DNA of 64,000 nt from an uncultured virus (IMG/VR IMGVR_UViG_2721755149_000018). Its lineage: Duplodnaviria > Heunggongvirae > Uroviricota > Caudoviricetes. Below are positions 1-64,000 of this stretch, one piece after another. The stretch lies in the IMG/VR virus record IMGVR_UViG_2721755149_000018, one strand, 5' to 3'. The position numbers were made by a program, and so were the translations under genes. Position 1 is the first letter of the stretch. The number at the start of each line of letters is the position of its first letter. Under the pieces are notes generated by a model. It did not search any database. It had not been told where the DNA came from and saw only the letters and a list, made by a program, of their open reading frames with translations.

Positions 1-84
1 GCTGGGAGGACGAGCCGCTACCGGAAGACGACCGACCGCAGAACGGCACCCCGTCGATCGTGGACACGAACCAAAACATTTTCG

Positions 85-627
85 ATGCCGTGTCCCGCAT
101 CGAAGCACGCACCAACCCCAACCCGACCCTCGGATACCAGTGGGAGATCGAAGCATGACCACACAACCCAACATGTATGTGCGGNNNNNNNNNNNNNNNN
201 NNNNNNNNNNNNNNNNNNNNNNNNNNNNNNNNNNNNNNNNNNNNNNNNNNNNNNNNNNNNNNNNNNNNNNNNNNNNNNNNNNNNNNNNNNNNNNNNNNNN
301 NNNNNNNNNNNNNNNNNNNNNNNNNNNNNNNNNNNNNNNNNNNNNNNNNNNCCTGGCAACATTTTGGAGTATTGCAAGCGTCAGCCGGTGTGGTCGTCGC
401 CGGAGCATGCGGCGGCTTGGCTGGATTGGGCGGCGGAGAATCCGTGGACGCCCGCGTTGGAGATGTATGTGGGTCGCCCGGTGCCGGGGATGCAGCCCGA
501 TTCGTATGATCTGGCGGATAAGGCGCGGTTGGTGGAGCGGAACCGCGCGTTTGTCGCTGAGCACCGCCAGGCGCTCGTTGAAGCGATTTTGGGTACGCGG
601 GCTGCACCGTTGGCTTTGGAGTCCTGA
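85..627 (+). CDS. hypothetical protein upstream of primase-helicase (start uncertain, interrupted by N gap)
   Basis: Open frame after the gap (NILEYCKRQPVWSS...APLALES) ending TGA at 627; 5' part hidden by Ns. Confidence 0.45.
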   Translation: MPCPASKHAPTPTRPSDTSGRSKHDHTTQHVCAXXXXXXXXXXXXXXXXXXXXXXXXXXXXXXXXXXXXXXXXXXXXXXXXXXXXXXXXPGNILEYCKRQPVWSSPEHAAAWLDWAAENPWTPALEMYVGRPVPGMQPDSYDLADKARLVERNRAFVAEHRQALVEAILGTRAAPLALES

Positions 628-677
628 GAATCGCGTTCAGGCGGCAATACGACCCATCCACAAGCAAGGGGCAAGAG

Positions 678-2298
678 TTGAGCAAGGCATTCGAGCGGGT
701 TATCGACAGGTTCCGCGACCAAGGTCTCATCGTCCAGGAAAAGACCGCGGGTGTGGCGGACTGCCAGGCGCCCGGACATTCCCCGCGGGATCGATCGGTA
801 CGCGTGACCGCGACCGAGGGGCGGGTGTTGATCTACTCGCATTCCGATCCGACCGATCAGGTGTTGGATGCGTTGAACCTCGCCAAGTCGGATCTGTTCG
901 ACGATCCACGCGGGGTGGGCTACAAGTACGACGACGGCCGTGTAGTGGGCAGGACACCGGATAAGCGGTTCTTCCAGAAGGGCAATACGGGCGGGGATTC
1001 GCTGTACCGCGCCTCGAAGCTGCCTTCTGCGGTGGCGGAGGGTGTGCCGATCCTGGTCGTGGAGGGTGAGCAGGATGTGCATGCCCTCGAAGCTGTGGGT
1101 GCGGTGGCGACCTGTAATGCGATGGGTGCCGGCAAGGCGCGGCAGTTCGATTACACGCCGCTGCGGGGTGGGTGTGTGACGATTGTTGCGGACAAGGATG
1201 ATGCGGGTGTGGCGCATGCCCGTGAGGTCGCCGCAATCCTGCTCGCGCTCGACTGCACGGTGTCGATCGTGAATGCCAAGGTCGGGAAGGATGCCGCCGA
1301 CCACATCGCAGCAGGGTTCCGGTTGGATGAGTGGATTCCCCGCACCGATCTCGAAGCCGAAGCCAAGTTGGATGATTTGTTGGCGCGGGTCGCTGCGATG
1401 CGTGAAAGCAACGACGCACAAACCACCGCCGACTTTCTCGCCAAGAAACTGGTTACCGTACACACAACCAGTGAACACAACGACAGCCCCACCGGGCAGT
1501 TCACCCACATCGACAACGTCATCGAAGAATGGCTCGAATGGGTCGACACACCAGCCGACCAAATCAACGTCATCCGCACACCGTGGGAACACCTCAACGA
1601 AGTCATCGCCGGAGGACTGCAACCCAAAGCCCTCTACCTCGTCGCCGGCAGGCCCGGTGGCGGCAAGTCGATCATCGGCACCAACATCGCCCAACACGCC
1701 GCAGAAAACGGCATCCCCTCCGGTGTGCTCAGCCTCGAAATGGCGAACGTGCAAGTCGGCTCCCGCATCATGGCAGCCGGTGCCGAAGCCCGCGCANNNN
1801 NNNNNNNNNNNNNNNNNNNNNNNNNNNNNNNNNNNNNNNNNNNNCAAGCCGTTGTGGATCTCCGACCAGTCCACCATCACCCCGAAGGCGATCCGTCGGC
1901 AAGCGACCGCGATGAAGGAACAGCACGACATTCAGGTGTTGATCGTGGACTACTTGCAGCTCGTGTCCAGTGACGATAAGCGGGCGTCGCGGGAGGAGCA
2001 GTTGACGGCGATCTCGCGTGAGTTGAAGTTGTTGGCGATGGATCTCGACATTGCGGTGGTGGCCGCTGCCCAGTTGAATAGGTCGAATGTGAAGGACAAT
2101 CGTCCGCCGACGATCGCTGATCTTCGTGGCTCGGGTTCGTTGGAGCAGGATGCGGATGCGGTGATTTTGATTCATCATGAGACTGAGGCGGATGGGTCGC
2201 CGACTGGGATGGTTCAGTTGGCGATGGGTAAGAATCGGTTTGGTGCGCAGACGACGATTGAGTTGCCGTGGCGTGCGCACATGTCCCGTGTCGGTTAA
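678..2298 (+). CDS. DNA primase-helicase (TOPRIM + DnaB-like)
   Basis: TOPRIM motifs VVEGEQD and ADKDDAG; Walker A GRPGGGKS; after the N gap VDYLQL, AQLNR, DLRGSGSLEQDAD, KNRFG. Frame change lies inside the N run (1797-1844). Confidence 0.9.
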
Positions 2299-2443
2299 TG
2301 AAAACGGTTTCCAACACTATCGACAATCGTTATCATTCAGTGGTCCGCAAGCCATACGATCGTAATGGTTTGCCAAACCCGTAGACATCATGCCGGCACA
2401 CCTGTATGCTGTGCATGTTCACGGTAACCAGAGGAGAGCAAAC

Positions 2444-2773
2444 GTGACCACACTCCAAGCCCTCAACCCCATCGACTTCGGACCCGCACGCCACGGAGTG
2501 CACATCTTCGACCACGAAGACGACTGGGGATGGACCGCATACGGCCACCACGAGCCCAGTCGCATCGTCGCCGCAATCAACGCACTGTCCCGCGACAACG
2601 GTGTCACCGAAGAGCTGCACGAAGCGTTCGACGTGGCCGACCTTGTCAACGGTATTCAGCGGCGGTGGGCGAACAACATTCGCACGCACGACGACTACGA
2701 CGGGTATGTCAGTTGGGATTGGTGCGACGAGTCCGATCCTGGTGCTGAGCCGATCACTTTCGTCTGCCCGTAA
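2444..2773 (+). CDS. hypothetical protein
   Basis: GAGGAG RBS, GTG start; candidate promoter TAGACA-N17-TATGCT upstream. Confidence 0.6.
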   Translation: MTTLQALNPIDFGPARHGVHIFDHEDDWGWTAYGHHEPSRIVAAINALSRDNGVTEELHEAFDVADLVNGIQRRWANNIRTHDDYDGYVSWDWCDESDPGAEPITFVCP

Positions 2774-2805
2774 CCGCATTCACGTTTCACTATCTGGGAG
2801 TAATC

Positions 2806-3263
2806 ATGACTCAAATCAGCATCGTCGGGAACGTCACCAGCGATCCCGAAACCCGCTTTCTGCCGTCGGGCGTCGCGGTCTCGAACTTCACTGTGGCGGT
2901 GTCGCAACGCCAGTACGACAAGGACCGCAAGGAATGGGTGGATGGTGACACCATGTTCCTGCGGGTGTCCGCCTTCCGCGACCTCGCGAGAACATCGCGA
3001 ACTCGGTGTCTCGTGGTCAGCGGGTGATTGTGTCGGGGAAGCTCAAGTCCCGCACCTACGAGAAGGATGGGGAGAAGCGGACGGTGTTTGAGGTGGAGGC
3101 GGATGAGGTGGGGCCGTCGCTGCGGTTCGCTACGGCCACGGTCGTCAAGTCGGGCGGCAACGGTGGTGGCGGGAAGGTGTCGGCGGGTGATCCGTGGGCG
3201 CAGGCACCGCAGTCGGGTGGCTTCGGAGGCGGAGCAGCAGATCCCAATCAGCCTCCCTTCTGA
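2806..3263 (+). CDS. ssb: single-stranded DNA-binding protein, apparent 1-nt frameshift at ~2988
   Basis: OB-fold [15 protein letters not shown]...; in -1 frame [25 protein letters not shown]...EVGPSLRFA; Gly-rich linker; C-terminal QPPF. Confidence 0.9.
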
Positions 3264-3351
3264 CCGCTGATTGGTTGGTGTGCGGTGTCGTCGGGGGATC
3301 GCACACCACCCGCATGTTTCAATCACAAACAACACACCAGGAGAAAACATC

Positions 3352-3675
3352 ATGACCAGCATCCCCCAGGGGCACGACGTGATCCGGCTCCGCGGCGAAC
3401 AGTTCGCGGACCTCGCCTATGTCGTCGCGCCGTTCGATCGCGGGTTCACGATCCCGATCGATCACGAGGCTGCAAAGTACTTCATCGAGGGCGATGGGCC
3501 TGCCGTGAAGACGGCGACCGTCAACTCAACGGATGAGTTCCTTTGGTCGCTCGATTCGTTCACGGTCACGGTTGGGCGTGACATCGAGGTGGAGTTCCGC
3601 CCGTACGTCGATAGGTTCCGCGGGGTCACGCTGTCCGATCAGGCGTACTTGGAGTCGGTTTCCAAGGCTGCCTGA
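3352..3675 (+). CDS. hypothetical protein
   Basis: AGGAG RBS then ATG (MTSIPQGH). Confidence 0.65.
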   Translation: MTSIPQGHDVIRLRGEQFADLAYVVAPFDRGFTIPIDHEAAKYFIEGDGPAVKTATVNSTDEFLWSLDSFTVTVGRDIEVEFRPYVDRFRGVTLSDQAYLESVSKAA

Positions 3676-3735
3676 CGGTTCGTCCAGGGGCGCGGCTGGA
3701 CAACGCGCACACCAACCACGTAGAAAAGACAACTC

Positions 3736-4134
3736 ATGTCGCAATCCTGGGACCACTGCAAAACATCCGTCAGACGCTACGGCGGTAAGCCCGAAGACTA
3801 CGTGGACATCCACGAATGGATCGACCAGTACAAAGGCATCGTCGGCGACATCTCCCACCGCCAATACCTGCACAACACAATGGGGCCGTTCCTCGCCCAA
3901 CAGGTGTTCGGGCGCACCATCACCAACTCGGACGGCAAAGAAGTCATCGTCCGAGACATCGTGGAAACCCACATCGTGGAAGACCTCGGCTGGATACCGT
4001 CGCCCGCAGACTGGTCCGCTCACCTCAATTGCAAGGTGTGGATGGGCGGCAAACGAAACAAGTTCCTCGGACGTGAAGAACTACTCAATTCCTCTGTTCC
4101 ACCGGCAAACAAGTCCTACAAGGAGGGAATCTAA
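3736..4134 (+). CDS. DUF6915-like His-rich conserved phage protein
   Basis: H..SVRRYGGKPEDY..IHEWID...HR..LH..G...E.H..EDLG.IPS..DW pattern. Confidence 0.7.
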   Translation: MSQSWDHCKTSVRRYGGKPEDYVDIHEWIDQYKGIVGDISHRQYLHNTMGPFLAQQVFGRTITNSDGKEVIVRDIVETHIVEDLGWIPSPADWSAHLNCKVWMGGKRNKFLGREELLNSSVPPANKSYKEGI

Positions 4135-4658
4135 TGTCTGACACTCTGCATGGCCGACCGATTCGTGGCGACATCTCCCACTACGGCAGCAAGACTCTCG
4201 CCGAGCAGTGGCCGACCGAAAAGTTCATCGAACAGCTCGACGCCCTGTTCGAGCACCCGGAGGTGGAGTCGATCCGGTGGGAGCAGTACACCCCGTACTT
4301 CAATGATGGTGACGCGTGTGAGTTCGGGTTCGGTGAACTCAGTGTGCGCTTCGTCGGCGGCGATGAGGAAGCCGGTGACAATGGAGATGGATTCCTCTCG
4401 TCGTACGAGTTGGGTGATTGGCCGGAAGGCTACTATCAGACTCATTCGCGGTGGGATGACTCGAAGCCGGATTATGACCCTACCGACTTCATCCCGGACT
4501 TCGAGGCGAACGACGCTAACGGCATTGTTGCCGCGTTTGAGGCGTTGAGCGACAGTCTGAAGCACTATGAGGTTGAGTTGCGGAAGCTGTTCGGTGATCC
4601 GGCGCAGGTGACGGCGACTCGTGGCGGGTTTGATGTGGAGTTCTACGACCACGATTGA
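4134..4658 (+). CDS. conserved acidic phage protein
   Basis: WEQYTPYFNDGDACEF motif; TAATG coupling to upstream gene. Confidence 0.7.
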   Translation: MSDTLHGRPIRGDISHYGSKTLAEQWPTEKFIEQLDALFEHPEVESIRWEQYTPYFNDGDACEFGFGELSVRFVGGDEEAGDNGDGFLSSYELGDWPEGYYQTHSRWDDSKPDYDPTDFIPDFEANDANGIVAAFEALSDSLKHYEVELRKLFGDPAQVTATRGGFDVEFYDHD

Positions 4659-4714
4659 TGTTTTTGCTCGCCCGGGGCGCGCATGGTCACGCGCACAACC
4701 AACCAGGAGGAAGA

Positions 4715-5143
4715 ATGAGCACCAACCCTTACCCGATCGAAATCCTCAGTGAATACGACGACAACGGCACCATGCCCGAAAACGTGGAAACATTCGCGGA
4801 GGCTGTTGTCGGGCATCGCATCGTGTCCGCGGAGAAGCTGCCGAGAACCCAGCGTTACGGCAGTGAGGATGGGTTGATCCTGACTCTCGACAACGGGACT
4901 CGTGTCGAGTTGGTGGGCGGTTCCGACTGCTGCGCCTACACGGAACTCAAGTCGTTTCTGCTGCATCCTGAGCGGGTGGATCACATCATCACGGGCGTGG
5001 GTACGACCGAGGAGTACACGCGGTGGCACATCTTCGCTGACATGGGTGATGTGCTGGAGCTTGAAGTCGGCTGGTCTGCGGGGAATCCGTTCTATTACGG
5101 GTATGGCTTCGAGATTGATGTTGTGCCGGCGGACGCCGAGTAG
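4715..5143 (+). CDS. hypothetical protein
   Basis: AGGAGG RBS; SDCCA motif. Confidence 0.7.
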   Translation: MSTNPYPIEILSEYDDNGTMPENVETFAEAVVGHRIVSAEKLPRTQRYGSEDGLILTLDNGTRVELVGGSDCCAYTELKSFLLHPERVDHIITGVGTTEEYTRWHIFADMGDVLELEVGWSAGNPFYYGYGFEIDVVPADAE

Positions 5144-5204
5144 GTAGCCGGGTTGTTGTGGGGTGTGGCGTTGCTGCACCCCACACACATAGACAGGGGA
5201 AGTC

Positions 5205-5378
5205 ATGTCGCGCACCTGGAAAGACCGACGCGAAGCAAAGATGAGGCATTGGATGTCGGTTTACACGCCGTCGTGGTGGAACCGTGCGCAGCGTCAGCGT
5301 GAACGTAACCGTGCTGCGCAGGATTTGCGGAATGGCCGTGAACCGCAGCCGAAGTATGGCGACGAGTATTGGTGGTGA
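5205..5378 (+). CDS. small basic Trp/Arg-rich protein (57 aa, not in ORF track)
   Basis: AGGGGA RBS; MSRTWKDRREAK...YGDEYWW*. Confidence 0.55.
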   Translation: MSRTWKDRREAKMRHWMSVYTPSWWNRAQRQRERNRAAQDLRNGREPQPKYGDEYWW

Positions 5379-6217
5379 GGTCGATGTCTCGGGTGTTTTG
5401 GGTGCGGTGGTTGGGTCCTGTCCAACGCTGGTGGTGGCGGGAACAACTCCTCGCGCAGGTGGTGCGGGACACGACCGGTGAGCCGCCGATGCAGCAGCGC
5501 AGGATTGTTGCTGGGGCTGCGGATAGGTTGGCGGCGATGACCGCGAACGTGGAACGAGCGAAGAGCGTGAGGAGCTCCAGGTGAGTGTTCATCGGGTGTG
5601 GAGTTGTGTGGAAACGTTCGACCTGTACGAGTGTGTGTGCGGGCAACGCTTCCCCGCGGGTGAGGATCTGGACGAGCATGTGAGCCTCGACCGGGCAGAG
5701 CTGGTGGAACTGTGACTGACGGAAGTTATTGCAGTAATGAGGCCGTGGACGATCAGATCGTGTGCACGCTCTGCGGCGCGGCTGTGTGGGAGTTCGGGCG
5801 TGATCGGCACAACGAGTGGCATCGTGCCGTTGAGGATGCGTTCAAGGCTCAGGCACGCGAGTTTTACCGCATGGTGGATGTGGTGTGCGGGAAGCCTCCG
5901 CGTGCCCCGTATCGGCGCCCGATGTCGGATGAGGAGTGCGAGCGGATGGCGGAGGTTCTGCGGGATCTCGGCATCAATGTCGACTGATCTCCGCGCATGC
6001 GTAATGCCCCCGGACCGTGTGGTTCGGGGGCTTTACACGTCTTTAGCGGTTAGTTGTCACGCCAGAACAATGAACCAGGTATGTCTGGCGTCCCGACGAC
6101 GGTCTCTCCGTCTGTCGTCTTGCCGCAGATGCAACGCATCTCTCGAACCGACTCGCCGCACCACCGGACTCCAGTCGGCCGCATTGTGTATTCGTGCCGG
6201 TGTTCCATGTTCTTCTC

Positions 6218-6478
6218 CTAGACCCAATCGCCGAGCCACTGGTCGGGCTGCTGCCGCGTCCAGGGGTCTTCGGGGTTGTGGTAGCCGGCGCCCTGCACAT
6301 CGGCGGGCGGGGCGATGTCGGTGGCGCGCAGGACGGCGAGGGTGTGGGCGTATTCCTTCCAGGTGATGCGGAGGGCGGGGAGGTCGGCGCCGGGCTGCTG
6401 TGCTTGCTGTTCGGTGCGCTGCTGCAACGCTTCGGTTTGGGCGATGCGGGCGGCGAGCGAAGCGGCGTAGAGGTTCAT
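6218..6478 (-). CDS. small protein in operator-controlled leftward cassette
   Basis: GGGAG RBS; promoter TTGATT-N17-TACGGT on - strand. Confidence 0.7.
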   Translation of the reverse strand: MNLYAASLAARIAQTEALQQRTEQQAQQPGADLPALRITWKEYAHTLAVLRATDIAPPADVQGAGYHNPEDPWTRQQPDQWLGDWV

Positions 6479-6501
6479 GTGGTGGCTCCCATCAACAAGG
6501 T

Positions 6502-6540
6502 GTGTGGGTACACCGTAACTCTCATGTGTCCGTAAATCAA
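6502..6540 (-). promoter_or_regulatory. sigma-A-type promoter with GTGTACCCACAC operator
   Basis: - strand TTGATT(6540-6535)-N17-TACGGT(6517-6512); operator 6502-6513. Confidence 0.7.
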
Positions 6541-6619
6541 CCGTTGGAGCGTGTTGACCAAACCCAAACTGGCGGTGTAGCGTCTACGACATCAGCAACC
6601 GGCAACCAGGAGGCCCACC

Positions 6620-6937
6620 ATGAGCGACTACACCCGCCGCGACCTGCTCGCAGCCCTCGACCTCGACGGCACCTACGACGGCTTCACCTTCACTGTCGGC
6701 CGGTTCGACGACACCAACTGGAAAGGCAGCTACGACCCCGACACGGGCAAGCCCGCCGTGGTGTGGGTTGAGTACGTCACCCTCGACGGCGACCGCACCG
6801 AAATCGAATACGACGCAGAGCGCGCCGGCGACGAACTCCACTCCATGTCCCTGCTGGACGGCTTCGACCCCGAGCATGGCGTGACGGTGACGGTGTCGCC
6901 GTGGTGGTTGTTCTACACGGGTCAGCTCGCAGCCTAA
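6620..6937 (+). CDS. acidic hypothetical protein, divergent from 6478 gene
   Basis: TTGACC-N18-TAGCGT promoter, AGGAGG RBS, strong hairpin 6942-6977 downstream. Confidence 0.7.
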   Translation: MSDYTRRDLLAALDLDGTYDGFTFTVGRFDDTNWKGSYDPDTGKPAVVWVEYVTLDGDRTEIEYDAERAGDELHSMSLLDGFDPEHGVTVTVSPWWLFYTGQLAA

Positions 6938-7480
6938 TGCTTCGGGCGGGTGCGTGGGGGATAGCGCACCCGCCCGACTTCAACCCCGACGAAAGGGAAC
7001 CGTATGACAACCGCAGTATCGGCTGAGGATCGGGTGCAAGAGTTGGAGGTCGCCCTCGCGGTGGCCCAAACCCAACTCCGGTCCACCACCCGCGCACTGG
7101 AGGTGGAGCAGGCCCGTTCGACCCGCCTGCAAACCGATTTGGACGACAGTGAGGCCCGCTGGGCGATCGTGTCGCTGTTCCTCGCCCAGAAAGGCTGCTA
7201 CGACCGCAAACTGGCCGAACCCGAAACTCATGCGATTGAGCGGGTCGGGTGGGCTGCCGCAGCGGATGCGCGCCGGCGTCTGGCGGACATGTTGGACGAG
7301 CACGACCGGAAGACCGTGAAGGAGACAGACAGTGAGTGATCTGGTGCAAGAGTTGGCTGTGCTCATCGACATGCGCGCCCACAACCCCGCCTACCCCCAC
7401 CGCAACACCATGCCCGCCTCGATCGCCGCCGCTGAAGCGATTGTGGCGCGCTACACCCTCATCCGACAGGAGAACTAACA

Positions 7481-7972
7481 ATGACGAACATTACGGGCGA
7501 TGTGCTGCGAGCTGTCGCCGACTGGTACGACAGGCAGCCCGGCACGGATGTGCTGGTGAGTCGACTCCGAGACGACGCCACCAAGGCAGACGTGGACGAG
7601 AAGCGCGTGGAGGAGCTGTCCCGCGTCTACTCGAATGCGTGGCAGGCATGGTACGGCGAAACGTCCGTGTGGGATGAGATTCAGGATGCGAGCGGGGCGA
7701 AAGCGATCCGCGCCGGCATTCGGGCTGTGTTGGCCGCGCTCAATGATCAGGTGGATGTGGAGGTTGTGGACGACGAGCCGCGCCAGTGGGACCGCATCAA
7801 GGATGTGCCTGACGATGTGGTCGTTTCCGATAAGGAGGGCGATCGCTGGAAGATTGAGGAAAGACAACTCGTGTTCAGCCGTCGAGGAAACGACTTCATT
7901 CGCTGGACTGAATCATTGTCAGACGCCGATAACTACGCTCCGTTCACTGAGATTGTGGATGGTGCCCAGTGA
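7481..7972 (+). CDS. hypothetical protein
   Basis: AGGAG RBS; actinophage-type C-terminal ..DKEGDRW...APFTE module. Confidence 0.65.
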   Translation: MTNITGDVLRAVADWYDRQPGTDVLVSRLRDDATKADVDEKRVEELSRVYSNAWQAWYGETSVWDEIQDASGAKAIRAGIRAVLAALNDQVDVEVVDDEPRQWDRIKDVPDDVVVSDKEGDRWKIEERQLVFSRRGNDFIRWTESLSDADNYAPFTEIVDGAQ

Positions 7973-8147
7973 AGCGGGACGCGCCGGACCACACCGGCAT
8001 CCACCGCGGAACCCACGCCCTCCTTCTCGCGATCGCCGATCACAGCATCAAAGACGCCGACGAAGCCTTCGCGCAACTCGCGCGGCGTGAACTGAAACTC
8101 GTCACCTAACCCGTGCTTCAAACCCCGTTGAATCCCGACAACTCAAC

Positions 8148-8522
8148 TTGGAGCACAAATTGAATACAGGTTTGAATGTGGTGTTGTTACAGCAGGTTGT
8201 GGCTGCGATCGAACAACACCCCGAGCAGTATAATCCGGCGTTCTACCGCGACCTGGACGTGTCACCTGTGACGTTCGATCTGGCGGGGTGGACGGCGGAG
8301 GTGGTGGGGATGCCGTGGTGTGAGGGCGAGCTGGCCGAGTTTTGTATCGAGGGTCCGTGTGGTGATCCGATCGCCGTGGATTTTTGGGCGGCGGAAGCGT
8401 TGGGGTTGAATGCGGAGCAGGCGTCGAAGATGTTCCGTGAACTGTATGAGGACCCGCACGCCGCCCTGGATTACGCGCGCACGTTGATCATGAGCAACCT
8501 GGAGGTGTGGACTGATGTTTGA
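8148..8522 (+). CDS. hypothetical protein
   Basis: ORF with AAEALGL..QA..MF motif, overlaps whiB start. Confidence 0.55.
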   Translation: MEHKLNTGLNVVLLQQVVAAIEQHPEQYNPAFYRDLDVSPVTFDLAGWTAEVVGMPWCEGELAEFCIEGPCGDPIAVDFWAAEALGLNAEQASKMFRELYEDPHAALDYARTLIMSNLEVWTDV

Positions 8523-8985
8523 TTGGCGGGACGCTGCGTACTGCGCCACCGAACACGTGGAGGCGTACACGACAGACAACCTGCCCGAGCCGACCGCTCG
8601 ACACGAATGCACCATGCGGGCACGGATCGTGGAGAAACTGTGCGGTCCGTGCCCCGTGTGGCGGGAATGCGGCATGGAAGCGTTGCAGTATGACACGCGG
8701 GGTGTGATCCGGGCGGGTATTGCGTTTCCTGATGTGAAGGTTGGTTCGGCGCGCCGGCGGTTGATGGTGCGGTTGGGGTTGTCGGTTGATCAGCTTCAGG
8801 AGAAGGCGGCGGTTCCGCGTACGCATTGCGATCGTGATCATGAGTTGGTGGGCGACAACGTTATTGTGCGGAAGGACGGTGCTCGGTTGTGTCGGGCGTG
8901 TTCGTTGGCTCGTGGTGCGGAGCGTCGGGCGAAGGCTAGGGCTCAGCGTGAGTCGCGGTTGGCGTTGTTGAGGGAGGCGGCGTGA
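8515..8985 (+). CDS. whiB: WhiB-family regulator fused to C-terminal Cys/His zinc-binding module
   Basis: WRDAAYC...C..CPV..EC...AL.....GVIRAG; then THCDRDH...N......G.RLCRAC. Confidence 0.75.
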   Translation: MFDWRDAAYCATEHVEAYTTDNLPEPTARHECTMRARIVEKLCGPCPVWRECGMEALQYDTRGVIRAGIAFPDVKVGSARRRLMVRLGLSVDQLQEKAAVPRTHCDRDHELVGDNVIVRKDGARLCRACSLARGAERRAKARAQRESRLALLREAA

Positions 8986-9803
8986 ACGGTTTGTGTGAGG
9001 AACGTGCGGACGGCTACCCATGCACCCGCGACAGTGGGCACGGTGGTTGGTGTGAGCACGAGAACGAGCATGGCGAAGTTGATCACAGGTGGAAGGCGGA
9101 CACGTGAACGGTGCCGAGCATTACGAGCACGCGCAGGATCTCATGGACGATTCGTGGGAGGCGCGGGGTTCGGAGCGTGCCGAACTGGTGGCGGCCGCCC
9201 ATGTTCATGCGACACTTGCGCAGGCCGCAGCGACAGCCGCACTCCTGACGGTGAATCCGGCGTTCGCGGACTACAACGAAGCCCGCGCCTGGGCTGATGT
9301 TTTGAATGCTTGAACTGGTTACGACACACACGGATGGAGTGCATGATGCGGTATTTGTTTGGGGTGTTTGCGGCGATTCTGGTGTCGGGTTACACGACGG
9401 TCAACCACATGACCCGGTTCGAAAGGCAGGGACGGTGAACGACGATCGTCTCGCCCGTGCAGAGGCGGCACTCGCGCAGGTGCGGGCACTCGCCGAACAC
9501 TGGGCCGCATACCAGGGCTCGCACATCCATCAGATCCATGCCCGCCGGCTGTTCGCGGTGCTCGATGCGGTGAAGTGAGGTGGCCGCGTGGAGCGCGTCG
9601 AATACGCGGTGCAACGGGTGACGCAGGGTGGGGAAGTGTGGCACCAGCCGTACCTGTCCCGCATGGCAACCGAACGTGAGTGTCGGGACGGTGTCGTGGT
9701 GCGGCGTATCGTGACGATCGGTGTGTGGATGCCTGCATCGTCTTGTGTCATTGCCTAAACCCATATACGATGAACGTGACTAGTAAACGGGGGAGGATTC
9801 ATC

Positions 9804-10079
9804 GTGGGGCGTGACCCATTCACCAACGCAGTATGCCGACAGTCGGTGTGGTTTGAGGATGCGGTGTCGCGTCGGGGGAATCTGTGGGACTGGAAAATCG
9901 GCGACGAAACCGACACCGAACAAGCCGAACGGCACACCCTCGCCGCGCAACTGTGCCGCACCTGCCCCAACTACCACGATGATTCGTGCGCCGACGAACA
10001 CACGTTGATGACCACCCACTACGGCGAACACCCCGGCATCTGGGCCGGCACCCGACACACCCCCAAGGCAGACCAATGA
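9804..10079 (+). CDS. divergent WhiB-like protein
   Basis: AVC...AAQLCRTCP.....C...GIWAG. Confidence 0.65.
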   Translation: MGRDPFTNAVCRQSVWFEDAVSRRGNLWDWKIGDETDTEQAERHTLAAQLCRTCPNYHDDSCADEHTLMTTHYGEHPGIWAGTRHTPKADQ

Positions 10080-10456
10080 CCTACCGCATCACCGTGGACA
10101 TGCCGAGGCCCCCGCTGACTTCGAACGATCAGCGGCGCGCACACTGGACGAAAGTCCGCAACGCCAAAGCGGAAGCCGCCAGCCAGATCATCACACTCGT
10201 GAAACGCGACGGGATTCCGTTCATGCTGGACCGCGTGGACGTGACAGTCATCTGGTTCGCACCCGATGCACGTCGCCGCGACTCGGATTCGCTCGGACCG
10301 TACTGCAAGGCCGTTCTGGATGCGCTCGTCGAAGCAGGTGTGCTATGCGATGACGATTCCAGGTATGTCCGCCAAACAGCTATGCGGGTGGAGATCGACC
10401 GTACGAACCCACGGATCGAAATCCTCATCGAACCCATTTACCAGGAGGCAGCATGA
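10076..10456 (+). CDS. rusA: RusA-like Holliday junction resolvase
   Basis: [13 protein letters not shown]...[17 protein letters not shown]. Confidence 0.8.
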
Positions 10457-10620
10457 CGGATGTTTCGGTGACGCAGTTGCGCCGGCACACCACAGACATC
10501 ATCGACCGCGCCGCAGCAGGCGAACGAGTCCCGATCACCCGCAACGGTCGTGTGATCGCCTACGCCATCCCCTACACCGACCTGATCCGACTCACCAACC
10601 TGGAAGGACAAACCCTGTGA
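10453..10620 (+). CDS. Phd/YefM-family antitoxin-like protein (55 aa, not in ORF track)
   Basis: [57 protein letters not shown] coupling on both sides. Confidence 0.75.
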
Positions 10621-11750
10621 AGTTTCGTGTTGACCGTAAAGCCCTCGCAGACACCATCGCCGTGGTAGCGAAGTCCCTGCCCTCGAAGCCCCCGACGCCT
10701 GTGCTGGCGGGCGTGAAGCTCACCGCAGACAGTGGGGTGTTGCGGGTGGAGGGTTTCGACTACGAAACATCCACGCGGGCGCACGTGGTCGCGGACGTGC
10801 TGGACGAAGGCAGTGTCCTGGTGTCAGGGAAGCTGCTGGCGGACATCACGAAAGCCCTCCCGCAGAAGCCCGTAGAAGTCAGCGTCGATGGTGCCCGTGT
10901 CGGGATCGTGTGCGGTAGCGCCAAGTTTTCCCTCCCCACGATGCCCGTCGAAGACTATCCGGCCCTGCCGAACTTCCCCGCCACCACGGGCAGTCTGCCG
11001 ACGGACGTGTTCGAAACCGTGATCGGCCAGGTTGCTGCGGCGGCGGGTAAGGATGACACTCTGCCGATGCTCACGGGCATCAAAGTCGAAGCCGGGAACG
11101 GGGAACTCACGCTTGCTGCGACGGATCGGTTCCGGCTCGCCATCCGCACACTCGACTGGGCGGGCGGCGACGTGAACGCCCTCATCCCAGCGAAAACCCT
11201 CGCCGAGGTCGCCCGCAACGTTCCAACCGGCCTCGACAACGTGGATGTCGGGTTCCATGATGGTCTGTTCGGTGCGGACACGGGCAATGTGTGGACGACG
11301 GCACGAGTCCTGGATGCGGAGTTCCCGAAGTTCCGGCAGCTTCTCCCGACCGAGCACAGCGCGGTAGCAAGCGTGGACGTGCAGGAGCTTGCGGGTGCGG
11401 TGAAGCGTGTCGGTTTGGTTGCGGAGCGGGGCGCCCAGATCCGCCTCACATTCGACGCGGGTTCGCTCACGGTCACCGCAGGAACCGACGGGGAGAGCAG
11501 CGCTGAGGAAACCCTGGCTGCCACGTTCGCCGGCGAACCATTGACCATCGGCTTCAACCCCGGCTACCTCCTCGACGGTCTGAATGTGATCGGCACGGAG
11601 CGGGTGTTGTTCGGGTTCACCACCCCCAACAGGCCCGCCACTCTGCGACCCGTCAGTGAGGACGTTCGGTACACAACCCGCGGACCGTATCAGCCACTCA
11701 AGACCGATTTCGTGTACCTGCTCATGCCCGTCCGACTCCCCAACAACTAG
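10617..11750 (+). CDS. dnaN: DNA polymerase III beta sliding clamp
   Basis: GTG start; [51 protein letters not shown]. Confidence 0.95.
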
Positions 11751-11975
11751 GAGACAACCATGAAGGTTCGGGAACTTCTCGAAAAACTGTCAGGGCTCGA
11801 CCTGGACACCGAGGTGCTACTCATTCCAGCCAAGTCATCTGGCGTTTCCGACATGCCCCGCGTTCGTGTGGAGGATGGCGCAACCTCGCGCTACGGGTAC
11901 GTGCTTCCCGTGAGCCAGTACAGGCATCTCGGTGAGGATACTCGTCCAGTCGTTTGGATCAGTTAGTTCGTTTCG

Positions 11976-12002
11976 GGGCGGCATCCGTGTGGGTGTCGCC
12001 CC
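11976..12002 (+). terminator. GC-rich hairpin
   Basis: GGGGCGGCATCC-GTGT-GGGTGTCGCCCC. Confidence 0.5.
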
Positions 12003-12273
12003 GAACCCCCATCGAAAGGAACATTGTTGATGAACGACGAGTATGTGATCTACGACGATTGCGGAATGGCTGGCTGCGAATGCGGTTGCAGCCCAGACGA
12101 TTGGGATGACGAATGAGCCGCACAGTGCGGGAAACCTACCCGAACCGATGTCTCAACCACGCCTCGACGGGCTGCACAGGCTTCTCTGGTGGTTACGACA
12201 CCTACGTTTGCCGTGAACCGTGCCGACTGGACTACGACATGGCAACACGCACCTATTACAGGGAGGTTGTGGC

Positions 12274-12714
12274 ATGAGTCAGGATTTGCGGCGGGAGCGT
12301 GACGGGGTGGCATACGAAACAATCGCCGGCGCCACCCAATACATCGCGGAACTGGAAGCTGAAAACAAGCGGCTCAAAGCGCAAGTGCACAGCCTCGCCA
12401 GCGAGGTGAGCGTCGGTTCGATCGTTCCGCCTGGCGCACGCCCCGATGATCGCGAAATCAACAAGTGCATCGACGAAGCCGAGTCCTTGAATGAGGCGTT
12501 GTTCGAGATCGCGGACAAGTACGGTGCGGATGTGACCAACAACGAGGAGCGTTGGCAGGGAGGCGTATTCCTGCGTGAGATTGGCGACTTCATCGACGAT
12601 GTTCGAGAGGTTGCAGAGCGGTTCGTTGGTCGCCAGGGGTGGGACCGGGGTTATCTGGCTGGACGTTCGGATGCGTACGCCGATGTGTACGACTCGGTGA
12701 ATCCGTATGTCTGA
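12274..12714 (+). CDS. coiled-coil protein, paralog A
   Basis: N-terminus near-identical to the 13175 ORF. Confidence 0.7.
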   Translation: MSQDLRRERDGVAYETIAGATQYIAELEAENKRLKAQVHSLASEVSVGSIVPPGARPDDREINKCIDEAESLNEALFEIADKYGADVTNNEERWQGGVFLREIGDFIDDVREVAERFVGRQGWDRGYLAGRSDAYADVYDSVNPYV

Positions 12715-12840
12715 TGTGTCGTTGTTTGATGAGCCGCCCACGATCGTGTGGTGTTTCGTGTGCGAACAGGACGTGGAATCGACTGTGGAATGCTGGAAGG
12801 AATGCGTGAAGTGAAGCCGCTCATGGTGTTGTCGTTGGTG
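12707..12840 (+). repeat. direct repeat copy 1 (encodes 35-aa Cys peptide 12707-12814)
   Basis: Near-identical to 13591-13724 (offset 884). Confidence 0.9.
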
Positions 12841-13174
12841 GAGATGAAGGTGCGGGATTCTGTGCAGGACTACCGGCACGCGCTGCGTGAGGCGGAGCAC
12901 TTGATGCGGTTCGGTGTGCCGCGTGAGCAGGCGCTCGAGCGGGTTGGGTTGACGGTGGATCAGGTTGTGAAGCGGGAATCACGGGAGCGTGCATCATGAG
13001 CAGTTACGTCATATCCGAGGCCGCTCACTGGGTGTTGAACCATCCGCAGCGCGACACTTTGTGGCGTCATTACCGTTCGCTCGTCGTGGAACCGGAATCG
13101 CCGTGGGCTGGCGAGGCGGATTACACCGCAGCGAATGAGTGGCTGGTCGAAACCTATAGGAACGGAAGTGCATC

Positions 13175-13591
13175 GTGAGTCAAGACATTAGGCGTGAGCG
13201 TGCGGGTGTGTCGTTCGAAACGATCGCCGGCGCCACACAGTACATCGCACAGTTGGAGCAGGAGAACCACGAACTCAAGTATCTGCGCGAGGATGACAAG
13301 TCTGAGATTGTTGAGCTGACCGTGGAGTTGGAGAACCGGTCGCATCGGATCGAGGCACTGGAAGCCGAAAACCTGCATCTCAAAGGCGCATTCGATTACA
13401 ACGCGGCACTCGCGCGAGAAAGCGAATACCTCCGCAGTCAACTCGACCGCCTATATCGTATGGAATCCAACATCCAAGACCTGAAAACGCGCGCACTCGA
13501 CTACTGCGATCGCCCCGACGCGCAACATCTGCTCGTGGCGCACCACTGGATCTGGCGGGAGTTGGTCAAGATCCTGGATGGAACGTACTGA
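13175..13591 (+). CDS. coiled-coil protein, paralog B
   Basis: MSQDIRRERAGVSFETIAGATQYIAQLEQEN. Confidence 0.7.
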   Translation: MSQDIRRERAGVSFETIAGATQYIAQLEQENHELKYLREDDKSEIVELTVELENRSHRIEALEAENLHLKGAFDYNAALARESEYLRSQLDRLYRMESNIQDLKTRALDYCDRPDAQHLLVAHHWIWRELVKILDGTY

Positions 13592-13724
13592 TGTTTGATG
13601 TGTCGTTGTTTGATGAGCCGCCCACGATCGTGTGGTGTTTCGTGTGCGAACGGGACGTGGAGTCCACCGTGGAGTGCTGGAAGGAATGCGTGTCGTGAAG
13701 CCGCTTGTGGTGTTGTCGTTGGTG
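13591..13724 (+). repeat. direct repeat copy 2 (35-aa Cys peptide 13591-13698)
   Basis: MFDVSLFDEPPTIVWCFVCERDVESTVECWKECVS. Confidence 0.9.
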
Positions 13725-14823
13725 TTCATGCCGGTTGCGGTGGGGTTGCAAACCCTGGCGTTGGTGCGGGAGGGGGTGGTGTCGTGGACGAAATAGATGC
13801 TCTGCGGGCTGAGGTTGCCCGTTTGCGGCACGAGAATGACACGTTGCACGCCCAGTTGGATGAGATCAAATCCCAGCGGGATACTTACGCTGCTCTCAGC
13901 AACCATCCTGTTCGAGCTGTACACTAGAAACAATCACGGTAACCGGGAGGCGTTGTGCGGCTCTACTTCACCCTCACCACGACAGGTGGCGAACACGGCA
14001 CCTTCGAAGCCTGGCACGAGGACGGCCGGCAGTTCGTGAAGGTTGTCACCCATTCGACGGGTGTGGAAACGACGGTCACGTATCCGACGGTTCCGTTGGG
14101 CGACAAGTGGTCGTTCATCGCACTCGCTCTGCGGGATGTGGAGTTGCAGGCGATCCGTGACCGTTTAGAGGCCACACAACGTGCCCTCGCTGGCGTGGTG
14201 CACGCCTCATGATCGGCTTCACCCCGATGCGGTTGGTGTGCCGTGACTGCTACGAAACGTATTGGTTCGGGCGCGTACTCAGCGGGCTGGAGTTGGCTGA
14301 GGTGTGGCGCGCTCACCAGTGGACACACGCCGACTATGTGATCGAGATCGACCACGAAACCTACAACATTCGGAGGGTTGGGAACGGTGACTGACCGTGC
14401 GTTGAAACGCCGCGCCAGGCGCCTGCACTACCTCCGCAACCTCCACCACGCACTCGAAAGGACCACCCATGAACATGACCCTCACCTGCCAACTCTGCGA
14501 CGAAACGTACTGGAATGGCATAACACTCTTCGACTGGGAGGTCGACATCATGCGCACATCCCACGATTCAGGGTGTAGCGCCCGCGAGCAGTTCAAGCAC
14601 CCCGATCCCGATGACGTGATGTATCCGGCGTGGTCGTTCGCACCGTTCGGCTCCTGGACACTCGACGACGATGATCCGCGCCCGTACGGCAAGCCGCGTC
14701 GTCGCAGCCAGACGGAACTCGGGTTGCGTGCCCCGGATCGCACGCGCGCCACCGTGTACGCCGGCGAAATCTTCGAACGCCAATCGAACGGTCGCTACTA
14801 CCTGTGGATGGACGGTGGTCGAC

Positions 14824-15102
14824 GTGTCTGAGCTGCGTTGGGAAGCACTCGATATCGTGCAACGCTGCCAACCCGCACAAAACACGTGGCCCGAAGTGCT
14901 GCATGACCTGCACTGGAACGACGGCTGGCGCATCGAAGCCATCCGCAACGACATTCTCGCTCGTGGTGCGTGCACGATCCCGATCCGCGTCACCTCCACC
15001 GAGTCGGGGTTTCGGGTGGTGGATGGGCATCGAAGGGTGGCTGCTGCCCTGTCGTTGCTGGTGGATGTGCCCGTGGAAATCGTGAACGGAGACACGGAAT
15101 GA
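14824..15102 (+). CDS. stand-alone ParB/Srx N-terminal-like domain protein
   Basis: I..DILARG..IPIRV...FRVVDGHRRVAAA. Confidence 0.7.
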   Translation: MSELRWEALDIVQRCQPAQNTWPEVLHDLHWNDGWRIEAIRNDILARGACTIPIRVTSTESGFRVVDGHRRVAAALSLLVDVPVEIVNGDTE

Positions 15103-15569
15103 GCGTCAACGAACGTATTGCCGAAGGGCGTCGGCTGTTCGACGCGGCCACCCCTGGATCGTGGGAGGGCATCGCGGGCTTCGGTAGGACGTGGATTTGC
15201 GCGCCGCGGGAACCTGAGCCTGAGTGGATTGCGAAGGATGTGACGCCGCATGATGTTCGATTCATCGTGTGGGCGCGGAACAACATGCCCGCGCTACTTG
15301 ACGAACTCGACAAGCGTGACCGGCAGATCGACCTGCTGTGCGACGCGCTGAAAATCTCGAAAGACAACACCGACTCAGCCACAGAAGCGTGCACCGATGA
15401 CGCGCTACACCTTGTGTTCACCCACGAACTGCTCGACCGTATCCGTGGCATCGCAGACAAGGCGGCGTCCGTGAACTGGCGGCGCACCCCGAAACTGTCT
15501 GTCGATGAGGCGGAGGGAATGAACAGGGTTGGCGAGGCAATCCTGCGAGCACTGGACGGCGCGCGATGA
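15099..15569 (+). CDS. Ead/Ea22-like accessory protein
   Basis: DAATPGSW...FIVWARNNMPALLDEL. Confidence 0.65.
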   Translation: MSVNERIAEGRRLFDAATPGSWEGIAGFGRTWICAPREPEPEWIAKDVTPHDVRFIVWARNNMPALLDELDKRDRQIDLLCDALKISKDNTDSATEACTDDALHLVFTHELLDRIRGIADKAASVNWRRTPKLSVDEAEGMNRVGEAILRALDGAR

Positions 15570-16297
15570 ATCTCCATGTGCGTGGTTCTGGTTCCCCGAT
15601 TCTGTTGTGCCACGGTATTGGTGCAGCGCAAGCATCGTGGGGCGAGTTCGCAGAGACCCTGTCGGAGTCGCATACGGTGATCACGTTTGATGCGCCCGGG
15701 TGTGGGGATGCGCCGGCACGGTGGGTTCCGTACACCATGCGGTCGTTGGCTGCGGATGTGGCCCGTAAAGTACGGCAACGGTTCGGCAGGGTGCATGTCG
15801 CCGGGTTGTCGTGGGGTGGGGTGTTGGCGCAGCAGCTCGCCGCCGACCATCCCAGCCTCGTGGATCGACTGGTGTTGGTGTCTACGTCGGCGGGTGTGGG
15901 TGGGGTGATGCCCGCACCGCACGTCACCATGCTCGCATCGACGCCACTGCGGTATGTGTGGCCGCGGTTTGGGGAGTGGGCGGCACCGATCTTGTACGGC
16001 GCGGGCGGCGGGAAGGTGAACAGTGCTGCGCCGTCGATGGTTGGGTATGCGCATCAGTTGACAGCGGTCGCCACCTGGAACGGCTGCGGTGAGATCCATG
16101 CGCCGACGTTGATTGCGTGCGGGGAAGACGACCGCCTAACCCCCGTCGGTAACGCACACATCCTGGGCGAGCGCATCCCAGACTCGACTGTGGTGACGAT
16201 CCCGGATGCAGGGCATTTGTGGCTGCTCAACGAACCTATGGCTGCTGCTAAACTGGTTACCATGCACACAACAAGCAACCAGGAGAACGCCGCATGA
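15566..16297 (+). CDS. alpha/beta hydrolase, intracellular PHA depolymerase (PhaZ)-like
   Basis: HGIGA oxyanion loop, FDAPGCG, GLSWGGVLAQQLA lipase box, TPLRY, GYAHQL, GEDDRL, AGHLWL. Confidence 0.75.
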   Translation: MNLHVRGSGSPILLCHGIGAAQASWGEFAETLSESHTVITFDAPGCGDAPARWVPYTMRSLAADVARKVRQRFGRVHVAGLSWGGVLAQQLAADHPSLVDRLVLVSTSAGVGGVMPAPHVTMLASTPLRYVWPRFGEWAAPILYGAGGGKVNSAAPSMVGYAHQLTAVATWNGCGEIHAPTLIACGEDDRLTPVGNAHILGERIPDSTVVTIPDAGHLWLLNEPMAAAKLVTMHTTSNQENAA

Positions 16298-16725
16298 GCT
16301 GGTTCCAGCGCACTGCGCGACCCACTGCGGCCGTGGAACGAGCGCACGTAGACGTTCCTCCCGCACCCAAGCCCGCGCATCCCACCGACGCGGAGATTGC
16401 AGCAGCCATCGACGAGGCCAATGCCGCATACGTCGAAACCGTCCCCGATTTCGGCGCCACCACGGAATGCCGAGTATGTGGCGAACAGTCTCGGTTGACG
16501 CGCACATACGGGACACGCAAGACAGTCCTGGAGTCATTGCCGCCCGTGAAGTACACGGTGTACGGCACCTACGAGAGCGGGGATCGCGAGGCCACTCGCT
16601 ATGTGATGCACGAGTATCTGACGGTGCGGTGCGGATCGTGCGGTGTGGACCTGCCGGATGAGAAGCCGAAGCACTACGAACTGCCGAGCGTATCCGCATA
16701 CACGACAGGATGGGACAACTGGTGA
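16294..16725 (+). CDS. zinc-ribbon protein
   Basis: CRVCG and CGSCG pairs. Confidence 0.6.
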   Translation: MSWFQRTARPTAAVERAHVDVPPAPKPAHPTDAEIAAAIDEANAAYVETVPDFGATTECRVCGEQSRLTRTYGTRKTVLESLPPVKYTVYGTYESGDREATRYVMHEYLTVRCGSCGVDLPDEKPKHYELPSVSAYTTGWDNW

Positions 16726-16866
16726 GCGCTTTGACTGCGACGGAGGTTGTGTTGGGTGCACTCACCACCACCACCACGTCCTACGCCGACACCGCACACG
16801 ACATCGTGGCCGCACTCGAAAACGCCGGCTACATACGCCGCATCGACAACTGAATACGGAGTGATT

Positions 16867-17505
16867 GTGGAGACTGTGGAACGCCTACCCTTCGTCATCG
16901 ACAAATTCAGGGACGCCGTGCACGCCCTCGTCGGCACACGGAGCGGTGTGATCGACACCGACACCGGACAGCGCCGGGTGGTCGGTGACAGTCTCTACCA
17001 AACCATGCGCGACTCAGTGGCCGGGTTGGTGCGGGACACCACAGGTTCGAAGGGTTGGCGATCCACCCCACCCCTGTGGCTCGACGCCGAACAATGGATC
17101 GACGATGTAGACCGTGAAGTCCGCACCTGGCACCACGACGGCACCGGCCCCGATCATGCCACCGTCAATCGGCTTCATGCGCTGGCGGAGCTTGGTTTCA
17201 GGCCGCAAGATGCGCAGTGGCTCAAGGATGCGACGCGATTCCTGTGGTCGTGGGTGGCGAAAGCAGACAATCTTCTCGACGGCGACACCAAACACAAGTT
17301 CGACCTAGTCGTAGCCTGCCCAGCATGCTCTGCCCGATACACCTATGTCATCGACAGCGGCGGCGAGCGGAAGCGTCAGGCCGCGCTGCAAGTCGACTCC
17401 AGTGGATGCGTCTGCGCGGAGTGCGAAACGTACTGGGACCCGTCCAGGTTCGGCCTATTGGCTGCGGCTCTGGGCTGCGAACTTCCCGAAGGAGTCCTCG
17501 AATGA
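16867..17505 (+). CDS. conserved actinophage protein with C-terminal Zn ribbon (possible transcription regulator; start uncertain)
   Basis: S.PPLWLDA, RPQD, CPAC...C..C..YW. Confidence 0.65.
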   Translation: METVERLPFVIDKFRDAVHALVGTRSGVIDTDTGQRRVVGDSLYQTMRDSVAGLVRDTTGSKGWRSTPPLWLDAEQWIDDVDREVRTWHHDGTGPDHATVNRLHALAELGFRPQDAQWLKDATRFLWSWVAKADNLLDGDTKHKFDLVVACPACSARYTYVIDSGGERKRQAALQVDSSGCVCAECETYWDPSRFGLLAAALGCELPEGVLE

Positions 17506-17818
17506 AGTTCGCTACTGGTGGTGTCGTGCACGTCAGGGCAGTAGACGGCGGGGAATGGACCGAGATCGGCACTCTTGACGGTTTCGAACCTGACAACGGC
17601 GCTCTCATGCCTGTTCCGCGAGCTCCGTGGGTTCGGTTGACTGATGACGTGATGGAGTCGTACACGCGCACGATCAAGCGCAACTACACGCACACGGTGG
17701 AGTTCACGGCGAAGAAGCTGAATCGTCGGGTGGTTGAGTTGCTGTTCGGGNNNNNNNNNGTTTGCATTGCCCTCGACGATCATGTCGGGGGCAATGTTGT
17801 GTCAACCAGCTTTAGGGG

Positions 17819-17854
17819 TTGTGTGTACCCACACTGTCGGCTATGGTGAACACC
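17819..17854 (+). promoter_or_regulatory. promoter with operator in spacer; likely leaderless transcript
   Basis: TTGTGT-N17-TATGGT, operator 17823-17834, ATG 7 nt after -10 with no RBS. Confidence 0.65.
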
Positions 17855-18064
17855 ATGAACACGACAAGCAACCACCCCCGTTTGCACCGCTGGTTCGCCG
17901 CCTTCGTCCTCGCAGCCTGGGCCACCAGCATCGCCTACATCGCCGACGCCACCGGCTACTTCATGCCCGTCATCCTCGCCGGCATTCTCGCCACCGCCCC
18001 GTTCATTCTGCTGGCGGTTGCGATCCTGTTCCTCGCCGCCAACACACTCCCCACGGAGGACTGA
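17855..18064 (+). CDS. small two-TM membrane protein
   Basis: Two hydrophobic stretches in 69 aa. Confidence 0.65.
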   Translation: MNTTSNHPRLHRWFAAFVLAAWATSIAYIADATGYFMPVILAGILATAPFILLAVAILFLAANTLPTED

Positions 18065-19273
18065 ACCATGTCGAAGCTGCTCACCCAACTGCCGTTCATC
18101 GCCCTCGAAACCCTCGACCAGGCGTACTGCCTGCTGTTCGGGCACAACACCTTCCACTTCCACGATGGCGATGGCGCCCCGTATCGGTACTGCAACAACT
18201 GCCACGGAACCTGGAACTAGGCATGCGCACCGAATGGCTCGCGAAGCTAGAAACGGGCGGCGGAACGGTCTGCCGAACCTTCGAACAGGCTCTCATTGAG
18301 CATTCGAAATCCTGGTGGCACTACTACGATCGTGGCTCCTACTGGATGCTTGAGCCGCGACCGCCGAAGCCGCTAGCGATCTTCCGTCGCGAAGTAACCG
18401 GATGGACGCCGGCGTGAGCCGTTTCGCCCCGTTGGTTGGTCACGGCGTGTTCCTCACCGCCATCTATGCCCTCTACCGACTCTCGGAGACAATATGAACC
18501 ACAACGACTCCGCAGCGGATCGCGACCAGATTCTCGACGAGATCAGTCGGCTTGGTGCCGGCCCGGATGGTCCGCACGTGTGCGATACGTGTGGACGCTG
18601 GCTGCCCTGCCGACACTGCACAAAGGAAACCAAGTGACAATCGTCTACACACCGCCCGTTCCGCACCGATGCTCCAGCGCATTGCCGGACACCGACGACG
18701 TAACCGAGCCGCTAACGATCGCCAAATGCACATGCGGACGCTACTACTACGCCGACAGTGACGACATCATTGGGATCTGCTGGTATCGAGTGTGGTGGTT
18801 CCACTTCCGTTTGCGGCGACGAATCCGCGAATGGGAACGAGGTTGAGCTACCGATGAGACTCATGAAATGGTGGCGAGCAAGCCGCAAGTGGCGACACTG
18901 CCCGCACGAGAACATCCGCGGCATCTACGGCGACATGATCAACTACGTCGGCGGCCGGCGACTGGTGTGCATGGACTGCGGCAACCTGCTCGATGGCCCT
19001 GTGAGTATCGCTGAATTACGGAGGGTGTCGTGAGGTTTCCGTGGTGGGTGCCGTTGTTGTTGACGCTTGGTCCGACGATTGCGCGCGAATGGTTCGACGA
19101 CCTTAAACCCCAACGAAAGCGCCGCCGATGACTCCCGACGCCCTCTACCTTGTTGCTGTTTTCGCACTACTCGCTCTCGCGTGCATTGCTGTGGTGGTGG
19201 TGGAAACCCGCCGGCACATCGCCGCGAAACGCCTCGAACGAGACCTGCACGATTACAGAACCTTGGAGTACCG

Positions 19274-19876
19274 ATGACTACGACGACCGTTCCCGACATC
19301 CTCACCGGCACGCACCAGTTCATGACCGCGTGTGGACAGCTCCCCGGCCTCGGTTGGGGTGATCCCACAACCCGCAACCTACGCCGCGAACTCCTCGCTG
19401 AGGAAGTCAACGAATACCTCGACGCCGACGACCAGAACGATCTCGTGGAGGTGGTGGATGGTCTGCTGGACATTGTGGTGGTCGCCCACGGCTCACGGTT
19501 GGCTTACGGGCGGGATGACACCACGTTCCTGATCGGTATCGCGCAACGCCGCCAGTGGCACGATGCAGAGGCGCGCCGGCGGTTCCGGTTGGCGATCGAA
19601 CAGTCCGCGGACGCCTATTTCGAGGCGGAGGACCGCGGTCTGCTGGACGATGCGCTTATCCATTTGGCGAATCTGGTGCAGTATGCGGCGAACGCCCTGG
19701 ATGGCCTGGTGGGGGAGGATGTGGCGCGGGCGTGTGCTGGGGAGGTGACGCGCTCGAACCTGTCGAAGATCGTGGACGGCAAGGTGCTGCGACGTGCCGA
19801 CGGCAAGATCATGAAGCCTGAAGGGTTCACCAGGCCCGATATCGCGGGTGTGCTCACGGCGGCAGGAATGGTGTAA
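19274..19876 (+). CDS. MazG-like NTP pyrophosphohydrolase
   Basis: LLAEEVNEY...EVVDGLLDIVVV; EV.RSNLSK...RRADGKIMKP. Confidence 0.85.
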   Translation: MTTTTVPDILTGTHQFMTACGQLPGLGWGDPTTRNLRRELLAEEVNEYLDADDQNDLVEVVDGLLDIVVVAHGSRLAYGRDDTTFLIGIAQRRQWHDAEARRRFRLAIEQSADAYFEAEDRGLLDDALIHLANLVQYAANALDGLVGEDVARACAGEVTRSNLSKIVDGKVLRRADGKIMKPEGFTRPDIAGVLTAAGMV

Positions 19877-20266
19877 ATACCGGCAGGTCGCATCTGTAGG
19901 GGGAACTGGTTACCGAAACCACACCTGATAGGTGATTGGTATGCCTTTTCATCTTTCCGACGACGCTGTAGCCCTGATCCTCAAGTTTTTGCCCCGCAAT
20001 CAACACACCCAACGCCTACTCGCAGCATTGAATGCCTATCTGCATGGCTACGAGTACGAAGTGCGGCACTTCCCCGACGAACACACCATGATCGTCGCTA
20101 TCTACCGCCGCGGACAGGTCATCACCTCCACGATCGTGCCTGATGATGCGCATGTACCGGAGGTGTTGGTGCAGCTCGGCTATCCGCGGGCGAGGGATCG
20201 TAAGAAACGTTGACCACACCCGCATTGCGGGTACACTCAAACCAACACACACGAAAGGAACGGCGC

Positions 20267-20500
20267 ATGAATCCACCTGACGGCAAATGGTGCGTTGCCG
20301 CAATCGGCGACGACCTGCGCCCCTGGACCGCCTTCAAATGGGGCGACCCCACCGACCGCAGCGTGCAGGACTTCCGCACGTGGCGACAGGCCATGAACTA
20401 CGCGAACCGCAAGGCCGCGTTCGAAAGCGCCATCAACAAGCTCATGTACGGCGTGTGCGGGACTCGCTGCAATCAATCGCACTGGGAGCTGCTCGCATGA
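20267..20500 (+). CDS. small protein with FRTWxxA motif
   Basis: AAGGA RBS; motif shared with adjacent ORF 20497-20694. Confidence 0.6.
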   Translation: MNPPDGKWCVAAIGDDLRPWTAFKWGDPTDRSVQDFRTWRQAMNYANRKAAFESAINKLMYGVCGTRCNQSHWELLA

Positions 20501-21550
20501 CCGCATCGAAGTGGCGTGTCCGTTCCTACCCCGGTTTCCGATTCCGCTGGCTCGCCACCCACCCCCGTGAAGGTACGAAAGCGTTCCGCACCTGGGGTGA
20601 AGCCATGCTGTTCGCCATGACCGAAGCCGACAAAGCCCGCGATTTGGAAGCGCTGCGCCGGCTCCACTTCCGCACGGTGATCCGACATGGCTAGCCGATG
20701 GGCAGTGAAATCAGCACGATACAACAACAGACAGCCCGCTTAGTTCGCCTACCGCGCAGGCGAGTATGACACTCCGCAACGGAATTGACACCAACCACTG
20801 CAGAAGAACGGAACGGTAAAGACAATGGCAACCTGGCGCACCCTGCTCGCAGACCACCTCTTCGAGAACTCACTCGGCGGCATCGACACCATCATCCATT
20901 ACGCGCCGAACGAAGCCGCATTTGACGTGGAGTTCGACGACGGATACGGCTCTGTCAACGGTCCTGAAATCCTCGCATGGTCGGAAGATAGGGTGTTCTT
21001 TCCTGTGTCTTACGACGGAAGTGAATCGATCGGTAGTGCACCTCGAAACCCTCAGTCCGAGGGGCAGCCTCACATAGGAGTGGGCTGGTGACCGATTCTA
21101 CTTCGAATGAGATCGATCCTCTGACTACGGCGCTGTTGATGGCGCAGGTTGACGGAGATCTGTCTGCTAGCCACGCCCAGAATGGCTCGTTCATCTATGA
21201 GTGGCCCCACGGTCTGAAATGTGAGACGTGCGGTGCCGCTCTCACGATTGGCGGGGTGATCGACTGGTGGGATTCTGGCTACGGTGGGAGGGATGTCACG
21301 TGAATCGTTGGTGCATTCAACGCTGCTACCGGTCACGACGACCAGGGTGAGGGCTTGATGAGAGACAACATCATTGAGCTGTATCCGGACGGCCAACCCT
21401 ACGACGGCCTAGTGTGCGCCAACTGCGGCAGCGCATGGTGGAACGCCCAAGTCGTCATGGACCGATCGGGGCGCATCAACGGCTGGGGTCGGGTCGCTGA
21501 CTGCGCCGAATGCCCAGAGGGCAAAGCAACCATCACAGGAGACGTGCACA

Positions 21551-22168
21551 ATGACCGGTAACACCTGGATGACCTCCGACCTCCACCTCGGACACGAGAA
21601 AGTCGCCCACCTCCGCGGATTCGCCACCGTAGACGAACACGACGCCGAAATCATCGGCAACCTCCACGCCCGCACACGATCCGGCGACCAACTCTGGATA
21701 CTCGGAGACATCTCCTCCGGCTCATCCACGGGGGAACGCCACGCACTCAAACTACTCGACGAGTACGCGGCAGCCCGCGGTGTCACCATGCACCTGATCA
21801 CAGGAAACCACGACAGCGTTAACCCGTACCATCGGGACTCGCACAAGCACTTCCGCGCCTTCACGGATGTGTTCACCACGGTCCAGCCGTTCGCCCGACG
21901 CAAGGTTGCCGGCACCTACGTGTGGTTGTCGCACTTTCCGTGGTTCGGCGGCGGGGATCGTGGGGATGTGGAGCGGCACAGTGAAGCACGTTTGCACGAT
22001 AACGGCCGCGATTTCCTGGTCCACGGACATCTGCACGGGGCATATGGGCGTTGGACTGGTGAACGGTCAATCGATGTTGGACTGGAGAACACAGGGTTGC
22101 GACCTCTCAATTGGTCGCATCTAGTCGAGATGATCAGCAAGAGAGCCGAGGAGTTGCGGAATGACTGA
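21551..22168 (+). CDS. calcineurin-like metallophosphoesterase
   Basis: SDLHLGH, LGD, GNHD, SHFP, HGHLH, DVG. Confidence 0.9.
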   Translation: MTGNTWMTSDLHLGHEKVAHLRGFATVDEHDAEIIGNLHARTRSGDQLWILGDISSGSSTGERHALKLLDEYAAARGVTMHLITGNHDSVNPYHRDSHKHFRAFTDVFTTVQPFARRKVAGTYVWLSHFPWFGGGDRGDVERHSEARLHDNGRDFLVHGHLHGAYGRWTGERSIDVGLENTGLRPLNWSHLVEMISKRAEELRND

Positions 22169-22541
22169 CATGGTCAACGCCCCCGACCATTATCGGGGCC
22201 ATGCTAGTGGCGTGGAGTGCATCGAGATCGCTGAGCACATGCCGTTCACGATCGGTTCGGCGTTCAAGTACGTGTACCGACGCAACGACAAGTGGAACAC
22301 GCTCGAGGACCTACGAAAATCGGCTTGGTATCTGCGTCGGCACATCGCTAGCGGACTCGACGACGTATGGACTGGCGGATGGAACGCTGTTCACGCCAGC
22401 AGTCAACTACTCAAGGTCATTACGCATGAGCCTGCCGGTGACGTGCGAATCTTCTATAGTTCGATACTGGCTAACGATCCACGAGCAGCGTTGGCGGCTA
22501 TTGAACGCGAGATCGCCCGTGTAGAGGCGATTGCGTCATGA
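22161..22541 (+). CDS. DUF3310-family protein
   Basis: DMVNAPDHY...ECIE...F.IG.AFKY..R...K....EDLRKSAWYL. Confidence 0.85.
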   Translation: MTDMVNAPDHYRGHASGVECIEIAEHMPFTIGSAFKYVYRRNDKWNTLEDLRKSAWYLRRHIASGLDDVWTGGWNAVHASSQLLKVITHEPAGDVRIFYSSILANDPRAALAAIEREIARVEAIAS

Positions 22542-22713
22542 CCTCGGCGCGGTTGTCTCGCAGCATCATGCTCGCCCAATCCACGAATGTCTTCGATCTT
22601 CAGGACATTCGCGCCATCATCGAAGAAACCTACGATTGGCCGATCGGCCCACACTTCACGGTGGAGCAGTTCGCGGACGGCTCGACCACCATCACCATCA
22701 CCCAAGGAGACAA

Positions 22714-23415
22714 GTGACAGACATCCAGTTCACGTCCAACATCGACGTGGAACTCCTCAAGACCGACTTCTCGGATGAGTGGCCGATCATCGCTGCGCGC
22801 ACGTCCACGAAGGGCGCCGGCGCGGGCTCGAATGCTGGCGCTGGGTTGGTGAATGCTCTGGTGCGGGATCATCATGGTGTGCCGTTTGAGATTATGACGG
22901 CGACGTGGCGGATTCGGGTGCCGGTGTTTGTGCAGCGGCAGTTGGTGAAGCATCGCGCTGGGGTGTCGGTGTCGGAGGAGTCTGGGCGCTATCGGGAGTT
23001 GGAACCGCTGTTCTATGTGCCCGCGGATGATCGTCCTGTGGCGCAGGTCGGTCGACCTATGGAGTACAACCTGGTTTCGGGTGACGATATGCAGAAGCAT
23101 CTTGTGTCTGAGCAGCTGCGCCAGATGTCGATTCGTGCGTACATGTCGTACAAGGACATGATTGATCGTGGTGTGACCCGTGAGCTTGCGCGGGCTGTGC
23201 TGCCTCTGAATTGGGTGACGACGGCTGTGATCACCATGAATGCCCGGAGCCTGATGCACTTCCTGTCGCTGCGTACGTCGAAGCCTGGGGCTGTGTTGGT
23301 GTCGCATCCGCAGTACGAGATTGAGGCGTTGGCGGATCGGTTCGAGGAGACGTTGCGGGAGTTTGCGCCGTTGACACACGCAGCGTTTGAGCGCCACGGG
23401 CGTCAGGCTCCGTAG
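22714..23415 (+). CDS. thyX: FAD-dependent thymidylate synthase
   Basis: H.VPFE, QLVKHRAGVSVSEESGRY, RELARAVLP, NARSLMHFLSLR, QYEI. Confidence 0.92.
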   Translation: MTDIQFTSNIDVELLKTDFSDEWPIIAARTSTKGAGAGSNAGAGLVNALVRDHHGVPFEIMTATWRIRVPVFVQRQLVKHRAGVSVSEESGRYRELEPLFYVPADDRPVAQVGRPMEYNLVSGDDMQKHLVSEQLRQMSIRAYMSYKDMIDRGVTRELARAVLPLNWVTTAVITMNARSLMHFLSLRTSKPGAVLVSHPQYEIEALADRFEETLREFAPLTHAAFERHGRQAP

Positions 23416-23649
23416 TGTGGGCGAGGGCGGTGTGGCGGCCGGGTGACATCGCCCTCGAACCCTGCACGAGTCTGTCGGATGTGGTTTGGCGGTGTGGTCA
23501 GGCGGGTGGGGTGCCGTACGTGCGGTGTGAGGCGCTACAGGCGTGGGTGAAGTTGGCGCCTACTGATGTGGAGCTTGTGGTGGCGTTGGATCAGGATGAT
23601 GGGTATCCGGTGCGGATACCGGATGCGCGCCGGCGTTGGGAGTGAGTGG

Positions 23650-23673
23650 GGCCCCTGCCTTCGGGTGGGGGCC
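23650..23673 (+). terminator. hairpin with UUCG loop upstream of promoter
   Basis: GGCCCCTGCC-TTCG-GGTGGGGCC then TTCT. Confidence 0.6.
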
Positions 23674-23692
23674 TTCTCGCATGTCCAGGGTG

Positions 23693-23731
23693 TTGACCAT
23701 GCACGCATTGAGTGTTACGGTGTACCTACAC
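23693..23731 (+). promoter_or_regulatory. promoter with GTGTACCTACAC operator
   Basis: TTGACC-N17-TACGGT; operator 23720-23731. Confidence 0.75.
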
Positions 23732-23749
23732 AACGACGGAAGGAACACC

Positions 23750-23905
23750 ATGAACCAGCTTGCCAGCCTCCGCACCGACCTGAAGATCGTCGACAGCGAG
23801 ATCGCCAACCCTCCCGCCTACATCCGCGACATCAACGACCTGCACCGCGTGCGCCGCAGCCTCGTCCGCAAGATCGCGAAGCTCGAAGCCAACCTCGCCG
23901 CCTGA
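23750..23905 (+). CDS. small coiled-coil protein (51 aa)
   Basis: GAAGGA RBS; first gene after operator promoter. Confidence 0.7.
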   Translation: MNQLASLRTDLKIVDSEIANPPAYIRDINDLHRVRRSLVRKIAKLEANLAA

Positions 23906-25266
23906 AAGGTTCTGCCATGACCCCGATCTACGACCTTCTCCTCGAACTCCTCGACATGCGCGGCCTCCTCCACCCCGACAACATCTAACCCGCTGCGACC
24001 GGAAGGCGACACCATGAACACCACAAGCCGTCACCGTCTCGACCGCGACACGAACCCGCAAGGCATCTCGGTGCTCGCCATCGCTCGGGATCTGTCGATG
24101 GATCACGTCGACCGCGACTACACCGAACTCCGTGTGCATCTGATCGCGCTACGCCAGAACGACGGGCAGGACACGACGTTCGAGTGGGTGCAGGAGTTGA
24201 ACCTGCGGGAGTGGATCAACACGCAGCGCACGACGTTTACGGCTGCGTGACACGGCTACGACACACCTGGATAGGAAACGACATGAACGAACGAGACGAA
24301 CTCGCCGAGATCGACGCCGAGCACGCTAACCCCGCCTACCAGGTGGTTGTTGTCAACGGCGACATGCGCGCCACCTGGCGGTGCAGGTGCGGCTGGGCAA
24401 CCGAAACCAAGGGCATCGACTGGAGTGAACACCAGAAGCACACGGCCGACGCTATCCTCGCTGCCGGATACTCCCGTGACCACTCCCACGAGTACGACAT
24501 GCTGGAACGCCACTACGCCGCTGTCGAGGCGGAACGCGACCAGTTCCACGAGCTATATAACGATGTGGCGGAGGAGAACCGGCGGTTGCGGGCGGCGTTG
24601 GCGGAGATTCGGGCGGTGGCGGAGCATGCGGACCTGCAGTGCGGTTCCATCGACCCAACGGATTTGATCGCAGCACTCACAAAGGACAACGCATGAAACT
24701 GTTCCGTGGAGACCCGAGGGCGGCCCGAATGGCTGAACTGGAGGCGGAGAACCGTGAACTCCGCGCCAAGATCGCCAGAGTCCGCGAAGTTGCCGATGAT
24801 CTCAAGTCGGTTGGCGACTTGGAGATGCCTGCGCGCGAACCGGCAGCTCTCATCCGATCCGCATTGGACGGTGACGCGCTGTGATCCACGATGAGGATGC
24901 GCTCGTAACCAGCAAAGGACAACGCATGAACAACGACCTGATCACAGAAGTCCGGCGCCTCCTCCCTGTCGCGTGGGACGGGCACCCCGTAGAATGGGGC
25001 GAGTTCACGGCAGACCCGTTCATGTGCCAGGTAAACATGGACGGCACTTCTGAAGTCGTTCCCCCGGAACTCTGCTGGCACTGCGGTGTCCGCGCCGAAC
25101 GTGTCACCACCGAGGGTCGCGTCGCCATACCGAACTGGCCGTACCGGCTGATCCTTCGCCGCTGCACCCGATGCGGTCACGACCAGGTGCGCAACCCCTT
25201 GACAGAGCAGGAGTGGGAGCTCAACGAAAGCGACTACGGGCCGAACGGGTCCTGGGAGGACGCATC

Positions 25267-25578
25267 ATGACACCCGATCAGATCAGTGAGGGCTGGCGCC
25301 TGCTCGACGCAGCCACACCCGGACCGTGGGACATCCACCCATCGGAGCGAACCCCTGCTCTCACGGCAATTGCTATCCCGGGATCGATGCATCCTGTCGC
25401 CGAGCCGGCCGACGCTGAGTTGATCGTGTGGGCGCGGAACAACCTGCCCGCACTACTAGACCGGCTCGAAGTGGCGTTGACGAAGTTGACCAGGGTTGAA
25501 CTTGCGCTCGATTCTGCGCACGGAGACATGGTGTATGTGGACGACATTCAGGCAGCAATGGACGGTGGCGCACTGTGA
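25267..25578 (+). CDS. Ead/Ea22-like protein, paralog of 15099 ORF
   Basis: DAATPGPW...LIVWARNNLPALLDRL. Confidence 0.65.
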   Translation: MTPDQISEGWRLLDAATPGPWDIHPSERTPALTAIAIPGSMHPVAEPADAELIVWARNNLPALLDRLEVALTKLTRVELALDSAHGDMVYVDDIQAAMDGGAL

Positions 25579-26125
25579 TCCACGGTGATGATGCTCTGGA
25601 TGCCCTGCGGGTGGCGAAGCGGAAGCACACTCCAGAGGCTGCGCTACAGGCCCTCGAAGCCCAAGGTTGGATGCTGATTCCTGCCGCGCCGGTGGATCAG
25701 CAGCAGGATGGGTGGCAGCGGTTCGATGGGTTGGTGGACAACGTGTTCGCCAGCGATGACGGTGTGGTGGATGTGGGTTTATATGACGACATGACGGTGT
25801 CGGAGGCGTGGTTGTTCGGGCGGGCAATTCTGTCCGCTGTACGGGCCATTCAGGGCACGGTATGACGGCGCCTGCACGCTTAGGACTCGAGATTGCACCG
25901 GAATCGGCGCATAATGCGGGTTACGCATCCCACGGCACGCTTTGGAGGAATCATGCAGCACCGCGAATTGGCTAGATTCATCGCCGACACACTCGCCATC
26001 GACGAGACCGGAATGGAAAGTTACGTCGATGCGAACAGCCTGGACTATGCCGCTATCGATGGCAGGTTCGATCTGTGCGCCCTCGCCCAAGCCATCCTCA
26101 CCAGATACCCACCCAAGGAACCCGA

Positions 26126-26731
26126 ATGAAAACCAACCGCATCCCCGAAAAGCAAAGCCGCGCAATATCCCAAGCGCTCCGCGACCTCACCGAAGCAATC
26201 TGCAACGCCACCGGACAACCCGAAGCCCTCGGATTCCTCGGCGGCGAACACGGCTACGGCGCCGAATACGAAAGCGACGTGTTCAACATGATGCCGTTCT
26301 ACTGGGGCGACTGCACCTGCGGATGGGAAGATCGCTACAACGAATGGCTCGACAACAACCCACATAGCGACGAGTGCTACCAGTCTGAGCTGACCAGGCG
26401 CGGCTATCTCAACATCCCCGGCTACGACGACTACAACGCGAACCTGCCCGATGATGACGACGACCTCCCGTACAAGCTCGCGCAGGAATGGGGATTGTCT
26501 GATCGTGGGTGTGCGGTTCACTGCACGTGTGGACGCGACGCCAGGTCTATGGAATGGGAAGTGCAGAACCCGCACCCGGCGGCCTGCCCAGTAGAGGCCC
26601 CGAACTTCCATTACAAGCCGTCGGGGACGATGGTGTGTTGGTACAAGTACATCGGTCGCGGTATGGCATGGAACGGTTCCCCGCTGCCGAAGGGGTGGCT
26701 GGATGAGTGCTTGAAGGTGGTGTCGGCATGA
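26126..26731 (+). CDS. conserved Cys-containing phage protein
   Basis: AAGGA RBS; PFYWGDCTCG ... PNFHYKP...WYKYIGRGM. Confidence 0.7.
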   Translation: MKTNRIPEKQSRAISQALRDLTEAICNATGQPEALGFLGGEHGYGAEYESDVFNMMPFYWGDCTCGWEDRYNEWLDNNPHSDECYQSELTRRGYLNIPGYDDYNANLPDDDDDLPYKLAQEWGLSDRGCAVHCTCGRDARSMEWEVQNPHPAACPVEAPNFHYKPSGTMVCWYKYIGRGMAWNGSPLPKGWLDECLKVVSA

Positions 26732-26868
26732 AAACCCCACTCCGCAACGTGCGTGTACCCGACGAACTCTGGGACGCCGCCCGGGAGCGCGCCGAAGCTG
26801 AGGGCCGGCACGTGTCCGATGTGGTGCGTGAAGCCCTCCACCGCTACGCCAAAGGAAAGAAGAGATGA
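26728..26868 (+). CDS. ribbon-helix-helix DNA-binding protein (46 aa, not in ORF track)
   Basis: MKTPLRNVRVPDELWDAARERAEAEGRHVSDVVREALHRY; ATGA coupling on both sides. Confidence 0.85.
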   Translation: MKTPLRNVRVPDELWDAARERAEAEGRHVSDVVREALHRYAKGKKR

Positions 26869-27215
26869 ACATCGTCGACTTCATCACCGCACGACTCAAC
26901 GACGACGCGGACGAGGCGCATAAGGCTGAGGCTGCGCGCGAAGATGAGCTATGGGTCGTGACCGGATCAGACAACGCAGTTGGAATCGACTACTTCCCCG
27001 CCCGAATACTGCGCGAGGTCCGCGCCAAGCGCGAGATCCTGGCGGAGCATGGGGACAACGAAGGCCAGTGCGCCCGCTGCCTGGACGATGACGGGGTGTT
27101 GACGGAGGACGGTAGGACGATCGCCTATACGCAGCCGTGGCCGTGTCGGACGATTCGTGCGTTGGCGAGCGTGTATGTGGATCACCCGGATTTCGTCGCG
27201 GAGTGGCGTGTCTAG
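26865..27215 (+). CDS. DUF6221-like protein
   Basis: FITARL...PARILREV.AKR.IL...PC.TIRALASVY.DHPD. Confidence 0.7.
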   Translation: MNIVDFITARLNDDADEAHKAEAAREDELWVVTGSDNAVGIDYFPARILREVRAKREILAEHGDNEGQCARCLDDDGVLTEDGRTIAYTQPWPCRTIRALASVYVDHPDFVAEWRV

Positions 27216-27301
27216 CGGCCTGTAACGGTGTCGTGTGTTGCCCCGGTTGCCTGTTGGTGGCCGGGGCGTCGCGCTGTTCGGGGCTGTTTTGGTGTTGGGG
27301 G

Positions 27302-27341
27302 TTGCGGTGTACCTACATCATTTGTTACGGTGTACCCACAC
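27302..27341 (+). promoter_or_regulatory. promoter with two operators
   Basis: TTGCGG-N18-TACGGT; operators at 27307 and 27330. Confidence 0.75.
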
Positions 27342-27364
27342 ACCGAGAACGAAGGAGCCACCAA

Positions 27365-27628
27365 ATGCAGACCATCACCATCGGCAAGAGCGAGTACATC
27401 CTCACCATCGAGAACACCGCCGACTGCTACGGCAAGCCCTTCGAGTACGTGAGCCTCACCGGTAAGCGCGGCGCCGAATACCATGTTGTTCCCGCCAGCC
27501 TCACCAAGGACAACGGCCTGTACCGCGCCTACAGCTTCGGATCGTTCCGCGACATCATCAGCCCGAAGACCGGACGCCCCGCCATCCTGCACCGCGACGC
27601 AGACAACTTCTTCACCTGGGTCAAGTAA
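27365..27628 (+). CDS. small hypothetical protein in promoter-terminator cassette
   Basis: GAAGGAG RBS; hairpins at ~27240-27268 and 27639-27668. Confidence 0.75.
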   Translation: MQTITIGKSEYILTIENTADCYGKPFEYVSLTGKRGAEYHVVPASLTKDNGLYRAYSFGSFRDIISPKTGRPAILHRDADNFFTWVK

Positions 27629-27694
27629 CCCGCCCGGTTTGCCCGCCAGCTTCCACAGTGGCGGGCAATCGCATCTCTACCGACAGGAGACACC

Positions 27695-28069
27695 ATGAGC
27701 ACCAACACCGCCCCGTATGGCTTCAGCGACGTGACGATCAGGCCGAAACAGTGGATGCACCTCGCTACCGCAGACCCCGACCGGGATGCACTGGAGGCGC
27801 TGCGGGCGGTTATGAGGGCGTGGATCGAGCAGCAGCGGTACATCATCGATGTCGATTCGCTCACGGGGCGCCCGATGCAGCCTCTCGCCTATGCGTTGCA
27901 TCACGCGCTCGAAGCTGAGGACGTGGAGGCGGCTAGGGCTGCGATCGTGGAGGCGGATGGGAATCCGGTGTGGCGTAAGTGTGCGCGCCGGCACATGCTG
28001 GTGGCGGCTGCGAATGGTAGTCGGTGGGAGTACGGCGACCCGGCGCCTGTGTACGAGTGGGTGGAGTGA
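27695..28069 (+). CDS. hypothetical protein
   Basis: AGGAG RBS. Confidence 0.65.
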   Translation: MSTNTAPYGFSDVTIRPKQWMHLATADPDRDALEALRAVMRAWIEQQRYIIDVDSLTGRPMQPLAYALHHALEAEDVEAARAAIVEADGNPVWRKCARRHMLVAAANGSRWEYGDPAPVYEWVE

Positions 28070-28087
28070 GGGAATCCGCTCGAACAG

Positions 28088-28127
28088 TTGACGTGTACCC
28101 ACACTGAGGGTTAAGGTGTAGGTACAC
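28088..28127 (+). promoter_or_regulatory. promoter with two operators
   Basis: TTGACG-N18-TAAGGT; operators at 28093 and 28116. Confidence 0.78.
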
Positions 28128-28147
28128 AACGACGAAGGAGCCCCCAA

Positions 28148-28372
28148 ATGAGCCAGCACGAAACCGCAGTCGCATTCCACGCACTCAAGACCCGCCCCGA
28201 GTGGGGAATCGCAATCATCCGCAACACATACCGCAGCGAAGCCTTCTACGTCGCCCGGGTCAATCCCCAGAATCGATACCTCAAGATCAGCGAAGTGTTC
28301 ACGACCGAAGCGGAGGCCCGGTCGGCAGCCAACCGCGAATGGCTCGCAGACAACAACGCCTGCGCAGCCTGA
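28148..28372 (+). CDS. small hypothetical protein in promoter-terminator cassette
   Basis: GAAGGAG RBS; hairpin ~28388-28410. Confidence 0.75.
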   Translation: MSQHETAVAFHALKTRPEWGIAIIRNTYRSEAFYVARVNPQNRYLKISEVFTTEAEARSAANREWLADNNACAA

Positions 28373-28594
28373 CCCAACGCCCCCGGAGCCCCTGCCTGAT
28401 GGTGGGGGCTTCGTGCTGTCCGGGGCGGGTTTAGGTCTCGACCGGGACCGATTGTGCGCGTGTCGGTGTGTTGCGGTACACACGAACTGGCTGTGCGGAT
28501 ATAGTTGCACCAACTACCGTAAAGGTGTACAGTAAACGCATACACGGAAGGCCAGGAATGCGGCCCTACGTGGAACACACAGGAGACTTCAACC

Positions 28595-29278
28595 GTGACC
28601 TCAACTGAGCTTATATCGGCGTCGGACGCACGCCGAATCACTGACCAAATCAAGGCCGGAGTGGAGGCTGTATGGCACCTAGTAGAGCAGGCGTACACGT
28701 CCCGTGCGTGGTCCGCGCTTGGCTACAGATCATGGGATGACTACTGCACTCGCGAGTTCGGGACGTCGCGACTGCGCCTCCCTCGCGAGGAACGTCAGGA
28801 GGTTGTCGCGTCGCTGCGGGAATCTGGGTTATCGACACGTGCGATCGCTTCTGCGACGGGCCTCGCCCGAAACACGGTTGCTAAAGAACTGGCTCAAATT
28901 GAGCCAGTAGCCGACCAGGAAATTACCGGCATGAACGGCAAGACGTACACCCCGAAGCCGAACATCTCACCAAACGAACACATCGCGCCCGGACTCACTG
29001 CCCGCCAGCTCGAAAAGATCGCCACACAATCACAGCAACCGAAATCCAACACCCACACACTACCAATGGCAAAGCGACCACCACTAACAGGGCAGGCCCG
29101 CGACATCGCCCACGAACTCCGCAAACTCGCCGAACGAATCGACAAGCTCACGTCGGACGACAGGCTGGAATCCAACCGTGAACAGATACGCACGTTCCTA
29201 CAAGCCGCCCTAGAGGACACGATCTACGCATCCATGCAAGCCCTCGAAACACTCACCGCAACAGGAGATAACAAGTGA
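28595..29278 (+). CDS. HTH DNA-binding protein
   Basis: AW.ALGY.SW..YC..EF; GLSTRAIASATGLARNTV; promoter TTGCAC-N17-TACAGT. Confidence 0.75.
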   Translation: MTSTELISASDARRITDQIKAGVEAVWHLVEQAYTSRAWSALGYRSWDDYCTREFGTSRLRLPREERQEVVASLRESGLSTRAIASATGLARNTVAKELAQIEPVADQEITGMNGKTYTPKPNISPNEHIAPGLTARQLEKIATQSQQPKSNTHTLPMAKRPPLTGQARDIAHELRKLAERIDKLTSDDRLESNREQIRTFLQAALEDTIYASMQALETLTATGDNK

Positions 29279-30066
29279 CCGCTCTCAACGTTTCCGTCGA
29301 AGCCATCAACCCGAAGATCGCAGAAGAGTACCTTCGATTCAACTCGGCAACGAACCGGCGGGGAAACCAGACCCGCCTCAAGCAGCTCATCTCCGACATG
29401 AAGAACGGGCGGTTCATCGAGAACGGTGACACCATCCGTTTCGACCACACTGGTCGACTGATCGACGGACAGCACCGTCTTCTGGCGATTCTCGCCACCG
29501 GAGTTACCGCAACGATGGTTGTCGTTCGCGGCCTCGAAGCGGAAGCCATGCGCACTATCGACACGGGACAGGCACGAACCGCCGCTCAGCTCCTCAAGAT
29601 CACAGGAGGGGCCGAATCGAATCACGCCACCCTCGCCGCCATCGCTCGGGCGGTCATCATGTACCGCGATGACCAACTGAGTCCGTCGAAGCCGGAGATT
29701 GTCGAGTTCGTTTCCCGCCACGAGGATGAACTCCAGGCGGCAGCCCACATTTCCAAGCCAGCCGCAAAGCTGTACGGCGGAGCCATCGGGGCTTACGGTT
29801 CCGCCGCGTACATCCTCCAGGATGTCAGTGCAGCGGATACCCGCGAGTTCTTCACTGCGTTGGTGGAAGGCGCCGGTCTCGCTCCTGGCAACCCTGTGCT
29901 GGCGCTGCGCAACTTTCTCACCTCTTCGAAGCCGCTCAAGGCGTCATCGAAGTACGCACTTCTCGACAGCCTGAACCCGATCTTCAAGTCGTGGAACAAG
30001 TGGCGGACGGGGGAGAGTCTGCGTCGCGTCGCAGTGAAGTCGACCAGCTTCACGGAACCCATCTAA
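29275..30066 (+). CDS. ParB-like (DGQHR motif) protein
   Basis: NRR....L..DMKNG.F..NGDTI.FD..G.LIDGQHRL.AI. Confidence 0.75.
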   Translation: MTALNVSVEAINPKIAEEYLRFNSATNRRGNQTRLKQLISDMKNGRFIENGDTIRFDHTGRLIDGQHRLLAILATGVTATMVVVRGLEAEAMRTIDTGQARTAAQLLKITGGAESNHATLAAIARAVIMYRDDQLSPSKPEIVEFVSRHEDELQAAAHISKPAAKLYGGAIGAYGSAAYILQDVSAADTREFFTALVEGAGLAPGNPVLALRNFLTSSKPLKASSKYALLDSLNPIFKSWNKWRTGESLRRVAVKSTSFTEPI

Positions 30067-30146
30067 TACACAGAGACGGGTCCGGGGCGCACCGTACGTG
30101 CCCCGGACCCGTTCCAGTTCACCATAACACTTGAAGGATGATTCGA

Positions 30147-30404
30147 ATGACTGGGACTAGCTACAACGGCAACGCGAAGCCGTACCTCATGGACCGCCTG
30201 CACCGCCTCCACCCCGAACTCCACGCCAGGGTGGTCGCCGGCGAACTCACCGCCCATGCCGCAGCGGTAGAGGCCGGGTGGCGACCGAAGACCGTGAGCA
30301 TGCGTGTCGATGATCCACGGAAGCTGTCGGAGGCGATCCGCCGGCACGTGAAGCCTGAGGATGTTGCGGAGTTGGCGCGGATACTCGCCGCCGACGCTGC
30401 CTGA
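30147..30404 (+). CDS. small helical protein (start uncertain)
   Basis: RL....PEL...V.AGELTAHAAAVEAGWR. Confidence 0.6.
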   Translation: MTGTSYNGNAKPYLMDRLHRLHPELHARVVAGELTAHAAAVEAGWRPKTVSMRVDDPRKLSEAIRRHVKPEDVAELARILAADAA

Positions 30405-30414
30405 CAGAAAGTAG

Positions 30415-30447
30415 ATGCCCCGACCTGGTGTTCCGGGTCGGGGCATC
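30415..30447. terminator. likely bidirectional terminator between convergent genes
   Basis: GATGCCCCGACC...GGTCGGGGCATC. Confidence 0.65.
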
Positions 30448-30464
30448 GCTGTATCACTGTCTTG

Positions 30465-30788
30465 CTACTGAGGCTCGGGCGGTAATGCGATAGCCCCGAC
30501 GTCGAACTTCTGCCGCTTCGTGTACGAACCCTCACGCTTGAGCGTCTCGGTTTCCGCTGGATCTAGGCCCGACTCCTCTGCCGCAATCAGCGCAAAAGCT
30601 AGGGTGTCGGACAACTTGCGCATGTCCTCTGGCCTGATGTCGACTGGGCTGCCAGATAGTCCGGTCACCCGGATAGCGGTGATGCCGTCTGTTCGCTCGA
30701 CCCTGTCGATTGAGATGGTTGTGCCGTCGTCAAGGGAATGACTGCTGATGTGTTTGATGATGTTCGCCACTTGGCGATTGTGGCACAT
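30465..30788 (-). CDS. leftward hypothetical protein
   Basis: Best ORF filling the gap; convergent on the terminator. Confidence 0.55.
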   Translation of the reverse strand: MCHNRQVANIIKHISSHSLDDGTTISIDRVERTDGITAIRVTGLSGSPVDIRPEDMRKLSDTLAFALIAAEESGLDPAETETLKREGSYTKRQKFDVGAIALPPEPQ

Positions 30789-31151
30789 GCCCCCGATTCC
30801 TACGCAGAGTCGGGGCGCCTGTAGTTACACAACAGTGTAGGCAACCAGTATAATAAGTGTTGGTATGAGACGACTCTAGGAGACGCCGTGGACAACACAA
30901 TCCCCACCCGCATAGCAGTGCTCAAGTGCACCTGCCCCATGTGCGGGCGCCCCGACACGGCGCTCCGCGGAGACTGGTCCGCCTACACCCACAAGAACCC
31001 TTTCACTGGCGAGCAGTGCCACGGACCCGACCCAGAGTGGCTGTTCACCAGCCGACTCCGCATGAACGGACTCGATGTGCGCCCAGACGCCACACAGAGG
31101 CTCCGCAAGACTGCCCGCGCCAACTAGTCCACATCGACGCCAGGAACACGC

Positions 31152-32036
31152 GTGAACGCAACTGAAACCACTGAAACCACTACGGAAACGAAGCCCGCCC
31201 CGCCGGCGCCCGGTCGAGCACTGCGCAAGGGTGAGAAGTTCATGTGGTTCAAGCAACTGCCAGGAACGAAGTTCAGTTCGTGCGACTTTGCGGTAGCACT
31301 CGCCATCGCAAACCGTACAAACGAAATGGGCAAGAATTCCTACCCTGCATTGAAGACGCTCGTGGAGGAGACCGGGCGTAGCAACGCGTCCGTCGTCCGG
31401 TCGATTGAGAACGTCATTGCGTCCGGCCTGATCGCCAAGGTTCGCACCGGCGGCGGGCGAGTGTCGAATGAGTACGAACTGCGGATCGTGGAACGGGTCG
31501 AATCGCCCTCGAATGGGTCTGTCGAGAAGCTGGATGTGACACCGGACGACGCATCGAGCAGTCTCACCGATGAGAGTGCTGCTGTCTCAGCCGTGGAGTC
31601 GAGCAGTCTCACCGATGAGACACGAACAGATCCAAAGCAACAGATCACTACATCAGATCAATTACTACGTTCCTCCGAAACAAGTGCCGGAGGTTTTGAC
31701 AAGCGTTCCACCGCTTCCGCGGAGGCGCCCAAGAAGAAGCCGAAGACACCTCTTGATCCACGGAACTTCCCTTCCGACTTCCACGCCAGTAGCGCGATTC
31801 AGAACGACGTGGATGTGCATGAGGCACTAAACAAGTTCTGCTGGCAGCATGCGGGTCGGCGCGCGGAGAACTGGGGCGCCAAGTTCGGCCAGTACATCAA
31901 GTCGTTCGCGAAGGATCGTGAAGAAATCGAGTTCCACGTTCCGAACACGGAGTATGACGACAATTTCGATTACGTCGCATACGTCGCGTCGTTGCGGACC
32001 GAGGAGGCTCGTCAGCGTGCTGCCGCTCGGGTTTAA
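31152..32036 (+). CDS. RepA/lambda-O-like replication initiator (winged HTH)
   Basis: SYPALKTLVEETGRSNASVVRSI...GLI.K...N.Y.L; internal iterons. Confidence 0.75.
   Translation: MNATETTETTTETKPAPPAPGRALRKGEKFMWFKQLPGTKFSSCDFAVALAIANRTNEMGKNSYPALKTLVEETGRSNASVVRSIENVIASGLIAKVRTGGGRVSNEYELRIVERVESPSNGSVEKLDVTPDDASSSLTDESAAVSAVESSSLTDETRTDPKQQITTSDQLLRSSETSAGGFDKRSTASAEAPKKKPKTPLDPRNFPSDFHASSAIQNDVDVHEALNKFCWQHAGRRAENWGAKFGQYIKSFAKDREEIEFHVPNTEYDDNFDYVAYVASLRTEEARQRAAARV
31554..31665. repeat. putative replication origin: iterons plus AT-richer CAGATC repeats
   Basis: TCGAGCAGTCTCACCGATGAGA at 31554 and 31599; CAGATC at 31627, 31641, 31654. Confidence 0.7.
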
Positions 32037-32136
32037 CTAAAGTGGTTACCGTGTGCAAGTGTGGTAACCTTGGAGTCGCGGCAGAGCTGTCTCAATCGCC
32101 AGCCGATCACCTTCCTCCACGTCACCAGGAGACGTC

Positions 32137-32445
32137 GTGACCCAGAAGCCCAGCATTGGCCGGATCGTGCACTACGCATCGAAGAATGGCGACGGCATTA
32201 TTTCGCCCGCCATTGTTCTGCGAACCCGCGACACCACCAACCTCGACGTTATCAACCGCTGGGGACCCAGCCCTGCCGGAACCCTTTCCGGCAAGGGTCG
32301 TCCCGCCGATCTCGTCGCCGAACTTCCCGACGACACCACGATTGATCTCCTGGTGTGGGGCCTTGGCGGCGACTATCGAGAGTTTGCGGTTCCGTTCAAT
32401 GCGGATGGCGCTCCCAGGTCGTGGAATTGGCCGCCGCGCGTCTGA
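32137..32445 (+). CDS. conserved small phage protein
   Basis: KPSIGRIVHY...PAIV...W.WPPRV. Confidence 0.75.
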   Translation: MTQKPSIGRIVHYASKNGDGIISPAIVLRTRDTTNLDVINRWGPSPAGTLSGKGRPADLVAELPDDTTIDLLVWGLGGDYREFAVPFNADGAPRSWNWPPRV

Positions 32446-32627
32446 TTGGAGTCTGTTATGCGCGCTGAGGTTGCTTACCGGCTACGCAGGATCGCCGACC
32501 GGATCGCGCCGGCCCCAACACTCGCCACACGAACCCCGACGATCGGGGAACTGGATTATGTGTGGCGCTACCTGGAACGCGCCAAGGTTCCGTCGCTGGC
32601 GGAGCGGGAACTCATCTTAGGTATCCG

Positions 32628-32861
32628 ATGATCCCCATATGGTGGTCCATCCTGCTCGCCGCCATCGGCATCGCAGGCATCTACGTCACCACACGGAAAC
32701 TCTGGTGGGGATTCGCACTCGGACTCGCAGCGCAACTACTGTGGATCGCCTACGCGATTGCCACGGCCCAGTACGGGTTCATTCTGTCTGCGATCGGATA
32801 CGGCATCGTGTATTGGATCGGTGCCCGGAAGTGGTTCCAGGAACGCAACACCACGGTTTAG
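32628..32861 (+). CDS. small three-TM membrane protein, PnuC-like
   Basis: WWS..L...G..G.Y....K.WWG..LG...Q.LW..YA....QYGF. Confidence 0.6.
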   Translation: MIPIWWSILLAAIGIAGIYVTTRKLWWGFALGLAAQLLWIAYAIATAQYGFILSAIGYGIVYWIGARKWFQERNTTV

Positions 32862-32901
32862 CGAACCCGGTTACCGTCTACACGTGTGGTAAACTTGCGT
32901 T

Positions 32902-33243
32902 TGTTCGAGATGGTTGGGTGGAACGGTGGCGGATGTGAACGAACCTCACCTTTCAGGTTCAAAGCACACCCCACGATCCGTGACCAATCCCCGTGGTTGC
33001 GGGGAGGGTGTTGCTGCATCCGCCACCACCCGACCCGAACATTGACAACACAATAGAGACTTGGCAGTAGGCCCGCACACGCTGCGGGTTAGGAACTGCC
33101 ATGCTGGCCCGCTTCCTAGGACGTGCGCGGTCGGCTGCCGCCAGGGGCGCGTCTGGCCTCAACAACGCGCTTCACTACCCCGCCGCGAGGGACAGAGCGG
33201 AAGCGGCTTGGGTGGGATACCGCACGCATGCGCGTACGCCCAC
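32902..33243 (+). ncRNA. putative structured ncRNA cluster 1 (four folded modules)
   Basis: Nested complementary segments, no credible ORF, begins just downstream of TGG-TAAACT extended -10. Confidence 0.6.
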
Positions 33244-33286
33244 ACAAACCCAACAACACCAACACCAACACCAACAGGAAAACAAC

Positions 33287-33664
33287 ATGGGCGTACGAGT
33301 CCTCCCCTCCATCAACGACCGATTCGACATCTTCCACGACAACGCGACAGGATGGCACGTCGACGACGACGGACGCCTCCACATCCGCGGAAAACGTGGA
33401 AGCGACGGCGCCGCAGGCAACATCGCCACATACAACAAAGACATGTGGTTCTCCGTCGAGGACAACACCAGCCGCGTCGAAGCCTCGGAAAAGGTTGAGG
33501 AGTACCAGTCGCCCGGAACGGATGCCGCCAAGCCTGTAGTGGAATACACCACAGGCACGGTCGCTGTCGAGCATCCAACGGCAACGGTAATTAACAACAC
33601 TTACGAAGCGGATGCCCGTCACGCGGAACGACTGGCGAAGACGCAGCAGTATCGCGCAAGGTGA
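33287..33664 (+). CDS. hypothetical beta-rich protein between ncRNA clusters
   Basis: (CAACAC)n leader, AGGA RBS, ATG 33287. Confidence 0.7.
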   Translation: MGVRVLPSINDRFDIFHDNATGWHVDDDGRLHIRGKRGSDGAAGNIATYNKDMWFSVEDNTSRVEASEKVEEYQSPGTDAAKPVVEYTTGTVAVEHPTATVINNTYEADARHAERLAKTQQYRAR

Positions 33665-33814
33665 TAGCTACCCTGCCCCAGGGTTAAGTGGGGAAGTGGT
33701 CACGGTGCAGCCATCCGGACGGTTGGTGAACACCCGAAACCCCGGCAGCCAGCGCAACACTGCCGACAATTTCATAGCGGGCGTAGGGACTGGACCTCCA
33801 CTGGCGCCCGCCCT

Positions 33815-33887
33815 TGGTGCGTAGCTCAACTGGAAGAGCAGCGGATTCCAAACCCGCCGGTTGCAGGTTCGAGTCCTGCCGCATCAG
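33815..33887 (+). tRNA. trnW: tRNA-Trp(CCA)
   Basis: Acceptor TGGTGCG/CGCATCA, D stem GCTC/GAGC, loop TTCCAAA, T arm GCAGG-TTCGAGT-CCTGC; A31-C39 mismatch. Confidence 0.85.
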
Positions 33888-33891
33888 CAAA

Positions 33892-34147
33892 GACCGACAG
33901 TCGTACCCGCGATGGGTGGCTGGCACCTGAATTGACAGGGCGTGTGCACGACGACCGCGGAAACGCGTGCACACTCGGTCATCAACTTGGGGACGGAAAC
34001 GTGGACACCTTGTGTGTCTCCACCGTTCGAGTGAGGGCGCGCTGAACCCGACACTGAATGACGCTGGGTGCCCCGCAATGCGTCCCCGGCAGGAATGACG
34101 CCCACTGCGCAGCCCGCTTGGCTGCCGGCTTAGCTTCCAATGCCGGG
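33892..34147 (+). ncRNA. putative structured ncRNA modules between tRNAs
   Basis: Multi-way junctions closed by GACCGA/TCGGTC and GGGGACG/CGTCCCC. Confidence 0.55.
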
Positions 34148-34150
34148 TTA

Positions 34151-34262
34151 TGGTGTGTAGCTCAGCGGTAGAGCGTCGTAACGGCAGACGACAGGGTGTA
34201 AACCTCCCCAGCGGAGTCTCCCACTGTTGCGAACGTCGCAGGTTCGAATCCTGCCACACCAA
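34151..34262 (+). ncRNA. tRNA-like RNA with greatly extended anticodon arm
   Basis: Intact acceptor, D and T arms; 47 nt replace the 7-nt anticodon loop. Confidence 0.75.
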
Positions 34263-34517
34263 CGTAGACCGCCCCGGTACTCAGTGCCGGGGCATACGTA
34301 TATCCACAACTCAATACAGGAGCGGCGTGCAGCATGTTCGATGATCTCGACGACTACCGCCCCCACGTCGGGGACTTGGTGACCTTGCCCGACGTGCATC
34401 ACATCTGCCGCATCACCCGCATCCACAAAACACCTATCCCGTATTGCGAGGCAGAGGTGCGTGGTGTGCGGTTCGCCGTCAACCTCTCCACCATCCAACC
34501 CCACCAGGAGCACACCA

Positions 34518-34757
34518 TTGCCTGACATCACCCTGTACTCCAAGCCCGGATGTGTTCAGTGCCGAGCTACCGTCAAGCGGCTGCAACTCAAGCGACTCGA
34601 CTACACGTACGTGGATGTCACCGAAAGCGACGACGCATGGCAGAAGGCCGCACAGTACGGGATCTCCCAGATGCCGATCGTGGTTGCAGGGGATCAGGTC
34701 TGGGGCGGCTACAAGCCCGAAGCGATCGACGCACTCTCGCTGGAGGTGCAGAACTAG
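34518..34757 (+). CDS. nrdH: NrdH-like glutaredoxin
   Basis: TLYSKPGCVQC...PIVV....WGGYKP; AGGAG RBS, TTG start. Confidence 0.9.
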   Translation: MPDITLYSKPGCVQCRATVKRLQLKRLDYTYVDVTESDDAWQKAAQYGISQMPIVVAGDQVWGGYKPEAIDALSLEVQN

Positions 34758-34953
34758 TGGCTACCGAAACCAACGCGACATGGTTCGACGGCGCACTCAG
34801 CGAATACGTCCAAGGTGCCAGCGAGAAGCGTGAGGGTATCGACTGGTCAACACCGTTCACTGATTCGCTTCCGCGCACATCCGCGGGGATCGCGCAGGGT
34901 TGGTGGTTCGACGAAACGGTTGGTAGGCCGCAGTTTGTGTGGGGGAGGGGCTA

Positions 34954-35748
34954 GTGCTGTTTCACCAATCAGACGACCTCACCGTCTACAACGCCGATCT
35001 GCTAGATGCACTCCCGCAGCTCGCTCCACAGTCGATTGATAGTGTGGTCACGTCCCCTCCGTACGCGATGCAACGCAAGAGCACCTACGGGGGTGTGCCC
35101 GAAGCGGACTACCCAGAGTGGACCGTCGCATGGATGCGCGCATTGAAGCCCGCACTCGCTGAACGTGGATCGGTGATGATCAACATTTCACCCCACGTGC
35201 GCGGCGGGATGCTCTCCGACTATGTCCTACGGATGCGCCTCGCCTTGCGTGCCGACGGATGGTTCGAGCATGACGAGCTTGTGTGGGTGAAGCCGAACGG
35301 CTTCCCTGCGGGAGCGAAGGCGCGACCGACCCGATCGTGGGAATCTGTCTTCTGGTACTCGCTTACCCCGAAACCGTGGGCAGATCCGACTCGGAACGGG
35401 AACGAGAACACCCACGCTCCAGGCTTTCATCGCGCAGCAGCGTGGAACCATGTCGGAAAAGCCTCGAATTCGACGCCGCCAAGGGCTAACTGTCGCAACT
35501 ACGTCAGTGTTGGTGTAGGGAGATCAACCAGCGGCTTCACGCATCCAGCCCCATACCCTGCACGCCTAGCGGATTGGTTGATGAAGATCAACACTCCTGA
35601 TGGCGGGACAGTGCTGGACCCGTTCGCCGGATCGGGGACAACCGCTGTCGCAGCGCACGCTAACGGCTTCAAGTCCGTTGCGATTGAGCGCGACCCGCAG
35701 TACGCGCAGATGATCGTCGATCGATACAAGTCGGTCACGCTCGCATAA
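34954..35748 (+). CDS. beta-class N4-C/N6-A DNA methyltransferase
   Basis: TSPPY before HPAPYP...VLDPFAGSGTT. Confidence 0.9.
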   Translation: MLFHQSDDLTVYNADLLDALPQLAPQSIDSVVTSPPYAMQRKSTYGGVPEADYPEWTVAWMRALKPALAERGSVMINISPHVRGGMLSDYVLRMRLALRADGWFEHDELVWVKPNGFPAGAKARPTRSWESVFWYSLTPKPWADPTRNGNENTHAPGFHRAAAWNHVGKASNSTPPRANCRNYVSVGVGRSTSGFTHPAPYPARLADWLMKINTPDGGTVLDPFAGSGTTAVAAHANGFKSVAIERDPQYAQMIVDRYKSVTLA

Positions 35749-35858
35749 GTTTTGGCAGCCTTCGGGTTGCGTGCCCACGACCAGGAACGTGGGACCACCA
35801 ACAGGTGTTCAGCGGACCACCTAGACCAAAACCGCACACAACTTCACCAGGAGAACCA

Positions 35859-36527
35859 GTGGCAGCCACCATCGGCGAAGACGGAAGCGTTGAGCCTGAG
35901 GACACCCGCACTGTCGTGTCCGAAATCAAGTTGAAGCCCTCGCAGATCGGCGCCACCATCGGCGGAGAACCCGACGACACCACTGCCGCGCCCATCGCCA
36001 ACCCCCGCGGCGCTACACCGTCCGTGGACCTCACGCAAATCCAGCAGCGCCTGTTGGATCTTGCCGCCGGCAAAGTCGAAGACCCCGAACCCGTCGACAC
36101 CGACATGGAGTTCTTCTACGACGGGCTCAAGGTCATTCACCTCCCCGAATGGCGACAGTTGCCCGCCGACAGGATTCAGATCCCGCAGTGGCGGCGCGTA
36201 GCCGATGCACTGTATGAGCAGGGCTATCGGAGGCACCCCGAGCTGGAGGCGAAACGGTGGCAGCCCTCGCCTGGTACGACCGCGAGGAATCCGCACGATA
36301 TCGGGGCTTTCGTGGAACGACGCCCGGATGGTACGTGGCCGATTGTCGACCCCGAAGAGTTCTACAGCCCTGAGGGCATCAACGTGTCGGAGCAGGACGG
36401 TAAATGGTGTGCCGTGCATGAACGCGCCGGGATCGTGGAATACGCGGAGTCGCGTATGAAGGCGTATTTGGCGGTGGCGCACCAGCTCGAATCGATCATT
36501 GAGTCTGCGAAACGTTCAGAGGACTAG
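35859..36527 (+). CDS. DUF2744 (L5 gp29)-like paralog
   Basis: ALYEQGYRRHPELEAKRW matches HLYELGFRHHPELQEKKF of the 61506 ORF. Confidence 0.6.
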   Translation: MAATIGEDGSVEPEDTRTVVSEIKLKPSQIGATIGGEPDDTTAAPIANPRGATPSVDLTQIQQRLLDLAAGKVEDPEPVDTDMEFFYDGLKVIHLPEWRQLPADRIQIPQWRRVADALYEQGYRRHPELEAKRWQPSPGTTARNPHDIGAFVERRPDGTWPIVDPEEFYSPEGINVSEQDGKWCAVHERAGIVEYAESRMKAYLAVAHQLESIIESAKRSED

Positions 36528-36732
36528 CGGCGGTCTGTAGTGCCACATTCGCTGGTGGCCCCCGAAAGGGTTTGCAGCGCCGTGGTGGGGAAGAACGCTG
36601 CCATTTGTGCGCGCACCCCACCCGAGCCCGTGCACACGCCCGCTACCCGTGTGCACGGGCCAAAGCCATTTGCCACACACCTGTACGATAAACACAATCG
36701 AATACGCCGCCCCGGCGAGAAACCAGGACATC

Positions 36733-37722
36733 ATGCGCCACACCTTGACTGTGCTCGTGCTAGCACTTCTCGCCGGTCTCATCCAACTGTTAGCGGCACC
36801 ATCGGCGGGAGCCTGCCCGCAGACCGTGGTGATCGGTGTCGACGGCACCGGAAGCGTCGGGAACACGCCGAGTCTCGTCACCCAGCATGCCGATCCGTGG
36901 ATCGCGGAAGGTGCGGAGTTTCGGCGCATCGACTACCCCGGAAGCATTTGGCCCATCGGCCCGTATCCGTACGACCAGTCACGGCGTGACGGTATCGACG
37001 CAACCAAGGCTGAAATCAACGCTGTGCGCCGAGATTGCCCCGACACACACATACATCTAGTCGGCCATTCACAGGGCTCGGCAGTGGTCGGTGATGCTCT
37101 CGAAGAGCGCACCGCAGCCGGCGAATCCAACACCAACATCAGCGCAGACCTGTACGCCGACCCGCGCCACCCCGACACCGGCCTCGAAGTCGTCCTACCC
37201 GGCGCACTGCCCGGCTACACGCTCAAGGGAGAACGTGGCAGCACTGGCGAAGCGAAGGTGTATCAGCAGTGCGTCCAAGGCGACCCCATATGCGATTTTC
37301 CCCAGCCTCTCCAAGATCCGCTCGGACTCATCGACGCGCCCGCAGGGTACTGGTACAAGCACGGCTACCACCTCCCCGATTCACCCGAGCCCCGCAGTGG
37401 TACGCACGTCATCCCCGCAGGACCCATGACGCCGTTCATCCCGCCCGTGGAACAACGCCAGATCCCGTTCGCGCCCGAACTGCGTGACCTGGTCGACTAC
37501 GACGTGCCGACGCTGCCTGATGTGCCGCCGCTCCCGAACTTGACTGAGCCGTACGTGGAACGACCGTTGAGCGTCTACGTGCCCGATCGCGTGGAGCCGT
37601 ACGTGCCCGCGCCGATCCTCGATCATGTGCCGCCGCCGCTCCCGCAACTCCCGCCCCTGCCCGTCATCGAACTGCCCCCACTTCCCGCGCTACCCCAACT
37701 GCCTGCACTGCCCGCCCTGTAA
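36733..37722 (+). CDS. secreted cutinase/PE-PPE-like serine hydrolase with Pro-rich tail
   Basis: Hydrophobic signal peptide ending AGA; GHSQG; CVQGDPICD; HGY. Confidence 0.8.
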   Translation: MRHTLTVLVLALLAGLIQLLAAPSAGACPQTVVIGVDGTGSVGNTPSLVTQHADPWIAEGAEFRRIDYPGSIWPIGPYPYDQSRRDGIDATKAEINAVRRDCPDTHIHLVGHSQGSAVVGDALEERTAAGESNTNISADLYADPRHPDTGLEVVLPGALPGYTLKGERGSTGEAKVYQQCVQGDPICDFPQPLQDPLGLIDAPAGYWYKHGYHLPDSPEPRSGTHVIPAGPMTPFIPPVEQRQIPFAPELRDLVDYDVPTLPDVPPLPNLTEPYVERPLSVYVPDRVEPYVPAPILDHVPPPLPQLPPLPVIELPPLPALPQLPALPAL

Positions 37723-37752
37723 CCCCCTCACAACTACACCAGGAGTAGAACC

Positions 37753-38151
37753 GTGAGCAACGACTACGGAACAATCATCAACGAATTCCTCGACGCCGCT
37801 GGGAAACTTGTCGGTGTCGATGTGAAGGAAGCGTTCAAAGACCTTATCGAGGACATCACCATCGGATACCAGAAGGCCGACGGAAAGCACGCCGCTCAGG
37901 ACGATGACTTCGACGAGGTGCGGGACGTACTCGACAAGCTCGGAGTCGACAAGCCCATCGAAGGCGACAACGGCACCGCATCCGACAACTGGGAGATTGC
38001 ATTCCCCAGCGCAGGATTCGCATACACCGACACCTTCACCGCAGACCACGTGGAAACCGACGGTGGCGAACTCTCCGCATACCAGGGCAGCGAGCGTGTG
38101 TTCATCGCGGCAGCCGGCGACTGGACCTACGCGAAGAAGGTGGCGAAGTGA
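37753..38151 (+). CDS. acidic hypothetical protein
   Basis: AGGAG RBS, GTG start. Confidence 0.7.
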   Translation: MSNDYGTIINEFLDAAGKLVGVDVKEAFKDLIEDITIGYQKADGKHAAQDDDFDEVRDVLDKLGVDKPIEGDNGTASDNWEIAFPSAGFAYTDTFTADHVETDGGELSAYQGSERVFIAAAGDWTYAKKVAK

Positions 38152-39565
38152 GCAACTTCCCGTACAACGTCACGGACCCGTTCGAGATGATCGACCGACT
38201 CAAGGACTACCACACCGAAAAGGGTGATCTCGACAAGTACGTCGATCACCTCGCAGGCCAACTAAAGACCGCGTGGGCGCACATGGATGCGGCAGGCGCG
38301 GCACTCACCGAGGCGATCGGTGACGATTCGTGGAAGAGAAACAAGTGGGACCGCGACTTCTATGTCGATGGCAACGAAGTGAATCCCGATGGGCTCGTGG
38401 CTGGCATCAAGCGGCTTGCGCGGCTTCTTGAGTCCGAACGCAAGGCTCATGCGGTGAGCCTTGCGCGTCTCGGCGAGGTTCCGCGGGAGGCGGCGTGACG
38501 TTCAGTTTGCGGTTTCTGTTCCTGCACATCGACATCTACCTCCCGCCCCGCGGCGGCGACATGCTCGACATGGAACACGTCGCACTCACCACCGCCACCA
38601 AGGTCGTCGACCAAGCCATGCACGATGCGTTCTGTGAGGAATGCAGCGATGACGAGTGACGTGGCAGCGCTAGAGGCCGCGCTACTCGATGCACAGTTCG
38701 TGTACGCCGACACTCTCGCCGACCCCGACACGACCGTGGCAATGCGGGAACGCGCCTGCGAAGCCGTCCGGGTCGCCCGTGCACGCCTCCACATCGCCCG
38801 CAACCTCCACGCCCACACCAAGGACCACCCCAATGACTGACACCACCAGCGAGCACGTGGACGACGACACCCTCGCCCGCATGATCACCGGGGGAATGCT
38901 CGCCCACTTCATCGGCCTCCACGCCGACAACACAGAGCAGAAGTAACCGCCCGCGGGCACAAGGGAGACCACGCATGGCCGACAACGACACCGACCTTGT
39001 GCTCGGCACCATCACCATCCAACGCCGCATCGCCACCCGAGATGGCGAAGACTACATCACCGTCGAAACCATCGACGCAGCCGGCGAAAACCTCGCCCTC
39101 GTCGAAGCGTTCGGCATGATCGAACTCGCCCGCATGCACCTCACCAGCAGCGCACTCGGCTTCGAATACGAAGACGTGGAAGACGACGAATGAGCGCCCT
39201 CGAAGACCTTCACATCGTGCACGCCATGCGCACCCACGACCGCGCTATCGGCGACGAGAACGAAGGCGACTACCGGGTGGCATTCGACATGCTCCTCGAC
39301 CGCTACAACACCGAACGAGAACCCAAACACGCCGACGTGGAGAACCAGTGATCAACATTATCGTTGCACCAAGTGTTCAAGCTGGACGTGAATTCCAGCG
39401 CGAGCGCGAGACATTCCGCGACTGGCATGTTGTATCACCAGCCTCAATAAGGCGCGGTTCGATCCGCGGCCTAACGATCGGTGAATACATCACCCTCGAC
39501 GGCGCGTACCTCGACCAGTGTGCACGAGACGAGATCCGCGTCAGGCAACTTGGCAGGAGGTAGAG

Positions 39566-39781
39566 ATGGCTGATCTGAAACCTGGCGACGGAAACGCAGC
39601 ACGCCTAAAACTTTGGTGGTCAACCGAGGGTAGGCACCTGTGGGCAAACGACCCACACCCCTGGACGCGATTGAATCAACTCCTCAAGTCCAAAGGCGTG
39701 CCGAAACACATGGTCGACGGATTGACGATGAACATCTACCAAATGGTATTCCCCGGCCGCAAACCAGGGTCTCCCAAATAA
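39566..39781 (+). CDS. small conserved actinophage protein
   Basis: AGGAGG RBS; GNAARLK.WW...G...W....PWTRL. Confidence 0.65.
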   Translation: MADLKPGDGNAARLKLWWSTEGRHLWANDPHPWTRLNQLLKSKGVPKHMVDGLTMNIYQMVFPGRKPGSPK

Positions 39782-39895
39782 GACCGCTCGACATATCTGC
39801 ACAATCCCATAAATCAGGCCAGGAATCACACCGACCGCACGTAGCCCCGGAGGCACGTGCGGTTTCGCATACACGGACCCAGGAGGTTCACGACT

Positions 39896-40390
39896 ATGCC
39901 CCCACGCCGAGGCCACACCCAATCCATCGAAAAACGCACCGACATGGCAGAAAAACAACGTCATGCACTAGAGTTGCGCAACGCCGGCCGCAGCCTCCAA
40001 TTCGTTGCAGACATCTATGGTGTCGACCAATCCACCGTGTCGCGCTGGTGCTCCGCCGCGATCAAAGACATTCCGCGTGAAGCCGCCGAAGAATTCCGGC
40101 AACGACAGTTGTTGCAGTTGGATGCCATGCTCGAAGCGATCTGGGATGACGTGGTTAGCGGGAATCAGCTCAAGATCGATCGGGCACTCGCAATCCTCGA
40201 ACGCCAAGCCAAACTCACCGGCCTCGAAGACCTCGCCAAAATCGAAGCCTTGAAGGCAGCCAAGGGCGACGCCGGCGTAGAAGCCGAATCCATGATCGGC
40301 ACACTCATCGACGGACTCAAAGCCGCCTACGTCAAACAAAAAGAACGCGCAACATCCGACGTGGACGACCTCGACGGAGACGACGAGTGA
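39896..40390 (+). CDS. terminase small subunit (HTH)
   Basis: ALELRNAGRSLQFVADIYGV..STV; ERQAKLTGL; directly upstream of terL. Confidence 0.8.
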   Translation: MPPRRGHTQSIEKRTDMAEKQRHALELRNAGRSLQFVADIYGVDQSTVSRWCSAAIKDIPREAAEEFRQRQLLQLDAMLEAIWDDVVSGNQLKIDRALAILERQAKLTGLEDLAKIEALKAAKGDAGVEAESMIGTLIDGLKAAYVKQKERATSDVDDLDGDDE

Positions 40391-41709
40391 CACTTCCGGC
40401 GCTACCACTCTCGCCGAAACAGATCGCATCAATCGTAGAAGCCGAAGACCACCGACTCACCATATGGTCAGGTGCAGTCCGCGCCGGGAAGACCATCGCC
40501 AGCATCGTCGCGTTCTTCATCGCGGTCAAGAAGGCACCTGACTCCGGTCTCATCCTGATCTGCGGGCGCACCTTGCAGACCATCGAACGCAACATCATCG
40601 AACCGATGCAAGACCCCGCGATCTTCGGAAAGCTCGCATCGGCAGTGCAGCACACCCGGGGCTCATCCACGGCAACAGTGCTCGGTCGGACTGTGCACCT
40701 CATCGGCGCCGCTGATGTGCGCGCAGAAGGAAAACTACGCGGCCTTACGGCGTGCCTCGCAATGGTAGACGAGGCGACACTACTGCCTGAGGAGTTCTTC
40801 ACACAGTTACTCGCGCGACTCTCCGTCCCCGGCGCCAAGTGCTATGTGACCACCAACCCAGGATCGCCGGCAAGCTATCTGAAAAAGAAGTTCATCGACC
40901 GCATGAACGAACCCGACATGAACCTTCGGGTGTGGAACTTCATGATGGACGACAATCCCTCACTGTCACCCGAGTACATCGCGGCAACAAAAGCCGAGTT
41001 CACGGGATTGTTTTACATGCGAAATATTGAGGGCCGGTGGGTGTCAGCCGAGGGTGGCGTCTACGACATGTTCGACCACGAAAAGCACATCATTCCACGT
41101 GGCGACCTACCGCAGATGCAGCAGCTCATAGCCTGCGGAATTGACGTTGGTGCCACGAACCCAACTGCGGCCGTACTGCTGGGCCTGGGGGTGGATAACT
41201 GCCTCTACATCGTCGACGAGTGGTACCGGAAACCGTCGTCAAGTGAAGCATCATGGTCGGACGTTCGCCTATCCAAGGCGCTTCGGGAATGGTTAGCCGC
41301 CGACCACATTCCGCAAACCGACTTGGAACCGAAGTACATCATCGTGGACCCCGCTGCAAAGCACTTCCGGGACCAACTACTCGAGGACGGCGTCAAAACA
41401 GTCGCCGCCAAGAACGATGTACTCGAAGGCATTCGAACGGTCTCCAATTTGTTCTCCACGGAGCAGTTGAAGATCAGTGACCATTGCCATCGGTTGCTTG
41501 AGGAATTGCCAGATTATCGTTGGGACCCGAAGGCCACGGAGCGTGGCGAGGATGCCGTTATCAAGACTAATGATCACGCCGTCGATGCTATGAGGTACGC
41601 CACATTTACGACTCGCAGGCGTTGGAAGCCATACCTGAAAGCCCTTCCAGCGACCGATGCGAACGACTTCGACAGCGATCCACACAGCAAAGCAATCGGG
41701 AAGTATTGA
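40387..41709 (+). CDS. terL: terminase large subunit
   Basis: GAVRAGKT, VDEA, TTNP, GIDVG, DPAA, DHAVDAMRY. Confidence 0.95.
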   Translation: MTLPALPLSPKQIASIVEAEDHRLTIWSGAVRAGKTIASIVAFFIAVKKAPDSGLILICGRTLQTIERNIIEPMQDPAIFGKLASAVQHTRGSSTATVLGRTVHLIGAADVRAEGKLRGLTACLAMVDEATLLPEEFFTQLLARLSVPGAKCYVTTNPGSPASYLKKKFIDRMNEPDMNLRVWNFMMDDNPSLSPEYIAATKAEFTGLFYMRNIEGRWVSAEGGVYDMFDHEKHIIPRGDLPQMQQLIACGIDVGATNPTAAVLLGLGVDNCLYIVDEWYRKPSSSEASWSDVRLSKALREWLAADHIPQTDLEPKYIIVDPAAKHFRDQLLEDGVKTVAAKNDVLEGIRTVSNLFSTEQLKISDHCHRLLEELPDYRWDPKATERGEDAVIKTNDHAVDAMRYATFTTRRRWKPYLKALPATDANDFDSDPHSKAIGKY

Positions 41710-41852
41710 GCAGCACTTGACGCGCCGCATATCAATTCGAATTGAGGATGCGGGTTTGCTAAACTAGGTGGACAATCAAAGAAGTCGGCCCCGAACGGTG
41801 TCCTACCACCACCCGGGGCCTGGGCCGAGACCTATAGGAGAGGTGCCCGACC

Positions 41853-42698
41853 TTGAGTAGCCATGCTACATGCTCTGTCGACGGTTGCAACAATGACCAC
41901 CGCGCCCGCGGTCTCTGCAGTGGTCATTATCAGAGATTGCGCAACACTGGGGACGTGCAGGCAGATAAGCCATTGCGTCAGACTATCGCGCCAACCGAAC
42001 GGTCTGAAACGTGCATCGTCGATGGATGTGACCGCGAGTCCAGGCTAGCCAACCTGTGCGGTGCACACCATCAGCGGAAGATTAGGTTTGGCGATGTGCA
42101 GGCGCACATCCCGCTCCGTCGATCGGCAGCGAAGGATGACGGAACGCGCTGGTGTTCACGCTGCGAGGAACTGCACCCACTCGACGCATTTATGCCGGAC
42201 AGCAGAAACCCAAGTGGCCTATCTGGAGTTTGCCGCGATTCCGACCGTGAATACCGGCGCAAGAACTGGCATAAGTATGCGCCCTACAAGCGTGAGTGGT
42301 ACCACCGCAACAAGGAACATGTGAGGGCCAGGGAGCGTGCGCGTCGTGCCGCAATGGACCCAGAAGAGCGACGTCGCAAAGACCGGAAATGGCGCGAGAA
42401 CAATCCAGAGAAAGTTGCTGCGATAATCCGGCGCCAGAATGCAGTCCGCTCGAAGCGGGTCCGCAACGCGGTCGGTGAGGCAACTACCGCGCAAGTACGG
42501 GCGCGCTGGGACTACTACGGCGGGAAGTGCTGGATCTGTGGGCGCGACGCGACCGACATGGATCACGTCAAGCCGATCGCCGCCGGCGGAAGTAATTGGG
42601 CGTCAAACTTGAAGCCCGCATGCCGCTCATGCAACCGCGCCAAGAGCGCGAAGTGGCCGTTCAAGCCTGAGGATATCGCTCACATTTGGGCTGCCTGA
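41853..42698 (+). CDS. HNH endonuclease with repeated N-terminal Cys/His motifs
   Basis: C.VDGC...LC..H.QR twice; CWICG...DHVKP...GGSN...NL...CRSCN..K. Confidence 0.9.
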   Translation: MSSHATCSVDGCNNDHRARGLCSGHYQRLRNTGDVQADKPLRQTIAPTERSETCIVDGCDRESRLANLCGAHHQRKIRFGDVQAHIPLRRSAAKDDGTRWCSRCEELHPLDAFMPDSRNPSGLSGVCRDSDREYRRKNWHKYAPYKREWYHRNKEHVRARERARRAAMDPEERRRKDRKWRENNPEKVAAIIRRQNAVRSKRVRNAVGEATTAQVRARWDYYGGKCWICGRDATDMDHVKPIAAGGSNWASNLKPACRSCNRAKSAKWPFKPEDIAHIWAA

Positions 42699-42758
42699 TT
42701 ACCATATACGTGGCTGGTACACTGGTGTTGTCGCACACCCCTATCCAAAGGATGTCGA

Positions 42759-43001
42759 GTGTCCCTCGCTGACGAACTTGAAGTAGCCACCAAGCGGCGC
42801 TCCCGCCCCTGCCTCACCGCAGAATGGCTCAACACACAAGATGAGCGGGACAACGCAGCCTTCGCAGAGTTCCTGTCCAGCGGAGGACACATGAGCGCCC
42901 TCTACCGGCGCTGCACCAAATACGGACTCGACGCAGGACTAACCCAATTCAAGGATCACTGCCAGCGTCGATGCTCCTGCCACCGCGGGTCCGCATCATG
43001 A
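42759..43001 (+). CDS. small Cys/His protein coupled to phosphoesterase
   Basis: AAGGA RBS; C-terminal HCQRRCSC. Confidence 0.65.
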   Translation: MSLADELEVATKRRSRPCLTAEWLNTQDERDNAAFAEFLSSGGHMSALYRRCTKYGLDAGLTQFKDHCQRRCSCHRGSAS

Positions 43002-44131
43002 GCCTCGCCGACGACCTCCTCAAGCAACCCACCGCAGAAGAGGTTGCATACAAGCCCCGTACTGAATTCGACGGCGTAGAGGGCGGCTACATTCAGACCG
43101 GGGCACTGCCAGAGCCCCCGAAGTCGCACGCCGAACTGTTGGAGTTCTTCGGATACGACCCGGCCGAAGTGTGTGTCGTGGGTGAGCCTCGCGTATCCCG
43201 CTGGCAGACCTACGATGAGCGTTGGCTTGCGTCGTACCGATTCCAGATCGCCCCGAAGGTCGCTGGTCCGAGCATCGATGAACTGATCGATGACATCAAG
43301 GACCGGAAACGCCACGAGGCGACCAGGGCATCCACGTCAGGCGTGTTCGTCTACCAGGCCGGCGACCTCCAGCTCGGAAAGATCGACGGCGACGGCGTGT
43401 CCGGAACTGTGGATCGCTACTTTGCCAGCCTCGAACGTGCTGTCGCCAACTTCAAGTCGCGTTCCGCTACCGAGTCTATCGGTGCTGCACATCTCGTTTT
43501 CGTCGGTGACTGCATTGAAAACGGAGGGGTATCCCAGGGGGGGAAGTTGGCTTGGCGCCAGTCCCTCACTGTTACCGAGCAGGTGCGGCTGTGGCGACGA
43601 ATTCTGCTCGAAACCGTGAAGGAGTTCGCTCCTCTCGTGGACGAACTGAAGGTGTCGGTGGTGGGTGGCAACCATGATGATGCGACCCGCACCCCGGTTC
43701 AGACACGCGCTGACGACAACTGGGCCACCGAGGGCGCCATTCAGGTTTCCGATGCGCTAGCGGCCAACACTGCGGCGTTTGAGCATGTTGCCGTGCAGGT
43801 TCCGCCGAAGGATCAGGGCTACATGACCGTTGGTGTCGGGGACAGTGTCTTCACGCTGCTCCACGGACATCAGTTCCGGAAGGGACGTGCCGCGGAGTGG
43901 TGGGCGTCCCAGTCATTCCATATGGGAAACCCTGCCGGCGCGCATTTTCTGTGCCACGGGCATTGGCATGAACTTGGTGTGCAGCAGACCGCTTCTCGTA
44001 CCATCATCTGCTCTCCGACGTTCGACGGCGGCAGTGCGTGGTATCGAGACAAGACGGGCGCAGAGTCACGTCAGGGTGGGCTTGTGTATGTCACTCGCGG
44101 ACCTGAGTTCTCTGGTCTGTCGTTGATCTAG
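42998..44131 (+). CDS. Mre11/calcineurin-like metallophosphoesterase
   Basis: GDLQLGK, GDCIE, GNHD, HGH, GHWH. Confidence 0.85.
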   Translation: MSLADDLLKQPTAEEVAYKPRTEFDGVEGGYIQTGALPEPPKSHAELLEFFGYDPAEVCVVGEPRVSRWQTYDERWLASYRFQIAPKVAGPSIDELIDDIKDRKRHEATRASTSGVFVYQAGDLQLGKIDGDGVSGTVDRYFASLERAVANFKSRSATESIGAAHLVFVGDCIENGGVSQGGKLAWRQSLTVTEQVRLWRRILLETVKEFAPLVDELKVSVVGGNHDDATRTPVQTRADDNWATEGAIQVSDALAANTAAFEHVAVQVPPKDQGYMTVGVGDSVFTLLHGHQFRKGRAAEWWASQSFHMGNPAGAHFLCHGHWHELGVQQTASRTIICSPTFDGGSAWYRDKTGAESRQGGLVYVTRGPEFSGLSLI

Positions 44132-44197
44132 TTTCCACGTTCGTTTTTCACAATTTCATAGCGTGCCAGGGCGCTAGTTCTCTAACAGGAGTTCAGC

Positions 44198-45919
44198 ATG
44201 GGTCTTCCCGAAGGTTCGACTAGCGCACCGTGGCCCCCGAAGCCGTTCGACACCGCACAAGACCAATTCCAACTCTGGAACGCATGGTTCTCCAACGACA
44301 CTGATGCGTTGTACGAGTGGTATTCGCAGCCAGGCGCCCACGCACGACCCTCGCAGTATGCGGGCGGCATCGTCGGTCGGGTGGCGCGGTTCTTCTGGGG
44401 TCGTCCGATGCAGCAGGCGACGAAGCGCATCCATGTGCCGGCAGCCTCGGATATTGCGCGTACGGGCGCGGATCTGCTGTTTTCGCAGCCTCCGCAGTGG
44501 GTGCTGTCGGAGTCGGATGTGAAGGGCGGAAAGGCGCAGTTCGAGGCGGCGCAGAAGCGACTTGAGGTGTTGCTCGAATCGTCTGATGTGAACGCGACCC
44601 TTCTGGAGGCGGCGGAGATTCAGGCCGCACTCGGCGGCGTGTACCTACGTTTGTGGTGGGATAAGGATGTGACCCGCAAAGTCATGCTGTCCGCGGTGGG
44701 TGCGGATGGTGCGATCCCCGAATGGCGGTACGGGCAGCTCGCGGCGGTCACGTTCTGGACCGAATGGAAAGACGAAAAGTCCGGTGTGTGGCGCCACCTG
44801 GAACGGCACTCACCCGGTTTCATCGAACACGGCCTGTACAAGGGCGATACAGACACCCTCGGCAGGTTGATGCCGCTCACTGACCGTACCGAAACGGAGT
44901 GGGCGGCCGACCTGGTCGACGCCGAGGGCCGCATCCCGACCGGTGTTAATGGGCTCACCGCTGCCTATGTGCCGAACGTGCGGCCCAGTCGCATGTGGCG
45001 CAGCATCCCCGGGCTCTCACTGCTCGGACGCTCCGACTACGACGGGCTTGAGCCACTGTTCGATGCCCTCGACGAAGCGTGGACCTCGTGGATGCGGGAC
45101 ATTGACCACGGCAAGTCCCGCCTGTTCGTCGATGCCGAAGCACTCGAAGACAATGGCCCTGGTCGTGGCGCGTCGTTCGACCCCGAACAGCCCGTCTACA
45201 CCCCGGTTCCGCGCCCCGGTTTGGGTGATGATCCGACCCGCAGCCTGGTGGAGGCGCAGCAGTTCACGATCCGCTACGCCGAACACCATGCCACGGTGAA
45301 GGATCTTATGACCCGCATCCTCGTCGGCGCCGGCTACTCCGTGTCCGACTTCGGTGACGATGAAATGTCGTCCGCAGTCACCGCAACCGAAATCAACGCC
45401 CGCAAGGATCTCTCCAACCGCACCCGTTCCAAGAAGATCGGCTATTGGCGTTCGGGGATGGAAGAACTTGCCCGAACCATGCTCGAACTCGACGCCGTGG
45501 TGTATGCGGATGGGCGGGAAACGCCGTTTGAGGTGGTTGCGAATCCGGAGNNNNNNNNNNNNNNNNNNNNNNNNNNNNNNNNNNNNNNNNNNNNNNNNNN
45601 NNNNNNNNNNNNNNNNNNNNNNNNNNNNNNNNNNNNNNNNNNNNNNNNNNNNNNNNNNNNNNNNNNNNNNNNNNNNNNNNNNNNNNNNNNNNNNNNNNNN
45701 NNGACGGAGACTCGTGTGCGGACGATTTGGCCGAACTGGTCGAACGATCAGGTGCAGGAGGAGTTGGAGCGCATCAAGGACGATCGAAAGCTGGACGATA
45801 TGCCTTCCGAGTTCGATACTCCCACGTTCGGCGGCGGTACTGATGAAGCTGAGTTTGAGCCGCCGACCCGCCCCGAGGGTGACATGGGTGCGGACGGTGA
45901 CGAACTCGACGGTGCCTGA
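44198..45919 (+). CDS. portal protein
   Basis: Position and size; YVPN...LGRSDY...D.LDE.WTSW; TATEI. Confidence 0.9.
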   Translation: MGLPEGSTSAPWPPKPFDTAQDQFQLWNAWFSNDTDALYEWYSQPGAHARPSQYAGGIVGRVARFFWGRPMQQATKRIHVPAASDIARTGADLLFSQPPQWVLSESDVKGGKAQFEAAQKRLEVLLESSDVNATLLEAAEIQAALGGVYLRLWWDKDVTRKVMLSAVGADGAIPEWRYGQLAAVTFWTEWKDEKSGVWRHLERHSPGFIEHGLYKGDTDTLGRLMPLTDRTETEWAADLVDAEGRIPTGVNGLTAAYVPNVRPSRMWRSIPGLSLLGRSDYDGLEPLFDALDEAWTSWMRDIDHGKSRLFVDAEALEDNGPGRGASFDPEQPVYTPVPRPGLGDDPTRSLVEAQQFTIRYAEHHATVKDLMTRILVGAGYSVSDFGDDEMSSAVTATEINARKDLSNRTRSKKIGYWRSGMEELARTMLELDAVVYADGRETPFEVVANPEXXXXXXXXXXXXXXXXXXXXXXXXXXXXXXXXXXXXXXXXXXXXXXXXXXXTETRVRTIWPNWSNDQVQEELERIKDDRKLDDMPSEFDTPTFGGGTDEAEFEPPTRPEGDMGADGDELDGA

Positions 45920-47046
45920 TGCCGCTGACGCCTAGCTTCGGGGACAAGATCGCCGCCAAAATCGTCGCCCTCTATGCGGCGGGTGAGGAACAACTCTATC
46001 GGTTCCTTGCTAAGTCGTTGCAGGGGGAGCGGGGTTCGGGTGCGAATTGGGCTGCCCGCATGATCATCAAAGTCGGTCCGGTTCGGGTGGGTGTGCAACG
46101 CATCCTGGATCGGTTGCATGGTGAGTCGCGGGTGATGGTGACTGAGGCGATCCGGCAGGCGTGGGAGAACGGCCGCAATGCCGCGTTGGATGATATTCCG
46201 GATGAGCGTGTGCCAGTGTTCAACGTGGATGGTGCGTCGGCGCGGGCTGCGGAGGAGTTGAATCAGCGCCTGGTGGAGACTCGTCCGCGTGCAGCCGAAT
46301 CGGCTACGAGTATTTATCGGCAGGTGATTGAGGATGTGACGCGGGATCAGTCGATCACGTCGGAAGCATCACGGAAACGTCTGGTGCAGCGCGCCCTGGA
46401 CAGGTTCGCGCGTGATGGGATCACGTCGTTCATTGACAGGCGTGGACGGCAATACGATCTCGTGAGCTATGCGGAGCAGGCGGTGCGCACCGCTGTGTCT
46501 GAGGGTGAGATCAACGCTTATATGCAGCAGTTGGTTGCTGCGGGAATTGATCTCGTGGTGATCAGTGACGTGCCCCAGGCTTGCGCCGTCTGTGAACCCT
46601 ACGAATCGCGTATTTTGTCCATCACTGGGGCGACTCGGGCTGCGATCTGGGTTGATCCGGAGACCGGGCGGACTCGTAGTGTGCCCGTGTACGCAACATT
46701 GGCGGAGGCCCGGGCTGCGGGGTTGTGGCATCCGAATTGCCGTCACGTGGCGAAGGGGTGGACGCCGGATAGTCCACTGCCGCCGCCGGCTGATCCGCCC
46801 GACCCCGAGGGATACAAGGCGACGCAGCGGCTCCGGGCATTGGAACGGCGCGTGAGGCGTGGGAAGCGGGTGTTGGCTGCTGCGATGTCACCCGAGGCGG
46901 AAACAGCGGCGAGGCGCAGGATTCGTGGTGTGCAAGCCCAGATCCGTGACCATATTGCGCGCACTGGTGTGCAGCGTAGACGCGACCGCGAACAGTTGCA
47001 CCGGGGCTACGAGTCCACCCCGGATGTTCCGCGATCCACGGATTAG
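45919..47046 (+). CDS. MuF-like minor capsid protein
   Basis: F.DRRGRQY....Y....VRT; C..C..Y; GLWHPNCRH; QR.RALER.VR. Confidence 0.88.
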   Translation: MPLTPSFGDKIAAKIVALYAAGEEQLYRFLAKSLQGERGSGANWAARMIIKVGPVRVGVQRILDRLHGESRVMVTEAIRQAWENGRNAALDDIPDERVPVFNVDGASARAAEELNQRLVETRPRAAESATSIYRQVIEDVTRDQSITSEASRKRLVQRALDRFARDGITSFIDRRGRQYDLVSYAEQAVRTAVSEGEINAYMQQLVAAGIDLVVISDVPQACAVCEPYESRILSITGATRAAIWVDPETGRTRSVPVYATLAEARAAGLWHPNCRHVAKGWTPDSPLPPPADPPDPEGYKATQRLRALERRVRRGKRVLAAAMSPEAETAARRRIRGVQAQIRDHIARTGVQRRRDREQLHRGYESTPDVPRSTD

Positions 47047-47237
47047 GTGTATCAAGCCTCTAGCCTTTAATCGGCTTGACTCAATGCTGTAGACTTTCAA
47101 CTGAGGCAGACGTGACCCCAAATCCGTCCGCAATCCCCATGCCCTGAGTGGCATTCCCCGAACCCGCATTGCCCCGGTGGCGTGCGGGTTTTCTCGTTCC
47201 CGGCCCGGAGCCGGCTCCCGAGGAGACACAACTGAAT

Positions 47238-48032
47238 ATGTCGGAGACCAACGACACCACGACCGAAACCACCGTCGCAGAGACCGTGGCAGAGGACACC
47301 ACCCCCGTTGCCGAAACCGTCGGCGGTGCTGATCAGACCGCCGAGAACACCGACAACACCACCCATGTCGACACCCCCGAGGCAGAGACCGACACCCCCG
47401 CAGACGAACCCGAAGAGCGCACCTACACCAAGGCAGAACTCGACAAGGTCAAGCGGGAAGCACAGAAACTCCGCCAGCGCCTCAAGGACGAAACCGAGGC
47501 TGCCGCCAAGGCTGCAGCCGAGGCATCCGAAAAGGCCATTGCGGAGCGAATCGGGAAGGCCCTCGGCCTCATCCCCGAAGAGAACGACCAGCCTGTCGAT
47601 CCAGCCGTGCTCCTCGAGCAGGCCGCGGAGCGTGAAGCGCAGATCGCCAACGAGCGTGACGCAGCCCGCGCCGAAATCGCCGCCTACCGGCTCGAACAGG
47701 CACTCACCAAGGCCGCCAACAATGTAGACGGCGACCTCGACATCCTCGTTCCCTACNNNNNNNNNNNNNNNNNNNNNNNNNNNNNNNNNNNNNNNNNNNN
47801 NNNNNNNCTCGACAAGCTCGACCCCACTGCCGACGACTACAACGCCCAGGTGGCCGAAATCGTCACGCACGCAGTCGAAGCGAACGCCAAGCTGAAGAAG
47901 GCGGCCCCGGTGGCTGCTCCTGCACGCAGCGGAGGCGACCTCAACGGCGGAGCCGGCGCACCCAAGCGCGGACCCAAATCCGTCGAAGACTTCATCCGCG
48001 AAGCCCGCGAAAAGCGCGCCCGCGACCTCTGA
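47238..48032 (+). CDS. scaffolding protein
   Basis: Acidic N-terminus, coiled coil, upstream of capsid gene. Confidence 0.85.
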   Translation: MSETNDTTTETTVAETVAEDTTPVAETVGGADQTAENTDNTTHVDTPEAETDTPADEPEERTYTKAELDKVKREAQKLRQRLKDETEAAAKAAAEASEKAIAERIGKALGLIPEENDQPVDPAVLLEQAAEREAQIANERDAARAEIAAYRLEQALTKAANNVDGDLDILVPYXXXXXXXXXXXXXXXXXLDKLDPTADDYNAQVAEIVTHAVEANAKLKKAAPVAAPARSGGDLNGGAGAPKRGPKSVEDFIREAREKRARDL

Positions 48033-48049
48033 CCTAGGAGACCGCCGCT

Positions 48050-48967
48050 ATGGCTAATACCTTTCTCACCCCTGACGTTATCGCCGCCAAGGCTCTCGCC
48101 ACCCTCTACGAGAACCTGACGATGCTGCCCCTCGTCTACACCGACGTGTCCAGTGACTTCTCGCGCAGCAAGGTCGGCTCCGTCGTGAACGTGCGCAAGC
48201 CCGCCACCTTCACCGCGAACGAGTTCGATCGCGCCTCCGGTATCACCATCCAGAACGCCACCGAGTCCAGCGTGCCGGTCACCCTGGACAAGATCGCTGA
48301 CGTGTCGTTCGCCGTCACCTCTGAGGATCTGACCCTGCACCTCGAGGACTTCGCGGCGCAGCTCCTCGCCCCCGCCACCGAAGCCATCGCCCAGAAGATC
48401 GACCGGGACATCCTCGCCCTCAAGTCGAACGTCACCCAGGTTGCGGGCACCGGCACCGGCTTCGAGTGGACCAAGCCTGAGGCGCTGATCGAAGCGGATC
48501 GTCTCCTCAACATCAAGAACGTTCCCCCGTCGGAGCGTGCCGCCGTTGTCGGTCCGACCACGCGGGCGAACTGGCTGAACAGCGACATCATCAAGTTCGC
48601 CGACAAGTCCGGTTCCACCGATGCGCTGCGTCGCGGTTCCATCGGTTCGGGCCTGTTCGGGTTCGATGCCTACATGACGCAGAACGTTGCGCAGCCGGCC
48701 CAGTCCCCGACCACGGGCCAGCCGACCACCGAGGTTGGTGTTGCGTTCCACAAGACCGCGTTCGCGTTCGCGTCGGCCCCGCTGGCGCTCCCATCGGACA
48801 CCGGCGAGTGGGCTGCCACCCAGTCCTACAAGGGTCTGAACCTGCGTGTCGTCAAGTCGTACGACATCTCGAAGAAGCAAGATGTGATTTCCGTGGATGT
48901 TCTCTACGGTGTCGACGTTCTGGATGCGAACCGCGCTGTTCTGCTGCGTGGCGCTCTCGCTGCCTGA
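48050..48967 (+). CDS. major capsid protein
   Basis: MANTFLTPDVIA; G..V.VRKP; D.LYG; followed by terminator. Confidence 0.92.
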   Translation: MANTFLTPDVIAAKALATLYENLTMLPLVYTDVSSDFSRSKVGSVVNVRKPATFTANEFDRASGITIQNATESSVPVTLDKIADVSFAVTSEDLTLHLEDFAAQLLAPATEAIAQKIDRDILALKSNVTQVAGTGTGFEWTKPEALIEADRLLNIKNVPPSERAAVVGPTTRANWLNSDIIKFADKSGSTDALRRGSIGSGLFGFDAYMTQNVAQPAQSPTTGQPTTEVGVAFHKTAFAFASAPLALPSDTGEWAATQSYKGLNLRVVKSYDISKKQDVISVDVLYGVDVLDANRAVLLRGALAA

Positions 48968-48982
48968 TCCTTCCACTAGCTT

Positions 48983-49019
48983 CCGCGGCGCCACGACTCT
49001 AGTGGTTGTGGCGCCGCGG
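48983..49019 (+). terminator. terminator after capsid gene
   Basis: CCGCGGCGCCACGAC...GTTGTGGCGCCGCGG. Confidence 0.7.
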
Positions 49020-49283
49020 TTGTGAGGAGACATTGTGTCGTTTGTTTACCGCTATACGGGTTCCGATCAGGAACTCACTGTGCGTTCGGATGTGCGCCGC
49101 TATGACCTGGAGGAGTGGGCGTGCTGGGAGCAGGTCGTGGAGGCTGAAGTAAAGCCTGCCGCCGAACCCGAACCCGAGCCTGTTGCTGTTGAGGTGGAGT
49201 CGGTCGTGGAGGACAAGCCCGCAGAGGCCCCCAAGCGCCGCACCCGCCGCAAGCCCGCCGGCACCGAGGTTGAGGACTAGCCG

Positions 49284-49697
49284 TTGCTGGTCTACGCCAC
49301 GGTCGACGAGGTTGAAGCCTTCACAGGCGAACCCGCCCCCGCCAATGCTACGAAGTTGATTCGTACCGCATCCGGCATGGTTCGTGACATCACCCGACTC
49401 GCACGTTACGACACCCTCCCGAACGGTTTGCCCGAGGACGATGATCTTCGGCTTGCCATGTCGGAGGCGGTGTGTGCGCAGGTGGAGTCGTGGACGGTGG
49501 CGGGGATCGATCCGGTGGCTGGTGTGGCTGGTCGTGAGGTTGCGGTGCAGTCGCAGTCCGCGGATGGGGGTTCGGTGACGTACACGAACCTGCCCAGCGC
49601 GGAGGAGATTCGGTCGGCTGTGTCGACGTTGTGTGATTTGTCGGTGTCGATTTTGCGTGATGCTGGTTTGGTGTCGACGAGGCCGTTGACGTGGTGA
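49284..49697 (+). CDS. head-to-tail adaptor
   Basis: YATVDE; AV.AQ; IL..AGL; synteny. Confidence 0.8.
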   Translation: MLVYATVDEVEAFTGEPAPANATKLIRTASGMVRDITRLARYDTLPNGLPEDDDLRLAMSEAVCAQVESWTVAGIDPVAGVAGREVAVQSQSADGGSVTYTNLPSAEEIRSAVSTLCDLSVSILRDAGLVSTRPLTW

Positions 49698-50035
49698 ATT
49701 ATCCTGCCCGCACCTACCCGAACGGCACCGTGTTGACGGTTGTTCGGCGCGGTGAGGCGGACATTCACGGTGACCGCACCACCGATTCCACACACACGAT
49801 CGGTCCGTGTGACATCAAGTGGCTCAACACCTCGGAAGACAATTCGGAGGGTGAGCAGATCCAGATCACAGGGCAGGTGACTGCCCCGGCTGGGTCGGAT
49901 GTGCTGTCCACGGATGCGATCACGCACCCGGACGGGCGCAAGTTCAGGATCGATGGGGAAGTAACCGCCCTGGCGCCGAATCCGTTCACGGGTTGGGCGA
50001 CTGGGGTGCGGTTCGTGATCGTTCACGCGAGGTGA
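49694..50035 (+). CDS. head-to-tail stopper
   Basis: beta-rich; F.IDGE; synteny. Confidence 0.75.
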   Translation: MNYPARTYPNGTVLTVVRRGEADIHGDRTTDSTHTIGPCDIKWLNTSEDNSEGEQIQITGQVTAPAGSDVLSTDAITHPDGRKFRIDGEVTALAPNPFTGWATGVRFVIVHAR

Positions 50036-50038
50036 ATC

Positions 50039-50320
50039 GTGGATTACGACGCCACCGGGAATGATCTGGACGCCTACCTGCACGACTCGGACGAGTTGCG
50101 TGCGTATGTGCAGGAAGTGTGCGAGGTCGGAGCAGACATTTGGTCTGTGAAGTCCGTGTGGCGTACAGGCTTCAACGCCACCCACATCAGGGCCTATACG
50201 GATCGGGATCGTGACGGCGACATGATCGGCGTTATCGACGCGTGGGGACACTACGCCCGCTACCGCGAGNNNNNNNNNNNNTCCTCGCCGACTTCAAAGA
50301 CGTTGTGGAAGGACTCTAAT
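50039..50320 (+). CDS. tail completion/neck protein (end obscured by N gap)
   Basis: Synteny; RTG motif. Confidence 0.55.
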
Positions 50321-50693
50321 GGCCTACCCCGACGCCGAAACCGTGGTGTGTGCCCTGCTCGCCGATATTGCGCCTGCGGTGACGTATCGGACGGAGAAGA
50401 CCCCACTTCCGTACATTTTTGTGCGGCGTGTCGGCGGCTCTGAAGACGGAATCACCGACCGCCCAATTATGCGGATCGAAACCCTCGCCGAAAACCGTGC
50501 AGCATCCAACGATCTCATGACCCAAGTCCGCACCCGCATCCTCAACGCAGCCTGCACCACCGCTGGCGGAGCATTGATCGATGCCACCACCGAAGTTGCA
50601 GGTGGGCAACAAGCCCCCTACTTCAACCCTGAGGACCGCAACATCGTGTCCTCCTACCGGTTTTCGTTCCGGCACCTCCCCGGAACCCTCTAA
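50319..50693 (+). CDS. tail terminator
   Basis: YPDAE; P.I.VRRVGG...DRP. Confidence 0.8.
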   Translation: MAYPDAETVVCALLADIAPAVTYRTEKTPLPYIFVRRVGGSEDGITDRPIMRIETLAENRAASNDLMTQVRTRILNAACTTAGGALIDATTEVAGGQQAPYFNPEDRNIVSSYRFSFRHLPGTL

Positions 50694-50765
50694 CCAACTC
50701 TAACTGTTAGCCGGCCCGAACTGTGCGGGTTCGGCTCTTAGCCATACCCGCACAAAGGAGAAACT

Positions 50766-51434
50766 ATGGCTGCCACCACGTTCGATGCGCTCGCCGACAA
50801 GAACGGCGACCTGATTCTCAAGCCGATCAAGGGTGCAATCCTGATCGCACCCTACAGCACGGCGATTCCTCCCGCGTTCACCTCCGGTGCCGGTGCCGCC
50901 CTCGAGGAGCTGACCGGTTTCACGTCGCTCGGACTGATCTCGAAGGACAATCCGCCGCAGTTCTCCCCCGAACTGGAGACGCAGGATGTGGAGGCGTGGG
51001 GTGAGTTGGAGCCGCCGCGCACCGACATCACCAAGCGCACCATGTCGGTGTCGTTCACGTCGCTGGAAACCAAGCGTGAGGTGCTGGAACTGTTCTCCGG
51101 TGTCACCCTGTCGTCGGTGACCGCGGATGCGACCACGCATGAGATCGCGTACAACGATGCGACCACGCCGTCGACCACCTACTACCGTCTGATCTTCATG
51201 TTCGTTGACGGTGAGGGCACGAACGCGAAGTACTACTTCAAGATCCTGCCGAAGGCGAATGTGACTGCGGTTGAGGCCCAGTCGTGGTCCGCGGACAGTG
51301 CCATGACCTACGGGTTCACGGTTGCTGCGAAGCCCGACCCGGTTCTTGGCTACAACGTCCGCAACGTCATCGGTGGCCCCGGCATCACCACGCAGGTTGT
51401 TACCTCGATGGGCTTCACGGTGGCGACCCCGTAG
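50766..51434 (+). CDS. major tail protein
   Basis: SLGLISKD; EAWG..EP.R.DIT; hairpin 51456-51492 downstream. Confidence 0.9.
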   Translation: MAATTFDALADKNGDLILKPIKGAILIAPYSTAIPPAFTSGAGAALEELTGFTSLGLISKDNPPQFSPELETQDVEAWGELEPPRTDITKRTMSVSFTSLETKREVLELFSGVTLSSVTADATTHEIAYNDATTPSTTYYRLIFMFVDGEGTNAKYYFKILPKANVTAVEAQSWSADSAMTYGFTVAAKPDPVLGYNVRNVIGGPGITTQVVTSMGFTVATP

Positions 51435-51533
51435 CAGTAGCTACGCCCTGATCGTGGGTGGCGGCGTGAGAATCCTGGCCGCGCCGCCACCCACTCCACT
51501 CATACAACTAGCCAGGGTTTCCAGGAGAACAAC

Positions 51534-51701
51534 ATGTCTGATTTCCCGAAGACTCTTGTCGATGCTGAGGGCCGCGAGTTTCTGGTCGGTAATGCCGTGG
51601 AGTGTGAGCGTCTGTTTCAGCTCGGCTACCGCGTAAAGACCGCCTCGAAGCCGGCGGCGAAGGTCGAGCCTGCGAAGGCTCCCGCCAAGGACGACAAGTA
51701 A
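51534..51701 (+). CDS. small protein with Lys/Ala/Pro tail (55 aa, not in ORF track)
   Basis: AGGAG RBS; MSDFPKTLVDAEGREF...KDDK*. Confidence 0.65.
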   Translation: MSDFPKTLVDAEGREFLVGNAVECERLFQLGYRVKTASKPAAKVEPAKAPAKDDK

Positions 51702-51745
51702 CACCAAGCACCACACGTTCATAGTCAGCCAGGAGACCAGGAATC

Positions 51746-52599
51746 ATGACTGCCGCTAAGACCCCCAAGCCGATCGCCAAGGCCGAAGCCAAGAAGTCCC
51801 GTTGGGCGCAGATGCGGGACGAAGCACGTGCCGCCGCCGAGGAGAAGCGCGCCAGCATCGCCCCCTACGAGTTCGACGGCACCGAGCCTGCCACCCTCGT
51901 CTACCCCCCGGACAGTGTGGATCAGGTGACCGCGCTGGCGCGGCTGCTCGACTCGAAGCTCGGTATGCGTGACGGCGAAATCCGCGACCTGTTCGAAGCG
52001 CTGCTCGGCAAGAGCTTCGCGCCGATCTGGGAAGTCATCAAGGACGAACCCGCCACCGTACTGTGGCCGCTGTTCGATGACATCAACAACCACTTCCAGG
52101 CTGTGCCTGCTGATGAGGTGGATGCGCAGGGGGGCGCCAACGGCTCGTAGCCCTCATCGAGGTCTACGGGCCGGAGATCGAATACGACCTGTTTGAAAGG
52201 GGCGTCGACCTACTCGATTTTTTTCGGGGTCGACGCCCCTGGTCGCAGTTTATGCGCCTGATCGAACGATTCCCCACCGAATCCAAGTTCAAGTCTGCAC
52301 TGTTGATGGACCCGGTACGTGCCGAAGCGTTGGCGCAACTCCCGGAGCCCGAGGAGCAAGAGCAACCACCGCTCACCCCTGAGGGGTACACGCGGGAAGT
52401 GTATTTGATGCTCTACCAAATCGACCTGCTGAAACAACTCACGTCGGTGATGGTGTCCGCGTTCGGTGGGAAACCGCCCGCGTTCAGACCGGAGCCGCGT
52501 CCGGTTACGGCGGAGCAGGCGATACGTCGGCGGGTGCAGGCGGAGCGCGACAAGGCGCAGATGCGTGATGTTTTGTCCACGTTGGGCGTGGATTTTTAA
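51746..52599 (+). CDS. tail assembly chaperones G (51746-52150) and GT (-1 frameshift to 52599)
   Basis: G GGG GGC heptamer at 52129-52135; -1 frame open RLVALIEVYGPEIEYDL. Confidence 0.85.
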
Positions 52600-52626
52600 G
52601 CCACATTTGAATATTGAGGTGAAAAG

Positions 52627-55600
52627 ATGACAGCAGGACCGTTTAGCGCAGGTAGTGCTCATCTTTTTGTGAAGCCTCGCCTGGCCGCCGGGTTCACCCA
52701 GCAGCTCCGCACTCAACTCAAATCCGTCAACGTCGAACACAAAGTCTCCATCGTCCCCAACATTGCGGGGTTTCAGCAGAAACTCAACACCGCAGTCAAG
52801 TCCGCGAACGCCAACGTCAAAGTTGGTCTCAAGCCGGACCTGACCGGGTTCCAGACGAAGCTGAATGCTGCTGTTCAGGGTGTGAACGCACCCAAAATCA
52901 AGGTGCAGGTCAACCCCGACATCACCGGGTTCAAGTCGAAGCTGAACGCGGCACTCGGCGGAGTTAACACCCCCACCGTCCGGATCAAGATCGCCCCCAA
53001 CCTTGCCGGATTCAAGACCGCACTGAACACGCAACTCGCCACAATGGGCGGCACCCTCAAGATTAAACCCGACCTGGACTTCACCCAGGCGAACGCACAG
53101 CTCGCCACGTGGCGTGCCGCGCAAGGTGCTGTACCGCTGTCGTTGAGCGTCAACCTTGACACTGGTGCTGCGATGGTCCAGTTGGCGACTCTGCGCACCA
53201 TGCTTCGCAGTATCGACCTCGGATCTGTGGGCGCCGGCACGCTCGGTGGCGGTTCCGGTTCCGGGCGTAGTGGTGGCGGCATGATCCGTCGTATCCGCGT
53301 CCAGATGGAACTGGACCGGGCGTCAGTTGCTCGCGCAGAATCCGAGTTGGCTCAGGCCACGTCCCGCATGGAACAGTCCCGCACTCGGCAGGCCGATGCC
53401 GCCGATCGGGTCGTGTTGGCAGAGCGCCGTTTGGCGGATGCTACGTCCCGGCACGGTGCAACATCCACCCAGGCATTAGCGGCATCGCAGAGCCTTGCGC
53501 GGGCGCAACGCACCCTCGCAGACCGCAGCGGTGACGCTGCCCGGTTCCTGGGCGCACAGGCAGACGCACACCGCCGGCTGCGGCAAGCGCAGAATGACCA
53601 GAACAGCATCAGCCGCCTGGTGCGCGCTGGCTTGACCGGTATCGCCGAATCTGCGATCAACGGTGCCACGTCCCTGTTGAGCATGGTGAATCCTGCTGGC
53701 CTGGTCAAAACCGGGCTGATGGCGCTCGCCGGGGTTTCGCTGATCCCACTGTTGGGACAGTTGGCGCAAGCCGCTGGTGTTATCGCACTCCTCCCCGCGA
53801 TGGGCGCTGCCGCTACCGCCTCGATCGCCACCATTGCTGTCGGTTCCACGGGGATCATGGATGCGTTCAAGGCGGCAGGTGAGGCATCGGCGTCGTCCGC
53901 GAAGGATGCTGCGGCGAACGCGAAGAAGCAGGCGGATGCTGCTCGCCAGGTTGAGGACGCCGAACGTGATGTTGCGGATGCCCGCGACAATGCAGCGCAG
54001 ACAGCGAAGGACGGTGCCCGCCAGATCGCGCAGGCGGAACGCCAGGTGCAGGACGCTCAGGAACGCACCAAGGATGCGCAAGAGGATCTGACTCGCGCCC
54101 GCAAGGACGCCAAGGAACAGATCGAAGACATGAACCTGGCGCTCAAGGGTTCGGCGATCGATGAAGAAGACGCCCTTATCGCGCTCGAACGCGCCCGTGA
54201 ACGCCTTGCCGAGTTGGGTAAAGACGGCCAGCCCGTCACCATGCTTGATCGTCGCGAGGCCGAAAACAATGTGCGGCAGGCGCAGCAGCGCATCGACGAA
54301 GTTCGGGAACGCAACAACGACCTGAGGCTCGAAACCGAAGCCGCCAACAAGGCTGGCGTGGAGGGTGCTGCGCAGGTTGTTGCCGCCAAGGAAGGTGTTG
54401 CTGACGCCATTCAGGCGGAGAAGGACGCGCAGGAAAACCTGGGTGTCACGCAGGAGAATGTGGCGCGTCAGAATGCGCAGGCACAGCGTCAGATCGAGGA
54501 TGCACTTCGTCGTGTGGCGGATGCGCAGGCGAATCAGGCAGAGGCTCTCGCTGAAACGTCGTCTGCTGTCGATAAATATAATGAGGCGTTGGCGAATCTG
54601 TCGCCTAATGCCCGCGATTTTGTGGAGAAGACTCGCGCCCTTGGTGATGCGTGGAAGGAACTGCGCCTGTCGGTGCAGGATTCCTTGTTCGACGGTATGG
54701 GCGCCAAGATGCAGGAGCTTGGCGGAAACTATATTCCGATCCTGACGAGCGGCTTGACGGGTCTTGCTGATGTGTTGAACGGCAGGATGCGTCAGGCGAT
54801 GGATTGGCTGAACGGCACTGAGGTCCAGAACGATATTTCGGCGATCCTAGATAACACGGCTGAGGCTTTGGGGCCGCTGCTCGACGGGCTGGGCAATATT
54901 GGTCGGGCACTGCTGGACATCGCCACGGTTGGTTCGGAACTGCTGCCTGAGGTGACGGGCGCGTTCGCGGACGGCACTAAGGGCTTTGCTGACACGATCC
55001 GCGAGATGCGCGATAACGGCGAGCTTGAGAACTTCATGCGCGAAGCGATGGACACGTTCGCACAGATTTGGCGGATCATCAAGAACATTGGCGGTATCAC
55101 GTCAAGCCTGTTCACGGGTTCCGATGATCTCGGTGAATCGTGGCTCGACAGCATCGAAAAAGCCACCGCGCGGTGGAAGGAATTCCTCGCCACCCCCGAA
55201 GGCCAGGAGGAAATCAAGAAGTTCTTCGCGGATGTGAAGGCCATTGTCGATGGCATCGTTACGGCCATCAAGATCGGCGCCGGCATCCTTGGAACCTTCC
55301 GCCCCGCTGATGACAACCCGACGGATGATCCGGTCCTCGACCCTCGCGGCAATGATGGCGGGGCGACCGGTTACGGAAGCCGTGAACCACTGCCGCCAGG
55401 TAAGACCCCGGAACGTCTCAGACCGGGCGCTGCGGGACAGGCTGGCACGCTGCGTCAGGGTTGGGATGCTGCCGACAACTCCGACAGTTGGATCGGCAAG
55501 ACTGCTCGCGGGTTCAACTCGTTCTTCGGCTTCAACAACGAAACCGACTCGTACGACGGCGGCATGTGGAACCCCAATACCGAAGGCACCATCGCGGACC

Positions 55601-58293
55601 GGGTTGGCGACCACTTCGAAGAGATGGGCCGCGAATGGCAGGTGTTCACCGACAAGATCGGCACCACCTGGGAAACGATCACCGGATGGGTCGGCAACGT
55701 CAAAGACTCCGTCGTCGACCTCGGTAAATCCATCAAAGAATGGGTTCAGGACAAGGCGTCCGCTGCGTGGACCTGGCTGTCCACCAAGGTCGGCGAAGCC
55801 CGCGAGTTCATCGGCACCAAGATCGAAGAACTCAAAACCGGCATCAGTGACCTCCGCCAGAACATCCAGGACAAGGTCACGGACGCAATCGGATGGTTCA
55901 CGTCACTGCCGACAAAGATCGGTGAAGCGTTCCGCACCATCATCGACGAGCACTTCCCGTGGCTTGGTGGCGCGCTCGACACCCTGTCGTCCACCTTCGA
56001 CCGTGTCGTAAACGGTATCGGCTCCATCTGGGATGGACTCAAATCCAAGCTGGCATCCCCGATCAACTGGGTGATCGACACCGTTTTCAACAACGGCATC
56101 GTCAAATTCTGGAACGGCATCGCCTCCAAAATCGGGCTCCCCAACATTGACCCCATTGGGTTGATCGGGGACGGTGCCAGCAGTGGCGTCGGATTCGACA
56201 AGGTGAAAGCCTTCGCCCGTGGTGGCACCGTCGATGGTGTCATGTCCGGCTACTCGCCTGGTCGGGATGATCGGATCATCGCCGTCGGTGGTGGCGAAGC
56301 CGTCATGCGTCCCGAATGGACCCGTGCCGTCGGCCCCGACTTCGTGGAAAACGCCAACGCCGCAGCCCGTGCAGGTGGTGTAGCTGGCGCCCGCAAGTTC
56401 ATGGGGTACTTCGCCAACGGCGGCATCGTTGAGTCGATGGAAGCTGTCGTCCGCAAACACTTCCCGATGCTGTTGACCAACGACCGCGCCTTCTCCGGGC
56501 TCCGGTTCACCGACGACGGATACCACTCCAAGGGTATGGCCGGTGACTTCTCTAACGGTGGAGACGCCGGCACCCCGGAGATGAAGGCGTTCGCCAGCTA
56601 TGTGGCGGATGAATACCAGAACCGCACCCTCGAACTGATTCACTCGCCGTTCGACCGCAACATCAACAACTACAAGGATGTTGGGGACGGTTTCGGGTTC
56701 TACGGTGCCGGAACCATGAATCAGCACCGCAACCACGTGCATTGGGCTGTCGACGGCCCAGTGGGTGAGGGTGGGGCGCCTGATCCGTCGCTGTGGGACA
56801 AAATCAAGTCCGGTGTGGGTGGGGCGATCGGGCGGGTGTCGACGTTCTTCCGGAACCTGGTCGCGGATCAGTTCGAGAAGCCCATCAACGCTTTGGGGTC
56901 GACGATCCCGAATCAGTTCCCCGGTATCGGTGAGTTCGGGTTTGTGCCCAAGAAGATGTACGACACCCTGACGGGTAAAGCCTTGGATTGGGTGCGCGGC
57001 AAAGCCGAAGCCAAGGACAACGCCGCGGGCAGTACGGGTTCGTCGGGTGCACCGCTGGGCGCGTTCGGTGGCAACAGCATGGATTATGCGCGTGAGATCG
57101 TGGAGGCCGCGAAGGAACGCGGCTTGCCGTCGAAGGCCGCGAAAATCGCCCTGATGACCGCGATGGCCGAATCCAGCCTGAAGATGTGGGCCAACAACTC
57201 TGTCCCCGAATCGATGGAGTTCCCACACGACGCCGTCGGCTCCGACAATGACAGTGTTGGTTTGTTCCAGCAGCGGAACGGTTGGGGCACCGTCGAACAA
57301 CGCATGAACCCGCGAGCCTCCGCAGGCATGTTCTATGACGCGCTCATGGGTGTGGACTGGAACAGCATGTCGCCCGCGCAGGCGGCACAAGCGGTGCAGC
57401 GTTCCGCATTCGCCGATGGCAGCAACTATGCGGCACACGAAGCACGCGCCGACGAGTTGGTAGCCCAGTTGTACGATGCGGGCGGCATCATCGAACCCAA
57501 CAAACTCGCCGTCAACCTCTCCGGCAAACCCGAAGCCGTCTTCACCAACGATGAATGGATGCTCATCCACGAGCTGGTGCGGCTCCTCGGCATGACCGAC
57601 TTCATCGACAAGCTCGCCGCCACCGATGGTCCGAAGGAACTGTCCGGGGAAGACATCACCGGACTCAAATCCCCCTACGGCACAGGCGCCGGAACAGTTG
57701 CGGCAGGCGGGTATACTTTACCTACGGGAGAACTGTCCCAGGATCTCCGTGCATTCGACAAACTCCACGGCAACCAGTCCAGTGGTGCAGGCGGAACTGG
57801 TGGATCAAAGTTCCCTGCGTTCGGTTCCCCCGAACACTTGCAGCAAGCCGGCGCCATCTTCCAAAACGCCACATCAACGTTCGCAGGCAGGGCACGCGAC
57901 GCCGGAATGCAATTCCTGTCCGGCTGGATACCCGACGAACTCATGAACCCCCAAGGACTCGTCGGCGGACTCATCTCCGCAGACAAAGAACTGTCCGGAT
58001 GGTTCGCACAAAACCACGGCACCCCCGACATTTTGAACGACCCTATGGGATCGCTCGGGCAAATCGCAGGCGGATTCATCGGTGGCGGAACACCCCCACC
58101 CATGCCCACCATCGACCCCAACGCCGTACAGCAACAAGTCGACTCCCTCCGCAACAACGCACCCGCGCAAACCAGCGGAGGAACCACCGCAACCGGAGAC
58201 ACCTACCACTTCCACGTCTCAAACGTCGACGAAGCATTCCGGCGCTTCCAAGTCGAACAAGCAAAAAAGGCCGCAACCTTCATCGGCCGCTAA
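52627..58293 (+). CDS. tape measure protein with two putative peptidoglycan-hydrolase domains
   Basis: 1888 aa, Ala-rich coiled coil, W/F periodic repeats; YHSKGMAGD...HRNHVH and AES...SVGLFQQR domains. Confidence 0.95.
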   Translation: MTAGPFSAGSAHLFVKPRLAAGFTQQLRTQLKSVNVEHKVSIVPNIAGFQQKLNTAVKSANANVKVGLKPDLTGFQTKLNAAVQGVNAPKIKVQVNPDITGFKSKLNAALGGVNTPTVRIKIAPNLAGFKTALNTQLATMGGTLKIKPDLDFTQANAQLATWRAAQGAVPLSLSVNLDTGAAMVQLATLRTMLRSIDLGSVGAGTLGGGSGSGRSGGGMIRRIRVQMELDRASVARAESELAQATSRMEQSRTRQADAADRVVLAERRLADATSRHGATSTQALAASQSLARAQRTLADRSGDAARFLGAQADAHRRLRQAQNDQNSISRLVRAGLTGIAESAINGATSLLSMVNPAGLVKTGLMALAGVSLIPLLGQLAQAAGVIALLPAMGAAATASIATIAVGSTGIMDAFKAAGEASASSAKDAAANAKKQADAARQVEDAERDVADARDNAAQTAKDGARQIAQAERQVQDAQERTKDAQEDLTRARKDAKEQIEDMNLALKGSAIDEEDALIALERARERLAELGKDGQPVTMLDRREAENNVRQAQQRIDEVRERNNDLRLETEAANKAGVEGAAQVVAAKEGVADAIQAEKDAQENLGVTQENVARQNAQAQRQIEDALRRVADAQANQAEALAETSSAVDKYNEALANLSPNARDFVEKTRALGDAWKELRLSVQDSLFDGMGAKMQELGGNYIPILTSGLTGLADVLNGRMRQAMDWLNGTEVQNDISAILDNTAEALGPLLDGLGNIGRALLDIATVGSELLPEVTGAFADGTKGFADTIREMRDNGELENFMREAMDTFAQIWRIIKNIGGITSSLFTGSDDLGESWLDSIEKATARWKEFLATPEGQEEIKKFFADVKAIVDGIVTAIKIGAGILGTFRPADDNPTDDPVLDPRGNDGGATGYGSREPLPPGKTPERLRPGAAGQAGTLRQGWDAADNSDSWIGKTARGFNSFFGFNNETDSYDGGMWNPNTEGTIADRVGDHFEEMGREWQVFTDKIGTTWETITGWVGNVKDSVVDLGKSIKEWVQDKASAAWTWLSTKVGEAREFIGTKIEELKTGISDLRQNIQDKVTDAIGWFTSLPTKIGEAFRTIIDEHFPWLGGALDTLSSTFDRVVNGIGSIWDGLKSKLASPINWVIDTVFNNGIVKFWNGIASKIGLPNIDPIGLIGDGASSGVGFDKVKAFARGGTVDGVMSGYSPGRDDRIIAVGGGEAVMRPEWTRAVGPDFVENANAAARAGGVAGARKFMGYFANGGIVESMEAVVRKHFPMLLTNDRAFSGLRFTDDGYHSKGMAGDFSNGGDAGTPEMKAFASYVADEYQNRTLELIHSPFDRNINNYKDVGDGFGFYGAGTMNQHRNHVHWAVDGPVGEGGAPDPSLWDKIKSGVGGAIGRVSTFFRNLVADQFEKPINALGSTIPNQFPGIGEFGFVPKKMYDTLTGKALDWVRGKAEAKDNAAGSTGSSGAPLGAFGGNSMDYAREIVEAAKERGLPSKAAKIALMTAMAESSLKMWANNSVPESMEFPHDAVGSDNDSVGLFQQRNGWGTVEQRMNPRASAGMFYDALMGVDWNSMSPAQAAQAVQRSAFADGSNYAAHEARADELVAQLYDAGGIIEPNKLAVNLSGKPEAVFTNDEWMLIHELVRLLGMTDFIDKLAATDGPKELSGEDITGLKSPYGTGAGTVAAGGYTLPTGELSQDLRAFDKLHGNQSSGAGGTGGSKFPAFGSPEHLQQAGAIFQNATSTFAGRARDAGMQFLSGWIPDELMNPQGLVGGLISADKELSGWFAQNHGTPDILNDPMGSLGQIAGGFIGGGTPPPMPTIDPNAVQQQVDSLRNNAPAQTSGGTTATGDTYHFHVSNVDEAFRRFQVEQAKKAATFIGR

Positions 58294-58346
58294 AAGCAAC
58301 AACCACAACTCCATAGCAGACACGTTCCGAGGGGGACAGCCTCTAC

Positions 58347-59207
58347 ATGGCAAAGACACTCGTAGAACTAGAAGGCCACAACGGAGCCTGGTTCACCCTC
58401 GCCGGAGACGGCGCCGGCGAGCAAGGAGCATGGCTCGGAACCGACCTCGAAGGCATCTACGACGCCCCGGTGCGCACCATCTACACCGAGCATGCACACC
58501 AGATCGGCGCCTCCTACGCTGGTTTGCGTCGCCTGCGTCGTGACATCGTGTTCGGTGTCACCGTCGTCAACACTGATAGTGACACGTGGTCGGACAACGA
58601 TTCGGAGTGGCGCAAAGCCTGGTCCTACACCGCGGATTCGAAGCTGTGGATCGAAACTGAGGACTCCCGCAGGTATCTGAAACTCAGGTTGGCGGAGCAG
58701 CCGTTGTTCAAGCCGGCGCACGATCCGCACCAAACTCGTATGGAGCGCGTCGTTATGACGTGCGTTGCGGGCGATCCGTGGTGGTATGAGGAAGACGAAA
58801 CCGACACCTGGACACTCGCCAGTGGCACCGAGGGTGCCGGCACGGTCACTGTTTCTAACCCGACTGATCAAGAGATTTGGTTGAAGTGGGTTCTGCAAGG
58901 CCCCGGACGCTGGTTGCTGCCCGATTTTTCGTGGAAGAACGACGAGTGGGCTGAGCGGAAAATCTCGATGCCGTTGCAGGTTGCGGGGCAAGAGTTCCGG
59001 GTCGACACCGATCCGTTCGAGGACCAGTTGCGTGATCCGAACGGCTCGCAGGTTTGGGCGTTGATGAACGGCGTTACGTTCCTGCATTCGGTGCCGCCGT
59101 ACACGCCCGAAACTGAGTTGCCTATCTCGGTTTCTGAGGCTGAGGCTGGGGTGTTGGCGCAGGTTCGTTGCCCGCGCACATGGTCTCGTCCGTGGGGGCT
59201 GCACTAG
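58347..59207 (+). CDS. distal tail protein (L5 gp27-like)
   Basis: Synteny; NPTD...WLKW; W.LPDFSW; RPWGL. Confidence 0.85.
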   Translation: MAKTLVELEGHNGAWFTLAGDGAGEQGAWLGTDLEGIYDAPVRTIYTEHAHQIGASYAGLRRLRRDIVFGVTVVNTDSDTWSDNDSEWRKAWSYTADSKLWIETEDSRRYLKLRLAEQPLFKPAHDPHQTRMERVVMTCVAGDPWWYEEDETDTWTLASGTEGAGTVTVSNPTDQEIWLKWVLQGPGRWLLPDFSWKNDEWAERKISMPLQVAGQEFRVDTDPFEDQLRDPNGSQVWALMNGVTFLHSVPPYTPETELPISVSEAEAGVLAQVRCPRTWSRPWGLH

Positions 59208-59209
59208 TC

Positions 59210-60850
59210 ATGGCTGTTGTCACGATGGACCCGGATGCTGTGTGGGCTGACTTCCAGCAGCAGATCGCGGCCGAAAAAGAGGAACGCCTCAAGCCTCCGC
59301 TGGTTCGGTTATGGGACGGCTCATGGAATTTGCGTGGTGTCGTGTCGCGAATCAACTCTGCGAACATTCAGGAAATCAACAACGACGTTGGTGTTGCCGA
59401 CTTCGAGCTGCCGCTCGACTACTGGCTCAGTGAGTGGGTTGTCAATCTCGATGAGCGGACCACGAAAAACATTCACGTCACTGTAGACAAGGATGGCGCC
59501 CGCTGGGGTGGCCGAATGGAATCGTTCTCCGTGGTGAAGAACGAGGACGGCACTGGAATTCTTCGCCTGCGATTCAAGCATGACATCGAAGAGCTTAACC
59601 ATATCCTGGTCTACTCGAACCCGTGGCTTCCCCCTGAGGTGCAGTTCCCTCGGCTGTGGCTGCTGTTTGGGCCTTCCGCGTGGGCGCTCAAGACGACGCT
59701 GCTCGTCAACATTATTCGTCTCTACAGTTCGGCGTGGGCGATCAAGCCAGACCCGATGAACCCGAACGGGTGGGACAGTCTGGATCAGTCCACGTGGATG
59801 CTCGCAGTCAAACCCGGATCGATCGATACCGACAATAGCCTCCCGGCGATCGTTTTCAGTCGTTTCAAGACGATGTTCGACACCGCGCAGGACATCATGG
59901 AAGACGCCCAACTCTCGTGGGAGTGCCGGCGTTACCTCGATGGCGATACACCTCCGTGGGAGGGTGCCAACCTGCGGCACGGCTGCCTGGTGTTCGACAT
60001 TGTCGACAAGTCCGGCTTCACCAGTGGTACATCGTTCGGCGGAAACATATTCACGGGCCTCCTCAAGGCGTTCGTAAACATCGATGAGGATGGGCTCACT
60101 GAGGGTGTCGATATAATCGATGATCCAAATTCACCGCCTGAGTATCGTGAACCAGACTTCAAGGGAACGCTCCCTGAGGCCCCGTGGGTTATTTACCGGG
60201 ACGGCGTAAACACAGGCATTCAAAGTAGCGACTTTACATATAAACCACCGACGTCTGTCGGTGTTGTTGCCGGCGGACATTCGATGCCTGGTGTCAATGA
60301 GCTTATTTCGGCAACAATCCAGATGATTGGCGACTTGACCGCCATGATTCCTGGTGTTCCGCCGCTTGGTGGTATCGCTGATGCGCTTCTCAAGCCGCTC
60401 TACACGGATGTGTTCCTCGCCTTCGGCAAGCATAGATCCCAGCAGCGCGCATATTCCCTCGGGTCCTCGCACTATCACGAGCACTGGGCCGAGGGAGGGG
60501 ACAGGGCCTACACCCTCGCATGGCTTCTAGCGATGCGCACAGGCATGTGGGTTACCCGCGAGCAGACCTCACACACGGTCGTTGTTGCGGATGGCGCCCC
60601 GTACCGTATCGGGCAGCGAGGATACGGTCACTACTGGTTGGGTGACCGTATCGGCTCGACTGTTCGCGGTATGCCCGAGGGCCGCGTGTTCGTGGATAGG
60701 GTGTCTGAGCTTTCGCTCAAGTGGGATCGGGATAACGTTCCTACGTGGAACATCACGATCGGTTCGCGTGCCATCGAGGACCCGGTCATTAAGGCCTATG
60801 AGCGCATCCGCAAGATTCTTTCGATCCTGCGAGACATGGGGGTTTTGTGA
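59210..60850 (+). CDS. minor tail/baseplate hub protein (L5 gp28-like)
   Basis: PLVRLWDG; NPWLP.E.QFPR; GGHSMPGVNE; LGDRIG. Confidence 0.9.
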   Translation: MAVVTMDPDAVWADFQQQIAAEKEERLKPPLVRLWDGSWNLRGVVSRINSANIQEINNDVGVADFELPLDYWLSEWVVNLDERTTKNIHVTVDKDGARWGGRMESFSVVKNEDGTGILRLRFKHDIEELNHILVYSNPWLPPEVQFPRLWLLFGPSAWALKTTLLVNIIRLYSSAWAIKPDPMNPNGWDSLDQSTWMLAVKPGSIDTDNSLPAIVFSRFKTMFDTAQDIMEDAQLSWECRRYLDGDTPPWEGANLRHGCLVFDIVDKSGFTSGTSFGGNIFTGLLKAFVNIDEDGLTEGVDIIDDPNSPPEYREPDFKGTLPEAPWVIYRDGVNTGIQSSDFTYKPPTSVGVVAGGHSMPGVNELISATIQMIGDLTAMIPGVPPLGGIADALLKPLYTDVFLAFGKHRSQQRAYSLGSSHYHEHWAEGGDRAYTLAWLLAMRTGMWVTREQTSHTVVVADGAPYRIGQRGYGHYWLGDRIGSTVRGMPEGRVFVDRVSELSLKWDRDNVPTWNITIGSRAIEDPVIKAYERIRKILSILRDMGVL

Positions 60851-60851
60851 C

Positions 60852-61397
60852 CTAGGCAGCTTTGTCTTGGTTCTGCGTCTTGATGTTCTTGTCCCGACGC
60901 TTTTCGTACCGGATTCGCTGGCACGTCTTGCATGAGCGACCGTACGTGTACTTGCGCCAGTAAGTGTTTTCGGGCGTGTACTCATGCCCCTGCGCGCAGT
61001 GGGTCTTGTTCATCCAATAGTTTGTGCCGTGGGTGGCCTTGTCTTGCATGTTGGCGCTTGGCGTGTCCCACCGCAGGTTCTCAAGACGGTTGTCCTGGTT
61101 GTCTCCGTTGTTGTGGCAACCAACCATTCCGTCCGGGCGCGGGCCGACAAACGACTCAAGTACGCACAGGTGAACCTTCCGCATCTCATGCCCACCCTTT
61201 CCGTCGCGCACGCGGAAGAACAGGTATCCCAGACCGTCAGGGGACGGGGACATGATCTTTTCCTTCCAGTTCTGCACCACGCCATCTTTTCGGACGGTCA
61301 CACGAGCAAGGCCCTTGACGCGGCCCAGGTTGGATACCGCGTAGCGGTCCTCGTAGCCCAGAATGGGCTTCCAAACCTCAATGGTAGAATGGTCCAT
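60852..61397 (-). CDS. NUMOD4-HNH homing endonuclease
   Basis: EVWKPI.GYE..Y.VSNLGRVK; VH..V...F.G; HNNG...DNRLENL. Confidence 0.92.
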   Translation of the reverse strand: MDHSTIEVWKPILGYEDRYAVSNLGRVKGLARVTVRKDGVVQNWKEKIMSPSPDGLGYLFFRVRDGKGGHEMRKVHLCVLESFVGPRPDGMVGCHNNGDNQDNRLENLRWDTPSANMQDKATHGTNYWMNKTHCAQGHEYTPENTYWRKYTYGRSCKTCQRIRYEKRRDKNIKTQNQDKAA

Positions 61398-61505
61398 GTT
61401 GGGACTCCTGTATCTAGTTCCGACCGTAGCCCCGGGCCGTTCCAGCGGTCGCGGGGTTTTCTAATGGGAAAGTATATACCATCAACGTGTACGGGAGACT
61501 GCACT

Positions 61506-61934
61506 GTGAGCATCGAGACGTACGAAAAGTGCAACATGGAAGATCCCCAGGAGCACTTCCTTTGGGCGCTTGGTCTCATCCCTGGCATTGGGGCGTCGCC
61601 GTTGATGTTCCCGAAGAATTATGCGTCTGCGATCTCGAAGCACCTCTACGAGCTTGGTTTCCGGCATCATCCCGAGTTGCAGGAGAAGAAGTTCCGGAAG
61701 CCGTATCGGGGTGTGCAAAGCCGGTTCAACCCTGCCGGTAATTGGGTTCCGGTTGATGATCCGGACCCGGAGCCGGTTGTGTTGCCGAATGTTGGCGCCT
61801 ACACGACGCAGGAGAATGAGGCGATTTTGGCGCAGTATGCGGCGTCTGGTGCGCTTGATGCGAAGGTGCAGGAGTTGGCGCAGGCGGAGATTGATCGTTT
61901 CAAGGCGTACGTGGTGGGGGAGAACGATTCCTGA
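61506..61934 (+). CDS. minor tail protein DUF2744 (L5 gp29-like)
   Basis: GGGAG RBS, GTG; DPQEHFLWAL; SKHLYELGFRH; NPAG.WV. Confidence 0.85.
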   Translation: MSIETYEKCNMEDPQEHFLWALGLIPGIGASPLMFPKNYASAISKHLYELGFRHHPELQEKKFRKPYRGVQSRFNPAGNWVPVDDPDPEPVVLPNVGAYTTQENEAILAQYAASGALDAKVQELAQAEIDRFKAYVVGENDS

Positions 61935-62452
61935 TGGCATCCAAGTTCTGGCCCATGAAGCGTGGTCACGTCGTCACCTCCGGTTTCGGCGCCAGGTGGG
62001 GGACAACCCACTGGGGCGCGGATTTCGGGTGGGATGGTGGCTCTGGTGGCCTGCCTGTGTTCGCTGTGCAGGGCGGCACGGTCGTGATGGTTGGTCCCGC
62101 GTCCGGTTTCGGTAGCTGGGTTGTTGTGGATCATCCGACCGGGGATGGTGGCGGCACCACCGTGTATGGGCACATCATTCCTGAGGTTCGCCAGGGGCAG
62201 CGGGTGGAGGCTGGGCAGCGTATCGCCCGGATCAACCCGGATTCGAACACGAATGGTGGGGTTGCTCCGCATCTGCACTTGGAGTGGCACCGCTACACGT
62301 GGGCGCAGCCGGGCTCGAACCGTCTTGACCCGGTTCCAATGCTTGCTGGCGCCGCGTATCCGGATGAGGCACCCGAGCCGGCGCCCACTGCGAGTCCTCT
62401 GGTGGATCGTTGGCGGCTGATTCTGGAACAACTGATTGGACCGTTGCGATGA
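61934..62452 (+). CDS. lysin A, M23 peptidase gene
   Basis: HWGAD, YGH, PHLHLE. Confidence 0.9.
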   Translation: MASKFWPMKRGHVVTSGFGARWGTTHWGADFGWDGGSGGLPVFAVQGGTVVMVGPASGFGSWVVVDHPTGDGGGTTVYGHIIPEVRQGQRVEAGQRIARINPDSNTNGGVAPHLHLEWHRYTWAQPGSNRLDPVPMLAGAAYPDEAPEPAPTASPLVDRWRLILEQLIGPLR

Positions 62453-63420
62453 CCCTCTACGGAATCGATGTTTCGAACCATCAGGGCAACTTTGATTTTG
62501 GTGCGGCGAAACGCGAAGGCTTTTCCTTTTGCTCCCACAAGGTTACTGAGGGTGACGGCTACCGTGACCCGTACTGGCCGCGTGCGCGCGAGGAGATGCG
62601 CCAGCACTTCACCGGCCTGTTCGCTGGCTACCATTTTGCCCGCAACAACGTCGATGTGAATCGTCAGGCTGATGCGCTGTTGGCGCACCTTGGCGACACG
62701 TCGATTCCGATTCAGTTGGACTACGAGGACACCAGCACTCGCGGTTCGATTGAGAACATGCGCGCCCTGATCGCTGCGATTGAAGCCCGTGGGATGCGGG
62801 TGTTCGCGAACTATCTTCCACGCTGGTACTGGACTGGGCACATGGGTGCGCCGCGCTTGGATGGCACACCTGTTCTGTGGAACTCGCACTACGTCAATGG
62901 AACCGGGTATGCGTCTGCACTGTATCCGGGTGATGGTCATGCGGGTTGGGAGTCGTTCCATGCTGGCGCCCCGGAGGTGAAGATCCTTCAGTTCTCGGAG
63001 CGTGGTTTGGTGGCTGGTCAGTCGATCGATGTGAATGCGTTCCGTGGCAGTGAAATCGAGTTGCGCGCCCTGTTCGGTGGTGCGCCTATCGGAGGGGGAG
63101 TTGTGGCTGATGTTCCGACGTTGATTCAGGATCAGTTGGCTGGGCCGGGCGGTCAGGGCTGGGAGCTTCTGGGTCGCAGTAAGGTTGATCCGGCGCGTTT
63201 CAACACTCTTGTTGAGGCGGTTGCTGAGGTTCGTTCGGCGCTTGTAGAGCCGCGTCCGTCGTTTGTGGATGGTTCCACGGTGAAGTTGGATGTTCCGACG
63301 TTTGTGCAGTGCACGGATGCGGCGACGTTCCGTGCGGAGCGTGAGGTTGTTGCTCTGCGGGCTGAGGTTAAGGCGCTCACCGATGTTGTGAAGACTCTCG
63401 TCGAGAAGGTGGGTAAGTAA
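62449..63420 (+). CDS. lysin A, GH25 muramidase gene
   Basis: GIDVSNHQG, KVTEG, YHF, LDYE, QFS, DVN. Confidence 0.9.
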   Translation: MTLYGIDVSNHQGNFDFGAAKREGFSFCSHKVTEGDGYRDPYWPRAREEMRQHFTGLFAGYHFARNNVDVNRQADALLAHLGDTSIPIQLDYEDTSTRGSIENMRALIAAIEARGMRVFANYLPRWYWTGHMGAPRLDGTPVLWNSHYVNGTGYASALYPGDGHAGWESFHAGAPEVKILQFSERGLVAGQSIDVNAFRGSEIELRALFGGAPIGGGVVADVPTLIQDQLAGPGGQGWELLGRSKVDPARFNTLVEAVAEVRSALVEPRPSFVDGSTVKLDVPTFVQCTDAATFRAEREVVALRAEVKALTDVVKTLVEKVGK

Positions 63421-63764
63421 TGTTCATTAAGAATCCGGCAGCCCGTAAGGCTGTGTATGCGGTGCTGGCTGCGCTTGGTGCCGGCGCTGTGGCGTATGGG
63501 CTGATTGATCAGTCAACGGCGTCGATGCTGGTTGCTGCTGTTGGTTCACTGCTGGTGGGCCAGTCCGCGCTGGCTGGCGGCAACATCACTCCGCGGGTGC
63601 CTGTTGAGGATGTGCGGGAGCAGGTGCAGTCTGCGGTGCAGGATGCTGTTGGTCCGGTTGTGTCGCAGGTTCCGAATGTTGTTGGCGATGTGGTTGCTCA
63701 GGCGCAGGCGGGTGTGGATGCTGCTCGTGCCGAGCTGGAGCGCCGCATCGGCATTGGGCGGTAA
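63420..63764 (+). CDS. holin
   Basis: R...Y two-TM N-terminus, directly after lysin. Confidence 0.8.
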   Translation: MFIKNPAARKAVYAVLAALGAGAVAYGLIDQSTASMLVAAVGSLLVGQSALAGGNITPRVPVEDVREQVQSAVQDAVGPVVSQVPNVVGDVVAQAQAGVDAARAELERRIGIGR

Positions 63765-64000
63765 GCCGTGGGTGACATCACCATTCCGGNNNNNNNNNNN
63801 NAGTTTGGGTCGGCGAATGCTGTCACCCTCACCCCGTTCTTCCGCTGGTGGTCGGAGCGTGACGCCCGCAAAATCATGCGGCAAGCCGAAATCGAAGCCG
63901 CAGCCCTAATCCTCAACGATCAGCGTGTCGTGGCCCTCACCAATCAAGTGATGGGCCTGGTGAAACAAGTTCAGGAACTCACTTCCGAACTGTCCACAGC

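What the first reader, a model, noticed from the sequence alone, without database searches (positions are those of the whole stretch)
32902..33243. Promoter-proximal cluster of four tightly folded non-coding modules
Seen: a ~140-nt branched fold starts 6 nt after a TGG-TAAACT extended -10 (32890-95): TGTTCG/CGAACA (32902/33036), GGTTGGGT/ACCCGACC, GGTGGCGGATGT/GCATCCGCCACC, with inner hairpins GAACCT/AGGTTC, AGCACACCC/GGGTGTTGCT and TCCCCGT/GCGGGGA. It is followed by TGGCAGT..ACTGCCA (33062-33101), CCGCTTCC..GGAAGCGG enclosing GCGG/CCGC and GCGCGT/ACGCGC stems (33109-33206), and GTGGG..CCCAC (33212-43). Several stems contain G-U pairs, which favours selection on RNA rather than DNA. I do not recognise a known family. 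In a genome otherwise packed with overlapping genes, ~400 nt without an ORF is conspicuous.
Basis: partly seen in the sequence, partly recalled or inferred. Interest (0 to 1): 0.78.

Follow-up and report, generated by a model that had tools for sequence, protein, structure and literature searches.

The report
Promoter-fused structured phage leader RNA
An uncultured phage of mycolic-acid bacteria carries a conserved promoter that fires straight into a very stable, about 140-base branched RNA fold of no known family, probably one more of the abundant non-coding leader RNAs that such phages make and whose job is still unknown.

Summary
Module 1 (32902-33041) is real: z -5.9 on the + strand against -3.9 on the - strand. 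It is also the strongest GC-corrected fold among 998 windows sampled across the 64 kb. Module 2 is a significant small hairpin. Modules 3 and 4 are no better than shuffles.

The stretch is non-coding by codon-position GC, and the downstream ORF starts at 33287. The promoter is supported. Its 29-nt motif occurs twice in the phage, both times just behind a stop codon. Its 12-nt extended -10 core stays identical in metagenome contigs whose flanks differ, always 5-6 nt before the first stem.

Contigs from four studies carry the element with few changes. Six of the seven listed changes sit in one apical hairpin and keep an alternative 10-bp helix (46 of 50 cells paired), with wobble pairs that work on the + strand only. 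There is no Rfam family and no match in 50,697 phage records.

Best reading: a new, promoter-fused, roughly 140-nt three-way-junction RNA heading a leader-ORF-tRNA unit. It is the same kind of thing as the Pleft leader RNAs of cluster A mycobacteriophages. Function and expression are untested.

The parts
32869..32897 (+). 29-nt promoter (or promoter/operator) motif GGTTACCGT-N6-GTGTGGTAAnCTTG. It contains the extended -10 TGGTAAACT (32887-32895) and starts 8 nt after the stop codon of the upstream gene.
   Evidence: There are two exact copies of the 23 specified bases in the window, against 0 expected in 100 shuffles. The 12-nt core GTGTGGTAAACT is identical in the loose ends of contigs with otherwise different flanks (table 7). 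TANNNT is the preferred SigA -10 in M. smegmatis (PMC6448022, passages read).
32044..32072 (+). Second copy of the same promoter motif, 8 nt after the stop of the replication-initiator gene. It is followed by an ordinary leader of about 60 nt to GTG 32137.
32902..33041 (+). Module 1: a 140-nt three-way-junction RNA. The stalk is P1 32902-07/33036-41, P2 32912-19/33028-35 and P3 32925-36/33016-27, 26 bp in all with two 5' bulges. The branches are hairpin P4 32941-46/32955-60 (loop CACCUUUC) and P5 32963-71/33006-15.
   Evidence: z -5.87 as RNA on the + strand. First of 998 windows after GC correction. Covered with few listed changes by contigs from 4 of 4 runs laid. No Rfam hit.
32978..33002 (+). 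P6, the apical hairpin supported by natural variation: 32978-32987 pairs with 32993-33002, loop UCCCC (32988-32992). In the window's own sequence it is nearly isoenergetic with the MFE apex.
   Evidence: 46 of 50 cells paired over 5 haplotypes, against 13-28 of 50 in six slid registers. Pair 32981-32999 is U.G in the window and C-G in the other four haplotypes. Pair 32982-32998 is G.U in two haplotypes and A-U in three. There are double changes at 32985/32995 and 32987/32993. Energies are -73.1 against -74.9, each about 45-50% of the ensemble.
33042..33061 (+). A/C-rich unpaired linker. It is variable in one relative (33051, 33052, 33054), and a mosaic breakpoint lies at about 33059.
   Evidence: tables 3 and 8, record 3 of X10.
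33062..33101 (+). Module 2: a two-tier GC-rich hairpin without a U tract. Its 3' arm holds an AGGA and the ATG at 33101.
   Evidence: z -3.66, 0 of 200 shuffles. 100% identical in X10 record 3.
33102..33243 (+). It is conserved in relatives but its fold is not above chance.
   Evidence: z +0.35 and -1.07; z +0.52 for 33104-33250. 33110 C>A in X5 breaks the proposed closing stem.
33254..33286 (+). (CAACAC)3-CAACAG repeat running into the Shine-Dalgarno AGGA (33276-33279), followed by a 7-nt spacer before ATG 33287.
   Evidence: read laying skipped 33241-33287 as a repeat.
33287..33664 (+). Orphan 125-aa ORF. Its N-terminal roughly 60 aa are shared with a 60-aa ORF in a Pseudarthrobacter genome.
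   Evidence: No Pfam or PHROG family.
33815..33888 (+). tRNA-Trp (CCA), probably in the same transcription unit.
34151..34262 (+). tRNA-shaped RNA with a 47-nt insertion in the anticodon arm.
   Evidence: Rfam tRNA model 52.1 bits. ARAGORN is silent. Cloverleaf with a long arm.
34271..34293 (+). GC-rich hairpin GCCCCGG...CCGGGGC, terminator-like, and the likely end of the unit.
   Evidence: Read. The function is inferred.

Best explanation
The element is a non-coding RNA element of an uncultured actinobacteriophage. A host-type (SigA-like) extended -10 promoter, one of two copies of a 29-nt promoter motif in this phage, starts transcription 6-8 nt downstream. That places the start at the first base pairs of a 140-nt three-way-junction RNA, module 1. 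The 5' end of the RNA is thus buried in a 26-bp stalk, which should make it long-lived. Two pyrimidine-rich loops (CACCUUUC and UCCCC) are presented at the top, one of them on a variable, bistable apical hairpin. Transcription continues through about 240 nt of GC-rich, not specially folded leader into a 125-aa orphan ORF, tRNA-Trp and a tRNA-like RNA. I think the main product is a stable leader-derived small RNA: module 1, kept intact or released by cleavage in the A/C-rich linker or in the stalk. That would be analogous to the abundant, stable Pleft leader RNAs of cluster A mycobacteriophages. I do not think it is a control device specific to the downstream ORF. Shown here: the fold statistics, the non-coding nature, the promoter-motif duplication and conservation, the mosaic distribution, and the variant pattern in P6. 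Inferred: the transcription start, stability, processing, and any action in trans.
For: Fold: module 1 has z -5.87 on + against -3.85 on - and ranks first of 998 GC-corrected windows. Non-coding: flat third-position GC over 32900-33230; ORF start at 33287 in 2 of 3 gene calls. The homolog in L002 starts 28 nt after the previous gene's stop, with no leader, and aligns from its own start. Promoter: the 29-nt motif occurs twice, both times in gaps just behind stop codons, against 0 expected. The first copy has a normal leader of about 60 nt, so module 1 is an addition rather than part of the promoter. In three different upstream contexts (the window; X5 record 8, whose loose end is the same as that of X10 record 2; X5 record 9) the 12-nt core is identical. 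The sequence on either side of it differs, and the distance to the first stem is 5-6 nt. Independence from the ORF: in X12 record 7 the stretch 32769-33240 is kept (19 differences) and followed by other sequence. In X10 record 3 the stretch 33059-33240 is 100% identical behind a different upstream sequence. RNA-level selection on the + strand: 6 of the 7 listed variants in module 1 lie in the arms of P6, and the helix stays at 9-10 of 10 pairs in all 5 haplotypes. Two wobble pairs become Watson-Crick and two pairs show double changes. Precedent: in L5, D29 and StarStuff the roughly 500-nt non-coding region between Pleft and the first gene gives the most abundant, stable small RNAs of the infection (PMC5712189, passages read). 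Rhodococcus phage WC1 has three highly transcribed non-coding regions (PMC10986025, passages read).
Against: There are no expression data of any kind. Only 5 haplotypes exist, they are closely related, and 33 difference rows were not shown. X12 record 7 has 8 unlisted changes in 32769-33240 and X10 record 2 has 2, so pair counts for those two haplotypes are incomplete. The 33008 G>A change (X8, X12) breaks a P5 pair without a listed compensation. In P6, pair 32985-32995 is broken in 3 of 5 haplotypes. The near-identity of 33055-33426 in relatives whose neighbouring gene differs by about 10% looks like recent mosaic exchange, so conservation by itself does not prove selection. The fold is almost as exceptional with DNA parameters (z -6.13 on +, -5.07 on -). 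No clear terminator follows module 1. The X10 breakpoint at 33059 groups module 2 with the downstream leader, not with module 1. No complementarity to the rest of the window exceeds chance (18 11-mers against a mean of 16.6), so no target is in hand.
Confidence: 0.42

Rival explanations
1. The element acts purely in cis as a leader device. Module 1 would work only on its own transcript, in one of three ways: as a 5' stabiliser (a flush 5' helix blocks 5'-end-dependent RNases); as an RNase III processing stalk of the kind in T7 early leaders and rrn operons; or as a put-like polymerase modifier that carries RNA polymerase through the GC-rich hairpins ahead of the ORF and the tRNAs.
For: The RNA would start at the base of a 26-bp stalk with two bulges, which is long enough for RNase III by textbook knowledge. 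No convincing terminator or second promoter lies between module 1 and the ORF. Several terminator-like GC hairpins follow: module 2 and 34271-34293. There is a 10-nt perfect complement between 33233-33242 and 33288-33297, which covers the start codon (I15), and it enters the MFE of 33210-33300. That suggests translational control somewhere in the leader. Cleavage sites are enriched in 5' UTRs in M. smegmatis (PMC6448022).
Against: The element is kept where the downstream ORF is replaced (X12 record 7). The same promoter works with a plain 60-nt leader 825 nt upstream. About 240 nt of leader without above-chance structure separate module 1 from the ORF. The 10-nt complement is about what one expects once or less per 1.1 kb (my estimate), and 33210-33300 folds at only z -1.94.
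Confidence: 0.28
2. The element works at the DNA level. The 26-bp imperfect inverted repeat with an 81-nt centre would act as DNA: as a single-strand initiation signal or origin-associated hairpin near the replication-initiator gene, as a recombination hot spot that creates the mosaic joints, or as a MITE-like mobile insert.
For: With DNA parameters both strands fold exceptionally well (z -6.13 and -5.07). The replication-initiator gene (31152-32036, PHROG replication initiation families) lies about 870 nt upstream. Mosaic breakpoints sit at the edges of the element. Terminal inverted repeats are present (I1 and I4).
Against: The window holds one copy only. In every context seen the element is joined to the same -10 core at the same distance, which a transposing unit would not show. 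No direct repeat flanks it beyond 2 nt (read). No iterons or AT-rich stretch are present. The wobble pairs in P2, P3 and P6 are mismatches on the - strand, and the variants improve the + strand helix.
Confidence: 0.1
3. The element has no function of its own. It would be a fortuitous or decaying inverted repeat riding inside a block (about 32900-33500) that has recently spread among related phages by recombination.
For: 33055-33426 shows no listed change in X8, and 33059-33240 is 100% identical in X10, whereas the upstream gene differs at 22 listed places in 181 nt. That pattern is typical of a recent exchange. Modules 3 and 4 are not above chance. Other windows of this phage also fold strongly, with GC-corrected z of -3.1 at 30341 and -3.0 at 52101.
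Against: Module 1 is the top outlier of 998 windows. The promoter core is conserved as an island between diverged bases. The variable patch in P6 keeps its helix.
Confidence: 0.12
4. Part of the gap is coding. ATG 33101 would give a 187-aa isoform of the downstream protein, so that modules 2-4 are an N-terminal extension rather than leader.
For: The frame is open from 33101 to 33664, with AGGA 5 nt upstream. One source's gene call uses it (P0003).
Against: Third-position GC is flat over 33101-33230. The extension is low-complexity. The Pseudarthrobacter homolog aligns from its own start with the 125-aa form. The AGGA and the ATG lie inside the module 2 helix. In X12 the stretch is followed by unrelated sequence.
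Confidence: 0.08

Closest known systems
Pleft leader non-coding RNAs of cluster A mycobacteriophages (L5, D29, StarStuff)
   Same: Both are phages of mycolic-acid actinobacteria. Both have several hundred non-coding bases directly behind a promoter and ahead of the first gene. In L5, D29 and StarStuff these give the most abundant, stable small transcripts of the infection, with function unknown (PMC5712189, abstract and passages read).
   Different: There is no sequence similarity: blastn at word size 11 of 32860-33290 against 50,697 phage records found nothing. Here the promoter lies in the middle of a one-directional genome after the replication genes, not at a genome end under repressor control. 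The fold is one compact 140-nt three-way junction. Abundance, stability and toxicity are untested here.
Highly transcribed non-coding regions nc_1 to nc_3 of Rhodococcus phage WC1
   Same: They are intergenic non-coding regions of an actinophage, among the most highly transcribed loci, and one of them lies next to tRNAs (PMC10986025, passages read).
   Different: No homology was found. No structure is described in the passages I read.
Phage T4 small stable RNAs (species 1 and 2, rnaC/rnaD) and the ROOL/GOLLD RNAs found near phage tRNA genes (recalled, no paper read)
   Same: They are structured stable RNAs of unknown role encoded in the same transcription unit or neighbourhood as phage tRNA genes.
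   Different: The T4 RNAs lie inside the tRNA cluster and are cut out by tRNA-processing enzymes. ROOL and GOLLD are 500-800 nt, and their Rfam models give no hit here. Here a protein gene lies between the RNA and the tRNAs.
6C / B11 small RNA of Actinobacteria
   Same: It is an actinobacterial small RNA that binds targets through C-rich hairpin loops without a chaperone (PMC6486639, title and abstract from the search listing only). Module 1 also shows pyrimidine-rich loops, UCCCC and CACCUUUC.
   Different: No match to any Rfam family, which would include 6C if it is in release 15 as I recall, even at E up to 10. There are 4 Cs rather than a longer C run. The loops sit on a long stalk and three-way junction instead of two simple hairpins. 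No target was found.
RNase III hairpins in phage early leaders (T7 R0.3, lambda N leader) and rrn processing stalks (recalled)
   Same: They are promoter-proximal helices of 20 bp or more, interrupted by bulges, at the head of a multi-gene or stable-RNA transcript.
   Different: Cleavage is untested here. The stalk encloses a branched 81-nt domain rather than a simple loop or a whole rRNA. No similarity to four actinobacterial rrn loci was found beyond chance 9-14-mers.

Membership tests
Any Rfam 15 family (4227 models) | Covariance-model score at or above the family's gathering score | tested here: not met
   The whole window gives only two tRNA hits. In 32600-34400 at E up to 10, the only hit inside the finding is mir-1251 at 20.9 bits against a cut-off of 81, which is chance.
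tRNA / tmRNA | Detected by ARAGORN or by the Rfam tRNA or tmRNA models | tested here: not met
   ARAGORN finds only tRNA-Trp at 33815-33888. No tRNA or tmRNA hit falls in 32862-33286.
6C RNA | Match to the family model, and two hairpins with long C-rich loops (the feature is recalled) | tested here: not met
   No hit at E up to 10. The loops are UCCCC and CACCUUUC on a branched fold.
Cluster A mycobacteriophage Pleft leader RNA | Sequence homology to the L5/D29 right-end non-coding region | tested here: not met
   No blastn or megablast match in 50,697 phage records.
Cluster A mycobacteriophage Pleft leader RNA | Several hundred non-coding bases between a promoter and the first gene | tested here: met
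   A 425-nt gap that is non-coding by third-position GC. The promoter motif is duplicated and conserved.
Cluster A mycobacteriophage Pleft leader RNA | Very abundant, stable small transcripts that are toxic when cloned | not testable with these tools
   No RNA holder was listed among the 20 runs.
Riboswitch (including the NAD+-II pnuC motif, considered because a PnuC-like gene is adjacent) | Match to an aptamer model, and a short switching P1 upstream of the regulated gene | tested here: not met
   No Rfam hit. The RNA lies downstream of the PnuC-like gene. The closing helices total 26 bp.
MITE / MPME-type mobile element | Terminal inverted repeats | tested here: met
   Inverted repeat I1: 26-nt arms, 77% complementary.
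MITE / MPME-type mobile element | Several copies at unrelated sites with target-site duplications | tested here: not met
   One copy in the window and none in VanLee, Morgana or a Pseudarthrobacter genome. It is always joined to the same -10 core. No flanking direct repeat is seen.
HK022 put-type antiterminator RNA | Promoter-proximal RNA that makes RNA polymerase terminator-resistant in cis | not testable with these tools
   Only the position fits. No model or sequence of put was available to compare.
RNase III processing stalk | Helix of about two turns or more with internal loops | tested here: met
   P1-P3 comprise 6 + 8 + 12 bp with 4-nt and 5-nt bulges.
RNase III processing stalk | Cleavage by RNase III | not testable with these tools
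   This needs an enzyme assay or 5'/3'-end mapping.
RNA anti-CRISPR (solitary CRISPR repeat mimic) | Likeness to a CRISPR repeat of the host | tested here: inconclusive
   The CCCCG...CGGGG hairpin recalls type I-E repeats (recalled). No Rfam CRISPR-DR model hits at E up to 10. The host and its arrays are unknown, and variant 32993 G>A weakens this hairpin.

The most novel reading that the evidence does not exclude
Module 1 would be the founding member of an undescribed class of trans-acting phage RNA. Its features would be a promoter-fused start, a long RNase III-type stalk for stability or maturation, and a three-way junction that presents two pyrimidine-rich, anti-Shine-Dalgarno-like loops. 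One loop sits on a fast-evolving, bistable apical hairpin whose variation sets target specificity. The phage would use it to reprogram host translation or to decoy a host RNA-binding defence or RNase, and the cassette would be traded between phages as a self-contained unit of promoter plus RNA.
Probability: 0.18. Interest if true: 0.72.

Novelty: new member of a known kind. Interest (0 to 1): 0.45.

Why it matters
Abundant promoter-proximal non-coding RNAs are seen in every actinophage transcriptome examined so far, including L5, D29, StarStuff and WC1, and none has a known function or a defined structure. This element gives a compact, statistically solid fold with a defined start, some natural variation and a portable promoter. 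It could be cloned and tested in Mycobacterium smegmatis or Gordonia. If it proves to be a stable trans-acting RNA, it would be a handle on how these phages use RNA against their hosts. If it is a cis stabiliser or processing stalk, it would be a useful expression part for mycobacterial genetics. As it stands it is a good candidate for a new RNA motif. It is not a demonstrated new mechanism.

Tried and rejected
Expression: no RNA holder was listed among the 20 runs.

Relatives in cultured phages: megablast and blastn of the region found none in 50,697 records, and tblastn of the 125-aa ORF found none. Megablast of 20000-44000 gave only a 233-nt MRE11-gene match and a 79-nt tRNA-Trp match, in 10 records. 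The nearest cultured kin by portal protein are Gordonia phages VanLee (45% identity) and Morgana (54% over 76% of the protein). They have no comparable gap after their PnuC-like genes.

IMG/VR: two protein-based scans and three exact-pattern scans from modules 1, 2 and 3 found nothing. A pattern of promoter core plus the start of P1 gave 4 loci. None of them matches the module-1 covariance model at the motif (best hit elsewhere 14.2 bits), so they are chance matches.

Other collections: genome contigs gave one partial protein homolog without a leader, L002. Metagenome contigs gave L003, identical to the window over 1101 of 1101 nt, and L004, a spurious hit inside a repetitive 2283-aa ORF on the other strand.

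Covariance model R1 (module 1 with P6): there was no second copy in the window, VanLee, Morgana or a Pseudarthrobacter genome. None was found in the 151 actinobacterial genomes sampled at E up to 0.1. That is a sample and does not show absence.

rrn-leader/boxA mimicry of the linker: the paper I opened gives no sequence in its text (PMC10218544). blastn-short against four actinobacterial 16S loci with flanks gave only chance 9-14-mers. The idea is not supported, but mycolata rrn leaders were not specifically available.

Target search: exact complements of 11 nt or more between 32900-33245 and the rest of the window number 18, against a mean of 16.6 in 29 random regions.

The sigma-70 scan did not call this promoter because it lacks a -35 match at 16-18 nt. 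The protein atlas gave nothing above the noise level for the ORF.
Full report
WHAT THE WINDOW IS. The window is part of an uncultured tailed phage. Almost all genes lie on the + strand. The longest contig on record holding the 125-aa protein is 85,587 bp. A lysin B-type cutinase/PE-PPE protein (36607-37722) points to a host with mycolic acids. The tRNA-Trp is 86% identical to that of several mycobacteriophages. The nearest cultured relatives by portal protein are Gordonia phages VanLee (45% identity) and Morgana (54% over 76% of the protein). The finding lies after a replication-initiator gene (31152-32036) and a small PnuC-like membrane gene (about 32631-32861; PHROG 2421; 348 phage records by tblastn). 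It lies before an orphan ORF, two tRNA-type genes, a DNA methylase, lysin B and the terminase.

THE OBSERVATION. Module 1 (32900-33043) folds at -74.9 kcal/mol, z -5.87, and no shuffle in 200 folds as well. The reverse strand gives -68.7, z -3.85. Among 998 windows of 144 nt sampled across the + strand, the module-1 window is 4th by raw energy and 1st once GC content is regressed out (residual z -3.6). Module 2 is a significant small hairpin (z -3.66). Module 3 is not (z +0.35; 129 of 200 shuffles fold at least as well). Module 4 is not either (z -1.07; 27 of 200). Without module 1 the region is unremarkable: 33044-33300 gives z -1.36 and 33104-33250 gives z +0.52. With DNA parameters module 1 is equally exceptional on both strands (z -6.13 and -5.07), so folding energy alone does not separate RNA from single-stranded DNA.

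CODING OR NOT. An ATG ORF at 33101-33664 reaches into the gap, and one source calls it as a 187-aa protein (P0003). Two other gene calls start at 33287 (P0001, P0002). Third-position GC is flat from 32900 to about 33230 and becomes strongly periodic only from about 33260. A 60-aa homolog in a Pseudarthrobacter genome aligns from its own start with the short form and has no leader. I take 32862-33286 (425 nt) as non-coding and give the long isoform about 8%.

THE PROMOTER. The consensus scan missed this promoter because there is no -35 at standard spacing. Two observations nevertheless support it. First, the 29-nt string GGTTACCGT-N6-GTGTGGTAAnCTTG occurs twice in the window, at 32044-32072 and 32869-32897. 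Both copies are on the + strand and each starts 8 nt behind a stop codon, against 0 expected in 100 shuffles. The first copy is followed by an ordinary leader of about 60 nt, a Shine-Dalgarno sequence and GTG 32137. Second, in contigs from other metagenomes the 12-nt core GTGTGGTAAACT is identical, while the bases on both sides of it differ, and the first stem of module 1 begins 5-6 nt after it (table 7: three contexts counting the window). TAAACT fits TANNNT, the preferred SigA -10 in M. smegmatis, where the median leader is 69 nt and 15% of leaders exceed 200 nt (PMC6448022, passages read). That a TG one base upstream marks an extended -10 is my own knowledge. A start 6-8 nt downstream of the -10 (my knowledge) would fall at about 32901-32903, on the first pairs of P1. 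That is inference.

RELATIVES. No cultured phage, IMG/VR contig or sampled actinobacterial genome holds anything similar. The one metagenome locus fetched is identical to the window. The index of sequencing runs listed 20 holders from 9 studies, covering groundwater, bioreactor, compost, wastewater, sludge and soil. I laid contigs of four runs from four studies.

In X5, a contig covers 32946-33700 with 5 differences. Two further contigs join at 32902 and 32912, behind different upstream sequences that share only the promoter core.

In X8, one 48-kb contig spans the whole stretch with 60 differences and 9 gaps. Of the 39 differences listed, 22 lie in 181 nt of the PnuC-like gene, 7 in module 1, 3 in the linker, and none between 33055 and 33426.

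In X10, 33059-33240 is 100% identical behind an unrelated upstream sequence.

In X12, 32769-33240 is kept (19 differences, 11 of them listed) and then followed by other sequence. A second copy of 33178-33203 lies about 730 nt further on in that contig.

The tool did not show 33 difference rows, so the counts for X8, X10 and X12 are lower bounds. The picture is a mosaic cassette. The promoter plus module 1, the rest of the leader, and the ORF can each be found with other neighbours. The very low divergence of 33055-33426 looks like recent exchange, so conservation alone is weak evidence of constraint.

WHAT THE VARIANTS SAY ABOUT STRUCTURE. Seven variant positions are listed in module 1: 32981, 32982, 32985, 32987, 32993, 32995 and 33008. 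No change is listed in the stalk or P4, so those helices are neither supported nor contradicted. In the minimum-energy fold of the window's sequence, four of the seven hit pairs and break them. Folding the variant haplotypes shows another apex: 32978-32987 pairs with 32993-33002 around the loop UCCCC.

In the window this conformer costs only 1.8 kcal/mol more than the minimum (-73.1 against -74.9), and each holds about half of the ensemble. Across the five haplotypes it keeps 9, 9, 10, 9 and 9 of 10 pairs, 46 of 50 cells, against 13-28 of 50 in six slid registers. Pair 32981-32999 is U.G in the window and C-G in the other four. Pair 32982-32998 is G.U in two and A-U in three. Pair 32987-32993 goes from A/G (unpaired) through U.G to U-A. 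Pair 32985-32995 is C-G in the window, G.U in X8 (a double change), and unpaired in the other three.

These wobble pairs are valid only on the + strand. This is suggestive, not proof, because the haplotypes are few and related, and some of their changes are unlisted. Against the model, 33008 G>A (X8, X12) breaks a P5 pair, and 33110 C>A (X5) breaks the proposed closing stem of module 3.

HOW IT MOST LIKELY WORKS. I commit to the following, with about 0.4 confidence. The promoter fires into module 1, so the 5' end of the RNA is locked in a 26-bp stalk (P1-P3, with two bulges on the 5' strand). The stalk carries a three-way junction with a fixed hairpin (loop CACCUUUC) and a variable, bistable hairpin (loop UCCCC). 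Such an RNA should be long-lived. It would accumulate either as the 5' part of the leader-ORF-tRNA transcript or as a released species of 100-200 nt, as the Pleft leader RNAs do in L5, D29 and StarStuff (PMC5712189). It is kept where the ORF is replaced, and the same promoter works elsewhere with a plain leader. Together these argue that it is not a regulator specific to the ORF.

The main rival (about 0.28) is a purely cis role, as a 5' stabiliser, an RNase III site or a polymerase modifier. The absence of a clear terminator after module 1 and the string of GC hairpins ahead of the tRNAs favour this. A 10-nt perfect complement between 33233-33242 and the start-codon region 33288-33297 hints at translational control in the distal leader, but it is close to chance expectation.

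DNA-level readings (origin hairpin, recombination site, MITE) get about 0.1. They are weakened by the single copy, the fixed coupling to the promoter and the strand-specific wobbles. A functionless hitch-hiking repeat gets about 0.12.

COMPARISON WITH WHAT IS KNOWN. No Rfam family matches, so the element cannot be filed under 6C, a riboswitch, tRNA, tmRNA, Y RNA, ROOL, GOLLD or a CRISPR repeat. By position and likely behaviour it is a leader-derived phage non-coding RNA. That is a known kind in actinophages (PMC5712189; PMC10986025) whose members have no defined structure or function. It shares no sequence with them. Notes from earlier sessions of this scan describe similar promoter-proximal structured leaders next to tRNA slots in unrelated phages. 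They are leads that I did not test.

VERDICT. The element is real, well placed and new as a sequence and structure. It is ordinary as a kind of thing until expression and function are measured.

Noticed in passing
window 34151-34262 (+): A tRNA-shaped gene scores 52 bits with the Rfam tRNA model but has a 47-nt insertion in the anticodon arm. ARAGORN does not call it. It folds as a cloverleaf with normal acceptor, D and T arms and one long extra arm. It could be an intron-bearing or decoy tRNA.
   Followed up: partly
window 32044-32072 (+): A second exact copy of the 29-nt promoter motif lies 8 nt after the stop of the replication-initiator gene. GGTTACC and GGTAACC within it form a 7-bp inverted repeat, so the motif may also be an operator.
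   Followed up: partly
window 33233-33242 and 33288-33297: A 10-nt perfect complement links the 3' arm of the last hairpin to the start-codon region of the 125-aa ORF. There is also a near-repeat, CATGCGCGTACG / CATGGGCGTACG. This may be a translation switch.
   Followed up: partly
window 33254-33277: A (CAACAC)3-CAACAG tandem repeat sits immediately before the Shine-Dalgarno sequence. The read-laying tool treated it as a repeat, and contigs of relatives break there.
   Followed up: no
window 33103-33136 and 33178-33203: Two short pieces of the leader recur elsewhere in relatives' contigs with unrelated flanks. The 34-nt piece is in a second 36-kb contig of run X8. The 26-nt piece occurs a second time about 730 nt downstream in the X12 contig. 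This is unexplained.
   Followed up: no
window 17823, 27330, 28093 (+): The 12-mer GTGTACCCACAC occurs three times. At 27330 it follows a terminator-like hairpin and precedes a gene start. It may be a second promoter or start-site motif of this phage.
   Followed up: no
window 30341-30484, 52101-52244, 5893-6036, 28357-28500 (+): These are the other strongly folding 144-nt windows after GC correction (z -3.1 to -2.7). The one at 28357 lies in a 222-nt gap that holds a terminator-like hairpin and a promoter-like AGTAAAC.
   Followed up: no
window 41853-42698 (+): An HNH endonuclease gene sits between the large terminase and an exonuclease/portal block. It is preceded in its 143-nt gap by TGCTAAACT (41757-41765), one of only three TGNTAAACT sites in the window. 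It is probably a mobile insertion with its own promoter.
   Followed up: no
window 33287-33664; L002 9944-10126: The N-terminal roughly 60 residues of the orphan 125-aa protein (motif ATGWHVDDDGRLH) recur as a stand-alone 60-aa ORF in a Pseudarthrobacter genome, next to a metallophosphatase-like gene. No family is known.
   Followed up: partly
window 185-590 and several other places: The window contains runs of N (masked stretches). None lies near the finding.
   Followed up: no

Follow-up and report, generated by a model that had tools for sequence, protein, structure and literature searches.

A tRNA-shaped gene with a 47-nt insert in place of its anticodon loop at an RNA locus of an uncultured siphovirus

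What might a phage tRNA gene be for when its decoding loop has been replaced by something else? This question is raised by a tRNA-shaped gene at positions 34151-34262 (+ strand) of the window, by which is meant the whole 64,000-nt stretch of DNA from the uncultured virus record IMGVR_UViG_2721755149_000018 that was analysed here. The gene ends at the discriminator base A34262, and CCA is not encoded. Non-decoding tRNA look-alikes of phages go back to the T4 era and still lack an explanation; the element described below is an addition to this old, unexplained group, and not a new kind. Within a lineage of high-GC actinophages it is a clean example: the tRNA body is intact and only the decoding loop has been replaced.

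The tRNA body and the enlarged anticodon arm

The Rfam tRNA model (RF00005) matches 34151-34262 with 52.1 bits (gathering threshold 29), the E value being 2.6e-8 for the whole window and 2.9e-10 when only the 701-nt region 33700-34400 is searched. The alignment covers model positions 1-71 of 71 with no non-canonical pair flagged, and carries '[47]' in place of the 7 anticodon-loop positions. All seven pairs of the acceptor stem (TGGTGTG, 34151-57; CACACCA, 34255-61) are Watson-Crick. The D arm is GCTC-AGCGGTA-GAGC, the basal 5 bp of the anticodon stem are TCGTA/TGCGA, the variable loop is ACGTC, and the T arm is GCAGG-TTCGAAT-CCTGC. The tertiary positions U8, A9, A14, G15/C48, G18G19, A21 and G26/A44 are readable, as are G46, G53-T54-T55-C56, A58 and C61. 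The acceptor, D and T stems and the 5-nt variable loop that an earlier note on this DNA had described are all in place.

The minimum-energy fold of the whole element is a cloverleaf (z -1.88 against shuffles, 6 of 200 of which fold as well), while the 57-nt arm taken alone has a z of -0.84 and is equalled by 46 of 200 shuffles. On these comparisons the tRNA body is far beyond chance and the detailed structure of the insert is not. With default settings, ARAGORN skips the element and reports only tRNA-Trp(CCA) at 33815-33888 in the window. Window-wide, Rfam returns two tRNA-type matches at E ≤ 1, together with a sub-threshold THF match elsewhere; the only models overlapping the element at E ≤ 10 are RF00005 (+ strand) and Plastid-ycf2 (- strand, 15.7 bits, gathering 65.7).

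The earlier note had also pointed to a likeness to the neighbouring tRNA-Trp, which the RF00005 alignments bear out for the acceptor 5' strand (6/7), the D stem (8/8) and the T arm (16/17). In a contig of the wastewater run X6, the D and T arms of the element recur on either side of an ordinary tRNA-Asn(GTT) arm whose loop is CTGTTAA. Genome contigs yielded no match to this tRNA body with a gap of 40-70 nt; with a gap of 20-50 nt they yielded three ordinary Patescibacteria tRNAs, which are Asn or Ile and uninformative on the host. Judged from these Asn and Ile tRNAs, the body type is therefore generic, and descent of the element by duplication of the neighbouring tRNA-Trp is possible.

By pair probabilities, the 'anticodon' arm is enlarged to 57 nt (34176-34232, + strand); in the RF00005 alignment, the 47 nt that replace the 7-nt loop occupy 34181-34227 (+ strand). 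The 9-bp extension of the anticodon stem claimed earlier does exist (34176-84 / 34224-32); it includes two G-U pairs, and seven of its pairs have probabilities of at least 0.99. An AGAC/GTCT helix (34186-89 / 34216-19) is predicted with pair probabilities of 0.85-0.90. At the tip, the energy model favours pairing of GGG (34194-96) with CCC (34207-09), at a probability of about 0.7. The two tip hairpins of the earlier note, AGG-GTGTAAA-CCT with a Tyr-like loop and GGT-GTAA-ACC with a GNRA loop, can both be paired on paper, but the model prefers the GGG/CCC pairing instead. Moreover, the natural variant from the bioreactor run X5 has 34197 T>C, a single change that removes the U33-like base of the former and the closing pair T34197-A34202 of the latter. 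These two proposals are thus unsupported.

A tandem G-A (G34190-A34215 and A34191-G34214) followed by C34192-G34213 is possible in the arm. A canonical K-turn was rejected: the tandem G-A is feasible, but the register with a 3-nt bulge beside a Watson-Crick C-stem is absent. A mobile or multi-copy hairpin was likewise rejected, a second copy not being found by blastn-short in the window and the fetched loci, where the best second match to the insert is 13 nt (E 0.078). The insert is single-copy in the window and therefore not a multi-copy hairpin element there. A motif in common with the IMG/VR insert family 'TCATGGYGAAGGRCC' (GGT-loop-ACC) was also discarded, the architectures being unlike.

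CTGTT, at the start of the long stem's 3' strand (34224-28), coincides with the opening five bases of CTGTTAA, the Asn loop that L088 and the X6 contig carry on this body type. It may be speculated that an old Asn anticodon lies buried in the long helix.

Excision products and other RNA classes

All excisions were enumerated that remove one contiguous insert and leave a 7-nt loop on a 5-bp anticodon stem properly spaced from the D and T stems. There are 16 such solutions and U33, the near-universal base of the anticodon loop, occurs in none of them. The eight solutions on the normal stem all have C33; the eight on a shifted stem, which require the D and anticodon stems to be two bases apart, have G33 or C33. 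A 7-nt loop with U33 and a purine at position 37 is obtained neither directly nor after one excision. The A/C at positions 32/33 noted earlier is confirmed, and the statement that removal of the insert could not give a normal tRNA holds for all 16 excisions. When introns are allowed, ARAGORN reports 'tRNA-Cys(gca)' with a 38-nt intron at 37/38, the loop CGGCAGG having G33.

Group I introns are about 200 nt or more in length and have a conserved P3-P9 catalytic core. As the earlier note had argued, such an intron is ruled out by the length of 38-47 nt, and an Intron_gpI match is absent. No intron or ribozyme family was found on the insert by Rfam at E ≤ 10 in 33700-34400 or at E ≤ 1 window-wide. 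In a bulge-helix-bulge intron, two 3-nt bulges are separated by a 4-bp helix, and excision by an endonuclease and a ligase leaves a 7-nt loop. This class was rejected, as AGAC/GTCT has unpaired flanks of 4 nt and 3 nt, where cleavage would produce a 9-bp stem and a loop of about 8 nt. A Pfam search of 61 window proteins (20 + 41) found no RNA ligase, RtcB or splicing endonuclease/EndA-like domain, nor a Ro/TROVE domain or a CCA-adding enzyme.

Three ORFs overlap the element. Their GC1/2/3 values are flat (0.48-0.67), whereas GC3 is 0.69-0.80 in the neighbouring genes, and therefore the element is non-coding. The candidate rejected on these grounds is an ATG-started ORF of 64 codons (34150-34344) that runs across the element with GC1/2/3 of 0.57/0.58/0.58 and without a Shine-Dalgarno sequence.

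A tmRNA has a tRNA-Ala-like acceptor/T domain with G3-U70, lacks the anticodon arm and contains a tag reading frame. In the element the 3-70 pair is G-C, both the D and the anticodon stems are present, and ARAGORN calls no tmRNA in the window. The YrlA/Y RNA (RF02553) resembles the element in being a tRNA mimic outside decoding; its Ro60 (TROVE) partner gene lies nearby and its ends close the Ro-binding stem. The element differs in that its ends are at the acceptor stem and not at the opposite end. RF02553 does not match 34151-34262, the TROVE domain is found in 0 of 61 proteins, and the sole YrlA match in the search is weak (15.9 bits against a gathering threshold of 69) and lies at 33838-33964. 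No other tRNA-like RNA family was found on the element with the covariance models of Rfam 15 at E ≤ 10.

The RNA locus, its relative and natural variants

The window derives from an uncultured siphovirus whose host has a high GC content. It encodes a terminase (40387-41709), a portal (44198-45919), a major capsid protein (48050-48967), a tape measure protein (52627-58293) and a cutinase/PE-PPE (LysB-like) protein (36607-37722), besides DnaB/primase, a beta clamp, ThyX, WhiB and an NrdH-like protein. By portal, the nearest cultured phages are the Gordonia phages VanLee (45% identity) and Morgana (54.1% over 76% of the query). These portal matches, together with the LysB-like gene, point to a mycolic-acid actinobacterium as the probable host. 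Gordonia phage Morgana gave no tRNA-type match and has no annotated tRNA features in 40000-87539. The genome of the present phage may be about 85 kb, judged by its relative L002.

A non-coding stretch of about 650 nt surrounds the element, with the early (replication) genes on one side and a small ORF (34334-34525), followed by the NrdH-like gene, on the other. The RNA locus as a whole is situated between these early genes and the late (lysis, structural) genes. Slot 1 is preceded by a leader (33770-33814, + strand) that has the hairpin GCGGGCG...CGCCCGC and aligns as identical in L002. Slot 1 is taken by the ordinary tRNA-Trp(CCA) (33815-33888, + strand), called by ARAGORN and scoring 59.8 bits with Rfam. 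Between slots 1 and 2 there is a spacer (33912-33985, + strand) that is kept in L002, X5, X6 and X7 while the flanking cargo changes. It contains the nested hairpin GTGTGCACG..CGCG-GAAA-CGCG..CGTGCACAC at 33942-33974, matched by 0 of 100 shuffles. A non-coding leader without an Rfam match (33986-34150, + strand) then precedes the element in slot 2; 33914-34139 and 34000-34138 are near-identical in the X6 and X7 contigs (2 other letters each).

Just 3' of the element, the sequence and the L002 alignment show a GC hairpin, CCCCGG-TACTCAGTG-CCGGGG (34267-34292, + strand), and L002 also has a hairpin at the matching position. It is likely a factor-independent terminator without a T-run; a consensus scan of 33400-34500 gave no promoters and no terminators. 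The letters AGACCG follow both cargoes of the window and both of their counterparts in L002. This junction could mediate cargo swaps.

L002 is an IMG/VR record of 85 kb (CheckV, 90% complete) that was retrieved via the LysB-like protein and is the only syntenic phage record found; it is 78-99% identical to the window in blocks. The leader before slot 1 and the nested-hairpin spacer are each 100% conserved between the two, which also have the downstream hairpin and ORF in common, and both cargoes differ. Slot 1 of L002 holds another tRNA, typed as 'Leu(caa)' and scoring 49.1 bits, whose variable loop is short. In slot 2 the window element is absent, and a different, 146-nt tRNA-like RNA (L002 5089-5234) is present. 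This RNA has the acceptor stem TCGACCG/CGGTCGA, a T arm and an encoded CCA; its minimum-energy fold has a large D-region insert and a tetraloop hairpin at the position of the anticodon arm, and ARAGORN reports no tRNA and no tmRNA in it. The whole L002 record gives one match to the tRNA model. Rfam in gathering mode overlooked this 49-bit tRNA, and blanks obtained in that mode are hence not relied on. The comparison thus shows, at the level of aligned sequence, a locus of conserved frames with exchangeable RNA cargo that includes a second anticodon-less mimic. Since the closest complete relative lacks it, the element is evidently dispensable.

The same DNA is present in groundwater runs, from which it may stem, and parts of it in wastewater, bioreactor and soil runs; no RNA run was listed with it. 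Contigs of four public runs were aligned to 33600-34600. In the wastewater run X6, a 160-nt contig is identical over 34111-34270, and the run X7 has no cover over 34144-34381. From the bioreactor run X5 comes a contig of 374 nt at depth 112; here 33671-33700 runs straight into 34152-34271, followed by 18 other letters and then by the spacer 33912-33977. The X5 relative therefore has the element in slot 1, ahead of the spacer, whereas that of the window is in slot 2. With 11 differences over 120 nt, the X5 element is about 9% diverged, and the insert is present.

Five of the X5 changes are itemised, four in the arm and one, 34234 C>G, in the variable loop; none is listed for the D and T arms. 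From the listing habit of the tool, the other six differences would lie within about 12 nt of the piece ends, since in other contigs differences are listed as close as 13 nt to an end. Besides the change at the tip, 34216 G>T and 34219 T>C break two of the four AGAC/GTCT pairs, and 34229 G>C turns the T34179-G34229 wobble into a mismatch. The AGAC/GTCT helix of the earlier note, though predicted in the window, thus loses half of its pairs in the variant, for which compensating changes are not listed. When the five listed changes are applied in silico, the arm goes from -17.7 to -10.0 kcal/mol and its fold is altered. Over the 34 nt that make up the 5' two-thirds of the insert (34182-34215), there is a single change. 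The count of changes in the body is 0 of 34 against 4 of 57 in the arm, numbers too small for significance, and there is no covariation in the arm among the five listed changes of this single, partly itemised variant.

Because the diverged relative keeps the insert in another slot, and the element is unchanged in X6, it is probably not a dead gene. It appears to be maintained with its insert as a unit, in agreement with the retention of the insert in X5.

Wider searches returned few relatives. No homologue of the element was found by megablast or blastn in 50,697 phage records, which matched only the tRNA-Trp region and 24 nt of the T arm. In IMG/VR, neither the exact 39-nt insert nor a 24-nt pattern from it (N at 34197) was matched; in JGI metagenome contigs the latter gave one locus, 100% identical to the window. 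Spacer patterns matched only the L002 record among IMG/VR contigs, and with the protein 33101-33664 as bait no relatives were found.

Interpretation and similar designs

In the reading to which we give slightly better than even chances, the element is a maintained tRNA mimic, i.e., a stable and non-decoding RNA; the mimic is best read as one interchangeable cargo of a small RNA locus. The locus would be transcribed rightwards together with tRNA-Trp. The intact acceptor, T and D arms (the 'top half and elbow') would let host RNase P cut the 5' end. The 3' end would be completed by trimming and by a CCA-adding enzyme, which is proposed because CCA is not encoded. The product would be a stable RNA of about 112-115 nt. 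With the irregular 57-nt arm in the place of the anticodon stem-loop, this RNA would be unable to read codons, and it should still be bindable by factors that recognise the acceptor end or the elbow of tRNA.

The use we prefer for such a mimic is that of a competitor or decoy for tRNA-directed host factors (immune effectors, toxins) acting at the acceptor end or 'tail'; alternatively, the tRNA body may serve to stabilise and present the inserted arm. Even granting the mimic, a decoy mechanism is doubtful. A bolder version, in which a natural 'tRNA scaffold' soaks up effectors of the acceptor end, tail or elbow and so protects the host tRNAs, the lineage swapping mimics according to the defence encountered, is a long shot. 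Tail-cleaving nucleases and the acceptor-end nucleotidyl-, pyrophospho- and acetyl-transferases common in actinobacteria would be examples of targets. The proposal that the RNA lures anticodon nucleases by a Tyr-like tip is weakened by the change at 34197 and the instability of the tip, and a decoy that lacks an anticodon loop would be useless against such nucleases. The modular arrangement of the locus suggests an accessory, swappable RNA function, as counter-defence genes often have.

Three other readings were weighed against the mimic. The element may be a dead tRNA gene, perhaps Asn- or Trp-like, disabled when its anticodon arm took up an insertion or was rearranged, and now a functionless passenger of a cassette locus prone to recombination. 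The arm does not exceed its shuffles in stability, covariation is absent, and the only variant breaks three predicted pairs (34216, 34219 and 34229); the locus swaps its cargo, L002 does without the element, and CTGTT at 34224-28 could be a relic of the Asn loop. A dead gene should not, however, retain four intact stems and the tertiary positions at 52 bits, nor D and T arms without a listed change in the variant. The insert form persists at high depth in the other slot of a phage about 9% diverged and is unchanged in a third study, an unrelated anticodon-less tRNA-like RNA occupies the same slot in L002, similar designs occur in other phages, and phage genomes rarely keep dead DNA. We regard a dead gene as unlikely. 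Nor is it probable, and here we put the chances lower than for any other of the three, that the tRNA shape is a processing signal only, recruiting RNase P and 3' trimming to cut the leader 33889-34150 or the operon transcript and releasing a piece without a role. The element does end a conserved non-coding leader of about 260 nt, of which 33914-34139 is nearly unchanged in the X6 and X7 contigs, and it stands just ahead of the hairpin and the next gene. But for that purpose a standard tRNA, or just a minimal acceptor/T-arm mimic, would be enough, the full D arm and the 47-nt insert being left unexplained, and the X5 relative has the element in another slot without that leader.

The remaining reading is a working tRNA with a short 'enigmatic' intron of phage type, whose cutting and rejoining would leave a decoding tRNA for Cys(GCA), Ala, Thr or Ser. 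The tRNA-Cys(gca) call of ARAGORN in intron mode speaks for it, as do the faint resemblance of AGAC/GTCT with its unpaired flanks to a bulge-helix-bulge and the finding, in a rough survey described below, that excision would give a U33/R37 loop for 7 of the 12 unique IMG/VR inserts that retain a closing 5-bp stem. Against it stand the C33 or G33 of every excision, the 9-bp stem and loop of about 8 nt (in place of 5 bp and 7 nt) that cuts in both bulges would leave, and the lack of ligase or endonuclease candidates among the 61 scanned proteins; the discriminator A73 is ill suited to Cys identity. In favour of this reading, short tRNA introns with no known mechanism are reported for Lak megaphages (PMC6784885). 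On balance, an intron is quite unlikely.

The mimic reading has known systems to be compared with. The RNAC and RNAD of T4 (species 1 and 2 RNAs) resemble tRNAs and undergo tRNA-type processing; a sequence relationship between them and the element would not be expected. Like them, the element is phage-encoded, adjoins a tRNA gene (tRNA-Trp) and has a non-decoding shape; it differs in the host phylum and in keeping a four-arm cloverleaf with only the anticodon loop replaced. RNAC and RNAD are described as small non-coding RNAs in the tRNA gene cluster with biological roles unknown (PMC3014915, PMC9697503). The tRNA genes of Lak megaphages carry introns called 'enigmatic' by Devoto et al. 2019 (PMC6784885); these too are short inserts in the anticodon region with no known splicing route. 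There, however, tRNAscan assigned type, anticodon and intron, whereas the element gives no canonical tRNA, and the phage was a 540-kb Prevotella megaphage in contrast to a high-GC phage of perhaps 85 kb by the measure of L002. Compared with a canonical tRNA (RF00005), the element has the same stems, variable loop and tertiary positions, but its loop is 47 nt and U33 is unrecoverable. Engineered 'tRNA scaffolds', in which an RNA insert replaces the anticodon stem-loop and gains processing and stability, have the same architecture, yet are a laboratory design. No description of an actinophage tRNA with an insert replacing the anticodon loop was found in the literature searched.

Work on tRNA-directed immunity (including cleavage of the tRNA tail) and on tRNA counter-measures of phages is in print, and this has recently become an active field. 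The cargo seen at the locus comprises an ordinary tRNA, the present mimic and a different mimic in a relative, and the modularity of the locus makes it a usable experimental handle. There is also a warning for annotation, since the element is overlooked by ARAGORN by default and mislabelled as tRNA-Cys by intron-tolerant settings.

To survey similar designs, IMG/VR was searched for a pattern in which this D arm and T loop are 50-80 nt apart (normally about 26). The pattern occurs at 79 loci with 58 distinct middles, which are a mixture of nested or partial tRNAs, long variable regions and 12 middles with a closing anticodon stem like that of the window. By a rough script, seven of these 12 can be excised to a U33/R37 loop and five cannot. 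When eight such loci were tested with Rfam, one (L066) gave no match and the other seven matched as tRNA with 46-54 bits, their loop or entire anticodon arm being replaced by 32-54 nt. On these matches, the insert-bearing tRNA-body design is not unique to the window and recurs in IMG/VR phage contigs.

Hairpins around the two cargo positions

The RNA locus of the window has two cargo positions, slot 1, occupied by tRNA-Trp(CCA) (33815-33888), and slot 2, occupied by the tRNA-like element (34151-34262, + strand). Both carry other cargo in L002, an 85-kb IMG/VR record syntenic with the window. Inside the spacer at 33912-33985 lies a nested hairpin, GTGTGCACG..CGCG-GAAA-CGCG..CGTGCACAC (33942-33974), which the window and L002 share at 100% identity. 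It is also retained in the bioreactor run X5, the wastewater run X6 and a further run with locus contigs, X7, though the cargo beside it varies. Candidate roles for this hairpin are processing site, terminator, operator and recombination anchor.

Two upstream features are likewise identical in L002: a leader hairpin, GCGGGCG..CGCCCGC (33770-33814), directly 5' of slot 1, and a stop codon with a CCCTG-CCC-CAGGG hairpin (33664-33700) following the ORF at 33101-33664. In the diverged phage relative from X5, position 33700 is fused straight onto the tRNA-like element.

Cargo of the syntenic record

Slot 2 of L002 holds a different sequence, a tRNA-like RNA of 146 nt (5089-5234), with a 7-bp acceptor stem, an encoded CCA and the T arm CGTGG-TTCAAGT-CCACG. 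In its minimum-energy fold, the D region contains an insert of about 74 nt, and the anticodon arm is replaced by a tetraloop hairpin. This RNA was called neither as a tRNA by Rfam nor as a tmRNA, and a search of cultured phages with it returned no match.

Slot 1 of L002 holds a tRNA with the anticodon CAA (Leu) (4913-4986), a 49-bit tRNA match that was overlooked in the Rfam gathering mode. With a variable loop of only 5 nt, it does not belong to the Leu type with a long arm. Genes resembling it carry the annotation tRNA-Leu in three phages, Tourach and Douge of Mycobacterium and GodonK of Gordonia.

Altered anticodon arms on tRNA bodies

In the long stem of the window's element, the 3' strand opens with CTGTT (34224-34228), which is identical to loop positions 32-36 of tRNA-Asn(GTT). 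An X6 contig and L088, a Patescibacteria tRNA locus, carry such Asn arms on the same body type as the window's element. CTGTT may be what is left of an earlier anticodon loop that has become buried in a helix.

Other IMG/VR loci carry altered arms as well. In L055, the acceptor, D and T arms are about the same as those of the window's element, and the whole anticodon arm is replaced by 46 nt, unlike the window's insert. In L029, the anticodon arm of a tRNA body is a long, near-perfect hairpin with the 7-nt loop GTTACGA. Five loci (L006, L056, L061, L075 and L079) belong to a family of tRNA bodies that recurs among phages and contains, in the anticodon arm, the conserved insert ..TCATGGYGAAGGRCCWAAT.. 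Both strands of its small hairpin, GGY-GAAGG-RCC, vary among the members (GGT/ACC versus GGC/GCC), and this variation hints at a selected structure.

Other genes in the window

An HNH endonuclease gene (41853-42698; 281 aa) is flanked by the large terminase gene (40387-41709) and an exonuclease-like metallophosphatase gene (42971-44131), after which comes the portal gene. The DNA polymerase III beta-clamp homologue (10266-11750) has about 117 additional N-terminal residues preceding the first clamp domain.
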